Shown piece by piece: positions 1 to 64,000 of a stretch of DNA of 64,000 bases. The notes beneath the pieces were generated by a model. The model saw nothing but the letters and a program-made list of their open reading frames with translations, ran no database searches and was not told the origin of the DNA. This DNA is from Adineta vaga (lineage: Eukaryota > Animalia > Rotifera): the NCBI GenBank assembly GCA_021613535.1, contig CP075493.1, positions 11,656,001 to 11,720,000 of the forward strand, read 5' to 3'. The position numbers and the translations under genes were made by a program. Positions within the stretch are counted from its first letter, which is position 1. Each line of letters opens with the position of its first letter.

Positions 1-274
1 TTCATCATATAAAAGTAATAGAGAGAAGTACTCGACATGTTATCGAAAAGTTCTTACCTTCAAGACGTATAAGTACAACCGTCCCCTCATCTACACCTAA
101 GGAAAAGGAAATCAGTTAAAGAAGGAAAACGCGGAATTATAGGAATATCTATAACATATAAAATGATTCTGTTTCTTTTTTCTTCTTTTATTTTTCTCAA
201 ATTCAACTGAATAAAAAGTTTTAATGGTAATATCTTTCTAAAAGAAACATCAGTATTCTTTTGCGTCGTCAATA

Positions 275-1317
275 ATGCCACTCGAAATTCTTGCCTTGAC
301 GAAACAACTCTCATTTTACAGTGGATGTATCCTATTTTTCTTGGGACTTATCGGTAATACAATTAATATTCTGGTTTTTACTCAAGTGAAATTGTTTCGC
401 AACGATCGATCTGCTTTTTATCTAACCGTCGAAGCATTTTCAAATCTTCTCTATGAATTCATCAATATTACTTCGACTGTTTTAACATTAATCTATGGAA
501 ATGATGGAACAGAACGTTTTCTTATTTGGTGTAAGTTAAGATATAGCTTGTCTCAATTATCCGTATTAACTACTTATTACATGATATCTTGTTGTGCTGG
601 TGATCAATTCTTTTCAACAAATTATCACTTAAATGTACGATATATGTGTACGATGAGATTGGTTCGATATATTACTGTGATATTGATTTGTCTTTGGATT
701 GTACATAGTATTGTATTTGGTGTGTTTTTCCAAATTCAACCAATGATTGGGTGTATCATAATCAATCAAATTTATCTTCAATATGCAACGTTCTTTATCT
801 ATCCAGTGCTTGCTGGTCTTCTGCCTATTACACTCGCGATATTTTTTAGTTTTTTTGCGTATCGTAATGTTCGTCGTATAGTTCGCCGTCAAAGATCGAT
901 TGCTCGCCAATTCAGTCGACAAATGACCGCCATGGTTCTCATACGTGTAATACTCTTCGTTTGTTTGGCATCTCCTTATAGTTTTTTTCGTATTTATATT
1001 ATTAATTATCCTATTTCACAAGAACAACGTACGAAATATGCCATTAGACAATTGCTTCAAATACTTTTCTTAATCTCTATTAATCTAAATTATACAGTAA
1101 TATAATTCTTGCTTTTTTTTAAATTGAATTGTTCATTTTTTTTTAAATTTCATTATAGATGAATTTCTATGTATTTATGATTACATCAGCTCGTTTTCGT
1201 CGACAAGTGAAATTTATTTTGGTGAAAAAGTGTTGGAAACGCTGGAAACATTGCTGTTGTTCAAAGACTAATCGAATTATTCCCAAAGATGTAGATCTAG
1301 ACGCTGGATATACTTAA
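275..1317 (+). CDS. Rhodopsin-like (class A) orphan GPCR, 2 exons (intron 1097-1158)
   Basis: Seven hydrophobic segments, GN in TM1, Cys at the top of TM3, and DQF as the DRY-equivalent. Splicing GT1097..AG1158 adds the in-frame TM7/helix-8 segment NFYVFMITSARFRRQVK, with TAA at 1315-1317. Confidence 0.88.
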
Positions 1318-1946
1318 TTGTTTGGTTATTTAACAGAAACATTCACATTATATTGTTCACAATCCATCATGTGTACATGAGGAGAATAAAAGTATGAGAA
1401 AAGTTCTTTTCATTGTTATTGCCTGTTATAAATATATTTTGCAGAAATACGAAGAGCTTAATTTGATCATGCATTCTAACTGAAACAAGTTAAAGTTTTC
1501 TCTGAATTCGGAATGCTGTATTTTTCTGTTGTATGGTATGAATATATATCTATCGATTTTTTCAAGCTAATTCTCGTCTACGTACTCTTTATATCTATAA
1601 ATCACATCATATTCTAAAGAACAACATGGCATATGCAGAGTAATAATATCAAACGGGTCGCCGCAATCTGTTGGGTTATGAGAACATTGCGTCGTCAATA
1701 TTCATGCTTTTTCTGTCGAGAATAACGACAGTGTTGAGTTGACCCTTTAGATATCGAATGCCACTGACATAGTTCGTTCTCCAAAGAATAAAAATACTCA
1801 TATTCTATTCATGTCATCTTGCTCTTCGGACGACAAGATAAGCAAATTCATACAGGTGGGCTTAGACTATAAATTTTCGGTTTTTATCAGTATTGTAACA
1901 AACCGTGGTATTTCCGTCAAGTATTTATTATTGTTAACAAAGAAGA

Positions 1947-2720
1947 ATGAATAATCAACAACAAGCATTAGAACAAGCACTCTACAAATATCATGTACTT
2001 TTCTTTCGTAATTAAAATTTAACACCAGAACAACAACGTGATCTTGCCTATCAATTTGGTCAATTACATGTGCATCCAATTTATCCACATACGCCAACAT
2101 GTCATGAAGTAACTGTGTTAGAATTCGGTCAAAAATGTAGTACGGATAGGAAACCAGATTCTGATATTTGGCATACAGATGTATCATATTCAAGTAATCC
2201 ACCAATTATGGGCATGCTCTATGCAAAAATTATACCAAAACAAGGTGGTGGTGATACACTTTGGGCTAATATGGTTGAAATATATGAACAAGAACTATCA
2301 GATGCAATGAAAACTGTACTCAGTCAATTAACACCTGAACATTCCATAGAAAAATCACATAAGCGATCAATTAAAGTAAACGATTCAGATTTAGATACAC
2401 TCAAAAAAGCCAAAGAAAACAATCCACCAGTCAATCATCCAGTTATTGATGAACATCCACATACAAAACAAAAGTATCTAAATGTAAATACGACTGCGAC
2501 AACAAAAATTAATGAATTAAATGAACAAGAAAGTGAATTATTATTACAATATCTATTTTCATTAATTAATAAACGACCAGAATTAACTTGTCGATGGAAA
2601 TGGAATGAAAACGATATTTGTTTATGGGATCAACGAACAACACAACATTATGCTTCACCTGATTATTGGCCACATCATCGACGAATGCATCGTTGTGCAA
2701 TTATGAAACAAGATAAATAA
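1947..2720 (+). pseudogene. tauD: TauD/TfdA Fe(II)/2-oxoglutarate dioxygenase, bacterial-like, with in-frame TAA at 2013-2015 and apparently missing N-terminus
   Basis: Reads KYHVLFFRN*NLTPEQQRDLAYQFGQLHVHPIYPH, WHTDVSY (HxD), GGDTLWANM and WDQRTTQHYA..RRMHR, which closely follow TauD motifs. Intronless. Confidence 0.85.
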
Positions 2721-3173
2721 ATAAATATAATTTGTTCACAAGCAGATCATTATTTCTTGACTATAATGACTTTGTCATTTGACTTTATATGTATATATAA
2801 ATTCGATAAATTAATGAGTCATCACTCATCAACCAGTTTTGATAGAGATGAAAGTAACACATTCGTATCAACTCTCAAGAATCTGTTCGAAAGGACTAAA
2901 ATGTGTCAACTTTATCGAATTGCCCACGTAGTAAGTTTTTGTTGATAAACAAAATTTGAATCCCTTACGACGACGTGCAAGAGCAGAGCAGAAAAAAAGT
3001 GTCATGTAAGAAGTGAATCAGTAGTTGATGTAAAAATTGCTCTTCTGCTATTATTTACAAGTGAATATATATGATGAGCTTATCGTAACAAGAATCTACG
3101 ATGTCAATGAGATAAACTTGAGATATACACTTTTACATGGCGGTTAGCAATTCGAGGATATTTATAATAACCT

Positions 3174-3265
3174 AGCATTTGAACAAGCATCCTTACAAAT
3201 ATCATGTAATTTTCTTTCTGTAATCAAAATTTAACACCAGAACAACAACGTGATCTTGCCTATCA
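3174..3265 (+). repeat. Degenerate ~90-bp duplicate of the 5' part of tauD (1964-2053)
   Basis: Direct similarity, including aaaatttaacaccagaacaacaacgtgatcttgcctatca. Carries small indels but has CAA where the main copy has TAA. Confidence 0.85.
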
Positions 3266-4070
3266 TCTTGATATTTATACCAATCCCTACTTTGAATACC
3301 CATATTAAAATAAAAGTATTGTTGCTATGGTTTTTTTCTGAATTAAATAACATTGGGCAGAAGATTTATGAGCATGAATAAATCAGCATCGACAAATTGG
3401 AATAATGGCAACTGCCATGTATTTTATATAATGGTATATCAATTGGGGACTTGGCAAAAAGGAATGCCGTAAATGACCAGATTCATGGAAAAAATATCTA
3501 TCTATAATGAGGAAAGATGGTATTAATTGGAATGGACAAAAAGGAAATGATGACATCACAAATGTAGAATGTGGATAAATAAAGGAAGAAATGGACATGC
3601 TAAAAAAAATGACAGAACGTAAGAAGAATGGAATGGAAAATTCAATGGAAAGGAGAGAAACAATCAATGTAAGGAATCCAAGGAATGGATATGGAAGTTT
3701 TGAAGAAGGAATGGTATGCTAATTTAATACTCACTGTAATATGGAATGAAAATAATGTACTACTTCTGGATCGTATGGTTTCTTTTTCAGTATATATTTT
3801 AGTCTTCTCATTATAACGAGCAACGTCTCTAATAAGAGTTCAGATCGTATTGCAATCGAATCCTTCGTTTAGTTTTATCGTTCTTATTGTCTTGTTTTAT
3901 ACAAATTATTCTGTTGCTTTTTATCTCTACAGTGCCATATCCAAAGCTAATCAAACGGTCCATCTCTTTTGGCTACAAGGCGAAGAGTTGAATATATCTC
4001 ATCACAAACACTTTACACGATTTTAATTTACTAACGTTTTGGCTTATATTTCTTAGAAGTTTGATTTTGT

Positions 4071-4559
4071 CTAAGATTTTTCTCTATTCAGAGATTTTCG
4101 TAATAGCTGAAGTTTCATATCTCTTAATTGATCCACCAGATGAAAGAAAACACGAATAATTGTTTTCATTGTAGAATTATTTGAATGATAGCCATAACGG
4201 ATAATGAACGTTTTGAATATATTAACTAGATGTCCACGGAGTAAATGAGATTTGTTTAAAACAGATTGTTGATAAGAAAAAAGTCTTACAAAACAATGGT
4301 TTGTAGGAAACAGACTACATTTTATATGTGTAACTATAAGAGAAGAAATCTTATCAATATTCAGACTATTAAGTTCCGGTGAATGATATAATTGATGAAA
4401 TCCATCTTTGAGCTGAGAACAAATATTCTGATTTGCTTGATGAACGTAATGCATCTGTTGAGATACGAATTCGACCATTCTTGATTGAAGTTCATTACCT
4501 AATCGAAGATATTTTCTTTCAAAATGTTCACGAATAAAATTTTGTAAATATTCAATCAT
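4071..4559 (-). CDS. Hypothetical protein fragment, possibly the remnant of a longer frameshifted gene
   Basis: 162-aa ORF with protein-like composition and no recognisable motif. Confidence 0.3.
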   Translation of the reverse strand: MIEYLQNFIREHFERKYLRLGNELQSRMVEFVSQQMHYVHQANQNICSQLKDGFHQLYHSPELNSLNIDKISSLIVTHIKCSLFPTNHCFVRLFSYQQSVLNKSHLLRGHLVNIFKTFIIRYGYHSNNSTMKTIIRVFFHLVDQLRDMKLQLLRKSLNREKS

Positions 4560-5192
4560 TTGTTGTTTTGATTGATACTACGAAGTCTTGAAATATTGAA
4601 GAATTATATACATGATTGAAATCGTCTTCATATTGTCGATCGTTAGATATAAGAAATATGTCCAATGATGAGAACGTCGACCAAAAAGAATATTATTCAA
4701 ACTATTTATATGAGTCATTATTATGATTTGATTTCGAAACCTATATATTCGACGACAATCGTCATTATAAAAATGATTACATATTAAAATGTTGTTCTTT
4801 AGTCTGAAATTTATATTCAAAACTTGTTATTCATCTCGTATATGACAGATTGTGAAGATTATTACTTAATTGTTCGAAAAGATGGTATCTGGTCGATGTA
4901 TGTGTTATACAGTGGATAAGTAACTATTTTTAAATAATCAATACCTTCCAACCTAAAAAAAACATATAATATAATAGTATGATTAAGATTGACGTCATAT
5001 CAAGAAAGAAACAAAGTCATGTACAGTTAACGACGTATTACGCTATTGTGATTTCGCACTCAGTATAATCGCTTCAAATAATATGACGTCATTACATACA
5101 GTATTTTCAAAATGAAACGCAAAAGAAAGACTATATAATACAAATGAAAAATCACACATATTCTCAATTGTCGTTGTCACAAGCATTTCAAA

Positions 5193-5723
5193 ATGTTCAA
5201 ATTAGTTCTTATTATCATAGTTTTATCAACAATTCCAATCGCTTATTGTCAAGCATATGATTTTCCATTTGCAGCTGGTTGTAATCCAATTGATTCAGGA
5301 TGTTCGTCTTCAACTCAATGTTGTAGTGGATATTGTTATAATCAAAAGTGTACTGAAAAATGTCGATCAATATTTGCATCATGCAATTCTACTAAAAGTT
5401 TTTGTTGTCCTGGTACACAATGTCGACTATCAGATCATAAATGTTGTCGACCAGGAGGTCAAAGAGCCTTATCACCAAGTGAATGTTGTGGACAAAAATG
5501 GATATCAAATACAAATGGAAATGCAGGACAATGCTGTCGATTATCAGGAGAATCTACTAATTCATCAACAGAGTGTTGTAATCAACAATCAAAACCAAAT
5601 ACATCTGGACGTGGAGAAAAATGTTGTGGTTTACATGGACAATCTTGTCAAACATTATCAGATTGTTGTGGAGATACAATGAGTTGTAAATATTATCCAC
5701 AATTTGGAAATATTTGTATTTAA
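5193..5723 (+). CDS. Secreted Cys-rich protein with five tandem knottin (ICK)-like units
   Basis: Signal peptide followed by repeated C-x6-C-x5/6-CC-xn-C-xn-C units. TATA-like motif upstream and AATAAA downstream. Confidence 0.85.
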   Translation: MFKLVLIIIVLSTIPIAYCQAYDFPFAAGCNPIDSGCSSSTQCCSGYCYNQKCTEKCRSIFASCNSTKSFCCPGTQCRLSDHKCCRPGGQRALSPSECCGQKWISNTNGNAGQCCRLSGESTNSSTECCNQQSKPNTSGRGEKCCGLHGQSCQTLSDCCGDTMSCKYYPQFGNICI

Positions 5724-6026
5724 AGAAACATTCGTTTTATGAATAAAGATTTCCTCTTTTGATCTTATGCTTCTTTCTTCTATATTCAGTTGTTATATGG
5801 CACCGTTATCATATTTTTTTTCACACAATTGTCTTTGAAAGAGTGAAACTGAAGGTGTAAAATATTGATAATATTCCCACTTTCATCTCTAATCAATCAG
5901 CAACACATTTCTCGAATGTAAATCCGAGTAGGAATTATGGATAGTTATAGTTATTAGTATTTATTAAGCATTTACATCGCAAAAGTTTTCAACTTTCAAC
6001 AGAAAATGAAATAAACACAGAATTGA

Positions 6027-6970
6027 TCATAGAAGTAATGCATCTGGTTCAAAATAGCGACCGAGAAGCCACATTATATCAACTGCCCAATGTATACCAT
6101 TCGTTTGATGGATATGAAATGGCTTATCAATAGATAGAAATCGAGCAAATGTATAATAAGAACGAAAAGGTGCCATAAAATATTGGGCTAAATGATGATC
6201 ATGAACATTTGCAAAACAACTTGCTAATACGTTATTGACAAATAAAGTTCCTGTCAATGTTAATGGAGCATAATAACCTTTTTTCATTTCTATGATGATA
6301 TCGATAACTGGAGAATAGTTTAATGTTTCATTGACTAAAACTACTAAATAATCTCCGATTTCAACATGTTTAGCAAAAAAATAATTTTCGTTTCCATTTG
6401 AATCGATAATTGGAATGAGATGATATTCTGTTAAACTTATCCGATGACCAGAATCTGTTGTTATTGTATAAAATAATGCTATAAGAATAAAATGATAAAA
6501 TGCAATGAACTTTTTAGTATCGTGAATTCATATACCATCTCTCGACGTTTGCTTATCTAACATCATTATCATTTCTGTTGAGATGAGTTTTGATTGATCA
6601 CTTGTGATTAATTCATCACCAGATTGAAGTTGATCGATCTGTTTATATTCTCCATTCGACAATCGAATCAATGAATCACCGGAAAAACATCGATATCTTG
6701 TATAAGATGAAGAATAATCCCAACGAACTTAAATGAAAAAAAATTTCACAATGAATTCAATCGTCAAAAAAGCATCACGAGAGATTCCACACTCAAATTT
6801 TTTTCTAGTTAGAGAATGTATCAGTCATGTGAAAATATAAAACACTTACATCCTCTATATGGATTACGATAAGGTGGATTGTAGCCGTAATATGGTGGTG
6901 CACTCTCAATATGGAATAGTATAATAAACCCAATTAATATCGTATAGAGAAGATGAGCTAGTAAATACAT
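6027..6970 (-). CDS. Hedgehog-related Hint/Hog-domain protein with signal peptide, 3 exons (6970-6850, 6727-6536, 6478-6027)
   Basis: The spliced product has CFSGDSLIRLSNGEYKQIDQLQSGD (Hint block A), MMLD, LTEYH (TxxH) and GYYAPLTLTGTLFVNNVLASCFA, then an SRR-like tail. The GT-AG introns keep the frame. Confidence 0.9.
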
Positions 6971-7543
6971 TTCATACACCGTCTAATCAATCAATGACTT
7001 GGTTAGCAAATAAAAGAGCAGAGAACTGACAAGATGATTTTATTCACTATCATGTTTTATTGGTATTTGATCAATATGTCAATTTTAATTTATTCTATTG
7101 ATAGAAATCATTCAGATGTATTTATTTAAAAAACGAGTCCTATTTCGTACTTATTCCTCTGAAATCAATAATGAAAAGATTGCACTTATTCAGACCAATT
7201 CATTTGCTTCAATGCAAGAAAAATTCTTTTCGCGGATTAAATTATACATATATTAAGGGTGTGAGTTTTCATTTTTCGTTACGTGTCTGACTGAGGCAGA
7301 ATGGATCCTTTTTTGTGATGTTGAATAGTGTAGAATTAGATAGAATTTGATCCATAGCGTGTAGATCTTCTGGAGGGGACTTCTAGTAAAAGACAGGATA
7401 GTTATATTGTATGACGATCGAGTTCTCCGAATCAAAACAAATGAGTGTTCGACAGAGGAGCATGGTTACGCAATATTCAACTACGCAGAATAGGATACCC
7501 GTTTGTTTTCATACGTTCTTTGCTTCGTTTCATACCGTCTCTT

Positions 7544-7610
7544 GGGTGTGGGTGTGGGTGTGGGCGCAGATGAGAGTATAGAATTCAGACTCTCACACAC
7601 ACACCCACCC
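7544..7610. repeat. Telomere-like (TGTGGG)3 arm, spacer and C-rich inverted arm; canonical G4 motif
   Basis: GGGTGTGGGTGTGGGTGTGGG at 7544-7564 and cacacacacacccaccc at 7594-7610. Confidence 0.7.
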
Positions 7611-8382
7611 TTTTTCGATACTGTGATACAGAGGAAATCTTTTTTTTAAGAAAATTAAAAAAAATTAGAATAGATCACTGTTTACATAGAAAATAAGAAT
7701 ATTTTTTACCGTAGCTCACCAATCCTTAACTTAATGAATTGCTCTGATCTTCGAACTGGCCTGAGATATTGATGCGATCATTCTATGTACAAAGTTCCAT
7801 GACGATGGGATCAGTCTTCCAAAAATTATTGTGTAAACGGACGTATGGATACACTGATCAATTCTAGAGTGCACTCACTTTTTGAGTATACAAAAATGAT
7901 CGAATAATGATGCATGAAAAAGAAGAAGAGTTGATTAAAGTTTATTTTATTGTTCCGATAGTGAAAATAGAATGTAAAACTGAATAATTCAAGACGAAAT
8001 CAAAATATATGTTAATATATATTGATCAATTCTTTACAAATACATTTTAATATAGATGCCCATATGAGATGATACAATTCTAATGCAAAACATATATTAT
8101 TTTCACTCACAGATAAGTTATATCCACATCAGACTTAAGAGTCTAAATGGGGTACAGTTGGCAACTCTGGATTGAAGGCATTCACTATACAAAAGACTTG
8201 CATATGATTTAGATGGATGAGAATCAAGTGATGGCAAGAGTATATGCATGAAAATTTCTCTTTAAATTTTATTGTATATTTATATGCATTGAAACAAAAC
8301 AGGAAATAAAATATAAAAATACATTAGAAAAAGAAATATTCCGACGAAGTTCATGTTATTTTGTGTGATGATAGTATTCTTA

Positions 8383-8646
8383 TTAATTGTCACATTTGCA
8401 AGTTGGGAAGAACCATGCAACTGTTTTGCAATAGCCGGTTGTATAACCACATAATTTACATCGATCAATACATCCAGCTACTCCTTTAGTTGCACATGTG
8501 CCTGATGGTGGACCACAAATATCAGCAGATACTTCAATAGCTAAAACAAAGAAATAGATCTAGATATGTATCATTTGATTGTACATACCAATGCTAAGTA
8601 ACAGAACAATTATAAACAAGACAACAATGTTGTTTGGTCGAACCAT
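8383..8646 (-). CDS. CSab (cis)-defensin / macin-ASABF-like antimicrobial peptide precursor, 2 exons (8646-8589, 8540-8383)
   Basis: Spliced product is MVRPNNIVVLFIIVLLLSIAIEVSA-DICGPPSGTCATKGVAGCIDRCKLCGYTTGYCKTVAWFFPTCKCDN*. It has a signal peptide, CxxxC, GxC, CxC and 8 Cys, with a phase-1 intron in the signal peptide. Confidence 0.85.
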
Positions 8647-9445
8647 GATGAGAAATTTTTTTATGAATTTTTATTTATATTCGAACTATCATGCACCACT
8701 CGTATTTATAGTCCAAGTATTCCGCAGTGTTTTTTGTGTATGTAATAGTCATTTGATACATAACATGTATATTGACGTCAATAGATTCATGATCAATTCT
8801 ATATCGACGTAAAATAGATCTTTATGAATCAATATCATGCTTTCTCATAGTTTATACGAAAGTATATGTTTGAAATATACGTAATGGATGAGTAACTATA
8901 TGAATTAGTAACATTTCTCTAACTACGTTATCGATGGGTTAGGTATAAGGACATTTTATAATGAGGAGAAAAAGTAGTACGACTAATGAACTCACGTTTT
9001 CTCTCTCCTTTTTTTTATTAGATTACTTTAGTAGCAATTCAATGCATTCTGTTATATCATTTAGTACCTTTTTGGAAAATGGAAGCGAAATGATAACTTC
9101 CAGAAAATAAAGAAAGTCTCTCTTCAGTCTAAACATTAAGCAATGTACAGTTCTATATAATTCCCTCAATGATACTTGGTATTATATTTTCTTTCTAATT
9201 ATTTACACGTTTAGTTCTCTGAAGTATAAAATGTACACAACATTCTTCATGTAAAAGAAAGGTGATCAAACTATATGACATACGCAACACGTGTTTTTCT
9301 TTCATTTAGTTATACGGTTAGTAGTATCTTTTAATAAATCAAGTCAACGTGTACTTTTAATGTAAAATAATGAAGTTCAGAAATAATTGTTGTGATTTTA
9401 TCAGGTTGAGAAGAAAAAAACAAACGAATGAATAAATAAGAAAAA

Positions 9446-9486
9446 TGAGGAGGATGAGGATACTACATCTATCTAACACCCACACC
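9446..9486. repeat. Short G-arm/C-arm element sharing the core acatctatctaaca with the element at 30805-30874 (opposite orientation)
   Basis: 14-bp exact reverse-complement match to 30827-30840, flanked by tgagg and cacccacacc arms. Confidence 0.55.
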
Positions 9487-9511
9487 AATTCCTTTGTTAT
9501 TACCTTGATCA

Positions 9512-10451
9512 TTTCTCCAAGGAGATCCTATTGTTGCACGTTTTGCTTTTCGTGAAGTTGGAATCTATGGTCAAGATTCTACAGATTTTGTCATAGAATC
9601 CATTAATATGTATACTTCCTTTGGTTTCAGTGTTGGATCATCACGATTACGACGTGTTGGTATAAATGATTTTCATATTGTAACAAAAATAATTAATCAA
9701 ACAAAAGGTGATAGTGGACAACTTGATGTTGGAATTGGAACGCGCTTAAGATTTAGTACTAAACAGAAACCATTCACGAATAATTCAATCACCATTGCTG
9801 CTACTTCATTTGCTTATTCATCAAACGAACGATTAATGTGAATGTAAATGATTGGGCTTGTGTTTTTGATGCATCTCTATTAACTATATCAAAATTATAC
9901 AGTAGCACATAATCGTGCACGTGGTATTCTCTTAGAAACACGAAATGTCGCAGTTAAGCAATGTCTATTCAATCGAACGAGTGCATCCGCTGTTTATATT
10001 CAACCATCTCTACTTTGGTATGAAGGTCCAGTTGCATATAATATTACATTAACGCAAAATATTTATATTAATTGTAATCAAGGCATTGGTCAATTACCAG
10101 GTGTCATTAATTTATCTCCATATTCAATTCAATCGATTCCTGTTATTGAATATTTTCATATACGATCATCAACATTCATCAATGCAATCGATAGTCAAAA
10201 CGATTTTATATGCAGGAAATGTTAATCAATTACTATTTATGAATAATTATATCGCCACAAACGCTTCAACGCCACTTATTTCAATCTATAATAGTCAAAG
10301 TTTAACTGCAGTAAACAATGCAGTAGTAAATAATCAATCAACAATCAATCAATACTATACATTTGATAAAAAATATCCGTGTTTGCATTCTTTGAGTAGG
10401 TTGATTAATTTAACTGTCTCCGCTTTTAATTCATCATTTACACTTTCTTGA
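9512..10451 (+). pseudogene. Right-handed beta-helix protein, GH110 alpha-galactosidase-like; truncated and frameshifted
   Basis: A frame missed by the ORF track reads AHNRARGILLETRNVAVKQCLFNRTSASAVYIQPSLLWYEGPVAYNITLTQNIYINCN, matching the NRARG...W.EG motif pattern. Frameshifts near 9835 and 10200, and no 5' end. Confidence 0.65.
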
Positions 10452-10521
10452 AAAATAAATATTTATTTTATTTCTACAGAAATAATAATTATACTGAATG
10501 AATATAAAGGAGAAGTTTTTC

Positions 10522-11508
10522 TCAATATTTTTGTTGAAGTACTGCCATCATTCGCGGTGCAACATCCATCAGCGCTGCATTCCAACAAGGAAATTCATGT
10601 CTTCCATGACAACCATGTCCAATGGATTTACCATTTCCATAGAAATCATAATAATGTGATATATTTAATGAATTTAACATTTTATGCATATGATTATTAC
10701 AATCATGCATAGCAATTTCTATGACACCTTGATTACCTGTATAAAGTGCAATATTTACATCCCGTAATGATGCTGCATGAGTAATTGGATTTTCAACAAC
10801 CCATCCACTTGAATTTGTTATAACAAATGGAATACCAAATGGACCATTGACTGCTTTTTTATCAACAGCTTCTGAACCAAAAATAACTGCTTGAACACCG
10901 AAATTAAGTAAATCAATAGCACCGGAAAAACTTGCTGTATAAATAAATAGATTCGGATAAACTTCTGCATAACGAATAGCACCAAATCCACCCATAGAAA
11001 GACCAGCTATAGCACGACCTCCTTTTCTTGCTACTGTTCGTAGATTTGCATCAATCCAAGGTATTAATTGTTCATTATGAAACGTACGCCAATTTTGTGG
11101 AGCAGCTTTGCCTGGATTAATCCAATTCGTATACCATCCAAATGGATCACCATTTGGCATTATTGTAATTAACGATAAATTTCCAAGAATTTGTTGTGCT
11201 ATACCACCTCGTTCAGTCCAATCTTCAGCCTGACCAACACCACCATGTAATAGATAAAGAACAGGATAATGTCGTGTACTACCACTAGTTGTGTAATCAA
11301 GTGGAAGAAGTATACGAATCTTTTGATCGCCTTTCACTTCCTTCGATTGCACAATAACATCGTAAAGTTCATTGTTAACTTTTGAAAAATTCGTGACTGT
11401 CAGACCAAAACCTGATATAAAATCAGGAAAATCACTTACAACACACTGAGGAAAATAATAAACGATCAGAAGCAATTGAATCCAAGAAAAATGATGATAT
11501 TTATTCAT
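10522..11508 (-). CDS. Secreted alpha/beta-hydrolase esterase (antigen-85 / putative esterase family), bacterial-like
   Basis: Signal peptide, YPVLYLLHG, LIPWIDAN, nucleophile elbow GLSMGG, ASFSG and a C-terminal His (GRHEF). Intronless. Confidence 0.88.
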   Translation of the reverse strand: MNKYHHFSWIQLLLIVYYFPQCVVSDFPDFISGFGLTVTNFSKVNNELYDVIVQSKEVKGDQKIRILLPLDYTTSGSTRHYPVLYLLHGGVGQAEDWTERGGIAQQILGNLSLITIMPNGDPFGWYTNWINPGKAAPQNWRTFHNEQLIPWIDANLRTVARKGGRAIAGLSMGGFGAIRYAEVYPNLFIYTASFSGAIDLLNFGVQAVIFGSEAVDKKAVNGPFGIPFVITNSSGWVVENPITHAASLRDVNIALYTGNQGVIEIAMHDCNNHMHKMLNSLNISHYYDFYGNGKSIGHGCHGRHEFPCWNAALMDVAPRMMAVLQQKY

Positions 11509-12119
11509 CGTTAACTCTTCTAGTATGTTATATTTTTAACCGCTATAAATATATATCAGCTACTACCTCAGATGATAATTTTCTCATCAGCATCTTTTTT
11601 TTTAAATATTGCAAATGAGACTTTATCCCACGATTTTCTTATTTTTTTTTGCTTCTAAAGTTATCTGGAATAGATTATGATTTGATAAATTAGTTTCCCT
11701 TACAATATCGCAGTCATTTGTTATTATGAACCACATCACAATTAGAAGCGATACTCGATCAAATATTCAATCACTCAACATGAAAAACTTCTAATCAATG
11801 TCGAAAAACGTAAAGATATGGTTCAATGCCTAATCTTCAAAAACTAACCGCAGGCTTCTGAAAACAACCAGGAAATACGTTAAAATGGACCCCCATAGAT
11901 AAATGTATTACTTGGTTTTAAAGACATTCAGCAAATACCGTAATTATTCAATAAAAAAAAGCAAATTTTCATCTGTAATAACTTGTGAATTCAAAAAATC
12001 TGTTTATAACAATACTGAAAATAGAAGTTGATATGAATTCGAACCATCGAATGGTAATAGTATTATTTATATGATTCGTCTTGACGATGATCAATGTTCA
12101 AGATATATTGAACATGTCC

Positions 12120-12401
12120 CTACAGAGTCACCATGAAAAATGAAGAAAACAGTCGTATACTTTCAGGATCCGTAGGATTTTTCTTTGTTGCATTGTTATG
12201 TATGACGTATGAAAATATTATGATTGTACCTACTGAAATTATAAGAGCACCCAATAGCATTGTCCTAAAGCTCTGTACATGATTCTGTCGACGTCTTGTT
12301 GTTATGCAATCAAATGGTCCATTTAAATTCGATATTTTTCTTCCACCAAACACCTCTATTGATCTACTTGGATCTATGTTGTATACTTTATGATACTTCA
12401 T
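12120..12401 (-). CDS. Small single-pass membrane protein or first exon of an unresolved gene
   Basis: 93-aa ORF with one TM segment (LLGALIISVGTIIIFSYVI). No convincing continuation found. Confidence 0.3.
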   Translation of the reverse strand: MKYHKVYNIDPSRSIEVFGGRKISNLNGPFDCITTRRRQNHVQSFRTMLLGALIISVGTIIIFSYVIHNNATKKNPTDPESIRLFSSFFMVTL

Positions 12402-12815
12402 TCTTTATGTGGACCTAATTTTGTTGTTTAGGCATGCATGTGGATTTTAATCTACATTTAGTTATATTTGTTTTTCGAAATAATAAAAAGAAATACAATA
12501 TTTATTCTTTTCCTATTAAAAGATCATATTACACAGAAGAGAAAAAAGCCAACTATTTCATGTGAAGATATGTGTTTCGTTTATCTCTATAAAATGTCGA
12601 AAGAAAAAATCGAGATATTATCATTTTAACTTTTACAAATTGATTTACGTAAGATATTTTAGAGTTTTATCTATAAAAAGTGCGAATACAATTCAAAAAC
12701 TCAACTATGATTCAATCGAATGCAGAAGTAGGTGCCAAAAAAATAGTTGTTTTAAAAAATAATTTTATATTTTAGTTTGAATTAGTGAATTCGAATTCAT
12801 CACACAGATCATTGT

Positions 12816-13938
12816 ATGTTGATATTAGACTCTTATAATTTTAATGACAGAGAGCTATTTGCTTTTAGATGGAAATCGTTTCAAAGCAGACAATTCATGT
12901 GCTTAATTGTTTTCAGTGTTATTCTTGTTTTAATTGTAATTATTCTAATAATAAATATGAAAGTGTCAGCAACAAGAGGTAGATGACAAATGTATATTCA
13001 TTGTATATTTTGGTTTATTTGTAGAACCATCAATCAAATTCGAATACAAGAAATGGAAACAAGATGGAATAACAATTGCTGGAGGACATGGAGAAGGAAA
13101 TCAATCAGATCAATTAGCAAATCCAGAAGGAATATTTATTGATAAATATCAAACTATTTATATTGCTGATTGTCAAAATCATCGTATTGTTCAATGGAAA
13201 TATAATTCTAAGAGTGGACAAATCATTGCAGGCGGTAATGAACAAGGAAATCAAACGAATCAATTAAAACATCCAACAGATGTTTTTGTTGAAAAAGAAA
13301 ATTTCTCATTTCTTGTTTGTGATTATGGAAATAAACGAGTCGTGCGTTGGTTTTTTCAAAATCAAACAACGCAACAAATTCTTTTGTTAAATATTCAATG
13401 TTGGAGTTTAGTCATCGATAAACAAGGATATATTTATGTTTCTGATCATGAAAACAATGAAGTCAGACGATGGAAAGATGGAGATCAACAGAGAATTCTG
13501 GTAGCTGGTGGAAATGGTCGAGGAATTGGTCTTAATCAACTATATTTACCTACATATATCTCTATCGATAGTGATTATTCTATATATGTTTCAGATCATC
13601 ATAATCATCGTGTAATGAAATGGAAAAAGGATGCAAAAGAAGGTATTGTTGTTGCTGGTAGAAGTGGTGAAAAAGGTAGTGTGAATCAATTATCTTATCC
13701 TCGAGGAATAACTACGGATAGTTTTGGTGGCATTTATGTCGCTGATTGTGACAATCATCGAATTATGCGTTGGTATGAAGGAAATACGAGCGGTGAAATA
13801 ATTATTGATGGAAATGGTCAACAAAAACAATCGAATCAATTAGGTCATCCAACTGATTTATCATTTGATAACGAAGGAAATCTTTATGTTGTTGATTGGA
13901 GAAATCATCGAATTCAAAAATATGAAATTTTATTTTGA
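12816..13938 (+). CDS. NHL-repeat beta-propeller protein with N-terminal TM anchor, 2 exons (intron 12979-13024)
   Basis: Repeats of VAGG.G.G...NQL..P.GI..D..G.IYV.D..NHR. The frame is open upstream of the ORF-track start and splices to a hydrophobic exon. Confidence 0.85.
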
Positions 13939-14077
13939 TTAATGTATAATTAAAAGAAAAAGGAAATATCACTGTTCCACCGTTTTTCCTTGAAATAAAA
14001 TCTTGAAAATATTCATTTCATTTTTTAAATCATCCATTTTCTTCTGAAGTTCATCGATATCTTTCAAAGTGAACTTT

Positions 14078-16479
14078 TTATTCTCTCCAATAAATCGGTT
14101 TAAACCATAATTTAATTAATAGAAATATCATACATAATAAATCAAGACACATACACATAAATAGAACGGTCTCGAAAATAATTTCTGAACTTCGTGCAAT
14201 TGGTTTTTGTTTATTTCTAATAAAAAATGATGTTTCACTTATTTTCACTGATACTTCTGTATGATGAATACTCGACGTTTCATCAATATCGACAGATAAA
14301 CGATCAGAATCAAAAGTAAATGTTGGAAACCATAAACCACTAAATATCGTTAAATCCGGATCGATTAAATCTTCGGTAATATTAATTATCTTTGTTAGTT
14401 GTAAACTAATCAATTGTTGACTTTCAGGTATCAAAATTCCACTTGAATAATTAAATATTTTTGAAAAATTCAGTTCTTGAACATAATTATTCATTTGACG
14501 AATTTCAGGTCCACACTTAAACCAATACGAATAATCTCGTATCTACTATTTCCTGATAATTCTATTAATACAGGTGAATTCTGAGATGGTAATCGAGCTG
14601 ATGCATACAATGTAAAACCATGTTTATAACAATTTAACAATTTTTGATTTGAAAAAATCAATCTTCCACAATGAAATGTTGTATTAATGAATTCTACATT
14701 AAATGTCAATTCTTGTGAATTTAATAGATGAATGATTTCTTCAAGTTGACCATATGGTTTCTTTAGAAATTGTAAATTTGTTTCAAATTTTGCATTTAAT
14801 TGATAATTTGCTTGACAAGAATTTTCATTTAGTAAAGGTTTATTCTCAATTGGATATTGATGATGATAAAAATGACTAAATTTAATTGACAAACCAAGAA
14901 GAACAAGTAATGTTGTAAAATTTTCGTAAATTGTTTTTGTTTTGTTTTGAAATTTTTTGGAATTTTCATTAGACCAATTATTATTGAGAGAAATAATACA
15001 ATTGATAAGACAATTGTTATAAAAAGGAAGGGTGATGTTTGAAAACATTCAGTACGAAACATATTACGCAAGAGAATATCTCCGAAAACATCAATTTCTG
15101 GTGTTTCAGGATAACCGGTATATTGTTCAATATCGTTTAGTTCGGTATTAACGCTGGCAAATTCAAATGGACAATAGGATTCATTCGTACATTGAGGACA
15201 TGTAATGCTAAAATTTGATTCAGTAGAATTACCTTGACATTGACGGCATAACCAAGGTCCAGTATCGTTTTTATATGTACCAAGTGGACATTGAACAACA
15301 TTTGATACTAAGGAAAACATCCGATGTTTTTTTTCCAAAATTCTCAGCTGATACATAAGTAACCGAATAAAATCCTGGTTGAGATTCTGGAATAATTAAA
15401 AGACTATCTCTTATAGCATTTATTGCATACAATACAGATGTTGTTGATGTTAAAAAGACAAGATATTTTTTAGAAAAATCACGACTATATTGATCCATAT
15501 TTGGAAATCTTGAAAATGGAATGGTACTATTATTCAAATAATGTCCATCGTACGTATCATAATATTCGAAGAATGAAGCCGAATTTTGAATTCCATCATA
15601 TTCATAATCAACATTTGCGACAATCGCTTTGTTGCCATTATTTATCCATTCAACAATCCATCCATATCCTTTTATTTCAAGAAATTTGTTTTTCTGTCTT
15701 CGAACTGACAACGGTAAGATGCTTCGATATTTTCTTTTTAACGAAAAGATAAACTGTATTTAGTGATGGAATACCCAATAGAACTTGTTGATTGTTTGAA
15801 TTAATACGAAGAGATAACTTCATGATTGGATTCAAAATAGATTCACCTAATTCCCATCGATTATAAAATTCAATAGAATGTTTGTTTTCAATTGATAGTA
15901 AATAAATTTTTGTACGAACTAAAACTATTCTTCTTCGTTCCTCTATACTCTCATAATCATTTTCATCGATGATATTTCTCCGTCTGGCCATGTTATATTG
16001 TATGTAAGCTGTTGTAAATTAATCATATCATAATAAAACAGAGAGATATGTGTAAAACCAATAGCAAAACGACCATGAGGATCTATAGTGACAACCATAT
16101 TTGACATGAAATAGTTTTCAAAAAATATAGTATCTGTTTTAAGTACTTCACTATGATCATTATTGCATTGAACAGTTATTTTTGACATAAAACAAGTCGA
16201 TTCATTGATGATTCCAGAAACGAGAAAATACAATTGAGATTGATTTTGTTCTCGACCGATTGATACAGAATGAATAGGTTTTAAATGAAAATCTAATTCG
16301 AAAATTTTGTTTCCATAACCCGAACATTGATATTTAATCGAATCTTCAAGATCAATCATACCTTCCCTAAGAAAAATTAATAAATAATCATTGACTGCTA
16401 ATCTATTCGTATAATATTTGTTTACAGCAGCAGTTTTGTTTAATAAATGTATAAGAATTAAAAGAATATTCATGCGCAT
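14078..16479 (-). pseudogene. Multi-pass membrane protein with Ephrin-receptor-like (GCC2/GCC3) Cys repeat, split across six overlapping ORFs
   Basis: Signal peptide at 16479, CPLGTYKNDTGPWLCRQC..C.QC.NESYCP, and several TM segments. About 5 frame changes with no evident introns. Confidence 0.7.
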
Positions 16480-17090
16480 ATTCGATGAGAATTAAAACCG
16501 AGATATACTCTGATGAAAATCTTCGTAATAGCTATGAAATGTACGAACGTATTTATAGTATTTATACATGACTTTGAAATACGTATGGGATGTATATGGC
16601 GGGTACTTCATTTTTCTTATTTGAACGAAGATTAAAAAAAGAAAATAACTAAATTTCTAGATGATTAATGCCGAGTGTCAACATTTCGATGACATATAAT
16701 ATATTTGCCAAATACAACCATAATCTCAATGTTTTCAATAGTTTATAACAACTTTTTTTCAGATAAGACAAGTAAAAGAACTCTGTTATAACTTTCATTT
16801 ACACATTCATGTCGATGAAGAATTAGGTAATCGATGGATTAATCTTTCGTTTCTGTTCTCAAAAAGAAGTAAAATGCTATGCAAACAATTTTCAGTCGTT
16901 AAGAAAAAAGAACTCTTTCGACTCATTTTTTCATCGGATTTCATTTTTTAACATAAAACAAAATTTCACACGCACATTTCTGCACATGAAGCAGAGTCTC
17001 GTCTTCTCAACTATGTATCAAAAAGACAAAATTTCAGTTTGTCAAGAGTGAAGATTAACACAATAGTGTAACGATTAATTAGTATTTGTG

Positions 17091-18410
17091 ATGTACGGGC
17101 AACAACGTTGTCGAAAAATCGTATTATTTACTATTTTGATTATAATCTTCATTATGGCAGTAACAAAAATTCCACTACAGCAAACTTGGTCAAGAAATTA
17201 TTTATTTCTATCTAATATATCCGATTTGAATGATTGCTATTATATTGTAAAACCATTCTTTCGTTTCTTGTGTGAGAAAAATAACTCCTTTCAACCAGTT
17301 CAATTATCCACTAATTCAGATAATCATATTTGTTACCAATTATATTCAAACAAAAAAGATGCAGATCTATTCTCTCGTGTACACATCCACTTTCAACCAT
17401 TCAAAAATCGAAAAATCCTTTTCTCAGACATTGAAAATTTATCGAATTCCTGTATCAGTTGTCATCATATTCAAATCATTCAAAACAAACTCTACATTGT
17501 ACCAAGAGCAAATGCATTTAACTATCAAACACGTAGTCGTAGTGTGAAGTTGTTAATCAAACAAATGGTAGATACATTTCCCAATATTCCTGATCTCGAA
17601 CTGTTCTTTCATGTTGATGATGCCGTAGAATTACCTGATGGATTCAACGATGTGCTGTTTAATGTACCAATCTTTGCTTTTAGTAAAACTAATAGAACTA
17701 AAAGAGGTTTGAGGCCAGATGGAATAGTTCCGATGCCATGCTTTACCTTTTGGAGCTGGCCAGAGATACGTGCTGGTCGATGGACTAAAATTTCTCGATC
17801 TATTTTGAATACATCCTACAATCTAGAATATAGCAAACGTGTGCCAAAAATATTTTGGCGTGGAGTTCGAAGTTGGAAGAGAATTTGGTTTCTTAAGACG
17901 GCAAGACAATATCCAAATATTATGGATCTAGCACCGGTGAGTTGGCAGAAAGGGATCGATGGTTTAGCATACAAAGCATCGTTTTCATACAAAACATTGG
18001 AAGAACATTGTAACTATAAATATTTAGCACATCTCGAAGGTAGTTCCTATTCTTCGCGACTAAAGTATCTTCTATTGTGTGGCTCGCCTGTTGTTTATGC
18101 TCCTATTCAATATTGGGAAGAATATTGGTATCATCTTTTGAAAGATGGAGAAAATATTGTGTTTTTTGAATCAGCCGGAAATGAAGGAGCATTTAACAAG
18201 ACACTCGAGTTTTTGATGCAAAATGAAGAAAAAGCAAAAGAAATAGGTCGAAAAGGTCAGCAATTAGTACAAGATTACTTAAATGAACATGCAGTGAGTT
18301 GTTATTGGTGGAAACTACTGAAAGAATATGCTAAACTACTAGGATATAAACCAAGTTTACATCGCGATGCTATTTATATTGATGATTTTCTTCTTGGAGT
18401 TTATGCTTAA
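17091..18410 (+). CDS. Glycosyltransferase family 90 (CAP10/POGLUT-like), type II membrane, copy 1
   Basis: N-terminal TM, PDLELFFHVDD, PCFTFWSWPE, FWRG, LEEHCNYKYLAHLEGSSYSSRLKYLLLCGS and AKEIGRKGQ. Confidence 0.9.
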   Translation: MYGQQRCRKIVLFTILIIIFIMAVTKIPLQQTWSRNYLFLSNISDLNDCYYIVKPFFRFLCEKNNSFQPVQLSTNSDNHICYQLYSNKKDADLFSRVHIHFQPFKNRKILFSDIENLSNSCISCHHIQIIQNKLYIVPRANAFNYQTRSRSVKLLIKQMVDTFPNIPDLELFFHVDDAVELPDGFNDVLFNVPIFAFSKTNRTKRGLRPDGIVPMPCFTFWSWPEIRAGRWTKISRSILNTSYNLEYSKRVPKIFWRGVRSWKRIWFLKTARQYPNIMDLAPVSWQKGIDGLAYKASFSYKTLEEHCNYKYLAHLEGSSYSSRLKYLLLCGSPVVYAPIQYWEEYWYHLLKDGENIVFFESAGNEGAFNKTLEFLMQNEEKAKEIGRKGQQLVQDYLNEHAVSCYWWKLLKEYAKLLGYKPSLHRDAIYIDDFLLGVYA

Positions 18411-18730
18411 TTAAAATGGTTCATCAGAACATATACAGATATTCAACTTATTCACATTTACACTTTCCATAAGCTTCAGAGTAATCGTTTTTTGGTGTTC
18501 TTATGAAAGATAGAATAATATGGAGACAATTTTCAATCATTGTAAAAAATTCATTTTTTCTCTTTGTCTTCTGATCATTTAATATTTTCTGCACGCGAAA
18601 AGAAATAAAAACTCGGCAATTATAGTTTTCTTTTTCGTTCCGATATTTTCAGTTAGCAATGGTAACTTATATCGATATATCTATTTACTGTTTTCTAGAG
18701 TAATCATAGGTTGAATGATGTAGTGAACAA

Positions 18731-20065
18731 ATGAAATTTATCATGTATAATTGTCAACATCGTCGAAGTTTATTATTTCTCATCCTTTTACTTCTAGTTT
18801 TCATTATTATCGTGACAAAAAGTCCATCTCAACAAAACTGGTCATCCGTTATAAATAATTTATTTTCAATGAACGACTCGAAATCTAGTGATTGCCATTC
18901 TATTATGAAATCATCTTTCAGTTTTCTATGTGAGAAATACTCTTTAAAATCAATTCAATTGTACAATGATTCCAATGATCATATTTGTTACCAATTATAT
19001 TCAAACAAAAAAGATGCAGATCTATTCTCGCGTGTACACATCCACTTTCAACCATTCAAAAACCGAAAAATCCTTTTCTCAGACATTGAAAACTTATCGA
19101 ATTCCTGTATCAGTTGTCATCATATTCAAATCATTCAAAACAAACTCTACATTGTACCAAGAGCAAATGCATTTAACTATCAAACACGTAGTCGTAGTGT
19201 GAAGTTGTTAATCAAACAAATGGTAGAGACATTTCCCAATATTCCTGACCTTGATATATTTTTTAACGTTCAAGATATGGTCGATCTACCTGATGGACTA
19301 AATAATATACTTTTCAACGTACCAACATTCGCTTTTGCGAAGACCAACAAAGTAAAAGTTGGTTTGAGATCAGATGGAATAGTTCCGATGCCATGTTTTA
19401 CCTTGTGGAGCTGGCCAGAAACTCGTGCTGGTCGATGGACAGAAAAATCGCAGTCCATTTTGAATGCAGCGCAGAAAATATCATATAAACAACGAAGATC
19501 AAAATTATTTTGGCGTGGAGTATGGAATTGGAAACGAATATGGTATATTGATATAGCAAAACAATATCCACATACTATGGATATAAAAGATGTGAGTTGG
19601 AATGCAAGTGTAGATCGTTTTGCTTATGCAGCGTCAAATACATATATGACACTGGAAGAACATTGTAACTATAAATATTTAGCACATCTCGAAGGTAGTT
19701 CCTATTCTTCGCGACTGAAATATCTATTGCTGTGTGGTTCGCCTGTTTTGTATAATCCGGTACAATATTGGGAAGAATATTGGTATCATCTTTTGAGAGA
19801 TGGAGAGAATATTGTCGTTTTCGAGAAAGCTCGAGACGAAGCAGCGCTTAACAAGATGATTGATTATCTATTGCAAAATGAAAATAAAATGAAACGAATA
19901 GGTCGAAAAGGTCAACAGCTAGTACAAGATTACTTAAATGAACATGCAGTGAGTTGTTATTGGTGGAAATTAACTCATGAATATGGTAAATTACTCGGAT
20001 ACAAACCAACTTTACATCGAGATGCTGTTTATATCGACGATTTTCTTCTTGGAACGTTACTTTAG
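18731..20065 (+). CDS. Glycosyltransferase family 90 (CAP10/POGLUT-like), tandem copy 2
   Basis: Same motifs as copy 1; a clear tandem paralogue. Confidence 0.9.
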   Translation: MKFIMYNCQHRRSLLFLILLLLVFIIIVTKSPSQQNWSSVINNLFSMNDSKSSDCHSIMKSSFSFLCEKYSLKSIQLYNDSNDHICYQLYSNKKDADLFSRVHIHFQPFKNRKILFSDIENLSNSCISCHHIQIIQNKLYIVPRANAFNYQTRSRSVKLLIKQMVETFPNIPDLDIFFNVQDMVDLPDGLNNILFNVPTFAFAKTNKVKVGLRSDGIVPMPCFTLWSWPETRAGRWTEKSQSILNAAQKISYKQRRSKLFWRGVWNWKRIWYIDIAKQYPHTMDIKDVSWNASVDRFAYAASNTYMTLEEHCNYKYLAHLEGSSYSSRLKYLLLCGSPVLYNPVQYWEEYWYHLLRDGENIVVFEKARDEAALNKMIDYLLQNENKMKRIGRKGQQLVQDYLNEHAVSCYWWKLTHEYGKLLGYKPTLHRDAVYIDDFLLGTLL

Positions 20066-20652
20066 TTAAAATATTCTATTAAATCAACTTATTGATACAT
20101 CACATGGCATCTAATACGTATATGGAGTTGGAAATACTCATTTATTACATCAGACAGGAAAAGAATGCGTTAATTTCAATCCAACTTTGAGCAAAGCATT
20201 CACTTATCTTTTTAGAGAGAAAAAAGGAAACTTGTTTTAAATCTATTTCTAACTGAAAAACGTTCACATATTAAATTGTAGAGATATAGTGCAAATTATG
20301 AGTATATTTCTAAGAAAAGATAACTATTAACAATCGTTCTAGATTGTAAGTTAGTCTATCTGATTTCTTTGTTATGAATCGACTTATCTTATATTGAATA
20401 GAAAATGATATGATTGGGGTTCTCTATTGCATTCATTTCCTTACTTTTCATATGGATGTCGATTACTTTTTTTGCTTCGATTTTTTATATCTCAATCCTC
20501 TCAAGTAATGGATTTCAGAATGCATAAGATTCACCCATCAATTTCCGAAACAGCAACTACTGTTACACAGCATCATATGTAATGCAATTTAGATTAAATA
20601 GAAGAATAACTTTTATATGTTTTCGAACTATTTTATTTCTTCAAATATAGAA

Positions 20653-21627
20653 TTAAACAAGAAAAAGTTTATCATATCTTGGTGGAAATGGATCTTCATC
20701 CATTTTTTTTTCTTTTACATGACTTATAGTCAATGGAAGTCGAACAAAAACATTGCTATTGAGGCCTTGAACATGAGCTTCAAGATGCAACTCATAACGT
20801 ATAACAAGTGGCTTTCGAGATGACCATTGAGGAGGTGTATTTGAAAATGAAGCTACGATACGTTCAGGTATTTGAATATGATACGTATTTTGCCATCGTT
20901 CATCTTGAAAATTATCGATACCATTCAAATCTTTTTTCATAACAGTATTCTCATCTTTTCCTGCACTACCTAATTGTTGATATTGAATAAGTTTCATTGA
21001 TAATCGAGTAATTGTTATTCGATTTGGATTGTTTAAAGTGATGTTTAATGGACATTTTTCACCCGGAAGAACAATATTTTCATGTAGAATAGCTTGTAGA
21101 TGAACATTTTTATGATTTTGATCTTCTGCTTTACATTCATTTGCTAACATTGATGGTGAGTGATATTGAACAGTTATAAAAGATGCTTTTTGAATATTTT
21201 TTTTATACCATTCTGATTGAACAAAATGAATACGCACAACATATCGAATATATGATCCATTATGACGTGTTGTTTCTAATGTTGAAGGTAAATTATCAAC
21301 AAGATGAAAAGAAAATGGCCAGATATGTTCGCCATGTTCTAGAATAAAATGACTTCCATGATCATCCGATCGTGCAATGTGTTCTTCTTTGAAAAAAGGA
21401 GCCACATGAATATCTGTTGATCTTGTTAAACCTGTTACGCGACTAGTATAGTAAACAATTTCACCAACTAATTCAATCATGATGTTCTTCAATTTCAATT
21501 CAATTTGTCCATCATTTTGGAATGTGACTTTACCTGACACAGTTTCACCTGTTTTGTAAATCATGGTATATTTTTTATCAAATTGAAATGTAATATTGTT
21601 TTGGGATGTACTAGCTCCAGCACCCAT
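20653..21627 (-). CDS. Alpha-arrestin (arrestin-domain-containing protein)
   Basis: Y..GETVSGKV, GEHIWPFSFHL..LPST, YIRY, arrestin-C IRYEL and a C-terminal PPRY (PPxY). Probable start is MGAGAS. Confidence 0.88.
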   Translation of the reverse strand: MGAGASTSQNNITFQFDKKYTMIYKTGETVSGKVTFQNDGQIELKLKNIMIELVGEIVYYTSRVTGLTRSTDIHVAPFFKEEHIARSDDHGSHFILEHGEHIWPFSFHLVDNLPSTLETTRHNGSYIRYVVRIHFVQSEWYKKNIQKASFITVQYHSPSMLANECKAEDQNHKNVHLQAILHENIVLPGEKCPLNITLNNPNRITITRLSMKLIQYQQLGSAGKDENTVMKKDLNGIDNFQDERWQNTYHIQIPERIVASFSNTPPQWSSRKPLVIRYELHLEAHVQGLNSNVFVRLPLTISHVKEKKMDEDPFPPRYDKLFLV

Positions 21628-21959
21628 GATTGTTAGTAATAATTTAACACTCAAGCAACTGTCGTGCAGTTATATACATCAGTGATATATAAAAAAACCA
21701 AAGTCATAGTAACAATCGTTTTGTTATTTTATCGTTCGTTTTTCTGTCATCATGTTTATGATATCTTGTTGACGTCATATAAGGTATGACATCATCTAGT
21801 AATCGTGTTCACTACCTACATATATTCTTGTCAAACAAAACTTCATATATACTGAAAATTAACATAGTCCATTTCACGACAGAGATCGCCCATACAAAAT
21901 CGTAAGTGCTCATTCAATAAAAATTCTGTAGATTTATTGATAATAAATAATATATTTCT

Positions 21960-22270
21960 TTTATATACTTGATGTTGAAATCGAAAATTTGTGTAACAAT
22001 ATTTGCACCATTGTAAAGTAAGTTATCAAAATCAACTCGACCGCTGTGGTACAATAAAACATTCCATCTGTTAAGAGCAGTACCAAACGACTTGTATCTT
22101 TGTCTCGGATATTGTAGCATCTCAATGTGTTTTCGTTTTCCAATTATTTAGCCTGCCTCACTCAAACGTATCTGATCGGGAGGAATGCCTAATTTATCTT
22201 CAAATAATTCTTTTACTTTTTGTATAGTTGCAAATAAATTAGTGTATACACAAATCTTGTCCCTATACGT
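21960..22270 (-). pseudogene. Ubiquitin-like domain pseudogene
   Basis: Reads TIQKVKELFEDKLGIPPDQIRLSEAG*/LENENTLRCYNIRDKDTSRLVLLLTDG against ubiquitin [35 protein letters not shown]. Has a stop, a frameshift and a degenerate diglycine. Confidence 0.8.
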
Positions 22271-22399
22271 AATTCATATGTAATATCCGAGCTTGTTTTC
22301 TAAATATATTACGAAAAAGAAACATAGATAATAGATTGGGCAAATATCAGTTTACTTGATCTCTATTCACTCTTGCCATGATACTACAACTAGCTTTGT

Positions 22400-23324
22400 A
22401 TAATTCACAGGATATAATTGTATTATTCGAATTTAAATTAGTAGCATTGTGCCAATCCTGTTCGTTTAGATCTGTTATCTTTATCATTTGTACTAAACTT
22501 TAATTCAATATTATCACTGTTGAAAACCAATGCCAGATTCAAGGTTATTAAAAACAGTCCAGTTCAGATCAAACACTTGTACATTTGGTAAAAATGTTAA
22601 AATTAATTGTGCCCATCGATTTGTATTAAGATACATGTCTTAAATGATTTAATTTACTTGAAGATGAGTTGGTGTATATGTTCGATGTAAAATGACGTTT
22701 CACATGAAATGATAAATATCGAAGTTGAGGAAAATAGAATAGAAAAGAATCTATTTCATGAATTTCCAATTTATGTTTAATTACAAGATATTCAATTGAA
22801 CTAGATTTATTGGATGCCATCGTCAATGAACCATGTCAATTATAACAACGATTATACAATGATTCACAGTATCGATACATTTAATATCTAATGAAACTAA
22901 ATCAGATAAAGAATTGAAATAAGTTACAAGTTGTTCAAGACGTGTTGAAAGAATATTGTGAAGAGTTAATTTCTGTAATCGGATGAATGATAATGGATTT
23001 AATTGGAAACTCCATTCGATGTTGATAAGGTCAAAGAATCGTTTTGTAATAATATTGACATTTTGTTCGGGATTTCAATACAAGATTGATATTGATAAGA
23101 AGTGGTGGATGCTCTATAAGTTCTTGAAATTGAATATTGAGCTCAAAGAAAACTTCATATACATGTAGAAAATCAAGATATTCTAATATTTCATAGACGA
23201 TTTCATTTGATAAATTTTTAAAACGAGTTAAAGATCGAACAAAAGTTTTGCTATTTCTTCGTTGTTCTTTTTCTTTCATATTGTAGAACGAGAAAGTCAA
23301 ATATGATGACAATACATTACTCAT
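22400..23324 (-). pseudogene. F-box/LRR-like protein, fragmented
   Basis: TRFKNLSNEIVYEILEYLD (F-box-like) and SSIEYLVI...FPQLRYLS (LRR-like) in broken frames. The downstream boundary is approximate. Confidence 0.65.
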
Positions 23325-23606
23325 ATGGAACAGTAGAGCGTTATGTCATTTGTTTCTTTAAAGAAAATTTTTCAAAAAGAAAAATCTGACCGAATGATTG
23401 TTATAGTTAAAATGACGTTTTCGGGAGAAAAAACAACAGGACGGGAAATAACTTACGAAAATATTTATTTAGACATGGTGCAAGAAAAACCGTTCGTTCT
23501 CTTTCTTTTTTTACCTGTTGTGATTTTTTTCTAACGTGTTCCCTTCTTCTTAGCATATAAATACTTGATACACATATTTTTTTCGCATTATTTCAGTCAT
23601 TCAAAA

Positions 23607-26173
23607 ATGGCCACAAGAGGTAGCGGTAATAAAGTGTCTTCGACCAAAGAAAAAAAGAACAATCATCATCGAGACGAAGCAAATTTGTCCGACGATGATA
23701 ATGATGGACAAAAAGCTAACTATGAGAGTACAAAGTCAAAATCATCGAGAAGATCATCGGTTCCAACATCTACAAAGGAACATGTTAACGATCCTCATTT
23801 GGAAAGAACATTAGATCGACCACGTACCATCCAATTCCAATTACCTTTACGATCATTCGACTCTGTTTCTTCTTTATCTTCTAAATCATCAAAACATTCT
23901 TATACTGATTCATTATCCGGATCTTCAGCTTCATCATCCTCATCTTCATTATTTGATTCGTCTTCAGAAAACGATTCGGACTCGGAAACTTCTCCTAAGT
24001 CACATACACGTTCAAGATCTCAATCATCAAACGAAGATTTCGACGTTAAACATTGGTTCGAAAACGATATGATGGAAATGAAACATGATCTTAGAGATTT
24101 TTGTAAAAGAAAACCTTTGATCTTATATCATGAATGGAATGCTAAAGTATGTCGTGATCAATTTCGTGCTCTTAAACCGAATGATTCATCGTACGATAAA
24201 CGCCGTCGATTACTTAACGTGACAGTGATGGCTACAACTGATCGTGCGATTGTCAAAGGAAAATATACAGTTAATAATGAAACAGTTGAATTCAATTTTC
24301 CTGGCCGTATGAAAACTACTCTCTATGAACATCTATTAAAGTCACCTCAAGATGATAATATACAAGCAACATTTAAAACAACTGATGTGAATGTTGTGAA
24401 CGATGATTGTGTGAATGTATGTGATCGATTGATGACTAAAGGCTACGATCCTGTGATGCTTAATATGGCTAATTCGTCAACTCCAGGAGGTGGATTTCGT
24501 ACTGGTGCATCTGCACAAGAAGAAGATCTATTCCGTCGATCAAACTACTCTCGTAGTCTTGATATTAATTTCCCTGAAACAGCTGAAAAAAACCATAAGC
24601 GTTCATATTGTAAGTCATCCAATGAACCCGAGCCATATCCAACTAATGTATCAATGTATCCATTGGAAGACTTTGATGCTATCTATACGTCAGGTCTCTG
24701 TTTTTTTCGGCTTGATAAAGATAACGGTTATGCTTTCATGGATGAACCTCTATACGATGTTTGTTGTATAGCAATAGCTGCATCTCGAGATCCTCCAGTT
24801 AAAGATGGACAACTTTCATCAGATATAGCTGAAATAATGCGAAAGAAAGTGGAAACAATTTTTGCCATTGCACACAAGAATAAACATGATTCTTTGGTAT
24901 TGTCAGCATTTGGATGTGGTGCATTTCATAATCCACCTGAGCATGTGGCAAACATATTTAAGTCTGTCATTGAACAATACGCTGGTGTATTTCGTCGAAT
25001 CGATTTTGCGATTGTTGGCGCATCGGATAACTCACATGGAAACTATTCTATATTCAAGAAAGTACTCGATGGACTCAATGTAAAAGCACCTGAAAGAGCT
25101 AAAAGAGATAATAGTACACATGAAATGCAAAAGGATCAAAATTCATCTCGACATATGAAAAAAAGAAATGAATGTCTTTATGGAATTGAATGTCGTCTAC
25201 AATATTCAGAAAAAAATTCAACCCAACATAATACTAAATATACTCATCCATGCCGGTGGTCAGAGCTTTGTACAAATCAAGACAAAGAACCACATTTAAC
25301 TCATGCAAATCATAGAGCTCATCAATGTCGCAATCGTGATGCATGCAAAGATATCATCGATCCTGTTCATAGAGCAAAGTATCGGCATGAAAACTTGCCT
25401 GATTTCCTGGTACCATGCAAGTATCAGCAGAAATGTCGAGATTCAACATGGACTCATCGAGTGAAATATTCACATGGTGAATTGGCCGGAGGTAGGCTTC
25501 GATTGAATTGATCAAGTTTTTCTTGAAATTGCATCGATTATTTACGCATAGATGATAATAAGCATGGAACAACACGGTCAAAATCTGGTATGAATACTAA
25601 GTTTTGATTTTATCGTCAATTTCTGTCCTATACTAACTATTTCAGATCAATCGAAATCAAAATCATCGACTAATGCGAATTATATAACTGGCATGGATCA
25701 TTATGAACCAGATAATCGATCTAGTGACCATTCATATTCAAGAACTAAAGAAAGATCTACAAATAATTCAGAGTCAAAGTCATCTGGTTCTCACCATCAT
25801 GATTCGACCTCACGACGACAATCTTCCGGTATTTTAGTTTTCTTATTTTGAAGAGAAATATATCATTTTTCTTGATTCTTATCATCATTCTTAGATACTA
25901 ATTCACGAACAAAAGGAGAAGATGATCATTACCGCAAAAATCATTCCGACAAGAACAACAGTGGTACTAGTTTATTTAGCTTTGTTTGAAAAATATTCAG
26001 CTTTCTTCCATTTTTCAGATTCAACAAATTCTGGTAAAGTATCGTCAACATCAAAACACAATCGAGAGTTGACATCCATTGATAAACGATCGCATAAAAC
26101 AGAATGCAAATATGGATCACAGTGTTACAACCATGATCAGGATCATCGTTCCAAATATAAACATGAAAACTGA
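23607..26173 (+). CDS. Microbial-type PARG (TIGR02452/DUF2263 macrodomain) with Ser-rich N-terminus and five PBZ-like zinc fingers, 5 exons
   Basis: LNMANSSTPGGGFRTGASAQEEDLFRRS (GGG-x7-QEE), LVLSAFGCGAFHNPP and FRRIDFAI. C-x5-C...H-x3-Y-x-H repeats follow. Four phase-1 GT-AG introns after 25491 lead to KTECKYGSQCYNHDQDHRSKYKHEN*. Confidence 0.88.
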
Positions 26174-26401
26174 TAAAAACTCGTTCCAAATTTTTCTAAC
26201 TTCTTCAATGTGTAGGAAAATTCAAGATTTATTTTGAATATCAATAACAATATCCTAAATAATAGATGTAAAGAATGAGATTTTTACGGTTTGCAAGAAA
26301 AAAAATAGCATAAAATATAGAAATGATCTTATTGTTGCTACTCGTAAAAGAATTTTCCTCAATGATTATATGAACAGTTTTAGATTTAAAGCTAAAATAC
26401 G

Positions 26402-27322
26402 ATGAGCGTTCAACGAAATTCCCGTAGACGAAGTACGTCGGTAAGTAGACTGAATAGATGAATTTTTACAATGACAATTGATTTCGGCACTAACGAAGTT
26501 TTTAGAAAAACGCTTGTTAATAAATTCATTTACGATTCTAACTCTTTATATTATAAGATATCCGCTGATGCTTCCCGTAGCATTCATCGTCGACCATCAA
26601 GACATCGGTCCAGCACACGCCCTCGTTCACACTCGCACCATAGCAGACACTCCTCTCGTCGACGCAAACCTCGCTCAAATCATCGACATAGACAACGAAG
26701 TCATTCTCATCATCATCAAACTAGACGAAGTAGCACAGGCAGTATGCATCGCAAACGGAATAATAATGATAATACTGCATTCATTGAGAGCTCTCTTCAT
26801 CTACACAACAAATTACGTCGTCGACATGGTGCTCGAGCACTTCAGTTGAACAACGATCTTTGTAATCTAGCTCAAAAATGGGGTTCATTATTTCAATTTT
26901 TGAATATTAATCTTTAAAGAATTTATGTTCTTTTATAGCAAATTATCTTGCCGAAAAAACTCAATTTAAACATAGTGGAACGGAATATCGAGGTAGTAAA
27001 CTCGGTGAAAATCTATATTATCAATCGAATCCGATGGAAGGTCAGGTATATTATCAAATACAATATAATATAGATAGATATGTTTTCAGGAGGTAAAGAG
27101 TCAACAAAAGCATGGTATAATGAGATTAAAGATTATGACTTTAACCGTGGTGAATTTAGTCAAGCAACAGGCCATTTTACTCAACTAGTATGGAAAGAGT
27201 CGAAAGAAGTAGGGTTTGGCCTAGCGAAAGGTGCATCAATGTACTACACTGTTGCTATGTACTTTCCGGCAGGCAATATCGACGACCAATTCATGCAAAA
27301 TGTGCTTCCAGTAGCGCGATAA
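26402..27322 (+). CDS. CAP/SCP (GAPR-1/GLIPR2-like) protein with Arg/Ser/His-rich N-terminus, 4 exons
   Basis: HNKLRRRHG, AQKWA, KHS, GENL, WYNE, GHFTQLVWK and YFPAGN, joined by GT-AG introns (26441-26557, 26883-26938, ~27041-27089). Confidence 0.88.
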
Positions 27323-28136
27323 CTTTTTTATTTAATCAACTGATCTTCTTTAATAAAAAAAGAGTTCAAAACTTATTTTCCATAAATTATATCTGTAGAA
27401 GAGCGACCTTTCGGTAACAATTTCTAGCATAAATATAAATTCTAAATCATGTTTACTGCAGATGGATTGAGAAACATTGTGAAGAAATAGTGAAAGAAAG
27501 AAAATGCATTTGTGTTATTCTTTTTGTTCTTGTCTTCAACATAAATAAAACGAAATCAAGAAAAAAATTCTCATGACAGTTTAAACCTGTTTTCAACAAG
27601 AATTTATACGTAAAGGCTATTGAATAGTTATTGCTCTTCTAAAGCTATGCTCTAATAAATTCAAAGAAGTCTTTTCTAAATTTTAATAAGACTTTTACCA
27701 GGTTCATATTTGCAAAAATAGCACCTGCGTTGAAGATTGCTTTCAGAAGTCTTATGCCAACATGTGCTCATTGCACAACAGACTATACGTGGTAATTCAG
27801 GTCATCTATCTTAGTAAGCGCAGGCATCAGAGCATCTTGGTAATTGTGTCAATAATTAACTCCCGTCCGTAATGTTTTTTCTCCCATCTATGATTTTTTC
27901 CCTTGGACGAAAGAACATAATCTATACTATATGACTCATCGTCAAAACCTTACATGTAGATGATTCAAAGATACGAAGTGGTTGAATAAAAAAATATTTT
28001 TGTTGTTCGCTTTTTGCGTGTTATAAAACAGAACGCAAAACATACCACATTTTCATTACCTGTCGACTTTTGTCATCATTTGAAATATTTTGTCCTATAA
28101 CTGGTAAAATATTGTAAAAAACATTACATACGAAAT

Positions 28137-30561
28137 ATGTCGTCGAAAAAAAGTCCTTCACATTCAGCTTCAAAAACGCATCGACATTCTCGTCCAAATT
28201 CGCGCTCAGAATCAAGATCACGTTCAGCTACAAAATCGCGACGAGGTTCTCATCCTGATTCGCGGTCAACATCAAAATCTCGGTCACATTCACGTACGTC
28301 AAAAAGTGCATCGAGAAATCAACATCAGAAGCAAAAGAAGCATCACTATAGAAATCAATACCGCCATTTAAAATACCATGCTGCCGTCGAATATCGTTGT
28401 CTTAATCAAAAAAACGATTTCGTTAAAAATCAAAGCGAGCTTATACGAAAAATTCTAGATCATGCGAACAAAGAAAACTGGAGTAAATCGCATTCAATTC
28501 CACATGATTTTATATCTTATATTCGTCATCTACAACCGGTTCACCAATGTGCACCAGAAATATTTGAGTCAATCTGTATTCTTGGTCACGTACTAAGTAA
28601 AGAGTATAGAGATGACTTAATCAATCCGAGCAAAGCGGTAGAAATTGCAATCCAACACAATGGAGTACGACGGCTTATTCCCGATCTGCTCGTAGATGAT
28701 GCTGATATTTATATTACAAATGTAATCGAGCGCGAGTACGACAAACACAATAATTTACAACTTAGAGAAAACGAGCATCGTAGTATAATTAAAGAGAAGG
28801 GCACTCTGTTGAAGGTGAATCTTGGAGAGAAAACGGTCCGTAAGATTAAAGATTATGCTATTCGTGTTGCAAAGGCAGCACTCACACTTCTGGAGAACAA
28901 ACCAGGAGTTAATCATGACAAAGACAAAGACTTTGGTACGGACCGACATATTTTTGCCATTCTCGGTCCACATCCTGGTAATTATGGTGATGTTTTTATC
29001 GTTTTCAAACGTGAAATCATGCTACATCCAGATTCTAACTTTTCAAGTTCAGCAGCCACTACATACGGACAATCTTCAAATGCCTACAAACATCAACCGT
29101 GGTTAACTGATCCCAAAGCAGAGAAAGAACGAATTCTCTGTTTTCACTCAAATAAAATGCATTGTTCTATAAATGGTTACGAAAATGTTGCAGCACATTC
29201 ATTGATGGCCTTATGTGGGAAAGACACGAATACTTTGAAAGTTAGTTTAAAAAAAGCACAAGAATGGTGGTGTGATCAAGATCCACATTTTGTTTTCGAA
29301 GCTCATCTTCCTTCGAGAGTTCCTCTCGACTATATCGATAGTATTTATATGCCAAAGAACGTTTTCAAGTCGTATTCTCCTCAACTTCAAAAATCTTTAC
29401 GTCAATTTTTTGGTCACTCACTCCACGTCACGCAACATGATGTCGATCAAAATGATAAAAAAAATCGTGGTGAATTAACCGATAAAAATTCACGTTCAGC
29501 CTATCAAAAATATGTGAATGACAATTTGATAAAGAAGTTTTCACGCAGTAAACAAAATCTATCTCATCGCATGCGTGGAACTGCACTTACTGTGGCACAA
29601 AGTGAATTCGTGGAACATATTCGTCTTCCTATGACAATTTCTCAACAATGCACTCTACAAATGCAACTTTCGAAAAACAAAATGAATCTATCATCGAAAT
29701 CACCTACTTATATTTATTGGCAAGCGATGTGGGGTGACATGATGTTAACAGTATCGAATGAGCCTCTTAATATTCGTAGTCTCAGTGATAAAAATCTTCA
29801 ATGTCTTGTCTGTTATATTGCCCGAGTTCCATCTCCTCTTGATAAAGATTATCAAGAATCGTATTCTTATATAACCAACGGCACACCCTTACAGCATAAA
29901 TTTAACATATCTCGACGTAATTACCACGTAGGATCGCACACATTTCATCGTCATTGTAAATTTGATGATTACGTTACCTATCGACTGAAAATTGAACGAG
30001 ATAATGGTCAAGTAACACTCTCTCATGCTGGCCGAGATAGTTATCATAATAAAGAAAAACTCATCTACCGATTTAAGAAGAGCGAGCTTGATTTGAGCAA
30101 GCTTATTTACGTACACATATCGGCAAATGAACATCCGGTAGCAATACGAAATTTAACAATTCGGTTTGAACGGGCGCATCACTCACATACTTCAGTTAAG
30201 CATACCACTGGCCATCGTCGTTCCAGCAAACAAGGAAACTCACAGACGCGTCGTTCTCAATCACGAAAAGGTAAAATCTTAGACTTCTTTTTCAGTTATA
30301 CGCATACTAATGAACTTTGTATTCATTTTCTTTAGGTAGTTTATCATCAAGTCGTGGACGAAATCGAAGCAGATCTTCTGGTACTAGTCATCGCTCTCGA
30401 TCGACATCAAAGAATCGAAAACCGCGACGTACATCTGGTAAATATCAGCATAAAGATCTATTCCATTGTCCTTTGAAACAATTGTCTCTATTTTAGTTGC
30501 CAGTTCAAAACGTTCTACATCTCGTCATAGATCAAAATCAAGTGATCCTCATTCTCATTAA
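28137..30561 (+). CDS. Uncharacterised protein with RS-rich termini and a central putative ADP-ribosyltransferase-like domain, 3 exons
   Basis: Long ORF plus two RS-rich exons ending TAA at 30559-30561. The core GTDRHIFAILG..NYGDVFIVFKRE...FEAHLPSRVPLDYIDSIY resembles ART-fold strand and catalytic-Glu patterns. The gene itself is confident; the fold call is tentative. Confidence 0.6.
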
Positions 30562-30804
30562 CACTACCGGAAACATGGCAAGCGACGTACTTCGCATCGA
30601 ATATATTCAAAAATTCAATAAATCACCGACCAACATGTTATTTGTCTTGATTTCACCTGTATTCATTTATTGTTACAATTCTGTTCCCTTCTATTTCATT
30701 TCAAAATAAACTCGAAAAAGTTTTTTTTAACAATTCTGTATTTGTGTAACAGAGAAGATATTAAAACGAAAGGATCGAAGTTTTGATCAAGCAAAAATCT
30801 CAGT

Positions 30805-30874
30805 TGAGGGTGGGTGAGGGTGCGGATGTTAGATAGATGTAATATTAACACACATACCCAAACCCTCATCCACA
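30805..30874. repeat. TGAGGG-arm / CCCTCA-arm hairpin element
   Basis: tgagggtgggtgagggtg ... cacatacccaaaccctca are imperfect inverted arms around a spacer shared with 9446-9486. Confidence 0.65.
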
Positions 30875-31253
30875 TGAATTTGAATGATTTTTTGGGTTTA
30901 AATCAATCTAATACATAATACAACCTAAAACACAAAAAATGTGAAGTTACCAATGTCACCGCCGAGGTAGGTAACTTTCATTATCATCCAAGAGTCACTT
31001 CAAAAACGATGTAACACGAAATATTCAAGAAAAATCGATCAACATTTTTTGTATAACCATAATTCTTAGATGAGTCACGAACTAAATTTTAACGTAGCAA
31101 ATGTTTTTTTGTCGATGACGTGTTCTGTAATCATTTGTCATAGTTTCGTGTATTTTTGAAAATCATCCGTTAGTGTGCTCGAGGCATACCTTTTCTCCCA
31201 CATTTTCTCCCACGTTTTCTCTCTTCATCTGTTCTGACACACTATTACTCAAC

Positions 31254-31269
31254 GTGTGTGTGTGTGTGT
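31254..31269. repeat. (TG)n microsatellite
   Basis: gtgtgtgtgtgtgtgt. Confidence 0.7.
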
Positions 31270-31383
31270 TTAAGCATTTTATATTTGTCGATTCTTATGG
31301 CTTTTTTTTTCTTTTGGTATAAAAGACACCTATACCTCTCATACTTCGAACATTGCTTATTGTGAAAAGAAATAGTTACGAAA

Positions 31384-33106
31384 ATGAGTTATTCAGAAAA
31401 CCCATCAGTCAGTAAACCACAGAACGATTTACGAAAGGAACATCAAGAACGGCACAAACCAAATGATTCTGAACCATCATCATTCAAATCTCGACCTTGT
31501 CGCGATGGTTTAGACTGCATTCTTTATGATTCTATTACTCATTGCTCAAAATATTCGCATCCGTGTCGATTTGCGCATCGATGCAATAAAAAAACTACGG
31601 AGCCGAATTTTACCCACGAACCTAATCCTACTCAACAGTGTAGATATGATGAGCAATGTCGAAAGATCAATGACCCACTTCATCGTGCAAGTTATTGGCA
31701 CTCGAATAAATCTGACTATCTACGAGCTTGTCGTGATCACGTACGATGTTCCGACAATTCATTTGAACATCGATCCCAATATGCACACGGAGAATATAAA
31801 TCAAGTACTTATTTTCATTTCTTTTACAAAACATAAAGCATATCATTACTTTAGTCTTCAATTCTAAACCATTGCCAGTACATTCTCAACATAATAATGA
31901 TCATCAACATATTCATAAGAAAGATTCACACAAACAAAGTACCGACAAAAGTTCTAAAACAATCGATCGTGCAAGAAATACGTCCTCGAATCATTCTCCA
32001 CCTGATCGAACGCAATTGCAAAGAAAAGAAAAAATACAAAGTCCTGACCGATCTACGAGTCAAGAAAAAGCAAGCGTACATAAAAAACCTGGCAACAAAG
32101 AAAATACGACCAGCGGAAGACGATCACAAAGCCGAGGCAGATCAAATAGCAAAGGTCGATCACAAAGTCGAAAACGATCGCAAAGCCGAGAAAAACTAAA
32201 ATCAGAACGAAAACCAAGCAATAAAGAAAAATCGAGCAGTGGAAGACGATCACAAAGTCGAGACCGATCAATTAGCAAAGGTCGATCACAAAGCCGAGGT
32301 AGATCAAACAGTAAAGGTCGATCCAAAAGCCAAGAAAAATCAAAAATACAAGGAAAATTGGACAATCGCGACAAAAAGGGAACTGATGAAAGATCGCAGG
32401 ATCGAAGCAGATCCAAGAGCCGAGAAAAATCAAAAACACAAAGAAAACTGGGTAACCAAGATAAATTGCACAGTGAAAGAGGGGCACGAAGTCGAAGTAG
32501 ATCACAAAGTCGAACAAAATCCGATGGCTCTACTTCTCAGGATTCAACAAGTAAGATTCAGTAAAATATTTTTACTTTTGATGCCTAAAACTTTCCGATA
32601 AAGTTGTAAGTTTCAGTAATGAGTTACTGTCAAAGATGTATGTGATGCGCTATTATAGTGAGCAGGTCTTTCTGGCACAGAAACAAATATGCCGAAAGGA
32701 GACTTTTTCGGATTGTGAAGAATATGAAGCGGAAGCCATAATATCTACAAAAGATTTTTCTCCTGATCTACTTTCGATGATAAAAATAGGCGTGGATGAT
32801 GATGATTATGTATGTATGTATGTATCTCTTTTTCATTCTTACTATATTCATCCTCAAGTCAGAGAATAGATTTTTTTGAATCTAATTATACAATATGGTA
32901 TTTCTTCTTTAGAAGTTTTATCATCAGTACCAGAAAACACTCCGAAATCAATTTTACGTCCTTCTCGCCGTTCAAGATCTAGAGATTCAGCTGGAAATGG
33001 TTCGTAGAAATTTTTGTGAACTTAATATAACCTCTTTGTCTCTATAGAATTTAAGAATAATGCTGCACGAGGTCGATTCTCAAGATCAAGAAGTGAATCG
33101 AAATAA
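31384..33106 (+). CDS. PBZ-like four-zinc-finger cassette protein with long RS/KS-rich basic tail, 4 exons
   Basis: The finger cassette is collinear with that of the PARG gene. Intron 31805-31854 joins it in frame to hexapeptide repeats (RSQSRG/RSNSKG). Further phase-1 introns lead to the stop at 33104-33106. Confidence 0.8.
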
Positions 33107-33941
33107 GATCGTTAGATTCAGTCTAAATTTTATCTGAAGAAAAAAAAACTCTTATTTTCTTCTAGAACTTATCATTGTTTTGAAACTCTTGTATCAGTCA
33201 AGAATCTAATAAACTAATTGATCCCATTTGGAAAACATTCATATTATATTCATTGAGATTGCAGAGAATAAGATAGTTATCGGATATAACTGCCGTATTA
33301 TTTATCGTTAGAATATGTATGAACGTTTGTAGATTAATAATCACGTTCACTTATACGCTCATACCATTACCTAAAAGTTTCAGAATCAAGGAGACAATAT
33401 TTTAGTGCTTTCGAACAAGATCAATCAGTATTTCCTTTTAATGAATGTATAAATCAAATATGATTCCATAAATTCACATATACTCTCGAACAATTTGATC
33501 ATTGCTCGAGTATAGACTGGTGATATACAACTCAATACTCAACGCATGAGCAAAATTACAGAGTCAATAACTGTTTTGTACATTTTTTCAATAGATAAAC
33601 TTATGAATTCGAAATAAACGTGTATGTATTAATTATAGAACAATAAAGATTAAGAGAAGCAGTTACGCTCATATAAAAGATGACAACATTAGTAAAATGT
33701 TTTGAATTATTATTTAACGTAAAAAAAACAAATTATGAAGCCAAAGAAAAATCTGCATGTCGAATCAGATTATCAATTTGAATATAGAACATATAAAATA
33801 AAGAAATATGTATATTGGGAACAGAAATTTTATTTTAAAATTAATAATTAGTCATTGTCTTTTTCTTTGTACTGTTATGATATTAATAGTACTCGGTAGA
33901 GTAGTATTTGGCAATACACATTGTATTTGCAAGGGACGAAA

Positions 33942-34928
33942 TCATACTATATCCAACTTAGTAAATATCGACTGTAGTCCAACAAGCCAACAACGTTTCA
34001 TTTCTAAGCGAAATTTTGAACCAGTAAGTGTATAAATATAAAATCCAATTACAGGATTAGTAGTGTAAAGAAGGAGAGCTAAAGTATTCGCACAGTTATA
34101 AATTTCTCGTTCCAATAGTGAAGGTCTATAATCGGCCATGACTGAACCAAATGCATAATACATACAAGTACCAACATAGGGAATGGAGATTAGAATAGTA
34201 ATCAGTATTTGAAACAGGAGCATGATTGCCATTTGACGATCATTTGAACGTAAACGTTCATTTCGTGCATTATCAATGTTTGGAACAATACGATTGTGAA
34301 TATTACGAACATTACGAACAATCAAAAGACCAAAAATACACATCAATACTATCGGTAAAATACAAGCGACAATAGGTCCAAAAAAATTGAAGAAAATAAA
34401 GTAATCATACGATGACATAGCACAAACAAACATACGACCAGTCCAAAACGATTCAACATAAATTAACATATGTACATGTATTAAAAGAAATATTATACAA
34501 ATACCTATAATAACTCGTTGTGAAATTGACGATCTACTCAATTGGCGAAAACGTACACTTTGTGAAGTTGAAAGGAAACGATCGATACTAGAAAGAACAG
34601 GAAACCATAAAGTAAGAGAAAATGGTAGGTATTGACCAATATTCCATAATTTACATAAAACAGTGCTACTCTGTAATGAATCTATATTCCAGCTAACTGA
34701 AATATAACGTACCAAGATAAATACATAAATAAGAAAAAAATTATTGATTGAACTGGCTAAAAAGTAGATCCCACATGAATTAGTACGTAGAGTAGGACGA
34801 GTGAAAATGATGATATTAAACAGATTTCCAAATGTTCCAAGCGCAATTTGAGATAATGGAATGATTTGATTCATCCAAAATGTCGCCCGATTTATTTTTT
34901 CCATCAATTCAAACATTTGATTCGACAT
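33942..34928 (-). CDS. Rhodopsin-like orphan GPCR, intronless
   Basis: Seven TM segments, GN in TM1, SIDRF, NDRQMAIMLL and GFYIYTLTGSKFR. Confidence 0.9.
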   Translation of the reverse strand: MSNQMFELMEKINRATFWMNQIIPLSQIALGTFGNLFNIIIFTRPTLRTNSCGIYFLASSINNFFLIYVFILVRYISVSWNIDSLQSSTVLCKLWNIGQYLPFSLTLWFPVLSSIDRFLSTSQSVRFRQLSRSSISQRVIIGICIIFLLIHVHMLIYVESFWTGRMFVCAMSSYDYFIFFNFFGPIVACILPIVLMCIFGLLIVRNVRNIHNRIVPNIDNARNERLRSNDRQMAIMLLFQILITILISIPYVGTCMYYAFGSVMADYRPSLLEREIYNCANTLALLLYTTNPVIGFYIYTLTGSKFRLEMKRCWLVGLQSIFTKLDIV

Positions 34929-36296
34929 GATAATAATGTAATGTCAACCTTGAGATGATATATTATTGACTGTGTTCTTTTTTGTGTGTTTGATTAGCTA
35001 TCAAAAAATTAGAAACGTAGGATTTAACATCTGTCGTTCGATACATTTGAATTTTCTTCCAAATAAAAGTAAACACTTACTTGTGTGAGCAAATAAAGTT
35101 TTGAAAATACATGGCACGTTTTTTTTACCAAATCATTTAAATGCGATGATGTTATATACAAGAAAAACAATTATCTATATCTCTCTAAAAGTTTTATGTT
35201 TGATCATGAGACGGAAAAGATATCATCCATGTTCATTATCTCAAAAGCTATACTAGATTAATTACGAATTGAGAAAGAAGAAGTTTAAAGGCTGTACAAT
35301 CACATTATTTTTATCTTTCAATTAGGATAAAGTCAAATGATGAGATAATATTTTTTAAATCAGACGTGTCTATTTTGATACTCAGTCACAAGACAAAATA
35401 AGTGCCCAAGTCGTGATTATTACAGCAGAGTTGTATAGACGGATGTTTCTGTGAACTTGCCAGCGATTACTTAAAAACATTCGCTGCAGTAACATTTTAA
35501 AGCGAAGATTCAATCGTATCAATCCACGACTAATTTCATGATTAGTATTGTGTTTCTATATGCGCAAGAATCTATAAGATGATAAACGGATTTAAAGCCA
35601 ATTTTCATGTTCCAAGAGTACCAAAGCTATGGATAAAGACGTTTTGTTCTCCTGTTACCCACACTCTCAAGATTAAATTTAATTTAATTGGATTTGATAC
35701 GCCATCGAAGACATCACAAGGTAGAAACAAAAATATCCACGATAATGATGATCGAAAGAATTGTATAGTAGATTGTACGATAGCCCACGCTCGTTCTTTG
35801 TTACTATGAAGGTCTATGGAATATGAAATGGATTCTATTAAATGTCAATCATTATGATTACTAACGTATTTTATTCATCGGGCATCATAGAATATTCGAG
35901 CGTTTGTGTATGTAGATCCTTATTTCAATATCGAAAACAGCAAATTCTGTGCTATCCTGTGATTTTATGGAAGCAACAATCCGGATTGGAAAGATTTTGT
36001 TGTTGTTTGATACTGCCCAAACAATTTCAGGGTGTTGGTTTTTATATAGTGATGAATAAGAAGTCTGTTGAAGATAATTTTTTTCTGTATATTTATGTGT
36101 GATTAGTATTTAACAAAACTGAGATATTAGTTTGGATGAAAATATTAAAGAGTCAATCAGTAACTATCGACTATACATTTTAAAATTAAGTATATTCAGC
36201 AAATTATTCTCGTTCTCCTTGAATTTAACTGTAGATCGTTTTAGCTAGATGTTTATCCGACGAATACTTAAATCATTTTTCTTTCAAATTACAATT

Positions 36297-37480
36297 CTAA
36301 CTGATATCAAGATCAAATTTCTGTACGCAATTATTTGCTTGATCAACGACAAAAAGATTATCTTGACAATCGAATGCTAAACACCAAGGATAGTAGAATT
36401 GCTTTGACGCTTGTCCACCTCTATTTCCACCAACAATAATAGTACCCTCATCGGCATTATGGAACCAACGCATTATTCGGTAATTATATAACTGCCAACT
36501 ATACATATATATATTATCCAAATGATCGACAATAAGGCGTTTAGGATAAGATAATTGTGAAAGACTACTTCCTCGACCTCGTTCACAGGCAACGATAATT
36601 CCTTGTTTTGCAGTTCTAGTCTATTTAACTACTCGATGATTGCATCCATCTATCCATCGTCTTACTTCATTTTTCATATCATCATATATGTAAATATCTC
36701 TATTGTGATCTAATATCAGAGTGAAACAATTAATATTTAAGATGATGGATTGTCCTGTTTCATTATATCGACGAGGCCTACGCAATACTTGTCTATTTCG
36801 AGCACCACAAATAATAAATGAGTCATTGTTTTTATCAAAAACTACATCCAATAGGAATTCAATGAACCTGTTGGATTTTCAAGTTTATTTCCTCCAACAA
36901 CAGTAACTTCATTTTGTATCCATTTAGAATTGTTAGAAACTATGATAATCAAAGAAATTTTCATCGTTTTTTTTACTGTATCACTTACTTGATGGTCGAC
37001 TATAGTAGTTATAATTGTAATTGATATTGTAGATGTAGACGTTACGTTGACGCTATTCATTGGAATAAAATATGTTTTACATAATGATCAGAGAGACTCG
37101 CAGAATCAAACTATGGTCTTACTTTCGACTGATGGACAAACGCGTTGATTAATCATTGATACGGGATAACAGAGTGGACGATGATGACACCGAGGATGTT
37201 GAACACAGATAGTATTGACTTGATAACATGTATTATCAGAAGAATTAGATGGGGGTAAGTTGTGAACATGTTGCCCAAAGAAAACCACAAACACCAGTGT
37301 TATTAGCATTTAACATATGAAGACAGCCACGAGCACTATTTGTTGAATATCGACCATATATATTGAACGGTATCTTGACATAGCTGAGATTTGCCTAGAA
37401 GTATTAGGGTGGAATCGATAAAATATTCAGAATAGCATAAATATCGAACCTATGACACTAAAATGAAGATAGTTTACCAT
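36297..37480 (-). pseudogene. Cys-rich leader plus NHL-repeat protein pseudogene
   Basis: Cys-rich segment CYQVNTICVQHPRCHHRPLCYP, a Thr-rich linker, and NHL repeats in several frames with stops (e.g. VVK*TR at ~36621). Confidence 0.8.
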
Positions 37481-38502
37481 AAAAGAGCAAAAGCAAAGCA
37501 ACGAATTCGATTTGTAATTATCATTGTGCATTCAAATGGAATAGCTTGATAAACTATTCTCTTTATATGCAGTACGCATGTGATGTTTTAATCCCTATGC
37601 TTACATATTCGTTTTATTTCTTTTCCATAGGTCATAAATGCATTCGATGTGAAAAATAAAATTAATTACATTACCTGATAGCAGTAACTTGAACTTGCTA
37701 AAGTAGACACGGATTTGAAACACGTGTGAATTTCATATACTTATGAAATTGTAAGTATATGGGCAATTCGAACGGAAGAAGTAACAGAATAGAAAACAGT
37801 ATCTTCCAATAACTACAATGTGCGTGTTGAAAGATTACTGAAGTCACTATTTATATGGTGTTTTTGAGACATAAATATGCACATACAACTGTAAAGCGAC
37901 GTCAGCTAAGTGAGTGTAAGTTTTGATTGAATACTTGTGGATGTATTATTATTTTTTCAACGAACATTTTCACATATGTCTCAGTTATACGGATGATTCA
38001 TAGGATTTATTTTGATATATTAAGCATAGACTTTGTACAGATAATTTAACAAATAATCTTTTCTTTTTAGTATCAATAAGTACAGCACAGTATTCGCTGA
38101 ACGGAAGATATTATGAGTAATACTGAAGAAATTATAACTAATTTTAAAACTTCATTTTGAGCTATCTGTGTATTATTCAGTATTGTGTTTTGTTATATTA
38201 ATCTTGAATAATACAAAAAGATTGTCTAAAGCAGCAGACTATGATGCCAGAATTCACTATGAAATTTAGAAAAGATTTTTTTCCACTAGCTTTGAAGATA
38301 TTACTATTAATTTCTTTGTATGTCTATGAATTTTGAATAGCTGTATGCTAGAAACTGATTTTTCTTGCAAAATATGAGTTTTTGCTATATATTCTATATA
38401 CGTAGTGTGCAATTGAACGAAAGGTTGCACATCATTCACGCTACAATGAATGTATCCATATGATTCATGATTATTATGATGTTTATTTGAGAAAAGCTTC
38501 CG

Positions 38503-40157
38503 TTAAAAATCGTCTACCCACAAATAAATCGTACCATTCAGTATTTTACATGTGAAAGTATCGGTTTTCGATAAGCTTCGAACGTTGTGAGAGAGCCATT
38601 GATGTGTTAACAAGTCTTTTTCTGGCCATGTAGAACAATTTGATTGATAACATGTATCAACGATTAAACTTGATAGATATTTGAAAGTGTCTAATAGAAT
38701 CTGAAATTCTTCATGAGTATGTACTGAGATTCGCAAATGTTCTACTCGTGGATAAATCAAACATAACTGCACGAGATTTGATTCAGATTGAATATGTGAT
38801 TTTTGACAAACGTGTCGAATATATAACGTGCGAATCTGTTCAAAAATTATATTATGTGTTGGTTGAGTCAATGGAAATTCATCAGAAAATGTTAATGATA
38901 TTAATCGAGGTAAAGCTCGAATAATATTAACAAGTAAATTAAAAGTGAGAACATCTATATTCTCCTTTGTTTCCAATACGAGTGACGTGACATTAGGAAA
39001 ATGATATTCAAGTTGAAATGAGTCGGACAAAGTAAGTTGATTAACATATTCATTGAGACGAAAAGTAGATGATGTACATCGAAGTTTACAAGAATCTGCG
39101 GAATATTTTCTATTGATTGGTGCAAATCGAGGTATCGTGAAAAAAGAAGCTGGCAAATCTCGATCATCATAAGCAACAAACCATCGTTTATATCGAAGCC
39201 AAAAAAGAGATCGAAATGTATTGAGAATCTGTGATACGGATGAATCTTGTATCCGATCATGGAGACGAAATCGGAAGTCAAATGTGTCAAGTCGTAAAAT
39301 GAGCGATTCCCAAATGTTTCCATTGAGAAGATTGACATCAGCAAAAATATCAAGTTCCAAATGAATTAGATTCGGCATTTTAATCAAAAGTTCTTCGAGA
39401 TCAATTATCGAAGGTGATGGAGCTATATAGTTTCATTGAAAAAGTAAGACAAAAAAGAAAAAGTATAAAGTTTATAGTTACCTAGCATATAAATTTCTAA
39501 TCGTTTGAGATATTTCAATTGAAATGAATGTTCAAGGCTTCTTCGTTCTAGAAAACATCCAAGATTGATGCTTAATGAATGCAGATTAGGCATCATTTTA
39601 AAGATACTGGGTAATTGAAAACTATTTACGCCGGAAATATGACGTAGACGAGGTAATTCACAATCCATAATAGATCGAATACTACACATACATAATCGAT
39701 TCAATTCATGTAGCTTAGGTATATAAATAGATGAATTGGAAAGCAGACTTGTTGAACATACGAAGGAAAGTCGAGGTAATTTGAGTGACAATAAGCTTTT
39801 GCAATTTTGTATCCACTTAAATGCATCTTCATTGATTGTATCAATTTCAAGTGAACGTAGATTGATAAAATGTTCAACTTTATGTCGAGAAAAGAACAGT
39901 TCACATAGCCCTGTCGTATAATCATTATCAGACAAGATGAGAGCAATAACTTGATGCGGTTGAATCAGACGACAAGTTAATTCGAATTGGGATTTTCGAA
40001 TAGAACGAAAATCAAGAATATAACGATCATAATTAGATAAAATACGATCGAAACGATCGCCCAGATTTGAAAATGCTTGAAGAATCTCATGTGCTCGAAA
40101 GTAGATGAAGATCGAGTGAAGCAACTCGACAGGAAGCCGATCAAATTGATTCGTCAT
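38503..40157 (-). CDS. F-box/LRR protein, 2 exons (intron 39481-39423)
   Basis: FDRLPVELLHSIFIYF F-box, LRR-like strands and FRSLFWLRYKRWFVAY. The splice restores the frame. Confidence 0.85.
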
Positions 40158-40705
40158 ATCATGAAATGATTCAAAACAAAAACGCACTTGAAATCATTTT
40201 TTTCTATTCTCTTTCTGTTTTGTTGGAAAACGTGTTTTTTTTCTTAGTTAGAGACAAACGTAAATCAATACGATTGAAGGAAAAGAAAAACAAAGTCAAT
40301 ATATATAGTTAATGTATTTAAAAGTAAGCATCCGATTTGTCTTTGATATCAAAATAATATAAAAATAAGAATTATATAAAATTGTATCGAACGAGAACGT
40401 GCTCTTCTTCTTCTAGATTAATCTCATAAAAGTACCAATCTTATTATTATTAATTTCATCTGATGATTCATTATTTCTTTTTTGCGTTCATTTACTATCT
40501 CTGATGTTCGCTACAGGACCAATGAATGAAAATCTACTTGAAAAAATAAATTTCGATCACTTCGAGGATGTGATTATGTGTATTGATTTATAGATTATTA
40601 CGTTAAAATGAACTTATTTATATGAATCTGATAGTTCAGATTCTTTTATTGGAAGAATTGGAAAAGTTTTGATATATTTATTGTATTTAAAAATAACAAT
40701 CAACA

Positions 40706-41026
40706 TTAGTTTTTCATCAATTTACATTCTAGTTTCTTCTTTGTTCGACACAAATAGTCATCGTAGTTCTGATTCTGATTCTTTTCCATTTCTGAATAAA
40801 ACCAATGAGGTACAGCTACCACTTTATTTTTATAATTTATATTTGTATAAATTGCGGCCCAATTATTTAATGCTGCTGGATGATTTTTAGGCGGAAAGGC
40901 TGTACATCTATCTTTATCATCACTAATCGAAGCTAAATACCATCCTTGCTTCTGTGCATGTTTCCAGAGCTGTGAAAAATCTTGTTTACTAGTATGCACT
41001 GATGGTTGATGTTTCTTAGTTGACAT
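40706..41026 (-). CDS. Hypothetical protein, possibly with further 3' exons
   Basis: Protein-like ORF from MSTKKH with no recognised motif. Confidence 0.45.
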   Translation of the reverse strand: MSTKKHQPSVHTSKQDFSQLWKHAQKQGWYLASISDDKDRCTAFPPKNHPAALNNWAAIYTNINYKNKVVAVPHWFYSEMEKNQNQNYDDYLCRTKKKLECKLMKN

Positions 41027-41595
41027 TTTTGTATTTTTCTGCAGTGAATGATGAAAAAACATATCATTCATGGTACACGTGGTGAATGATATGGTCGAAT
41101 AAATTTAGTAGACGTAAAAGGGAAGAAGTACATATTTTCAGATAGCACTCAAACGAAATTTGATGAAAATTATTGTCTTGAATAATCCAAATTCGTAAAT
41201 AGCTATTTTAATGATGATAATAAAATATTTCATGCTATCATAGTATGTCAGCGAACAAGCAATGTTTTCAAATTCTTATGTTTTTTAAAGTCGTTTTAGC
41301 TCAAATTTTTATTAGTAATACTCTGAATTATCACTTCCGCTATATCTTCCCAAAATACTTTCGAATGATTTATGACATTCGTTTCAAGTATATCCCCACT
41401 GAAAAGCAATCAAATGATGATACACGTCATTACATCACATGATACAAAAATGAAAACGAAAGGTATATATGACTAATGATGAATTCCCAACTTTGTTTAT
41501 GTCAAATTAACATACGCTTAGAAAATTCCAAGTAAATATATAATAAAAAAATAATTATCATTACAGTCATTACTTTTAGCGCAAAAAGAAAAGAA

Positions 41596-42272
41596 ATGAG
41601 TAATTCACTTACTGTTAAGTCCAAATATTCAGCTTATTCAACATTACGTTGTGGATATACTTGTGTATTTCTATTACTTCTTCCATGTTTCGCCTGGGGT
41701 GCGTATGCTGCGTTTACATTTATTAAATATCACAACATAGAAACAACATATAGAAGTACAATATGTCAATTGCTAAATTATACAGTATTGCAACATGATT
41801 GTTTACGTTGTGCATCTTTTCATTGTACAACTGATCAATGTTTTGATGAACAGATGTTTGTAACATATCCTATTCATAATAAAACTTCAATATCAAGTGT
41901 CTTTATCACTTTCAATCAATTAAAAATGCACGATCAATCACAGGTACACTTTTTTAGATATCTCTACCTGAAAGCTATAACTGAATTATTCATTTGATTT
42001 AGATTGGTAATAGTTATACCTGTTTCTATCAAACAACAAATCTTACATCAATCATGTTCGATCTTCCTGATAAAACAATACCTCTAACTATATTATGGAT
42101 TACTGTGGGACTTATTATCATTCCTTTTTCGATTTTCGCCATAGCTTTGTTGTATATTCTTGGAAAAATGATAACTAATTTCTGTATAAACGTTTTCCGA
42201 AATAGTAATATTAATTTTAACTATGAACAGGCAAATGTCCACGATATTGAAAATTGCTCAACCAACAGCTGA
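41596..42272 (+). CDS. Two-TM protein with Cys-rich extracellular loop, 2 exons (intron 41944-42002)
   Basis: TM, Cys loop, then IGNSYTCFY and a second TM; topology reminiscent of BK-channel beta subunits. TATA-like motif upstream. Confidence 0.7.
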
Positions 42273-42756
42273 TTTAAATGACAATCTCATATCTTACTTT
42301 ATTTTTTTATATTTTTTTGTGAATACAATCATAAACTCGAAGAATAAAAGTACTTCATCGCGTTCTTATTCAGATGTTAACTGTTGAATATAATTTAAGA
42401 CATACTATTTTCAATAAATAGATGATAGATTTGATTATGGGTATGGATAATTCTATTCGTAAGCATTGATTATACGCACTTATTACGTTTTCTTGCAACA
42501 TACTAAAACATTTATCAAAATATGTGTATCTGTGTGTACTCAGATCTTGAAAAGTCTCTTTCTATAAAGAAAAGTTTATTGACGCATACCCATTCCTTTT
42601 TTTTTATATTATTTCTTCTCATTGGTGTTGTCTAAAGATAAAGTTATCTATTCAAACAATAAGAATAAAGTGAAAAAAAACGGAAAGTCATTTAACTATT
42701 ATATTTAAATTATTTGACTGTCGAGCAAAGTAACGTCTACTGCGCGATTTTAAAAA

Positions 42757-43425
42757 ATGGCTCAACACTTTCAAGCAACATTAAACTCACCACCTCCATA
42801 TAGTGTCAATGCTAATAACAATACACAACAACAATCGTGGTCATTTTTTCTGCACTTTATTGATCCATTACAATCGACGAAATTACAAAGTCTAGGAATA
42901 GTTTTCATTATATTTGGTATGATTTTCGATGGGTTTAGAAGCTGCATTGTATTCCATAGAAAATAGCCTGTAATTCAATCTTTCAATTCTCATATTTTTG
43001 TATAATAATAATAATATCTACTACTTTCTATTCTTAGATCATTAACACTAATTTTTTATGACTACTCACTCTCGGGAGCTTCCTCGTTTACTATCGGTGT
43101 TACTTTAGTAATCTTATGTCGTCAACAAATTTATGTATTAATACCGATATTTGGTTTACTTCTGTTTCAAATGAATCACCCTATAAAGAAAGTTGTTGCA
43201 TATGGCATTATCATTAAACGTCTATCTACAAATTGTCATGAATCATACTCTTCTGATTGTGGCTCTACATTTCTTGTAATAACATGGGCAAATTCTATTC
43301 TCGCAGGTATTAGTGTTGTTTTCACTTTAGTGACAGTGATATCGATTAAACAAGCTTGTAATCCATGTCGACTTGCATCTCAACAGCCCACACCATCAAT
43401 GATGTATATCACTACAGCTACATAA
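42757..43425 (+). CDS. Tetraspan (MS4A/CD20-like) membrane protein with N-terminal PPPY, 2 exons
   Basis: Splicing to AG at 43037 gives about 4 TM segments and a Cys pair before the last TM. Confidence 0.6.
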
Positions 43426-43911
43426 TCCACTAGTGATTATACATCCATTGTCGTAGTTACTAACTATCAAACTAAATTAAAGTTTTTCTATGCTTTTTTG
43501 TTTCTTTTTCGCGATGAATTATATAATCTTGTAGAAAATCCAAACAAATTTGTACGAATAACAAAGAAGATATACTTGTATCGAAAACTCAAAAACACAT
43601 TGAGAGATTGATAAAATCATTGAAGTGACTAGCTGCGAAACTTGTTGATAAATCGAAAAGAAAATATCTACACATTTATTACATAACGAAAAAAATGACA
43701 AATTTAATATTGATTTCCTTCTGAAAATTCACTCAAACTAGTATTCATTTGTAAGAGAATGTGAGTGCTTGTAAATATCCATATGAAAAAAAACGTTGTA
43801 ATATGGCGTATTGTCTTATATTAATGTCTGCCCTCTACAAATGTCGGAAGGTATTGGAAACAGTGTATGTAGGTCGATATGTATTAAGAAATAGTATTTA
43901 TCGAAGAAGAA

Positions 43912-43932
43912 AGAGAGAGAGAGAGAGAGAGA
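43912..43932. repeat. (AG)n microsatellite
   Basis: agagagagagagagagaga. Confidence 0.7.
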
Positions 43933-44301
43933 AGGAAAGAAAATAAATATCGCGAGTGTTGGCCATCAATGTTTTGTCAAAATAGAGAAGGGGTAATGAG
44001 ACAAGCATGTTTCTCTGCAAAGAGAAAAAAAAAGATTCGACACATAGTACATAGAGGCAAAAATATGTATTTTTTCTTTCCTTTACTTTCTCTTAAAATA
44101 ACAAACACTGCACCATAGTAAAACAAAAAGAACATTTTTGTCTTCATTGATAAAATGCTCGTACAAAAACAAAATATGGCTCGACGATTATTCAATACAG
44201 TAAGATTTTTTTGTTATAAAAAAAAATAAACTAATTCATAATTCTAGAGCTTTTCCATTCCAACACTTATCATAAACAGAACACTCACATCCGAAACTTC
44301 T

Positions 44302-44743
44302 GTGAAAGCCTTGAAAATCTTAGGTGTTGGTGCAGGTAGAAAACCGATACCTGATATAGAAAAAAAACTGAAAGAATTAGGATATAGCAATTTTAAACCT
44401 TTGGGCCTGCATAATACGAAAGAAAGTGATCAAGAATTTATAAATGCACTGAAAGAAAAACAATGGGATGTAGTTGCAATTGGTTCGTTCAATTTTTTTC
44501 GTAATTCATTCATTCATTTATTTTCAATATTCGATTGTAGGCGCTTATGTTAATGGTTTTGATCAAGCAGCACATTACCGCGAAAAAGGTGTTTCAGAAG
44601 ATCGTGTTGATATACTTCATTGGTTCAATCGTGTTTTGAATTTAGTGCATGAATTAGCACCAAAAGCGAAAATTGTTCTTTTGAAAGGCCCACTAGATTT
44701 TTCTGAAGCAATCCCAAGAATTATGAATGGCGAACAAAAATAA
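44302..44743 (+). CDS. Small alpha/beta protein resembling a bacterial/fungal hypothetical family, 2 exons, no ATG found
   Basis: WDVVAIG|AYVNG...FNRVLNLVHELAPKAKI...P.D..EA..R, with a GT-AG intron at ~44483-44540. Confidence 0.6.
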
Positions 44744-44895
44744 ACACAAACATTTCAGTAAAACCTGGATTTTTTTGTATTAGTTAAGTAGATTATACGA
44801 TAATATATGTACTAATCATCTCTATTTTACTTTCAAATTTATACAAGAAGTAAAGAATTTCAAGTAATAAGTGAAATTTCTGATTAGAAAGTCAA

Positions 44896-47800
44896 TCAAT
44901 TGTTATTAAAACGTTCACGTATTCGTCGAACTGTTCGTTCGATGACATCATTGAATTCCTTCTTATATATTTTTGATGGCAATACAAAGACGATGAATGT
45001 TGCCATTGATGGTAAAAATGAAATTAAATAAGCAAGTAGAAATAACCAAGAATTTCGAGGTGATTTCATACAACCAGTGATAAATGAAATAATTAAACGT
45101 GGTAAAGCTAATAGGATCAATGCACATGATGTAATCAGATGATGTGTATGCTGTTTGAATTGTAGTTGAAAATGTTGTTTAAATGTTAATTTTGGTTGAA
45201 TAGTTGCACGAGAACGAGCCATGGATATAATAATAAGAAAAATTGAAATAATATTGATTGTAAATGGTGTAAGAAAATGAAAGAGATTAATAAATGAATT
45301 ATAAATATTTATTGAAGATGGATATTGAATTAAACACCATGTTCGTTTTTCATCAATATCAATATCATCTTCTAATTTGCGATAAAGTGGAATATGAATA
45401 TGTGTTAATATTGTGAATAAAATAATACTAAAACTAATCCATTTAGCTAATTGTTTACTTTTTGATTTATTAAATTTAACACTTTTTATGACAGTAAATA
45501 CTCGTTCGATTGAAACACTTCCATAAAGCCAATCATTTGACGTTAATGTTACTTGAATAAACATATCTAAGAATTGACAACTAAAATTCAACCATGATCG
45601 ATTTGTTAGAAGATTCATTTGAGAAAAGATCAATTGCACACATTTCATAACTAAGAAACTTATTAAAATGATGGAAATCCATGAAGAAATAAATAAATAT
45701 ATACCACAACCAACCGCTTGTGTTTTCTTTCTATAAAATGTCAAAACTGATAGAATTACATTAATTAAACCACCGATAAACATTAAAACGATAATGACAA
45801 TAGTTAATTTAACAATAAATGGTTGTTTAGATAATGAAAGATTTGGTTTAATATGATAACCAAGAATATAATCGAGTGATAAAACAAAACCTTTTGTTGA
45901 AAATTGACATTTGGCTCCATAATAACAATCATCACAAGAACATATTCGTGAACTAGGACATGTAACATTATCTTGAAAACATTGACCGCCATTTTCACAA
46001 GGATTTTCATCTTGACAATCATATTTAATTGTACGATTAAATGTAAAACAATTCGAAAAACGATCTTGATCACATATACACATGTAATTTTCATCATAGA
46101 AACACATTACTTTGAAATTTTGTCGACATAAATATGGATAATATTTAATACGATGATATCTAGAATACGATCGTAGAGTTTGATTAAATAATTCATTTAT
46201 TGACAAACATCGTTGATTTATTCTTAATTGATTTTGAATATGTTCTGATTCAATAAATTTTTCTCTTAATACGACTACATAATACATTTTATTGATTAAT
46301 TCAACAAGAAGAATATGATACGATTGTGCAACCAATAGAGTTATGGAATCTTCATTGTATTTCACCTTTCTCAATATTGTTGTTCGTTGATGTGCTCTTG
46401 TTTCAAATGCAGTAATATAATGAAAATAGATCATTTTTGTTTCTCCAATAATTTCGTCAGTTAATTCAATATCAATACGACTTTTGTTGTATTCACATTT
46501 TTCTCCATGAAAATTTTCTTTGCATAAACATATAAATTGTTTCATATTAAAACGATCATCCAATGGTACAGAAATTCCATTATTTTCACATGTATGATTG
46601 ACGAGATGTTTTAAATAACATTTTGAACCAAATTTATCAATCGGACAGACACATATCGACGATGTGTAACAGAAGGAATCGGATGAACAGGAACAATGAT
46701 GTGAAGTTTCACATTGGGGACCTGAATAACCTTGATTACATTGACAAAAATATGATGTATTTGTATTAATATATTGTACACATTGACCATGGTGACCACA
46801 AAAGAGTGAACAAGATTTCGATTGTGGATTATCTGGAACAAATAATTGAGTTGCAATACGATTAACTGGTAAGAATTGAAAAGGAATTGGTAAATACCAA
46901 CTTGCCCAATAAGTTAACGTAATTTTATCATAAATATCAATATGAATTGAATAATTCGCTGAAGAATTTTTCGGTTGATCAGGATATAGAAGATATAGAT
47001 TAAATTTTTTGTCACAATCTTGTTTTGATATATAGATCATTTGTTCATAATACGATGATATTTTTCTTTGTTCATTCATAAGAAAAATCATGATTTGAAA
47101 TACAGGTGTTGAAAATTTATTCATACGATAGATCAATTGAAATGTTAAACTTACACGTTGATTTTGCCATTGACATCGTTCACCAAAATAACTTGGTGGA
47201 CAAAAACATTTTATTGTTTTATTAATGCTAAATCGAATAGATATTCCTCGATTACAATACCAAGATGTTGATGGTTCTAGGAAAATATACGGTACTTTTG
47301 GATTTGGGACAACTAGTCGAAGGGTATTGTTGTTGTTATTATGGGTCGTATTAATTGCTGGATAATTACTTAATTTTGATGTTTGTAGAAAACGTTTCTT
47401 TATAGGTTCTTCAGAAAATTTCGATACTAAAACGCATATATCTGTTGGAAAGAAATTATTCTCAACATAAGTTACTATCCTAAAAGCTGGTGGTAGTTGT
47501 GTTTGAAGTAAACAAACGCCGTTATCCTCTATAGGCAATGATGATTCATGAGATAGTAAATGTTTCGATGTAATACATTTTGTTTTATTCCAGAGGAAAT
47601 AATTTGTAGAATTTATATATGTATTACTAATAAGAGACAGTTTACGTTCGAATGTAGATGATAATGTTGTATGCCAGTAAAATTCTTTTAATTGAGAGAA
47701 TTTTGTACAATAATGATCGCCGAATCCAATTTCTGTAACACAAATATGTTCGTTGAGTGAACATTTGCTGTCGGGACAATTTAGTTCATCAATACCATTT

Positions 47801-49589
47801 AGACAATTCCAAACATGATTACATCGAACATATGGAGTATCACATGGCCATTGATTACAATGGGTTTCATCAGTATCATTCGAAAAATTTGTTCTTTTTA
47901 TATCATTATATTCATCACAGAATAAAGCAAAGGGAACATTTCCTTTCTGAATATCTCGTTCATATATAGTTAATTCATCTTCACCATTTTGACAATCATA
48001 ACGTTTATCTTCGAGAGCAATGAATGATAAACATTTATTTGTTTCAGATGAACAATGAAACCTCCATGTATCATTTAGTTGACATGCAGGATATAATTCA
48101 TCTTCGCGAAAATAACAATCAATCTCGCCATCGGCTAGGCGATGTTTTGAAATACATTTGAATGATTTCGGACAATGAAATAAAGACGAATCAGAACATG
48201 TCAGTTCTGATCCAATCGTTCTGCAACGTAAAATGAGATCTTTAAACATTTCAAATACAATAGAATGCCAAACGTCGATAGTTCCTTCGATTAATCGATT
48301 TCTTCGACAACAACTGAAACGATTATTAATTTGAAAGTCTTCTATACAGAATAACAGTGCAGGACATTGACTTGCATTAAAACAAAGTAAATCTGGCATA
48401 AGATCAATCTCAAAATCAGCAATTGATCGATTATTGAAATAAACAAACTGAAAAAAGCCAAAAAAAGTAGGATATTCAGGCCAAGCAAACCATTGTAATG
48501 AGCAATTTGTAGTAAAATTTATACAAAGATTATTTGTATCTGTTAATGAGACACGAAGTAGTCTATTGAGACGAAGTAAACAATAGACCATTTGTCGACA
48601 GTTCATATCGAGATATAATCTGTTGTCACAAACATCTCCGAGGACATGTAAAGTCCTCGATAATTATAAGGAAGTAATGCAAAATGAGGCAAGAATTGTT
48701 CAATATATGAACCATCACTACAAGAAAAATAATATCGATATCGATTTTGATATTCTTCACAACGAAATGTTGAAATTTCAAGACAATGAAATGGCTGCAG
48801 TGCATCCATAAATACAGACTTATATGTTTCATCTGAACCATCGAGACAATCTAAACTTGTTGCTCCATCATAAACATACGCAATAGGAATACATTGTCCA
48901 CCGAAATGACAACGATATTCATCATTTGCGCATTCATTCAGTTCTAATACTGGACAGAATTCTTCATCTTCACCGTTGAAACAATCTAGTTTTCCATCAC
49001 AAATTTCACGCCAATCGAGGCATACAGTTGACACACCACGATAACAATTAGTTACAAATGGATAACATGTACCAGCTAGAAACTCCTTTGTAAACGGCGG
49101 CGGTAGCCGATAATGAAACAGCGCATGAACAAGATCACTAAACATTAGTGTAGTATTATATAATAATTGATATTGACACGTAGAACCAAACCAAGGTGAT
49201 GAACAATTATAGAATATTTTACTCGAATTTTTACCATTGATTTCATAATCTTCAGCTATATCAACTGGCACAAACCATTCAAGTAATCGTGCACTTGTTA
49301 TATTCTTTCGATATAATTCAGTAAAAGTGACTTGATTTTCAATGTTTCCATGTAATGTCGATACTAAGAGTTTCTCTTCATCCATATCATGTTGCCGACA
49401 ATATGGAATTAGATTATAATTAGTTAGACGAGACACACCTTGATCTTCTGTATAATCTGATATATCAGTATACAAACAATCGTACTTGGTATGCGTTTCA
49501 TATCGATTATTCAGTTGATATAAAATATATCGAGCATCGACGAAGAAAAACAATAGAAAAAATATCACTAGTTGCGTGGTTGAGGACAT
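44896..49589 (-). CDS. LDLa + EGF repeat class A GPCR with one frameshift at ~48607
   Basis: Signal peptide, LDLa repeats (CLDWREICDGKLDC..GEDE), EGF repeats (CFCPPSYFGERCQ) and seven TM segments with SIERV. The two ORFs overlap by 4 nt. Confidence 0.88.
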
Positions 49590-49992
49590 TTTTTATTAAA
49601 TTTAATGAGAAACTAATGTTTTTATATATACTAAAAGAAAATATGATGAACATATGTATTGGCCAAGTTTTGATAGAAAGGATAGATTTTAAAGGATTTA
49701 CGCACATTCATTTACAAAACTAATCTTTTTTTGCTGCCATTTATTACAAAGACGGAAGCTTGCTTTCCTCTCATATGTATATGCAGCAAAAAATTATATT
49801 ACATCTAGCATATGGTTAAACAGATTTGATAAGAAAATATGATAATTTCAATATCGAAGAACAATTTGAAATCATGCAAAACAAGTTCTTTCATACTGTT
49901 GTGTAATTACATAGATATCTATATAAAAGATATCGAGTGGACATAAACATTGCTAGTATTTATTCTGATTATCTACAACGAAGAAAACTTTC

Positions 49993-51210
49993 ATGTCAGC
50001 AACAAAACGACAGAAGATTGAAGCAAAGAATGTTGACTCAAGTACAACTTCCATGATGATTACAAAATTTGAACAATTACCAAATGAACTGCTCTTCAAA
50101 TGCTTTAATTATTTTTCTTTTGATCTATTATATGAAACATTCTTTGGTTTAAATCAACGTTTGAATACATTACTTCTATCGGATACAAATATTTATATTG
50201 ATTTGAATTTAATTAGAGATGAACATCTTCTAACTTTTTATTACAAATTACATCATTTTTTATCGCAAAGTAAAAATGATTCATTAGCAATGAGCAGTCA
50301 TGATGAAATTCGATTCAATTTAATAATGAAAAATAATTTATTTCAAGATCAATTTTTGAAATTGAAATCTATAGCATTGTGCAACATACATGCTGATTCT
50401 ATATACGATGCAATATTTGATGAAAGAATGGAGTTGTATAAAAGATTAGAACGATTGATTTTACATGAAGTTAGTGAAGAGGCAGAACATGGTTCTAGTA
50501 TAGGAAGTATGATGCAACAATTTTACTTGTTGTATTTTGTATGAGCTAGAAAAAGAAAGATATCTTTTGTAGGATTATGCAATCGATTGATATCTTCAAA
50601 AATGGAAGCATTAAAATTTTTAAATATCAATTTCAAACCATATCGATGTGGATGTGAAAACAATGTTCAATCAGGTTCTGATGATGTTAATTTAGAATTG
50701 GATAATCTATCAGGAAAAAGTCAATCATTTAGTAATTTAGAAACATTGATTATTGGAGGTAAAAAAATCTTCTCACTCAATTTATCTGACTGATTAGCTA
50801 CTTCAATAGATATTCCTGGAGAAGATGATGATTCATATACAAAAACTCGTTTATCGTTTCATACTTTGACCGAAGAAGTATTACCTCGTCTACCAAAATT
50901 AAAGAAACTATTTATAAATCTAATTCATTTTGATCAGGACATACATTTTCATTCAATGGGAGTATGTATCAATATCTATAATTTATAATTTATTTCTGTA
51001 TAATAGATTCATCGACCAACTGTTGGAAAGAAGACAATTGTGAAATTGAATTTGAATACAATCAAGATTTGGACCAAATCAGTACGAAATACTAAGAATA
51101 TGGATAATCCAAATAAGAAATTATTGAAAAATTTCTTTTTGAATTCGAAATTATCAGATGGGTCAACAATTGAAAAATTCTACATAAATAATGAAAATGT
51201 TCTGGCATAG
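49993..51210 (+). CDS. F-box protein, 4 exons
   Basis: TKFEQLPNELLFKCFNYF and LRR-like segments. GT-AG introns join the ORF pieces to the stop at 51208-51210. Confidence 0.75.
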
Positions 51211-51540
51211 GATTGTATCAAATTTTATTAAATTTTTTCATGATCTTTTTTTTAAAATTATATATTCGTGTTGCTTTGTGTTTATAAGCATATTGCGTCG
51301 TTGAGCAAGCTTTGAAAAGATTTATTTAATCGAATGAATTAAAAAATATTAAAAAGATATCTTCTCTTTTCATCTGTTTTGTTATAGAATACTTATCTCG
51401 TATGATACGCAATGTTTTCAATAGATCAAACTCATGTTCGATGAAAAGTGCATATTTTGAAATTGACACTTTCAGTCCATTAGCAAAAACGAATACGATG
51501 TATACTAAAGAAAAATGTATTATTAATTAGTGCATTAGAG

Positions 51541-53745
51541 TTAGTACATTTCTGTAGTATTCATAGTGCCGCCGTTTTGACCGCCAGTAACTAATACTTT
51601 TCCATTTGTTAAAATAGACTGTGTATATCCTTCTCGTCAAGAATTCATACTGTCGGTAATGGTCCAAACTCCTGTTGACGGATCATATAATTCAGCACTA
51701 CTGAGAAGAGACGTGTTACTGAATCCTCCAGTAACTAAAACTTTTCCGTCGAATAAGACAGATGCTATGTGCTGAAATCGTTCAGTATTCATGCTGCCAG
51801 TAGATGTCCACGTTCCAGATAATGGATCGTACAATTCAGCGCTGCTATATCTAACGTAACCATCTGTTCCACCAGCAACTAGTACTTTTCCGTTGGATAA
51901 AATAGCTGCTGTGTGTAAATATCGTTTGTCATTCATACTACCAGTGACTGTCCAAGTTTCTGTTGATGGATCAAACAGCTCAGCACTATTAAGACCATAA
52001 CCTCCAACAACTAAAACGTTTCCATTTGCTAGCATGCTTGTTGTATGCCATAGTCGACGATCATTCATGTTGTCTATTGCCGTCCAGTTGCCCGTTGATG
52101 GATCGTACAGTTCAGGATTGCTTCTATAACGATTATTCAGTCAACCAGTAGCTAAAACTTTTCCATTTGATAAAACTGTTGTAAGGAACCAAGTTCGTGG
52201 AGTAATCATGCTTCCAGTAATTGTCCAGACTTCTGTTATCGGATCATACAATTCAGTGCTACTTTTCTCACTTGCTCCGTCACTTCCACCAGCAACTAAC
52301 ACTTTTCCATTTAGGAGTAAAGATGCTGAGTGCTGCATTCGTACAGTACTGGTGTTACCAGTAATTGTCCAAATTCCTGTTGATGGATCATACAACTCAG
52401 CGCTGTCAAAATTACCACTACTATCGGATCCACCAACAACCAGCACTTTCCCGTTTGTTAATACAGTTGCTGTGTGCCATGCATGTTTCTTATTCATTTT
52501 AGCAGCACTAAACCAGCCTAAATTTTACATATTACAATATTTAGACTGAAAGGCAATGTACTAAGAATATCAATGCTATCTCGAATTTTGAAAATTGACA
52601 GAACTCGACTAATACTGAATTTGTCATATAGCATGCAGAAATGGAATTTCTGGCAAAGATTAGACTTGTATAATTCTGTAGCTTTCAAAAATGAGAATAA
52701 GATGAATTCTCAAGAAATCTCTTTTTATCTCAAACACTATAGCTTCTCAATCAATCTAATCGTATGTGAATTAGAAATAGTGGTATTTCCACAAACTATT
52801 GCATAAGCATACTAAACAGTTAACTGTTTTAGCATTTTATAGTTTGGATATCTATAAAAAGCATATATTTCTCCTATTCTAAATAACTTCATCACATTCA
52901 AAAACTAATTACAAATTTTTAAGTCTTCGTAAAAAGGAATGTAGAGAACTCGAGCCCCACGATGTCGACAGTTTTGATCGGAATCAACATTTTCTCATCA
53001 ATCATTTTAATATTAGTCGGCTCATCTCAGAGTTGCCAAAAGAATATTGATCTGTATGGTACTGAGACTACTTCCTTTTTCGCGATGTTGCACATTCCGG
53101 AATCAGTTCCAACCAATTCCTGGAATTCCCTTACCGCTCTAATTACCGAATAAACTGGGTACCGACCGAATTCCGGCAAAGCGTGGGAAATGGTTCCTAG
53201 GCTGAAACTGATTCCGGAATGTTCAACATCGCGGAATAGGATGAGTGCTTCGTTAGTCACGAATTTATATAAAATTGTTTATACCTGATTTACAGAAGTT
53301 TGACCATGACAATGGTAAGCATATAGCTTTCTGTAAACAACATGAATTGATTATACATATAGATGTATTTAACGCACAAGTATTTGATAGATTGTCACAT
53401 GGTTCCACAATATCACATAAAACACCAGGTGCACAATAACTGGTATTATTGAGTGTACGATATTCGAAACATGGTGTTAATGAAGTACGACAACTACTAT
53501 TATCACTTAAGCCTACTCGACATTGTAATAAAGAACAGTTTGATAGGAGATTTCGTGTTGAATGGGATGCTACCGACAACGAAAACTGAACAGTGTCATT
53601 ATTTTGATTACAATAATAGTTCGTTGGTTCTGTGGTTTGACCTACGAATTAAGTATATCATGGTGAAATCAAATAAAAATCTCAACTACGCACTGTTTGT
53701 CGATGGCAGCAACGTACTAAAAAGCAAGCTGATTAGAATCTGCAT
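51541..53745 (-). pseudogene. Signal peptide + Cys-rich domain + Kelch (galactose oxidase-type) repeats, with two in-frame TGA codons (52143-52141, 51639-51637)
   Basis: Repeats of M...R..HTA..L.NGKVLV.GG....SAELYDPSTG.W run in one frame across both TGAs. Upstream exons are MQILISLLF.. and the Cys-rich 53579-53287 segment. Confidence 0.8.
53073..53241. mobile_element. Intronic MITE-like foldback element
   Basis: 53081-53108 (cgcgatgttgcacattccggaatcagtt) is a 27/28 reverse complement of 53206-53233, and the arms extend imperfectly. GC-richer than the flanks. No TSD identified. Confidence 0.6.
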
Positions 53746-54138
53746 TTTATATTGTGATAGTAACGTAAATGAAATGATAGACCAAATATTTTACTTCCAC
53801 TTTCCTAAATACATAGGTAGTTGTTTGTTTCTATTTGACGAACATCAATGTTTCTTTCAATTCTTCTGTACATCTTTTTAGCTAAAATAATTCAATACGC
53901 AAATTGCATTAATAAACATATTGTCGCATGCTGAGAAATACCAGGGTGCTTTAAACAGTGAATTTTTAGTTTCTTTCCGACTGTCAGGCGTATGGCTATG
54001 AAAAGAAAACGCAATTTCGGCATGTACTTTTTGCATGAAGCATAAGACATGCAATTTTCCTTTCAAGAGGAAGTGACTAAATAAGCTGAAAATATCATGA
54101 ACCTTTCAACATTCCCGTCGCATAATAACATGCTTTTA

Positions 54139-54184
54139 GGGTGTGGTGTGGGTGTCGGTTGGAAGAAAATAACCACACCCACCC
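54139..54184. repeat. TGTGGG-arm / CACACCC-arm hairpin element
   Basis: gggtgtggtgtgggtg ... ccacacccaccc. Confidence 0.6.
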
Positions 54185-54628
54185 TTTCAAGCTTATCGAA
54201 TATCACCATTGAACAAAAGAACTTTCAGTCAATTGCAATTGGAATATAACCTGATCTGATGAAAAATACTTCTGCGTTATTTAATATTCCACGTGTGATG
54301 TATTTTTCATCCTCTACGAACGTTCGAGTTCGTAACATATACGATAAGTAAAAGAAAGTACTTATTTTTGAGTTTCTTATCATCGTCGTCGTCGTCGCAC
54401 TCACACTTTAAGAACGTTCGAAAATAATCATCGGAACCAAAGGAATATTGAATACATTTCAATCTTTTTCTTATCGTTCTTGTCTGTCTGACGACGTGCG
54501 CGCTGTAATCGAACGCGAAAAACAACATATCTGACGTCTGCCACTATGCTGTATATAAACTCATTTGAAAGAGTAAAAAATGCACACAATTTTTGATTGT
54601 CGGTTAATGTCATTGCAGTTGGGTAACA

Positions 54629-56139
54629 ATGATTATTTTAATTGAAAGTGTCATTTTGCTTTCCATTGTTTTATTGCTAATCTATTATTTCTATTGGAAA
54701 ACGAATGAAGATTTATCGATACCGTATGCTACATATGGAAGTTATCCGATCGTTGGACATTTATTTGGATTTATACGCGATCGAACTAAATTATTAATTG
54801 AGTGTCGTCAACGGTATGGTTCCTTTTTTCGAATAAAACTAGTGAATCAACGTTTTATTATGATATCATCACATATCGATTGGATGAAGATTGTTAAAAA
54901 TTCAGCATTTCAATTCATGGGTATTGAATTGGGAATAAAAATATTTGGATTTTCTTCTATTATTCAACGTAAGCATTAAGCTACTTGTAATAGTTTGGAA
55001 CGTATTGCTTTATTGTAGATCATTCGGAACTTGATGTGGAAACGCATCGTCTGTATATTCAACATTTAAAAAATCGAGATGGTTTACATCCAATGGTTGT
55101 TGAATTCGTTCGTCGAATGCGTAATTTGATGAAAACTGGCAAAGAATCATTTGAAAACAATCATTCTACGTCCAAATGGACGTCAACTGGTTTACTTGAA
55201 TTAAGTCATCGTATGCTTTTTCAACCATCAACTCTGGCTTTATTTGGGGATATTAATACATCTGTTTTAGAAAAACATTTTCGTTTATTTGACGATAAAT
55301 TTCATTATTTTTATCTTCCATTACCTCAATGGTTTTATTCTGGTTTTCTATCGAAAGAATCAAATGCACGTTCTCAGTTGAGCCAGTCATGGCAATATAA
55401 TCTTGATCCAACAAATGCATCTATGTTTTATCAAGACCGTTTGGAACTCTATGCGAATCATTCCGAATGGCTTTCAGATGAAGAAAGTGGAAAGTATAAA
55501 ACAGCTTTTTTTTGGGCATCACTTGGTAATACAATTCCAGGTGTATTTTGGTCACTATTCTATATTTTACGAGATCCTAAAGCTCTCGTAACTATTCAAG
55601 AAGAAATTAATACGCATCTACCATTTATACCCTTAGATAATACTGATTCTCAATCGGCATATTGGACACCAGAACAATTAGATTCATGTATTTATCTAGA
55701 AAGTGCAATTAATGAAACTATTCGATTAGTAGGCGCAATTTTTATGACAAGAAAGTGTTGCCGAGACACACAAATTACCTTAGAAGATGGACATAAGATT
55801 AACATCAAAGCAGGTGAAGATCTTGCATGGTATGGTGGTGCAAGTCATATCGATGAAAATCTCTTTCCACATGCAACTCAGTTTATTTTTGATCGATTTT
55901 TAAATAAAAAAGTCGAAACTGTACCTGGTTATATGCCATTTGGTGGTGGGAAAAGTATTTGTCCTGGCCGATTTTTTGTACGATACGAAATCAAAACATG
56001 TGTCGCTATGCTCCTACGTTATATGGAATATAAACTTGATGATATCCAAACAATACCAAATCAAAAACTATCTCGTATTGGTGTTGGAATTGCACCACCT
56101 AATCATGATATACCCATTATGTATCGATATAAAATATAA
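54629..56139 (+). CDS. Cytochrome P450, CYP7/CYP8 clan-like, 2 exons (intron 54969-55018)
   Basis: N-terminal TM, P..GH, I-helix WASLGNTIP, ETIR, FIFDRF and heme motif FGGGKSICPGRFF. Confidence 0.9.
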
Positions 56140-56251
56140 CTCTACAGTATAGATCGATAAGCATTTTCATATATATTTTTTTTCAAATCAGACAAAATAT
56201 AACTAATAACTAACGACAACAGAGTGAGAAAGAGTCAGAGATAATGTTGTT

Positions 56252-59200
56252 TTATTTTGAATAAATTATCAATCGCACAAGTATTATAATAATTGACTTA
56301 TAAAATACAAAATCTTTCCTCATTGCTATTGTTGATCCGAGATTGTTTGCATAATTTTTCTGTATTATTGTTGTTTCTTCGGTTGATGTGTTTAGATTTA
56401 ATTGAATAGTATGGTTGAAATAATTCTGTACTGTGGTTGATCGTGTACCTTTCCGAAGTTTTTTATTTTTCGTCATGTTGATATACGAATAAGTTTGTAA
56501 TTGATTGAGTATTGTAGTTAATTCTAAAGTTGTTTGTAAATGATCTTTTTGTACTAACATTGTATAGTCTTTCCATTCATGTAGATTTCTTTGGAAATTT
56601 TCATGTAATTCTTTCATGGTTGAATCATTTGTTATTAGAATATCATAAATACATTGTTGTTGTTTTATGTGAGAAAGAATATTTTGACAATTGTATTCGG
56701 CTTGAATTAATTTTTGCGTATTTTGATATTGTTGAAATAATTCTTTGTGAAAGATTGGACGATAATGAAGATTTTGTTTTTTATGAAAATTTTCTCCAGG
56801 TATGTAGTAGAAAAGTGTAGTTTCTGGAGTTATTCGCCATGATTCACCAAAATTAAAATAATATTGTTCACTTAAATCATTGTTTTTATTTTCATTCATA
56901 TTTCCGAGGAGACCTTGAAGATGTTCTTGATAATATTGTGGTAAAATGGATATAATGTTCAAAAAATCATATTGTTCTCGAATTTTCACTAAGAATTGAA
57001 TGTTATTTACATAGGTAATTGTGTATGTCGTTTGATTTGTTTGGGTAATGGATATTTGATGATTATCTAATCGAATCGTACGACTTGTCGCTAATAAAAT
57101 CTTATGCATATCAAGATCAATGTCTTCGATAGCGGTACTTGGATTGAAAAATATGTCTGTATCGATAGATCGATCATTGAGACGAATATCGATTAGTTTT
57201 AGTTCGGGAAATAATTCAAATTGAACTTTAGAATAGTTCCCATTTTTGATGACGAATGCAACAATAGCTGTTGCTTGATTTTCTTGTACGTTGGATTGGA
57301 TTGGTTTTGTACGAATTTGAATTTCTAATGATGTGGCATTTGACAGCGGATGTGTACGAAGTAAAACATATTCACCACAACCATTGAATGTATATTCAAA
57401 ATCATCTAGAGTAGTAAAATGTGGATCACCAGCAGCGCCACTTGGTACAAAGAGTGGAACATTTTCACATTCAAATGTTGGTCGTTGTTTATGGTAGGTC
57501 ATACAGGATGTGTGTTCCGTTTTTGTTAAGTTTTGGACGTTCACAACAAGTGTAAAATGGTAAATGATCATAAAGTATATGTTTAATCCGTTGAATAATT
57601 GAACTATCGGAACTTGCTTCTAATTCCAGACCACCGGTACCTAATGTAGGATCAGTAATAATCAAACCATCTGAATTATAACAACATTTTACACCTGGAC
57701 CTTCTGATTCAAATGAACGTCGATAACAATGTGAGACATGATTATCGAATGTACATGCGACCAATCGATGATTGTTACATGATGGATCACTTTTGAAATT
57801 ATGAAATGTTGATGGAAAACGATTAAAACCAGTTGCTGGTACGCGACATGGACACGAAGGAACTTTTGTTTGATATGTTGCTGGTGATGGCATATGTACA
57901 AGTTTCATTTGCCATTTTTCACAAAAAGCTGCTGTTTGTTTAACAACAGTTATTGGCCAATTGACTGTGCGATAGAGCCATATCAGTGGAGTTGGTATCG
58001 TGATTACATCCGTTAATAGATTGAAATTTATTAGTAATAATGTTATATGTATGTCATCATGAGTTGCATATTTAAAAATGTTAGAATATTCAATAGTTAC
58101 GGTCATTAGCGACGATAAATTAACAGATGAGTAAAGTGTGCGTTGACGAAGATCGATATAAATCAATTCATTGGTATCATGCGCAAAGATGGTTTCATAA
58201 TAAAATAATTCAATATTAAAGATATATTTTTTTGTTATAAAATTATCTGTAAAATTAAATATGATTGAATCATTTTGAGCCATTTCAATAAATGAATTTT
58301 TTACATTCGAATTTTGAACAAGCAGTTCTGAATTATCTTCTGGAATTTCAATAAAAAAATGTGTTATTCCCATCAGAACTTTTTCCATAGTGAAGAGTTG
58401 AATTTCTATTTTAGGACCATTATAAATCATTGGCATTATACACTTAATAGAAAACAATGTTACATTACAATCATCTCGTATTGTTTGATCAATTTTAATT
58501 TGATAATTTCTTTCTTTAAAACAAATTCCAAATAGTTGTATTTCATAGCCGCCAGTCGGTGAACCACGAAATGGTACTATTTGTAAACCATCTGCTGTGT
58601 GACATTTCGTATCTGTAATATTGGCACCAATGGAAAATACAAATCGACCTGGATATTGAATATTAGAGTCCTTAACGAGTTCGGTCACTTGTAATGTAAA
58701 CGATTTATCAATAAGAAAATAATTTTTCATGTCACCAGCATTGAAACCAGCTTGAGCATGAACAGAGCCCGAAACTGAACTAGACGTCCATTGTAATTGA
58801 CCGTAGTTAAAAATAGAAAATGAATTGATCCCGTTTGTCATTACGATCGCTTGAAACGTATTACGCAAAGTGGATGGTAGTCCATATCCAGGCACTTCAT
58901 ACCATGTAGCAACGAATCCCCACAGCAGTGGCTGTATAACCATATCAGAAAAAACGCCTTCTATAATATACATAAGTTCATGAAGTGTTGATTTATCGAC
59001 TATTTCTCGATAGAAAATGTTACTATTATTGTCATTTGCTGTTATTACATCAGCCCAAAACGGTGCAACACAAACAATATTATTAATAGGAAAATTTACC
59101 GGTGTAAAATTAATAAATTCATCATCGTGTTTGCCAAATAATATCATACCATTAGTTTGAATTTTAATTTCGTCGTACATATGATCAAAGAATGGAAAAC

Positions 59201-59372
59201 GTACTGGAATCTGTATAGATTCGGATATCCTATCATCATCACGTTCGAATGTGATATCACCATGATCAGGTCCGAATGGAAAAAGTTTTTCGTGATATAC
59301 GTCTCCTGCAATACTATGAGTACCAATAATCATTATACAATAAAACACAGTTACATTGATATGTTGTCTCAT
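56252..59372 (-). CDS. NIDO-IPT-AMOP-VWD (mesh/SUSD2-like) surface protein with one frameshift at ~57543
   Basis: LFPFGP..GD, APFWADV, NTFQA and AQAGFNAGD (NIDO); PSCPC..CCY (AMOP); GDPHFTTLD and GLLGN (VWD); hydrophobic C-terminus. Confidence 0.88.
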
Positions 59373-59864
59373 TTTTAACAGAGTCGAAAAAAAAATATAT
59401 AGGTGTACATATCACCAAAACAGTCTTATATATACGTAAGCAAATAGAAAGCTTATTATCTTCTTTTCATCATAAAGATGAAAATATGATTAATGAGCTA
59501 GGTTATTTAGATATTTTTCTCAATGATTAATTATGTATATATTCTATTAGACCAAAAATATTGTACTGATATATAGTATCACCATTTGTTCTGTTGTCAT
59601 CAACAAGCTATAATATATCATAGCCCACGATTCTGACGTTATATTCTAACAATTGTCTTTCTCTTCGTTGCATTCTTACCATAATGAGATATCTACTATG
59701 CATTTGTACGATAACGAATGCTCTTGCAATCCTACAGAATAAAATGTGTGAATATTCTGCAATTAAAAAAAATGAGAAAGATCAATAATGATGATGAAAG
59801 ATGTAAGTATGAAAAAAAATGAACTGTTTGTGTGTAAACTGAATAAATATAACATTCATATCTT

Positions 59865-60818
59865 TCAAACATTTGTAGCAATTATACTGAGCATACCATA
59901 AATACTCAATGTCTCACGAACTTTTTCGACATGAAAAAGCGTCTTTTTGTTTTTATGATCATTTGTAGTTACTTGCAACATTTCAATCTTTTCCGGTGTG
60001 ATTTTAGGGAAAAGAATTTGATACAATCCATCGGCAGTTCGAATAACAAAATATTGTTTTGGTTTCTTAATAATCACATCATTATTCGATTGACAAACAA
60101 GATTTTGAAGTATATCTAATTTTTCTAATTCATTAATTCCCACATATGCAGCAAGATAAATCACCTGACATTCATTTAAAATTGTTCGAACGTTATTAGG
60201 TAATGGATGTTCACTAATATCTTGTGTAATGAAATGCATACGTTGAAAAAGATCTGGAGATAATATTTGTTCACTAAGAACAGATGCTAATTGATTTGCT
60301 TCTTCACACATATCAATATTATAAATATCGACGCAAGGTCCATGATCATTAAGAATAATCAAAGAAGATGTAGGAATTGGACCTGATCCAATAAAAGCAA
60401 TTTTTGTCACTAAAAAATCAGTTTCTGCATTGTTATTTGTTAAATTTTTAGCAAGATAAACATCAAGTTCTTGAAGCATGTTTATTTCACATTGAATTAA
60501 TTCTTCGTAACCTTTACGATGTTTGAAATGTTCACTGAAATTATGATTTCGATCAACAGCACAGATCTTTGCTGCTCGTATTTCACCGTAGAGACCATAG
60601 AGAGCAAATAAACGACGAAGATTTTCACATGATATTTGTAATTCTGTATCTGTCTGTAACATGTGATCCACTGAGGATGAATTCATATCTTTTGACGACG
60701 AACACAATGTAATAAGTTCATCGAATAAATCAACAATTTGCGGAGAAAATTCAGTTATATCAAGTTGAGAAAGTTCAGTATTTAATTGAATAAGTCGATC
60801 ACGCATAGAATTGTTCAT
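59865..60818 (-). CDS. Nicotianamine synthase-like (NAS family) SAM-dependent aminocarboxypropyltransferase
   Basis: YEELIQCE, KIAFIGSGPIPTSSL, NIDM..AN..A, VIYLAAYVG..EK..IL and VIRTADGLYQILFP follow the NAS motif order. Intronless. Confidence 0.85.
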   Translation of the reverse strand: MNNSMRDRLIQLNTELSQLDITEFSPQIVDLFDELITLCSSSKDMNSSSVDHMLQTDTELQISCENLRRLFALYGLYGEIRAAKICAVDRNHNFSEHFKHRKGYEELIQCEINMLQELDVYLAKNLTNNNAETDFLVTKIAFIGSGPIPTSSLIILNDHGPCVDIYNIDMCEEANQLASVLSEQILSPDLFQRMHFITQDISEHPLPNNVRTILNECQVIYLAAYVGINELEKLDILQNLVCQSNNDVIIKKPKQYFVIRTADGLYQILFPKITPEKIEMLQVTTNDHKNKKTLFHVEKVRETLSIYGMLSIIATNV

Positions 60819-61047
60819 TGTTCTTTGAAAATAAATGCAGTCCAAGTAGTACGTTGCAAAAGATGACTTGCAGTTTCAGAGTAGATTCAAAGTTGTATAT
60901 ATACATAAAAATACTTTATCATTCTGTATGATAACAACATTTTTTTCTTTTTTTTTCTGTTGATATTATGATACAACAAAAAACATGTAGATTATATGGA
61001 AAGATATATTCTTTCACAATTATATTAGAATCTGTAGTTGAAATTAT

Positions 61048-62135
61048 TTATTCAAAGAAAGTTTTTTTAGCAGGAAATGTCGAATATCGTCTACGAATGG
61101 CATCATTACGTCTTAATGTTAAGACATGAATTAATGCTCTGATTTCACCAATACGATGGCCAACAAAATGATCATAGGAACTGCCTTCATGTGGTTGTTG
61201 AAGAGCAAGTTCTTCCAATTCTCTTTTTAAATTTTCAATAAATTCGTTGCAATCATTGATTATGTCTTCTATAAAAGAAAAAGGAACAAACAAAATATTT
61301 CATTGAATATATCTTTTTTTCTGATTCGTTTACGTACCATCGGACATTGCATACAGACACACATGTTTATATTCATGTAATCCATTGATAGACAATGGTT
61401 GTTGTTGACCTTTACTTTGTCGAATGACACCTTTTACTATTTTTTCAAACATATCAGGAATACTAACATCTGCTAGAACAATATTTTCACATAAATGTTT
61501 GGCAAATAGATTATCTTGAGTTTTCTTTCGCTTATTATCAATAAATTGATGGGCAGCACAAGAAAATTGAATGAATGTTTCATCAGGTACAGTCATTGTC
61601 TGGAGACCTTTGTTCTGCTCACCAGCTAAAACAAAACGTAAACAGTAGTTTCTATAAACTATAAACAATGTTTATTCTACGTACGATTTGATGGCGATTC
61701 ATTTTTGTAAAAATATCGTTTATTACAATCAAGAATAAATATATTCACGTAAGATTGATTTTTGTCTGTTATTTTTGATAATGCGCTTGTAACATTAGCA
61801 CCTATATCTTGAACATCCATATCTTTACCTATTTTCTCATCATCGGTAGGTATCATATAATTAGTTCCATCAACCTGTCGACATTGACCAGAAAAATAAA
61901 CTAAAACTAGATCTCCATCGGTAATTTCTTCAGCGAAAGTTGCAATAGTGTTCAGTATTTCTTTATCAACATTTAAACGAGTAGTTACTTTGAAATTAAT
62001 TGTCTCGAGTAAACCACTTAGTTCCCTAGCATTTTTAACCGCATGTTCTAGCCGATTCTCTTTCAGTTTATAGGTACCGTTACCAATAATGAGTGCTCGT
62101 TTCTTATGAGATGAAGAATTATCGGCACTTGGCAT
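61048..62135 (-). CDS. Peptidase C14 caspase-like protein, predicted inactive, 3 exons
   Basis: KRALIIGN..Y, YFSGQC (His replaced by Gln), NYMIP.D, ILDCNK (catalytic Cys lost) and the p10-like NLFAKHL..QQP. Confidence 0.85.
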
Positions 62136-62748
62136 ATTTTTATTTATATCTAAAATACAACCTCCGACAAGCAATACCTTCGAACTTAACAAAATTATTC
62201 TGCGACATTTCATTAAAAAAAAGTTGCATCGTCTGCATACAAAATCAGGGGTAATATTTCAACACATTTAACTTTATTTTTCATCGAAAAAAAATTCCAA
62301 CTAAACAAGATTTCGTAAGTGATGTGTTGTGATGCTTTGTATGTTGGAAAAAATTAAAATGCATTTGTCGTTAAAAAAAACAGACGAATTCATACAAACT
62401 TAAAAACAACAACAAAGATTATGTTTACCGAGCACAAAAAAGAGAAAGTGAGTAACTTTTCTTGCTTCCAACCGATTTTTACCCTAAACGACATTTTTTT
62501 ATGCTAAATCATGCTATACATACATACGTGATTTTTAATATTACCTTGCGTTCAGCGCCAAAAAGGTATCCAACGATGAAACACTGTGTAAACATCCTCT
62601 CTAGGTCTATTGAAACCTGTTGAGTGAAATTTTACATTTTCGAGGAAGTATTGTATTTACATTCGAAAAATACAATGCGAATATAAAATAAAGTGTCAGT
62701 ACATGATCAATCTTTAGATTTAGCTAATATTTCAGATATAGAGCAGAA

Positions 62749-64000
62749 ATGGCACGTTCTAATGACGATTCATCACAACATCGAAAGTTAGCATTAGTCA
62801 TTGGAAATGGCGATTATAGTCTACGAGAAAATCGATTAGATTATTCAAGAAAAAATGCTCAAAGTATTGCCAATTTATTAGAACAACTAGGATTCGATGT
62901 GAAACTTGCCCATGATTTACCTAAACATGAATTGACCACATGTATTATTGATTTTTCTAAAAAAATCGAAGATGGTGATTTAGTCGTATTCTATTTCTGT
63001 GGTCATGCATGTTATAGTAACGGCGATAACTATCTCATACCCGTCTGTGATAATCAGATAGTTGCACAAGACGATATGAAGGACTTTGCTAATAAATACG
63101 AACATATGGTATCACGTATACTAGAAAAAAATGAATCATATGTAACTATTCTAATTTTTGACTGTGCAAAATCATATTTAACAAAGAGTACAAGAAAATC
63201 AAAATGTAAGTATAAGATCATTAAATGCTTTGAAAAGATACAAGTCATATTAATTTAGCATTAAGCCAATGTGATGGATTAGTGGAGACAAAACCATCTG
63301 CTGGAACAATAGTGCAATTTGCCCGTTCTACTAATCAACATGCAAAAGACAATAATGATACAGGCTCGTACAATTTATATTTTAGACATTTATTAAATAG
63401 CATTGCTGAAGAAAATGTTGATATTGCGGATGCTTTTCAACGTATTGACAATGCTGTACGCCAGGAAAGTAAAAATACACAAAAACCTGTATCTATGAAT
63501 GGTTTACGCAAAAACCAATTGATTTGCCTCAATCTTGTTGTCAAACCTGTTGAGAGTAAGTTGATATTAATATGTACAAAAGAATTGCATCTTTCTGTCG
63601 CTCTTACTCTCTCATCAATCTATCGGTTTTGTAATTTATAGAATGGGATGAAATCAAACCAAGTGAGATGGCATCCGTAAAGAAAAAACAAACGGAGATG
63701 AGGGCGTGTTATGATAATTTTCCAAGTATTGATGATCTTACCAAAAAAAACAAACCAAGTATTGCAAGAGCAGAGAAATTGACACAACAGATTTTATCAC
63801 AACCACCATCGGGAGATGCCGGGCAAAGGGATACTGCATGCCATGTTCTACACAAACTCTTCGAACAGGAAAATCAAGAATGTTTATTCTTTGATTCCAC
63901 TCAAAACATGACACTTCATGATGCATCAGGAAGTTTGGCTGATTTTAGTTCTCAAGAAAAACCATTTGTTTTAAAATTAAACAATGTCGATGGACTCGGT
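62749..64000 (+). CDS. Peptidase C14 caspase-like protein with additional C-terminal domain; runs off the window end
   Basis: RKLALVIGN.DY, YFCGHA, NYLIP, FDCAK and a p10 exon. A third exon from 63642 stays open to 64000. Confidence 0.85.

Follow-up and report, generated by a model that had tools for sequence, protein, structure and literature searches.

A probable split locus in the bdelloid rotifer Adineta vaga with separate genes for a PARG, a predicted ART-fold protein and a finger cassette

Known ADP-ribosylation systems and the A. vaga locus

The ADP-ribosyltransferases of animals are usually grouped into PARPs, ARTCs, Tpt1 and sirtuins. The described systems closest to the locus reported here include the injected ART effectors of bacteria, namely SopF and the ADP-riboxanases OspC3 and CopC, as well as the DarT/DarG and DarT1 toxin-antitoxin systems, which ADP-ribosylate DNA and in which a transferase is paired with a macrodomain hydrolase. 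CopC has a His137-Phe183-Glu325 triad together with His327 and Asp172 (PMC9239266). PARGs of microbes act on the polymer strictly as exo-hydrolases (PMC7050489). Writer and macrodomain can also share one polypeptide, as in fungal Mfs1, a macrodomain-fused SirTM (PMC13720257). A bacterial-type PARG with PBZ repeats has already been published from A. vaga itself (Perina 2014, PMC4245714, citing Slade 2011), where the part of the paper cited here describes it without a transferase domain, a lectin-like domain or a split cluster.

We analyzed a window of 64,000 nucleotides from A. vaga containing four genes on the + strand: A (23607..26173, 775 aa, 5 exons; identical to P0138), B (26402..27322, 232 aa, 4 exons), C (28137..30561, 766 aa, 3 exons; identical to P0090), and D (31384..33106, 420 aa, 4 exons). 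All four are intact, spliced, and co-oriented, each a separate frame ending in its own stop codon, with intergenic gaps of 229, 815, and 823 bases. GT..AG joints were found for 12 of 12 introns in contigs of four RNA-like runs, whose RNA nature is a guess, with 10 joints present in all four runs and 2 in two, while none of the 12 was present in three DNA runs. Run X18, labelled as another organism and yielding near-identical short pieces, was left out. The coordinates and joints thus bear out the preliminary description of four adjacent, co-oriented, intron-containing genes. In the four RNA-like runs, the B-C and C-D intervals were not covered and joints linking genes were absent, which should be read as a weak hint only. 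Among A. vaga database entries, A is identical to I4U23_003799 and C to I4U23_003801; copy number and synteny in this species are based on such entries, and locus tags were mapped to the published gene identifiers FUN_001650-001653 by gene order, as the numbers do not correspond directly.

A predicted ART fold in gene C

Protein C has basic Arg/Ser tails at both ends and a conserved core of 600 residues between them. The core comprises an N-terminal domain (residues 88-475; 28398..29561, + strand), whose predicted structure has a pLDDT of 94.5, and a lectin-like beta-sandwich (ConA/galectin-like, PF12248-like; 29574..30164, + strand). When the N-terminal model was compared with 48,161 chains using VIA-align, ranks 1-8 were all ARTs (Z 9.9-11.8, 165-209 residues aligned). 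The best match was SopF (Z 11.8, rmsd 3.8, 209 aligned), then OspC3 (10.8) and CopC (10.6); by group, SopF, OspC3, and CopC scored 10.4-11.8, and DarT structures 10.5, 10.3, 10.1, and 9.9. Foldseek with the same model also gave SopF as the best hit (E 8.5e-4), with SopF, OspC3, and DarT next, while with the two-domain model lectin folds dominated and SopF first appeared at rank 30. The ART character proposed for C in the preliminary description is therefore upheld by both structural searches, and in the predicted structure this domain is an ART fold.

No sequence profile connects C with known ARTs. Searches of PDB, Pfam, NCBIfam, and PADLOC with the sequence of C or with alignments built on it returned zero ART matches; in particular, there was no OspC match in Pfam and no DarT match in Pfam or PADLOC. 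An OspC row for C in the Atlas (0.86) was treated as a lead only, and a viral library gave nothing clear. Separately, a Pfam UL49 identity for C was dropped as below the cut-off (E 0.017).

Five putative catalytic residues, His136, Asp263, Phe273, Glu388, and His390, are all kept in C and are conserved across a set of bdelloid and distant relatives (77/83, 82/84, 76/85, 79/85, and 78/85, respectively). His136, Phe273, and Glu388 lie on strands in the expected order, with the triad assigned by motif order and conservation rather than residue-level superposition. The resemblance to CopC at this level is one of motif only: a His-Phe-Glu triad, a Glu-x-His, and an Asp that precedes the Phe by about ten residues. 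C differs from OspC3, CopC, and SopF in several respects, as identity is 7-14%, C is eukaryotic with introns, it carries a long helical insert, and its relatives are fused to a PARG and fingers. Moreover, OspC and CopC have C-terminal ankyrin repeats where C has the lectin-like beta-sandwich. With DarT/DarG and DarT1, C shares the ART fold (Z 9.9-10.5) and the pairing of a transferase with a macrodomain hydrolase, although the partner here is a bacterial-type PARG (PF10021) rather than DarG or NADAR.

C is predicted to attach ADP-ribose from NAD+. As the target of the family, we consider nucleic acid to have slightly less than an even chance and protein somewhat less again, with NAD+ hydrolysis or no activity a minor prospect.

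The PARG and finger genes and their fusion-protein relatives

From N to C terminus, protein A consists of a Ser-rich region, a bacterial-type PARG, a four-finger cassette, a linker rich in Ser, His, Arg, and Asp, and one C-terminal PBZ finger. The PARG domain (DUF2263/TIGR02452; 24036..25106, + strand) scores well above curated cut-offs (TIGR02452, 116 versus 50 bits; PF10021, 78.7 versus 23.5 bits) and has an intact GGG-x7-QEE at 24486-24524, confirming the earlier assignment of A as a TIGR02452-type PARG. The same signature is present in 78 of the 89 fusion proteins described below. A is accordingly predicted to remove ADP-ribose; given the strict exo-hydrolase action of microbial PARGs on the polymer, A may not reverse mono-modification of protein by C.

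The cassette of A (25173..25478, + strand) has four CCHH fingers, keeps 25 of 25 conserved columns, and is of the type found behind the C domain in fusions. The fifth finger (26105..26164, + strand) is a PBZ finger scoring 24.9 bits against the Pfam cut-off of 22.7 (PF10283), compared to 13.6 for the cassette fingers of A and 17.4 for those of D. Five fingers had been called PBZ-like in A; all five are present as CCHH fingers, four in the cassette and one C-terminal, but the Pfam PBZ threshold is reached by the C-terminal one alone, with the other four of A and all of D falling below it. D carries its four-finger cassette at 31498-31788 (+ strand), keeping 22 of 25 conserved columns, ahead of a long, repeat-built Arg/Ser/Lys tail. 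Its cassette is identical to that of A at 41 of 99 positions, in line with the earlier description of D as a standalone copy of A's finger cassette, and D is predicted to bind ADP-ribose.

C had been regarded as an orphan, which does not hold: C itself is database entry I4U23_003801, and we found 89 longer relatives with the C domain. These combine, in one polypeptide, a bacterial-type PARG, a finger array, the C domain, and a four-finger cassette, with 84 of the 89 having the PARG ahead of the C domain and 66 the cassette behind it. A. vaga itself encodes six full fusions, and I4U23_003738 is an example of an intact one. Among 40 metagenome loci, 39 of which were scored (L040 was left out because its C match was unscoreable), 25 have PARG and C in a single unbroken DNA frame (20 groups at 90% identity). 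When metagenomes were scanned for C by itself, no close locus was found. Among 30 distant matches looked up, nine were from named protists (four from Diphylleia and one each from Pharyngomonas, Copromyxa, Gefionella, Pelomyxa, and Kipferlia), and six of these nine proteins also have the PARG domain. A search of relatives for linkage or fusion therefore found the PARG-finger-C-finger order fused in many bdelloid and protist proteins. Two bdelloid-derived patterns found no C relatives in prokaryote genomes, and tblastn found none in plasmids or phages; scans of this scope leave some room for a bacterial origin.

The family also varies. PARG-less and C-less forms recur among bdelloids, and in some bdelloid members a second, classical ART (PF01129) replaces the PARG or the cassette. 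The N-terminal region of the fusions gave only sub-threshold RRM matches (2 of 5, E about 0.01). Like Mfs1, the fusions would join a writer and a macrodomain in one polypeptide; however, in the part of that paper cited here, the Mfs1 writer is a sirtuin rather than an ART fold and finger arrays are absent (PMC13720257). The published A. vaga PARG resembles A in its GGG-x6-8-QEE signature and PBZ-like fingers, and comes from the same species, according to the cited part of that paper (PMC4245714). ACD54723.1, the best match of both A and C in a published table, may be that protein. If so, the fusion would account for its large size and many fingers. What appears new, as judged from the model of C and the literature searched, is the family itself, in which a SopF/OspC/DarT-like transferase of eukaryotes is joined to a candidate eraser.

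Proposed origin of a probable split and competing readings

A, C, and D match three parts of the fusion family in the same order, namely its PARG, its transferase-fold domain, and its finger cassette. We consider it probable, though well short of assured, that they derive from duplicated fusion genes as pieces that are now expressed separately, with C predicted to act as writer, A as eraser, and D as binder, and with B a bystander. The suggestion of a split PARG-finger-ART-finger ancestor is thus well supported by the same-order fusions and the ART fold of C. The cassette of A scored a median of 107 bits against cassettes after the C domain (n=107) compared to 41 against fingers before it (n=17), and scored higher against the after-C fingers in all 10 proteins having both sets. 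The cassette carried by A is the one that normally lies behind the C domain, so A likely came from a tandem copy that lost its middle, and C and D from a second copy that lost its front and broke in two. In the tree, C falls inside a 99% clade that holds all named bdelloid rows, but A, C, and D are on long branches and no single parent copy can be assigned. An orthologous split cluster was not found in another species.

In this scheme of fused ancestors and split descendants, the whole fusion protein would be a self-contained reversible ADP-ribosylation switch, which bdelloids probably acquired as a gene from a protist. At the split locus the writer would be untethered from the eraser, and the pieces may have gained low-complexity tails favoring nucleic acid or nuclear condensates. 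A fuller version is tentative and, on balance, doubtful: that ancient eukaryotic SopF/OspC/DarT-like transferases joined a PARG eraser and fingers as a one-protein switch on nucleic acid, and that bdelloids took the family from a protist, expanded it, and split it here into a toxin-antitoxin-like set of genes, one each for writer, eraser, and reader, bearing condensate-type tails.

An alternative that we regard as unlikely is that A, C, and D are fission products and three genes rather than one module, with C a pseudo-enzyme whose fold is kept as a binder or a dominant-negative regulator of intact fusions. Of 111 conserved columns, 16 are changed in C (median 2); one of them is position 137, a Gln where 112 of 116 relatives have Arg. 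In the PARG of A, 24 of 119 conserved columns differ from the consensus of the fusions (median 2). Together with the long branches, the lack of a common response in a published spaceflight expression table, and the recurrence of PARG-less and C-less bdelloid forms, which indicates that shuffling is common, these changes fit loss of function. However, C keeps each of the five putative catalytic residues and A its PARG motif, the relative P0229, 65-69% identical to C, keeps C's peculiar residues in another lineage, and synonymous changes make up 22 of 46 listed coding differences where about 26% would be expected.

We consider it quite improbable that A, B, C, and D form one co-regulated unit whose products, the CAP protein among them, are brought together in a single compartment by basic tails that all share. 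The preliminary description offered DNA-damage or desiccation response, chromatin packaging, or defense as roles that such a module may have. B was correctly described as a CAP protein, as it exceeds the Pfam cut-off on two exons (22.6 and 36.6 versus 21.1 bits); it shares this domain with the CAP superfamily but has an Arg/Ser/His-rich N-terminus, in which we saw no evidence of a signal peptide by eye. The four genes are closely spaced, and their peak counts of Arg, Ser, and His per 40 residues (A 24, B 34, C 28, D 22) exceed those of each of 16 other ORFs in the window (8-15). As the median peak in 89 fusion proteins is 16, with only four reaching at least 24, the sharing of such tracts by four neighbors needs explanation. 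The claim of Arg/Ser/His-rich tracts in all four genes therefore stands by count, but those of A are Ser-rich rather than basic, with a highest net charge of +7 compared to +13 to +15 for B, C, and D. Furthermore, no CAP match was found in 40 related loci (482 kb) or in 137 C relatives. The spaceflight table has reads for all four genes, but only C moved (log2 -0.23, FDR 0.048), while A, B, and D did not, so the proposed co-regulated module with the CAP gene finds no backing in either comparison. We know of no tie between the CAP superfamily and ADP-ribosylation, and B is likely an unrelated neighbor.

We give very little weight to an ART-fold C domain that hydrolyzes NAD+ or produces a small signal made of ADP-ribose instead of modifying a macromolecule: the fold does not fix the chemistry, and with a second classical ART in some bdelloid members, the transferase is not necessarily the C domain, but the top eight structural matches are all transferases of proteins or DNA, and the conserved Asp and Glu-x-His recall the acceptor-activating residues of CopC.

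If A, C, and D do descend from duplicated fusion genes, nature has already separated A from C, and the two provide a ready pair for examining writer and eraser separately. The C-domain family escapes sequence searches of Pfam, NCBIfam, and PDB. It has members in several protist supergroups, and an animal that tolerates radiation and desiccation carries at least six intact copies; if the reading is true, the family would represent an added class of eukaryotic ADP-ribosylation writer.

Four adjacent genes and their surroundings

The preliminary description placed four co-oriented, intron-containing genes side by side. They lie on the + strand, A (23607-26173), B (26402-27322), C (28137-30561) and D (31384-33106), and the arrangement is borne out by 12 GT..AG joints and four separate spliced frames, each closed by its own stop codon (775, 232, 766 and 420 aa, respectively). 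Ten joints were present in all four of the runs whose contigs we guessed to be RNA and the other two in two of them; none appeared in three DNA runs, in which all 30 bins were covered. Adineta vaga entries I4U23_003799 and I4U23_003801 are identical to A and C. The domain assignments also held. A is a TIGR02452 PARG (116 bits, cut-off 50) with GGG-x7-QEE; its fingers number five, all CCHH, and the last one alone scores above the PBZ cut-off. B belongs to the CAP proteins, and D carries a four-finger cassette that matches A's at 41/99 positions. The Arg/Ser/His tracts described for all four are real (22-34 per 40 residues, whereas 16 other ORFs of the window reach 8-15); those of B, C and D are basic, those of A are not.

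The window also contains a nicotianamine synthase-like gene (59865-60875, - strand), a TauD dioxygenase gene (2016-2720, +), a bacterial-type esterase gene (10522-11535, -) and two tandem GT90 genes (17079-20065, +), all unusual for animals and likely horizontally acquired. A Hint-module exon (6027-6527, -) and metacaspase-like (Peptidase_C14) frames (61677-63641) were also observed.

Fold and putative catalytic residues of C

The core of C (residues 75-690) was modelled as two domains (pLDDT 92.1), the C-terminal one being a PF12248-like ConA/galectin-like sandwich. Modelled alone (pLDDT 94.5), the N-terminal domain gave Foldseek matches to SopF, OspC3, DarT and CopC, the best at E 8.5e-4. 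When VIA-align compared it with 48,161 chains, the eight top-ranked were all ARTs (Z 9.9-11.8; 165-209 residues aligned, rmsd 3.3-4.3), followed by short helical matches of 71-84 residues, with Tpt1 at Z 7.1. The model therefore supports the ART fold that had been suspected from motifs, although matches no more than 1 Z apart count as ties and the fold does not discriminate between protein-modifying and DNA-modifying relatives. CopC relies on His137-Phe183-Glu325, together with His327 and Asp172 (PMC9239266). By order and conservation only, putative counterparts in the C family are H136, F273, E388, H390 and D263, which occur at 89-98% across a family set that includes distant proteins and are all retained in C.

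Fused relatives and a probable split origin of the cluster

C had been taken for an orphan, yet we found 89 longer relatives (1286-2828 aa), and all species-named ones are bdelloid. PARG precedes the C domain in 84 of these, 66 of which also carry the cassette behind it, while in four of the remaining five the preceding domain is a classical ART (PF01129). Such an ART occupies the usual PARG place, ahead of the fingers and C domain, in P0004, P0008, P0020 and P0022. At 39 scored metagenome loci (20 groups at 90% identity), PARG and C shared one uninterrupted DNA frame at 25; PARG lay upstream in a separate frame at 2 and was absent upstream at 12, of which 4 start with the finger array and 8 lie near contig ends. 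A. vaga itself has at least six full fusions among the matches listed. An exhaustive search for C relatives gave 289 matches, the best 150 of which were listed; 30 of those were looked up, comprising 9 named protists (6 with a PARG domain), 1 Adineta steineri and 20 without an organism name, which could include other animals. C paired with the metagenome fragment P0229 (100%) in an 87-row tree, inside a 99% clade containing all nine named bdelloid rows. These results make it very likely that the fused state is ancestral. The spread of relatives, together with A and C being flagged as HGT in published work, suggests that the bdelloid copy was gained by transfer from a protist.

Some relatives have further architectures. 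Four loci (L007:1213-6372, and L008, L010 and L026) combine in one frame (1720 codons in L007) PARG and a short array of fingers with the C domain and, at the C-terminus, a classical PF01129-type ART, giving two transferase-type domains and one eraser per protein. In the distant relatives P0329, P0347, P0355, P0318, P0340 and P0333, a C-type domain is joined to PARP plus EF-hands, protein kinases, a guanylate-binding-protein GTPase or vWA domains, and RING or RanBP2 fingers occur in a number of the bdelloid fusions. These partners hint at immune or signalling use.

The proposal of a split PARG-finger-ART-finger ancestor was supported by the fused relatives and by A, C and D following the part order of the fusion. 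A's cassette is of the type normally found behind the C domain (median 107 bits vs 41; 10/10 direct comparisons), and the N-terminal region and middle finger array of the fusions are absent from the window. Tandem duplication with reciprocal loss is the simplest path to this arrangement. Tandem and partial copies are common among relatives (two copies each at L001 and L022); P0139, P0140 and P0143 lack C and have the cassette attached directly to PARG, and P0222 consists of fingers only, although gene-model errors may account for some of these cases. At L022:3166-14469 a full fusion stands in tandem with a cassette on its own and an incomplete gene of fingers plus C, a rearrangement that resembles the window's but is independent of it. 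The long branches of A, C and D prevent their parent copies from being named. Between C and D lies a short multi-copy element (30804-30868) with loose ends, covered in three DNA runs at about five times the depth of its surroundings, which could mark the event that split them.

Maintenance, expression and predicted function

Two observations favour maintenance: P0229 is 65-69% identical to C and shares its unusual residues, and synonymous changes made up 22 of 46 coding differences in the rows listed (40 of 77; 40 of 287), vs ~26% expected. Against it, C departs from the family consensus at 16/111 conserved columns and A's PARG at 24/119 (median 2 for each). Two natural C alleles spare the core: one lacks 42 bases of the N-terminal tail in frame (28230-28273), and in the other a one-base insertion at 30539 leaves the C-terminal tail 5 residues shorter.

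In PMC12220480, Table S2 has two GT90 genes, arrestin, DUF2263, CAP and two unnamed genes in succession, and this order identifies A to D as FUN_001653 to FUN_001650, with base means of 110, 25, 101 and 107; for D, order is the sole basis of the id. In that spaceflight dataset C was slightly down (log2 -0.23, FDR 0.048), three probable full fusions were also down (-0.34 to -0.46), and A, B and D showed no significant change. As C alone of the four responded, to a mild condition, co-regulation is unsupported; with no match to B in 40 related loci (482 kb), the suggested four-gene module found no support.

The fusion would act as a reversible ADP-ribosylation switch, with the ART-fold domain as predicted writer, PARG as predicted eraser, and the fingers reading or targeting. 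We slightly favour nucleic acid over protein as the target, since PARG-type enzymes are reported to reverse phosphate-linked nucleic-acid ADP-ribose (PMC8883491), the fusions contain weak RRM-like matches, and the strict exo-hydrolysis of polymer reported for microbial PARGs (PMC7050489) makes an Arg-linked protein mark a poor fit. The CopC-like motif, in contrast, speaks against this preference.

A bacterial-type PARG with PBZ repeats in A. vaga was noted by Perina 2014 (PMC4245714), citing Slade 2011. In the passages covered, papers on stress in A. vaga name PARPs and PBZ proteins, not PARG. The literature searched, mostly outside subscription journals, yielded no description of the C-type transferase domain or its PARG fusion. 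The main weight of the finding lies in an unannotated eukaryotic family of predicted ARTs.

Follow-up and report, generated by a model that had tools for sequence, protein, structure and literature searches.

In DarT-DarG and in PARP14-type pairs, a transferase and a macrodomain hydrolase are kept together. Compared with these systems, the locus of the bdelloid rotifer Adineta vaga described here has an eraser that is a PARG-type macrodomain, and its predicted pair is eukaryotic, fused in most members of the family, and split at this locus. The enzymes closest to the eraser are the bacterial-type PARGs (PF10021/DUF2263, TIGR02452), represented by the solved structures from T. curvata (3SIG) and D. 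radiodurans (5ZDA-G), with which the A. vaga gene I4U23_003799 has in common the fold, the signature and the position of the catalytic glutamate. The solved bacterial enzymes differ from it in being single-domain proteins without fingers, at about 25% identity, and the exo/endo-determining cap near their C-terminus aligns poorly with the rotifer protein. Bacterial-type PARGs are reported to cleave poly(ADP-ribose) (PAR; PMC6445106), and also to release ADP-ribose from phosphate ends and from RNA to which it is linked through the 2'-OH (PMC11833690), so that the substrate need not be the chains made by PARPs.

Rotifers have been listed among the eukaryotes with a bacterial-type PARG (Cho et al., PMC6445106), and Perina et al. 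2014 (PMC4245714), citing Slade et al. 2011, mention several PBZ repeats in the PARG of A. vaga, i.e., the same pairing of PARG and PBZ-like fingers, in the same species, as in I4U23_003799. The pairing is already known; in the accessible part of the 2014 paper it is given without an accession, an origin, a fused transferase or a split locus, and a literature search, which misses most subscription journals, retrieved no description of the fused transferase or of the split locus. We consider it fairly probable that I4U23_003799, a bacterial-type PARG, is the shortened eraser half of a protist-type eraser-finger-transferase protein that was gained horizontally and whose locus has since been split.

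I4U23_003799 (UJR16901.1 at NCBI) occupies positions 23607..26173 of the window, i.e., the whole stretch of 64,000 nucleotides that was analysed, and all features given below lie on the + strand. Its five exons are spliced to a product of 775 aa that matches the NCBI entry letter for letter. The initial annotation had placed the gene at 24380..26173; the end was correct, and the start has to be moved upstream, because 24380 lies inside the catalytic domain and the reading frame begins with the ATG at 23607. Exon 1 (23607-25491) covers, without interruption, the PARG domain and four of the fingers, as had been annotated, and both finger sequences quoted at that time are present. It is followed by four GT-AG introns, at 25492..25551 (60 nt), 25588..25645 (58 nt), 25829..25894 (66 nt) and 25964..26018 (55 nt), all in phase 1, as proposed before. 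They are skipped, i.e., the four exon joints are found, in contigs of three out of three RNA-like runs (from two studies) and in none of one evenly covering run; the RNA nature of the three runs is a guess from their behaviour, namely skipped introns and some empty intergenic bins. One contig of 2245 nt spans 23826 to 26309, and the last exon is therefore spliced in, which had been named as a point to be checked.

Among the exon differences in the rows listed (40 of 181), eight of 12 are silent and four are not. Gene order, with a CAP gene and an arrestin gene as flanks, equates I4U23_003799 with FUN_001653 of an A. vaga table (supplement of PMC12220480), where it carries a flag for horizontal acquisition and a base mean of 110, and is listed as unchanged in spaceflight (FDR 0.43). 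FUN_003799 was rejected as a counterpart, as the shared number belongs to another gene.

The protein starts with a Ser-rich low-complexity N-terminus (aa 1-169, 23607..24113), identified from sequence, which is followed by the bacterial-type PARG catalytic domain (aa 170-494, 24114..25088), delimited by profiles, alignment and a predicted model. The earlier assignment of a microbial-type DUF2263 domain is upheld by PF10021 (E 7.7e-22, 78.7 bits versus a cut-off of 23.5) and TIGR02452 (116 bits versus a cut-off of 50), by a sequence match to the T. curvata PARG (E 1.3e-15), and by an alignable D. radiodurans PARG. A model of the domain, built with 78 sequences and mostly at pLDDT > 90, retrieved the T. 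curvata PARG with E 2e-15 in Foldseek, versus 5.9e-07 for the best canonical PARG. In the alignment to 3SIG, the signature GGG-x7-QEE (aa 294-306, 24486..24524) is intact, and Glu306 aligns with the catalytic glutamate of the solved bacterial PARGs. I4U23_003799 thus encodes, from a spliced transcript, a bacterial-type PARG with an intact motif, for which cleavage of ADP-ribose linkages is predicted; by analogy, Glu306 would hydrolyse ribose-ribose ADP-ribose links, either in PAR chains or in ADP-ribose on RNA or nucleic-acid ends. It should be noted that P0243 and P0244 are two halves of a close orthologue, apparently on one 2603-base JGI contig, which is broken just after the signature.

The Cx5C...Hx5H spacing of the PBZ fingers of APLF and CHFR (PF10283) is shared by all five fingers of I4U23_003799, and the arginine of the C-Y-R motif is missing from all five. 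Four PBZ-like fingers form a block in exon 1 (aa 523-547, 549-569, 574-594 and 604-623; 25173..25475), and the fifth (aa 751-773, 26096..26164) ends the protein. Five PBZ-like fingers had been claimed, which is correct for the spacing, and the claim holds at Pfam level for finger 5, not for fingers 1-4: finger 5 reaches 28.7 bits when scanned alone (20 bits within the whole protein; cut-off 22.7), fingers 1 and 4 scanned singly stay below the cut-off with 17.3 and 15.7 bits, and fingers 2 and 3 gave no PBZ match when each was scanned singly against Pfam. Scored against the printed PBZ consensus (PMC4030884) together with the APLF C-Y-R residues as given in PMC6264785, finger 5 has five of six features, and fingers 1-4 have four, zero, one and two. 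The predicted model of fingers 1-4 is of low confidence (pLDDT about 45-79), and a profile of the finger family finds APLF structures weakly (E 0.063 and 0.23). Judged by their sequences, fingers 1-4 are best called PBZ-like motifs. The last PBZ would bring the enzyme to poly(ADP-ribose), and the four degenerate fingers would bind zinc and hold a partner or a nucleic acid, rather than PAR in the manner of APLF.

The Pfam-grade last finger invites a different view, i.e., that I4U23_003799 is a general DNA-damage PARG without a particular connection to the neighbouring gene, recruited through its last PBZ to the chains that PARPs make when the animal has dried or been irradiated. In A. vaga, radiation and rehydration are reported to induce PARP genes (PMC10809525), PBZ fingers are present on a foreign ligase E in bdelloids (PMC10665377), and the PARG of Deinococcus is described as an aid to recovery from UV (PMC6445106). 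However, most PBZ consensus residues are missing in four of the five fingers, and the relatives of the neighbouring transferase gene described below also stand against this view, which we regard as less likely, though as the strongest of the alternatives.

The shortened-eraser reading, in turn, is based on a family of long proteins. The frame of the neighbouring gene at 28137-30561 is similar to the tail of a paralogue. Its longer relatives comprise 114 proteins of 1099-3135 aa, in most of which its domains are fused to a PARG; the named ones are all from bdelloids, including four more from A. vaga, a paralogue count taken from protein hits. Their layout is an N-terminal region, PARG, about eight fingers, a transferase-fold domain, a lectin-like domain, a four-finger block and often a last PBZ. 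In 89 of the 114, the PARG signature is intact and so are the His and Glu-x-His motifs known from the neighbour; 23 keep the transferase motifs alone and two the PARG signature alone, so that most long relatives have their own transferase, which argues against a general DNA-damage PARG. In four of the 114 (P0134, P0137, P0152 and P0155), a classic NAD:arginine ADP-ribosyltransferase (PF01129) replaces the PARG, and these proteins are predicted to have two writers and no eraser.

When mapped onto the window, the long relatives keep their domain order, with the PARG first, then 28227-30287, and then 31381-31809; their four-finger block maps both on I4U23_003799 and on 31381-31809. At the N-terminus, they match only from about 24012-24036, and aa 1-169 of I4U23_003799 occupy the place of another N-terminal region. 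I4U23_003799 combines a PARG that belongs to the bdelloid clade with the homologous finger block of the long family, and is without the central finger array, the transferase-fold domain and the lectin-like domain, the last two of which are found on 28137-30561. Profiles of the three finger blocks were made from 75, 82 and 48 of 99 long proteins with the motif located, and the four fingers of I4U23_003799 scored as the C-terminal block (131.6 bits, versus 33.1 and 11.3 for the other blocks), which suggests that the gene consists of a PARG joined directly to the last block of the family, with the middle absent. The orthologue P0362, with 71% identity over the PARG domain, shows the same short arrangement, with a frame that stops shortly after the corresponding point, and the neighbour gene has a 69% relative (P0388); thus, neither the PARG gene nor its neighbour is a recent ruin.

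The gene with the missing domains lies two genes downstream of the PARG gene (28137..30561, three exons, 766 aa) and carries the ART-fold and the lectin-like domains between Ser/Arg-rich tails; it and the PARG gene are on separate contigs, with stop codons between them. It is followed by a second neighbour gene (31384..33106, four exons, 420 aa), which contains another copy of the four-finger block and a Ser/Arg-rich tail. The locus would stem from duplication and complementary loss of domains; that the two four-finger blocks of the window are only 40% identical and are not each other's nearest relatives is a point against this reading. In one contig of run X12, a joint skips 26245-30869 (4625 bases), so that the CAP and transferase genes would be missing; it has 21 letters on the short side, and its far end is a repeated stretch, so that the skip between 26244 and 30870 is possibly a presence/absence allele or an artefact. 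Two metagenome scans found no loci orthologous to the I4U23_003799 region. Between the PARG and the transferase genes lies a CAP (SCP) gene (window 26471-27322) with an Arg/Ser/His-rich N-terminus, the two introns of which are skipped in RNA-like contigs. Ser/Arg-rich low-complexity tracts occur in all four genes from 23607 to 33106.

The first domain of the transferase gene, a predicted SopF/OspC/DarT-like transferase domain (28389..29435, with a His at 28542-28544 and Glu-x-His at 29298-29306), is named by nothing in Pfam or NCBIfam, and its sequence profile found no solved relative. A UL49 match (E 0.009) was set aside, and an Atlas lead to OspC was weak (33% of members, recognition below threshold). 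A two-domain model, made from 47 of the 99 aligned sequences, has a pLDDT of 90 and a pTM of 0.90. With the whole model, Foldseek results were filled by lectins, which match the second domain, and SopF appeared with an E value of only 4.9e-3. In a wide structural search with this model, residues of about 1-378 had SopF as the top match (Z 11.7, rmsd 4.0, 215 aligned), and OspC3 (Z 10.6, rmsd 3.9, 206 aligned), CopC (Z 10.2, rmsd 4.1, 206 aligned), DarT (Z 9.7, rmsd 3.3, 177 aligned) and DarT1 (Z 9.5, rmsd 3.7, 180 aligned) were also retrieved; overall, the likeness in fold to SopF, OspC3, CopC and DarT is at Z 9.3-11.7 with 8-14% identity. Residues 399-598 gave CBM66, lectins and galectins with Z up to 11.5, and 29574..30173 accordingly encode a ConA-lectin/CBM66/galectin-like beta-sandwich, identified by the structural search of the model. 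The first domain is thus predicted, with middling Z scores, to be an ADP-ribosyltransferase fold of the SopF/OspC/DarT type.

Conserved residues are in accord with this prediction. Among 99 rows, His55 is found in 98, Phe192 in 97, Tyr202 in 96, Glu307 in 99 and His309 in 98. CopC is reported to use His137-Phe183-Glu325 together with His327 (PMC9239266), and the order of its H-F-E triad, i.e., His, aromatic residue, Glu-x-His, is the same in the neighbour domain; from this residue order, His55-Phe192-Glu307/His309 would correspond to the CopC triad. The copy in the window departs from near-invariant positions, including an Arg (98 of 99) that is a Gln and a His (89 of 99) that is a Leu, and its transferase activity may therefore be altered. 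The neighbour gene and its long relatives differ from these transferases by a helical insertion of large size, and they have finger arrays and a lectin-like domain instead of ankyrin repeats; moreover, the neighbour is a host gene and not an injected effector. In proteins that are mostly eukaryote-like, the transferase-fold domain is also found fused to Roc-COR/LRR, GBP, WWE, VWA, kinase or MFS (P0444, P0484, P0504, P0441, P0494, P0523 and P0512). The fusions to GBP, Roc-COR/LRR, WWE, VWA and kinase lean towards a role in defence, and those to GBP, Roc-COR/LRR or WWE, which suggest conflict or immune roles, count as a further point against a general DNA-damage PARG.

Because the middle domain of the family is predicted to have an ART-like fold and is a separate gene here, I4U23_003799 is likely the eraser half of a split protein. 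Its main job would be to reverse or limit the marks of the family's own transferase, now the neighbouring gene; the basis for proposing that the PARG acts on the neighbour's product is the fusion in the relatives. The combined action of writer and eraser would serve defence or a stress response. A wider proposal, which we put forward tentatively, as plausible and short of probable, is that bdelloids took over a protist-derived, self-contained ADP-ribosylation system, with a writer, an eraser and PBZ-like arrays in one chain, as a switch of innate defence, and that at this locus it has been split, in a manner reminiscent of toxin-antitoxin pairs, into separately expressed genes for the eraser, the writer and fingers alone. 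What would matter in its own right is that amoebae, CRuMs and bdelloids encode a predicted transferase with a fold like that of DarT and of bacterial effectors, and have retained it together with an eraser of its own. In addition, the natural split supplies small, separate predicted writer and eraser proteins that can be assayed one at a time, and the pair allows asking what is modified, and whether in defence or in DNA repair, in an animal that survives drying and radiation.

The origin of the gene bears on two further alternatives. The initial annotation had suggested that the rotifer took up an enzyme of bacterial or fungal type without fingers, which then gained PAR-reader fingers by exon shuffling. 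The phase 1 of all four introns and the separate exon of the last PBZ agree with this scenario, and ligase E offers an earlier example of PBZ fingers gained after a transfer (PMC10665377). However, the four other fingers share the exon of the enzyme, phase-1 introns are the rule in the three related genes (window 23607-33106; nine of nine, all within low-complexity tails), and a similar PBZ (56% identity over 25 aa) is also found at the end of the long relatives. Furthermore, there are finger-bearing PARGs outside bdelloids in which these blocks follow one another in the same way. A search with the transferase domain of 1.84 billion representatives gave 287 hits, of which 150 are listed; three of ten hits looked up were Diphylleia rotans, Copromyxa protea and Pelomyxa schiedti, and each has PARG, fingers, transferase and fingers in this order. 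In Stygiella incarcerata and other rows, the PARG is followed directly by the first finger pair of the family (40.5, 43.8, 34.3 and 26.1 bits). Of at least 578 matched bacterial loci, 80 were fetched, and none of the 79 with a full PARG domain has a finger in the PARG frame. The addition of reader modules in the animal by exon shuffling, very improbable in our estimate, is already largely refuted by the protist layouts, and since the four-finger block is that of longer proteins and protists have the same order, the gene seems to have been derived from a longer one by shortening.

The trees, which contain no fungal, Naegleria, Exaiptasia or any non-bdelloid animal sequences, and in which the bdelloid label of part of the rows is deduced from clustering, place the catalytic domain among finger-bearing rows. 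In a tree of 81 rows, 18 bdelloid-clade rows group together (98/98) and form a 22-row group with four finger-bearing outsiders (89/98, with a bootstrap that had not settled). In a second tree, for which 23 rows were dropped for size and 20 were added, the 17 rows of the bdelloid clade (99/99) fall within a group of 27 rows (99/95), the other ten of which are all finger-bearing, Stygiella being the one named row. When the bdelloids are constrained to group with 21 bacterial rows, 49.6 log units are lost and the p-AU is 0.0504, for the catalytic domain alone, and this last value leaves some room for the bacterial sister that the exon-shuffling scenario would favour. In BLAST, Bacteroidales-like and finger-bearing rows share the top scores outside bdelloids (199, 194 and 194 bits), and the three giant proteins of the named protists fall elsewhere in the tree on long branches, which speaks against a protist source. 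A eukaryotic source is thus proposed because of the shared multi-domain order, more than because of the tree. As to the horizontal acquisition claimed before, a foreign origin is probable, as the bdelloid rows nest among finger-bearing non-bdelloid rows; a bacterial sister is not rejected at the p-AU given.

A fused gene that is ancient in eukaryotes, descended vertically in rotifers, and was lost in most animals would make horizontal transfer unnecessary. The occurrence of the layout in Amoebozoa and CRuMs and of PARG with fingers in a jakobid would fit such a history, as would entries of the published A. vaga table (PMC12220480), in which the best non-rotifer hit of the neighbour gene is from Naegleria and that of FUN_001653 is a protein of the sea anemone Exaiptasia; moreover, nine of the ten nearest tree rows could be other small animals. 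Against it, every named animal among the matches listed (120 of 190, 114 of 114 and 120 of 456) is a bdelloid, the PARG and the neighbour genes are both flagged as horizontally acquired in the same table, and the catalytic region is without an intron. Vertical descent is therefore judged improbable, and with the horizontal gain that we favour, bdelloids would have acquired the whole fused gene from a microbial eukaryote and then multiplied it.

Some additional observations concern possible transfers of other genes. P0119, a PARG without fingers from Candidatus Berkiella, took a position among eukaryote-like rows in every tree, with long branches, and is possibly a transfer from an amoebal host. 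In a quick tree, P0109/P0115 and Berkiella fell on the bdelloid side; this grouping was dropped, as the careful trees did not recover it. Four further frames of the window are candidate foreign genes, which, by eye, we take to encode a TauD-type dioxygenase (2016-2720), a bacterial-type esterase (10522-11535), a nicotianamine-synthase-like protein (59865-60875) and caspase-like proteins (61677-63641). In addition, tandem genes of glycosyltransferase family 90 are present at 17079-20065, the second of which was assigned by a profile scan, and the genes matching this pair have fungal and algal best hits in the published table (PMC12220480).

What the first reader, a model, noticed from the sequence alone, without database searches (positions are those of the whole stretch)
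28780..29360. Putative novel ADP-ribosyltransferase-fold domain in the 28137 gene
The core reads D...GTDRHIFAILG, then YGDVFIVFKRE.M.HPDSNFS..AAT, then a distal H.VFEAHLPSRVPLDYIDSIY (Glu codon 29298-29300). This order recalls DarT/DUF4433- and DUF3626-type ART-like domains, where a catalytic Glu strand is followed by V/IP...I..I. No classical PARP HYE signature is visible, so it could be a new family that possibly modifies nucleic acid. This is pattern recognition only.
Basis: inference. Interest (0 to 1): 0.75.

Follow-up and report, generated by a model that had tools for sequence, protein, structure and literature searches.

The report
New ADP-ribosyltransferase family paired with eraser
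This spliced rotifer gene encodes an unannotated domain predicted to fold like the bacterial enzymes SopF, OspC and DarT, and because its relatives in rotifers and many protists usually sit in one protein with an ADP-ribose-removing enzyme and ADP-ribose-binding zinc fingers, it likely writes a removable ADP-ribose mark independently of the familiar PARP enzymes.

Summary
Real, and larger than reported. The ORF at 28137 is an intron-containing Adineta vaga gene (I4U23_003801). Residues 92-472 have no meaningful Pfam, NCBIfam, PHROG, PADLOC or PDB sequence hit. The triad is H136-F273-E388 with E-x-H, as in CopC; E388 is kept in 57 of 60 non-bdelloid homologues. The family (420 clusters) spans bdelloids, amoebozoans, metamonads, a heterolobosean, a malawimonad and Diphylleia. 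A microbial-type PARG lies upstream in the same protein in 32 of 37 members long enough to hold one, with PBZ finger arrays between. In this window the parts are separate neighbouring genes: PARG-PBZ, ART-lectin, PBZ-RS. Most likely it transfers ADP-ribose from NAD+ onto a ribose hydroxyl (ADP-ribose chain or RNA), reversed by the PARG. Activity and substrate are untested. No description found in 10 literature searches.

The parts
28137..30561 (+). Whole gene (Adineta vaga I4U23_003801, 766 aa): exons 28137-30270, 30336-30437, 30497-30561
   Evidence: 100% match to P0002 over residues 120-480; GT..AG joints in runs X1, X3, X5 and X13, X14 but not X11, X12; spliced translation equals P0002
28137..28376 (+). 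Basic Ser/Arg/His-rich N-terminal tail (residues 1-80; 23 K+R, 2 D+E, 14 RS/SR dipeptides)
28410..29552 (+). Predicted ADP-ribosyltransferase domain, residues 92-472
   Evidence: AlphaFold2 pLDDT 95.6, pTM 0.93; top fold matches SopF, CopC, DarT, OspC3
28542..28544 (+).
   Evidence: 96/101; model strand E43-47 = residues 134-138
28599..28895 (+). Helical insertion of about 100 residues between strands 1 and 2
   Evidence: DSSP of the model, helices at residues 155-253
28923..28988 (+). D263, T268, F273 (strand 2, second triad residue), G277-P278, Y283-G284: predicted NAD+ pocket residues
   Evidence: conservation; F273 on model strand E181-185; roles inferred by analogy to CopC D172/F183/F207
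29025..29033 (+). H297-P298-D299 motif
   Evidence: 95, 93 and 83 of 101
29286..29306 (+). H384-x3-E388-x-H390; Glu388 (29298-29300) is the predicted catalytic residue at the start of strand 5
29571..30161 (+). Concanavalin A/galectin-like beta-sandwich (residues ~479-675)
   Evidence: Foldseek of model 1: VIP36, galectin-8 and legume lectins, best E 6e-4; a distant homologue has Pfam Methyltransf_FA behind the ART domain; present in 31 of 31 bdelloid-clade members with room for it
30183..30558 (+). Basic RS-rich C-terminal tail (residues 683-766, across two introns), in place of the PBZ array of relatives
23565..26173 (+). Neighbouring spliced gene: microbial-type PARG (24036-25070, intact GGG-x7-QEE at 24486) plus PBZ array (25167-25490) and a last PBZ finger
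   Evidence: Pfam PF10021 E 7.8e-22, TIGR02452 E 2.6e-34, joints, own stop codon after splicing
26471..27322 (+). CAP/SCP-domain gene lying between PARG and ART genes; role in the module not shown
   Evidence: Pfam CAP E 1e-8, joints
31384..33103 (+). Neighbouring spliced gene: four-finger PBZ-type array (31498-31803) plus long RS-rich tail, no catalytic domain found

Best explanation
The domain is predicted to be an NAD+-using ADP-ribosyltransferase of the SopF/OspC/DarT branch that likely attaches ADP-ribose through an O-glycosidic bond to a ribose hydroxyl (another ADP-ribose, giving short chains, or an RNA), a mark that PBZ fingers would read and the partner microbial-type PARG would remove. 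Shown: fold model, conserved H136-F273-E388 and E-x-H, the PARG-PBZ-ART-lectin-PBZ domain order in relatives, and the same parts as separate spliced genes at 23565-33103. Inferred: His136, Phe273 and Tyr283 hold NAD+ and Glu388 activates it; the helical insert regulates or binds a cofactor; the product type follows from what the fused eraser and readers are known to handle; the cluster here arose by duplication of a fusion gene and complementary domain loss, with RS tails taking over targeting; the biological role is stress or anti-parasite defence signalling; bdelloids gained the family from a protist.
For: Fold: Foldseek ranks 1-8 are SopF (E 9.7e-4, 1.2e-3), OspC3, DarTG, DarT, DarT1; VIA-align over 48,161 chains gives SopF Z 11.2 (210 aligned, rmsd 4.1), CopC 10.7 (204, 4.0), DarT 10.6 (177, 3.3), OspC3 10.5 (206, 4.1), DarT1 9.9 (188, 4.1); ranks 1-8 are all ARTs, the next rows cover only the helical insert, Tpt1 is 7.1 (same order). 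Residues: H136, F273, E388 lie on strands 1, 2 and 5 of the model and are among the ten most conserved positions; CopC uses H137-F183-E325 with H327, F207, D172, D230 (PMC9239266 section 12 and passages). Context: PARG upstream in the same protein in 11/11 bdelloid-clade and 21/26 other members with at least 600 residues upstream (own HMM); by Pfam in 12 of 13 long locus ORFs and 17 of 34 distant proteins, many of the rest being short; C-x5-C-xn-H-x5-H fingers upstream in 75 of 101. ART and PARG distances correlate across the 18 non-bdelloid proteins that carry both (rho 0.52, 0 of 2000 permutations). Product: PBZ binds two consecutive ADP-ribose units and PARG-like macrodomains cleave O-glycosidic bonds (PMC10789625 passages); Deinococcus PARG cleaves PAR but not Glu- or Ser-linked mono-ADP-ribose (PMC6445106 passages). 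Cluster origin: both window PBZ arrays match the C-terminal array of fusions (40-54% in the seven fusions that carry that array whole) better than internal arrays (mostly 22-38%).
Against: No activity, ligand or substrate was tested. Fold matches are moderate (Z about 10-12, 8-14% identity, rmsd 3-5 A) and tied, and none of the four nearest solved enzymes makes chains or modifies a ribose hydroxyl. I had no residue-level superposition, so equivalences to CopC rest on order and strand position. PARG and PBZ could act on PAR made by ordinary PARPs, which A. vaga has in many copies (PMC10809525 passages). The pairing is not strict: 5 of 26 long non-bdelloid members have no PARG hit, three PARG hits show no EE motif with the ART intact, and several bdelloid fusions keep PARG-QEE with a decayed ART (P0055, P0061, P0062, P0075). 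The window paralogue has lost three family-consensus residues (Arg137, Arg320, Glu355 are Gln, Gln, Ser), so it may be altered or weaker. The distance correlation is not corrected for shared rates or relatedness. The bdelloid PARG clade including the window PARG has only 0.65 support.
Confidence: 0.55

Rival explanations
1. Protein mono-ADP-ribosyltransferase like SopF (Gln) or OspC3/CopC (Arg ADP-riboxanation), switched on by a host-type cofactor binding the helical insert; PARG and PBZ serve another purpose in the same protein.
For: SopF, CopC and OspC3 give the longest structural alignments (204-210 residues); H-F-E triad, E-x-H and two conserved Asp (D263, D299) mirror CopC; the Atlas lists a cluster with Shigella_OspC on 33% of members at 0.90 (a lead only); fusions with GBP, LRR-ROCO, WWE and VWA domains point to protein-level defence signalling.
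Against: ADP-riboxanation resists ARH1, ARH3, TARG1 and MacroD (PMC8883491 passages) and microbial PARG did not remove Glu/Ser mono-ADP-ribose, which leaves the long-kept PARG fusion unexplained; no ankyrin domain and no Pfam hit to either family.
Confidence: 0.2
2. DarT-like modifier of DNA or RNA bases, with the fused hydrolase as antidote.
For: DarT Z 10.6 with the lowest rmsd (3.3 A), tied with SopF; writer-plus-eraser pairing as in DarTG; basic RS tails in this paralogue; RRM-like N-terminal region in bdelloid fusions (Pfam RRM_1 E 0.0097 in 1 of 10; Atlas PARP14-RRM clusters 0.86; leads only).
Against: DarT marks are N-linked and removed by ALC1-like DarG2 or NADAR, not PARG; no conserved Arg in the loop before strand 2, and the two family Arg columns are Gln in this protein; no Pfam DarT hit in 16 members.
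Confidence: 0.12
3. NAD+ glycohydrolase or weakly active NAD+/ADP-ribose sensor; the PARG-PBZ part turns over PAR made by canonical PARPs.
For: Stand-alone PARG-PBZ and PBZ-RS genes exist next door; ART decay in several fusions with intact PARG motif; loss of Arg137, Arg320, Glu355 in this paralogue, the last two shared with close relatives P0027/P0029.
Against: Many residues beyond the NAD+ triad (D263, H297, H384, H390) are 90% or more conserved across distant protists, as expected of an acceptor site; the catalytic Glu is kept in the window protein.
Confidence: 0.13

Closest known systems
SopF (Salmonella effector; DUF3626)
   Same: Best fold match (Z 11.2-11.7, 206-210 residues); a DUF3626 phage protein is also rank 4 in the viral library (E 5.5e-3).
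   Different: 13-14% identity, no Pfam hit; SopF is a secreted single-domain effector that modifies a Gln of V-ATPase with ARF1 as cofactor (PMC12560355 passages); no PARG, PBZ or lectin partner.
OspC3 / CopC ADP-riboxanases
   Same: Fold (Z 10.5-10.7); H-F-E triad, E-x-H, second aromatic and two Asp in the same order.
   Different: His-to-Phe spacing 137 residues here against 46 in CopC; no ankyrin repeats; product of OspC3 is not reversed by tested hydrolases.
DarT/DarT1 of DarTG toxin-antitoxin systems
   Same: Fold (Z 9.9-10.6); coupled to an eraser.
   Different: Eraser is a microbial PARG, usually in the same polypeptide, with PBZ readers; eukaryotic; Phe instead of Tyr on strand 2; catalytic Arg not identified.
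PARP14 / PARP9 macro-PARPs
   Same: Writer, reader and eraser in one chain (PMC10499325 abstract); bdelloid fusions begin with a region resembling PARP14 RRMs (lead only).
   Different: Every module is from another family: non-PARP ART, microbial PARG instead of MacroD-type macrodomain, PBZ instead of WWE/macro readers. Convergent layout (inference).
Adineta vaga bactPARG with PBZ repeats (Slade 2011, as cited in Perina 2014)
   Same: PARG plus PBZ repeats in A. vaga were noted (PMC4245714 passages).
   Different: The passages seen mention no transferase domain in or beside these proteins.

Membership tests
ADP-ribosyltransferase superfamily, H-Y-E-like clade | Split beta-sheet ART core | tested here: met
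   Top eight of 48,161 chains are ARTs, Z 9.4-11.2; Foldseek ranks 1-8 likewise; predicted model
ADP-ribosyltransferase superfamily, H-Y-E-like clade | His on strand 1, aromatic on strand 2, Glu at start of strand 5 | tested here: met
   H136, F273, E388 on model strands; 59, 57, 57 of 60 non-bdelloid homologues
ADP-ribosyltransferase superfamily, H-Y-E-like clade | NAD+ binding and ADP-ribose transfer | not testable with these tools
   needs biochemistry
PARP family (PF00644) | Profile match | tested here: not met
   no hit in the 16 members of A2 at E up to 10 or in P0001
PARP family (PF00644) | H-G-[ST] strand-1 motif and Tyr on strand 2 | tested here: not met
   family has H-R-C (query H-Q-C) and Phe; PARP motifs as tabulated in PMC7955679 passages
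PARP family (PF00644) | Closest fold is PARP | tested here: inconclusive
   PARP2 at Foldseek rank 11, E 0.5
DarT (DUF4433) | Fold | tested here: met
   Z 10.6, 177 residues, rmsd 3.3
DarT (DUF4433) | Profile match | tested here: not met
   Pfam, NCBIfam, PADLOC, PHROG scans empty for the domain
DarT (DUF4433) | Extra catalytic Arg | tested here: inconclusive
   no residue-level superposition; family Arg columns 137 and 320 are Gln in the query
DarT (DUF4433) | Cognate DarG2 macrodomain or NADAR partner | tested here: not met
   partner domain is PF10021/TIGR02452 microbial PARG
DarT (DUF4433) | Base modification of ssDNA | not testable with these tools
   needs assay
SopF / DUF3626 | Fold | tested here: met
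   best match, Z 11.7, 206 residues, rmsd 3.9
SopF / DUF3626 | Profile match to DUF3626 | tested here: not met
SopF / DUF3626 | Gln modification, ARF-GTPase activation | not testable with these tools
   needs assay
OspC/CopC ADP-riboxanases | H-F-E triad and E-x-H | tested here: met
   H136-F273-E388, H390 against H137-F183-E325, H327
OspC/CopC ADP-riboxanases | Two catalytic Asp | tested here: inconclusive
   D263 (58/60) and D299 (44/60) in comparable order; spatial equivalence not checked
OspC/CopC ADP-riboxanases | C-terminal ankyrin repeats and profile match | tested here: not met
   C-terminal domain is a lectin-like sandwich; no Pfam hit
Microbial-type PARG (neighbour gene 23565) | PF10021/TIGR02452 match and GGG-x6-8-QEE motif | tested here: met

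The most novel reading that the evidence does not exclude
A second, PARP-independent poly(ADP-ribose) polymerase of eukaryotes, built from the bacterial SopF/OspC/DarT lineage and packaged since early eukaryote evolution with its own PARG eraser and PBZ readers in one protein: a parallel writer-reader-eraser system that most animals, plants and fungi lack and that bdelloid rotifers gained and expanded.
Probability: 0.3. Interest if true: 0.9.

Novelty: new variant of a known kind. Interest (0 to 1): 0.74.

Why it matters
Eukaryotic ADP-ribose chains are credited to PARPs alone (own knowledge). This family is invisible to Pfam, comes from a different ART branch known from bacterial toxins and effectors, keeps its catalytic residues across several eukaryotic supergroups, and carries its eraser and readers with it. 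It gives a likely writer for the PARG-PBZ proteins already noted in Adineta vaga, a convergent counterpart to PARP14, and a direct test of whether a non-PARP enzyme can make PARG-sensitive ADP-ribose. The window paralogue is a natural stand-alone writer, which makes it the easiest member to assay. In bdelloids, where ADP-ribosylation genes rise after desiccation and irradiation (PMC10809525 passages), it is an uncounted candidate in stress tolerance or defence.

Tried and rejected
Sequence searches against PDB found nothing for P0001, A2 or A4. Pfam's Herpes_UL49_1 hit (E 0.017, 1 of 16 members) is chance. Model 1 (17 sequences, two domains, pLDDT 64) left the catalytic loops unresolved and matched only lectins; the deeper alignment was needed. 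No relative in viral contigs, GTDB genomes or annotated phages; these searches are of limited reach, a second GTDB scan with the deep alignment could not be run, and only the best 150 of 420 representatives were listed, so prokaryotic or viral members are not excluded. A search for short relatives with a protist member gave two fragments. PARPs are absent from the top 50 VIA rows, which does not exclude kinship. Idea that PARG, CAP, ART and PBZ ORFs are exons of one long gene: rejected, each has its own stop codon after splicing, no listed contig bridges them, and RNA-like contigs of two studies start at 28067-28068 where a DNA run goes on (weak hint). No RNA holder was listed on record as RNA; splicing was read from GT..AG joints. 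Allelic differences in the domain (5 synonymous, 4 not) are too few to judge selection; none hits a conserved catalytic residue. A bootstrap tree timed out without supports; the sister group of the bdelloid clade is unresolved. The complex predictor was not available, so ART-PARG binding has no verdict. No whole genome was held, so paralogues in A. vaga were not counted (one more, I4U23_011018, appeared). Earlier findings of the scan: none in three look-ups. Literature: ten searches showed no description of this family; subscription papers, including the 2015 natural-history review of ARTs by Aravind and colleagues (recalled, not seen), were not searchable, and no supplements were read, so a mention in a figure or table may exist.

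Full report
Source and gene. The window is eukaryotic: 30% GC, with GPCR, F-box, P450 and nidogen genes. The 28137 ORF matches Adineta vaga I4U23_003801 at 100% over the searched region. Contigs of three of four RNA-like runs skip two GT..AG introns near the 3' end; two further runs do so while two DNA-like runs keep them. The spliced reading equals the 766-aa record. The protein is: basic RS tail (1-80), domain of interest (92-472), lectin-like sandwich (479-675), basic RS tail (683-766).

Observation. All motifs and the Glu codon are as reported. A profile of 16 domain sequences found 420 clusters at E up to 0.001 among 1.84 billion representatives; 150 were listed. Of 171 proteins held, 101 cover the whole domain. 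In these, H136 is kept in 96, D263 97, F273 93, G277 97, Y283 89, G284 96, H297 95, H384 92, E388 96, H390 95. Among the 60 outside the bdelloid clade, E388 is kept in 57 and no other Glu in more than 16. The five exceptions at 388 are three His, one Gln and one Ala.

Fold. No profile library or PDB sequence search names the domain. With 95 sequences AlphaFold2 gave pLDDT 95.6 and pTM 0.93. Foldseek ranks 1-8 are SopF, OspC3 and DarT entries. VIA-align against 48,161 chains gives SopF Z 11.2 (210 residues, rmsd 4.1), CopC 10.7, DarT 10.6, OspC3 10.5, DarTG 10.3 and 10.2, DarT1 9.9, OspC3 9.4; lower rows cover only the helical insert, apart from Tpt1 at 7.1 (one search agrees). These are tied, so the domain sits in this branch without belonging to one family. 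His136, Phe273 and Glu388 fall on strands 1, 2 and 5. CopC uses H137-F183-E325, with H327, F207, D172 and D230 (PMC9239266, section 12 and passages); H390, Y283, D263 and D299 come in the same order here, an equivalence inferred from order and not from superposition. A helical insert of about 100 residues between strands 1 and 2 (His-to-Phe 137 residues against 46 in CopC) is the family's mark and probably why profiles miss it.

Family architecture. Twelve of 13 long ORFs from metagenome loci carry a microbial-type PARG upstream of the domain. The typical bdelloid protein of 1,700-2,200 aa reads: RRM-like region, PARG, PBZ array, ART, lectin-like sandwich, PBZ array. PARG is upstream in 32 of 37 full-domain proteins with at least 600 residues of room; 64 shorter ones, many partial, were left out of that count. 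Finger motifs precede the domain in 75 of 101. The RRM call is a lead only (Pfam E 0.0097 in 1 of 10; Atlas 0.86 to PARP14 RRM clusters). Other fusions add WWE, GBP, LRR-ROCO, VWA, a true PARP domain or an R-S-E ART.

Range. Thirty look-ups named Adineta, Diphylleia (4 clusters), Gefionella, Pharyngomonas, Copromyxa, Pelomyxa, Mastigamoeba, Kipferlia, Eukaryota sp. TZLM1-RC and one red-algal culture transcriptome that may hold other organisms; the others named no organism. Rotaria and Didymodactylos appear. In a FastTree of 96 domains (five of 101 dropped as duplicate or gapped) the 40 bdelloid-clade sequences form one group (1.0), as do the groups holding the amoebozoans (0.98) and the metamonads (0.99) (supergroup labels from own knowledge). 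ART and PARG distances correlate among 18 non-bdelloid fusions (rho 0.52, 0 of 2000 permutations, uncorrected for relatedness). This fits an old fusion with patchy retention. No other animal was among the named hits, so a transfer into bdelloids from a protist is likely, but the donor is unresolved and no rooted test was made. No prokaryotic or viral member was found in limited searches.

This locus. The fusion's parts lie here as separate spliced genes in the same order and orientation: PARG-PBZ (23565-26173, catalytic motif intact), a CAP gene, ART-lectin, and PBZ-RS (31384-33103). Both PBZ arrays resemble the C-terminal array of fusions more than the internal ones, which suggests duplication followed by complementary loss. 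The ART paralogue keeps the triad but has Gln, Gln and Ser at family Arg137, Arg320 and Glu355; the last two changes recur in close relatives.

Mechanism. Shown are fold model, conservation and domain context. Inferred is the chemistry. PBZ fingers bind two consecutive ADP-ribose units and PARG-like domains cut O-glycosidic bonds (PMC10789625, passages); Deinococcus PARG cut chains but not Glu- or Ser-linked single units (PMC6445106, passages). DarT marks are removed by DarG2 or NADAR, and OspC3 marks by none of the hydrolases tested (PMC8883491, passages). A writer kept with PARG and PBZ across supergroups therefore most simply makes a ribose-linked product: short chains, or ADP-ribose on an RNA 2'-hydroxyl as RhsP2 does (PMC12340436, search listing). 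I put this at 0.55, protein mono-modification at 0.2, NADase or sensor at 0.13, base modification at 0.12. That the domain is an ART-fold NAD+-binding domain I put at about 0.95. Against the best reading: the pairing has exceptions in both directions, and ordinary PARPs could supply the chains.

Novelty. PARG with PBZ repeats in A. vaga is in print (PMC4245714, passages), without a transferase in the passages seen. Passages of two bdelloid stress and repair papers (PMC10809525, PMC6264785), two ART surveys (PMC7955679, PMC12522546), a hydrolase review (PMC7050489), two effector reviews (PMC11598138, PMC12560355) and PMC3417536 did not describe the family, and ten searches listed no paper that does. 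No supplement was read and subscription papers were out of reach. It is a new family and a new domain arrangement within a known superfamily, with a layout like PARP14 (PMC10499325, abstract) built from different parts. Verdict: real; new variant of a known kind; interest 0.74.

Noticed in passing
window 30539: An extra A after this position in five RNA-like runs and one DNA-like run would change the last few residues of the annotated protein; allele or reference error.
   Followed up: no
window 28231-28272: A 42-nt in-frame deletion in the N-terminal RS tail appears in runs X11, X12 and X14: length polymorphism of the repeat.
   Followed up: no
window 26471-27322: CAP/SCP gene inside the PARG-ART cluster, also with a His/Arg/Ser-rich N-terminal stretch like its neighbours; no CAP hit in the 38 related loci.
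   Followed up: partly
window 59865-60845 (-): Nicotianamine synthase domain (Pfam NAS, E 7e-30) in an animal genome, a candidate horizontal gain.
   Followed up: no
window 61677-63258: Two divergent ORFs with Peptidase_C14 caspase-type domains.
   Followed up: no
window 2070-2720, 10522-11508, 17088-20065: TauD dioxygenase, putative esterase and two tandem glycosyltransferase-90 genes.
   Followed up: no
L010:3424-8583: Fusion that ends in a second, R-S-E-type ART (PF01129, E 1e-16) in place of the C-terminal PBZ array: two unrelated transferases and a PARG in one ORF.
   Followed up: partly
P0100, P0116, P0139: Three distant members have His in place of the catalytic Glu (H-x-H), with the other pocket residues largely kept; possibly a changed chemistry.
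   Followed up: no
P0119, P0078, P0080, P0105, P0125: Distant members fused to GBP, LRR-ROCO, WWE, VWA, or EF-hand plus a true PARP domain.
   Followed up: no
viral structure library and Atlas: Weak look-alikes among giant-virus proteins (Yasminevirus E 1.8e-3, Bodo saltans virus, Tupanvirus; DUF5846 and DUF5863 clusters): possibly further unnamed ART-fold families.
   Followed up: no

Follow-up and report, generated by a model that had tools for sequence, protein, structure and literature searches.

A nicotianamine synthase-family gene with an altered active site in the bdelloid rotifer Adineta vaga

The bdelloid rotifer Adineta vaga carries a genuine nicotianamine synthase (NAS)-family gene, which we confirmed in a 64,000-nucleotide stretch of contig CP075493.1 (assembly GCA_021613535.1, positions 11,656,001 to 11,720,000 of the forward strand), here called the window. 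Adineta adds to the whitefly a second, separate animal lineage that carries NAS, and its copies form three subgroups with altered conserved positions. The window copy is a member of Pfam family PF03059 that differs from nicotianamine-producing NAS, since it lacks the glutamate present at position 73 of the plant enzyme AtNAS1.

The window gene is an intact member of the NAS family

The NAS-family coding sequence occupies 59865..60818 on the minus strand, where an uninterrupted ORF runs from the ATG at 60818 to the stop at 59865 and encodes 317 aa in a single exon, with the core domain only. The protein scored above the curated PF03059 cut-off of 27.1 bits across the domain (104.4 bits, E 9e-30, profile positions 10-257 of 276), and an NCBIfam scan of the ORF gave one MAG6450 match only, below cut-off. 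In a feature search of the Atlas, NAS clusters ranked top (0.95-0.97). An AlphaFold model of the 317-aa protein, made with 14 homologues as input, had a mean pLDDT of 87 and a pTM of 0.88, and in this predicted structure an N-terminal helical domain is combined with a Rossmann-type SAM domain as in MtNAS (Methanothermobacter thermonicotianamine synthase) and CntL. In a Foldseek search with the model, MtNAS led (3FPE/3FPG/3FPJ; E about 5e-11; query TM 0.65-0.68), followed by CntL (E about 2e-8), and all of the best ten PDB matches were chains of these two enzymes. Searches of the PDB with the single sequence or a 7-row bdelloid profile retrieved zero chains; a profile from 12 non-bdelloid proteins did reach both MtNAS and CntL.

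The NAS-like identity proposed by an earlier, sequence-only reading of this DNA is thus borne out by profile and fold alike. The outcome that reading had set against itself, an unrelated methyltransferase as the best profile match, did not appear, PF03059 being the sole Pfam match. We also ruled out an ordinary methyltransferase on structural grounds, as matches to such enzymes began at E 1.5e-5, at least three orders of magnitude weaker than the best ones.

None of the runs is on record as RNA; four short-read runs (X8, X13, X15 and X17) were counted as RNA-like because their contigs skip GT-AG introns of neighbouring genes. In X8, a single 1018-nt contig covers 59803-60819 without a joint, and X8 splices the introns of the neighbours, so the NAS gene is both transcribed and intronless; together with the absence of internal stop codons, this upholds its earlier description as intact and intronless. 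RNA-like contigs cover 59803..60873 (minus strand) in all, with X13 extending up to 60873, although the true ends and strand of the transcript are not readable from contigs. A TATA-like TATATAT at 60897..60903 (minus strand), 85 nt upstream of the ATG and some 30 nt past the furthest 5' end reached by an RNA-like contig, gives a weak hint of a promoter element in DNA that is AT-rich. A scan with a metal-response-element pattern revealed no such element near the NAS gene, with 14 pattern matches against 15.7 expected. Spaceflight RNA-seq of A. vaga includes at least three PF03059 genes with baseMean values of 3.8, 8.3 and 15.8 and an empty HGT cell (three supplement rows of PMC12220480). Expression of NAS looks low from these genes (FUN_000411/000519/001644), taken as a group and not assigned to individual copies such as that of the window.

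The gene lies among spliced and animal-type genes

The upstream neighbour is a spliced, three-exon gene with a Peptidase_C14 (caspase) domain (61025..62151, minus strand; introns 61269-61337 and 61626-61684). Downstream lie ORFs with NIDO/AMOP and VWD domains, which are animal-type extracellular domains (56252..59372, minus strand), and a P450 gene in the window carries an intron at 54969-55018. We treat both neighbours as genomic context, with no shown pathway link to the NAS gene. These findings match the intron-containing or animal-type flanks described previously.

The NAS stretch, or part of it, is contained in at least 20 runs from 9 studies, 19 of the runs under one organism label. In three DNA-like runs, contig depth over the NAS gene was similar to that of the flanks; none of the contigs listed, all from short-read runs, reaches from the NAS coding sequence into an exon of a neighbour. 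As for the read-level linkage suggested earlier as a check, the gene is placed with its flanks by the assembly, by the similar depth and by orthologues in three species. Contamination or misassembly, a reading that the missing spanning contig might favour, is a negligible prospect in view of these orthologues, the number of runs, the flank-like depth and a host-like base composition (ORF GC 0.31; GC3 0.17, within the 0.15-0.26 range of seven other window ORFs).

Distribution and origin of the rotifer NAS genes

Bdelloids are known for carrying very many foreign genes. A search with the single window sequence found six homologues, and the four named ones were all from Adineta (A. ricciae at 77% and 45% identity to the window protein, A. 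steineri at 62% and A. vaga I4U23_005177 at 60%). A profile search returned 30 proteins, 14 of them at 336 bits or above (seven named Adineta) and the next best at 79 bits. Each of three Adineta species has orthologues in several alleles, and A. vaga has two further paralogues. A metagenome scan with the bdelloid alignment gave 9 loci, and the four examined were plant-like and offered no synteny from other bdelloids. In a published orthogroup table, with its species codes assigned to genera, the NAS orthogroup has 2-4 copies in all 6 Adineta assemblies, none in 2 Didymodactylos assemblies and one copy in a single assembly out of 25 for Rotaria (Nowell 2024, PMC11258130, as far as the table was available), in agreement with the absence of any Rotaria or Didymodactylos name among the 30 proteins of the profile search.

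The main tree comprised 78 rows, namely 13 bdelloid-type rows (6 so called by tree position only) and 65 others, chosen as a subset of the proteins found and of 89 loci, and was computed under LG+G4 from 274 columns. The bdelloid sequences formed one clade (support 100/100, stem 0.79) with three subgroups. In subgroup A the window copy is sister to an A. ricciae protein and is joined by A. vaga 5177 and A. steineri; subgroup B contains A. ricciae and A. steineri, and subgroup C A. vaga I4U23_005032. The sister of the whole clade was the Logan protein P0042 (97/90), and a weak next node (89/90) brought in plants, the chytrid Physocladia and P0037. A mixture-model tree of 57 rows, without P0042 and long branches, gave the same picture (SH-aLRT 89). 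The closest rows of plant and fungal NAS share only 26-28% identity with the window protein. P0042/P0142, a 272-aa canonical NAS, may represent the donor lineage; the protein search found no relative of P0042 above 40% identity.

A single clade of bdelloids and the 7 angiosperm rows was rejected (p-AU 0.00078), which separates the rotifer gene from the plant-to-whitefly transfer. The whitefly Bemisia tabaci gene BtNAS is likewise an animal NAS acquired by horizontal transfer and duplicated (parts of PMC9599486 and PMC12454661), and it is angiosperm-derived, with 63% identity to its best plant match (PMC9599486). The bdelloid clade, in contrast, lies outside plants in a tree from which BtNAS itself is absent, does not nest within angiosperm NAS as a whitefly-type gene would, and is far more diverged. 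Phylogeny, which the sequence-only reading had proposed as the route to the donor, thus yielded one bdelloid clade outside the angiosperms but left placements with Dikarya (p-AU 0.17), the Actinoplanes group (0.26) and methanogens (0.16) all unrejected.

From these sequence comparisons, a single horizontal transfer followed by duplication is the likely history of the gene. The foreign origin suggested for it earlier holds up, because the searches revealed no other named animals and the range within bdelloids is narrow. The Adineta copies also display the features of horizontally acquired bdelloid genes: their closest relatives are non-metazoan, they recur in related rotifers, their composition is like that of the host, they have spliced or animal-type genes beside them, and they are expressed.

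As a separate observation, NAS homologues with the E73-type signature were present in several genomes of Patescibacteria (Saccharibacteria, Parcubacteria and Peribacteria; loci L020, L040, L045, L053-L055, L057, L058, L060, L064 and L078, the residue being checked in aligned rows only), which was unexpected in such reduced genomes.

The active site keeps the catalytic residues and loses a glutamate

Locus L081 corresponds to AtNAS1 numbering at 10 of 10 positions checked and was used to map published mutagenesis onto the alignment. The catalytic pair is present: Glu79 (codon 60582..60584, minus strand) is equivalent to the catalytic E81 of MtNAS and E77 of AtNAS1, and Tyr104 (codon 60507..60509, minus strand) to the catalytic Y107 and Y106, and neither residue varies in any of the 78 tree rows. 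The FIGSGPxP SAM-binding loop noted from the sequence reads FIGSGPIP, a glycine-rich sequence motif at residues 142-149 (60372..60395, minus strand) with the GxGP signature at G144-S-G-P147. All eight positions that are invariant across the 65 non-bdelloid rows (E77, Y106, E113, G132, G134, P135, P137 and R233 in AtNAS1 numbering) are kept. The window protein therefore has the PF03059 core, catalytic equivalents, SAM loop, K213 and R233 in common with plant and fungal NAS (EC 2.5.1.43; AtNAS1, Neurospora), and like the fungal and moss enzymes it has no inhibitory C-terminal extension.

The Glu at AtNAS1 position 73, which is needed for nicotianamine, is replaced by Gly in the window copy (Gly75, codon 60594..60596, minus strand) and in the three named proteins closest to it. 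Subgroups B and C have Glu at this position, as do 61 of the 65 non-bdelloid rows, the exceptions being three methanogen rows and one further row. MtNAS, the best structural match, also has Gly here (G77) and an aromatic residue four places earlier (Tyr73), where the window copy has Phe71 and plants have Cys69. In the excerpted text of a mutagenesis study (Seebach 2023, PMC10248798), E73Q, E77Q and Y106F each inactivate AtNAS1, AhNAS5 with E73V is inactive, and deletion of the VGMD motif abolishes activity whereas C69A does not. The VGMD-type motif reads VGIN in the window copy, with V and G kept and the remaining residues variable in fungi too.

This pattern bears on whether the window protein is a true nicotianamine synthase that uses three SAM, like the fungal and plant enzymes, which we consider unlikely. 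The catalytic pair, the SAM loop, the equivalents of K213 and R233, and the V and G of VGMD are all kept, the core-only architecture is that of active fungal and moss enzymes (PMC10248798, in part), and the weakly supported tree neighbours include a chytrid and plants. However, Gly stands exactly where substitution of the Glu kills AtNAS1 and where AhNAS5 with Val is inactive (same source), and Neurospora NAS retains both C69 and E73, the latter in common with nearly all non-bdelloid rows.

Conservation in at least 90% of the other rows was found at 27 positions. The window copy differs from the consensus at 9 of them and subgroups B and C at 5-6; the maximum in any non-bdelloid row is 7, a comparison that favours those rows, on which the positions were defined. 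The departures of the window copy include Y102H, N105G, L205Y, Y243F and N268M. Compared with the plant and fungal motifs, FPYYxNY has become FKHRKGY, AALVG has become AAYVG, LYP has become LFP, and the Asn of the C-terminal VxNS is lost. In subgroups B and C, Y102 is replaced by Asp or Glu and N268 is lost. We infer that the altered positions line the active-site chamber, and the window copy may be impaired or may be a transferase of another kind. An inactive or decaying paralogue without catalytic function is nevertheless very unlikely. The departure from the family consensus is the largest among the named rows and expression is apparently low, but three species have the gene intact, at 60-78% identity, and its substitutions recur across the subgroup, every invariant residue is kept, and 4 of 6 coding differences among those listed for run X2 are silent.

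A predicted transferase with an amino-acid starter

We see an even chance that the window protein transfers aminocarboxypropyl groups from SAM to an outside amino acid and makes a nicotianamine-like chelator, not nicotianamine, as the missing E73 glutamate would suggest. SAM would be held at the GSGP loop while Glu79 and Tyr104 take a proton from the acceptor amine, and this amine would attack the aminocarboxypropyl carbon of SAM and set MTA free, in one or two rounds, like MtNAS and CntL; the chemistry of such transfers is covered in the consulted sections of a review (PMC10491745). The starter would be an amino acid rather than self-cyclised SAM, because Phe71 and Gly75 resemble Tyr73 and Gly77 of MtNAS where plants have Cys69 and Glu73. 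MtNAS starts from glutamate and CntL from histidine (PMC10491745, same sections). The product might bind Fe, Zn or Cu, either for metal buffering or to withhold metal from fungal parasites, roles for which the family provides the precedent. Paralogues that keep the E73 equivalent appear, from their residues, to be better candidates for production of true nicotianamine.

The two enzymes that would serve as models differ from the rotifer protein in several respects. MtNAS shares about 15% identity with it by structural alignment, does not have the VG that follows AAL in the rotifer protein, and stands apart from it in the best tree, though a joint grouping was not rejected. CntL (staphylopine, pseudopaline) shares the fold and also has no Glu at the E73 position (Val in CntL), but it has no Tyr aligned to Y104. 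Furthermore, CntL works with CntM (and CntK), whereas among the 28 window ORFs scanned with Pfam we found no opine dehydrogenase, racemase, metal transporter or other metallophore partner, and no CntKLM-type opine metallophore linkage. The metallophore pathway for Fe/Zn handling or oxidative-stress protection put forward earlier would be a candidate role.

The same residues would also suit an aminocarboxypropyl transferase that has been repurposed to make a metabolite other than a chelator, for instance a defensive compound, or to tailor some other small molecule, since many conserved positions have changed while the catalytic ones are kept. A family member of A. ricciae, g27352, which carries a NAS activity annotation, is among the HGT candidates with raised expression 7 h into fungal exposure (PMC11258130, Supplementary Data 3, in part); it is the sole functional lead and bears on the chelator reading as well. 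An unrelated mollusc aminocarboxypropyl transferase serves natural-product synthesis (PMC11869996, in part). The NAS GO term had an FDR of 1.0 after correction in the fungal-exposure data and was not significant (PMC11258130), and g27352 is not placed in any bdelloid NAS subgroup, that of the window copy included. We regard such repurposing as rather unlikely, as the characterised NAS-fold enzymes in the sources drawn on here yield nicotianamine-type compounds or metallophore precursors and the 28 scanned ORFs form no biosynthetic cluster around the gene.

A second animal lineage with NAS

The whitefly has been described as the sole metazoan in possession of NAS (Dirick 2025, PMC12454661), and the text supplements of that paper contain no mention of Adineta, Rotaria or rotifers. 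No paper that discusses NAS in rotifers came up in our literature search. In the portions available, the papers on whitefly and molluscs (PMC9599486 and PMC11869996) refer to rotifers in passing only. A 2026 preprint (10.64898/2026.08.27.747422) counts Metazoa among 791 non-plant NAS, with the taxa unnamed in its accessible part, and these may include Adineta. Nicotianamine is never mentioned in the main text of Nowell 2024 (PMC11258130), and it does not occur in the abiotic-stress GO file of that study, in the searched files of the Boschetti 2012 supplements or in the main text of Moris 2024. In UniRef, proteins of A. ricciae and A. steineri already carry the name nicotianamine synthase. The earlier view that NAS is not a standard animal gene took into account neither the bdelloid host nor the animal NAS already published from the whitefly.

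The Adineta clade corrects the 'only metazoan' statement of PMC12454661, representing a second transfer into animals that was kept and multiplied. Variants with and without E73 in one genome offer a direct test of azetidine self-priming against an amino-acid starter; the timing of azetidine cyclisation is called elusive in the review cited above (PMC10491745, in part). If a chelator is made, it would be a candidate, open to testing, for a part in the antifungal defence and stress tolerance of bdelloids. A more far-reaching proposal is that three subfamilies with rebuilt active sites jointly make nicotianamine and new chelators, for antifungal metal-withholding or for iron safety during drying, which would make Adineta the first animal lineage to diversify NAS; we consider this doubtful. 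Surprise at the finding is also tempered by the fact that bdelloids commonly carry foreign genes and that UniRef and supplementary tables already bear the automatic label.

Other features of the window

Several further window genes are likely of foreign or microbial type by their Pfam matches, namely a TauD dioxygenase (2016-2720), a PF00756 esterase (10522-11535), a microbial-type PARG (23535-25511) and Kelch-repeat ORFs (51637-52497). The window also contains a Hint-module ORF at 6027-6527 and a tandem pair of glycosyltransferase family 90 ORFs at 17079-20065 (plus strand). Serial LDLa, EGF and 7TM-receptor ORFs at 44896-49592 (minus strand) probably form one GRL101-like receptor.

Two spliced Peptidase_C14-domain genes lie in divergent orientation, the upstream neighbour of the NAS gene at 61025-62213 (minus strand) and a second gene at 62749-64000 (plus strand). 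Judged by caspase motifs, the first seems to have neither the catalytic His nor the Cys (SGQC, LDCN) and the second seems to have no Cys (FDCA), and both may be inactive protease folds. The NIDO/AMOP and VWD ORFs overlap, and the DNA-like runs X1, X2 and X3 all show a 2-base insertion at 57523; a frameshift in the window assembly may split a single NIDO-AMOP-VWD protein at 56252-59372 (minus strand).
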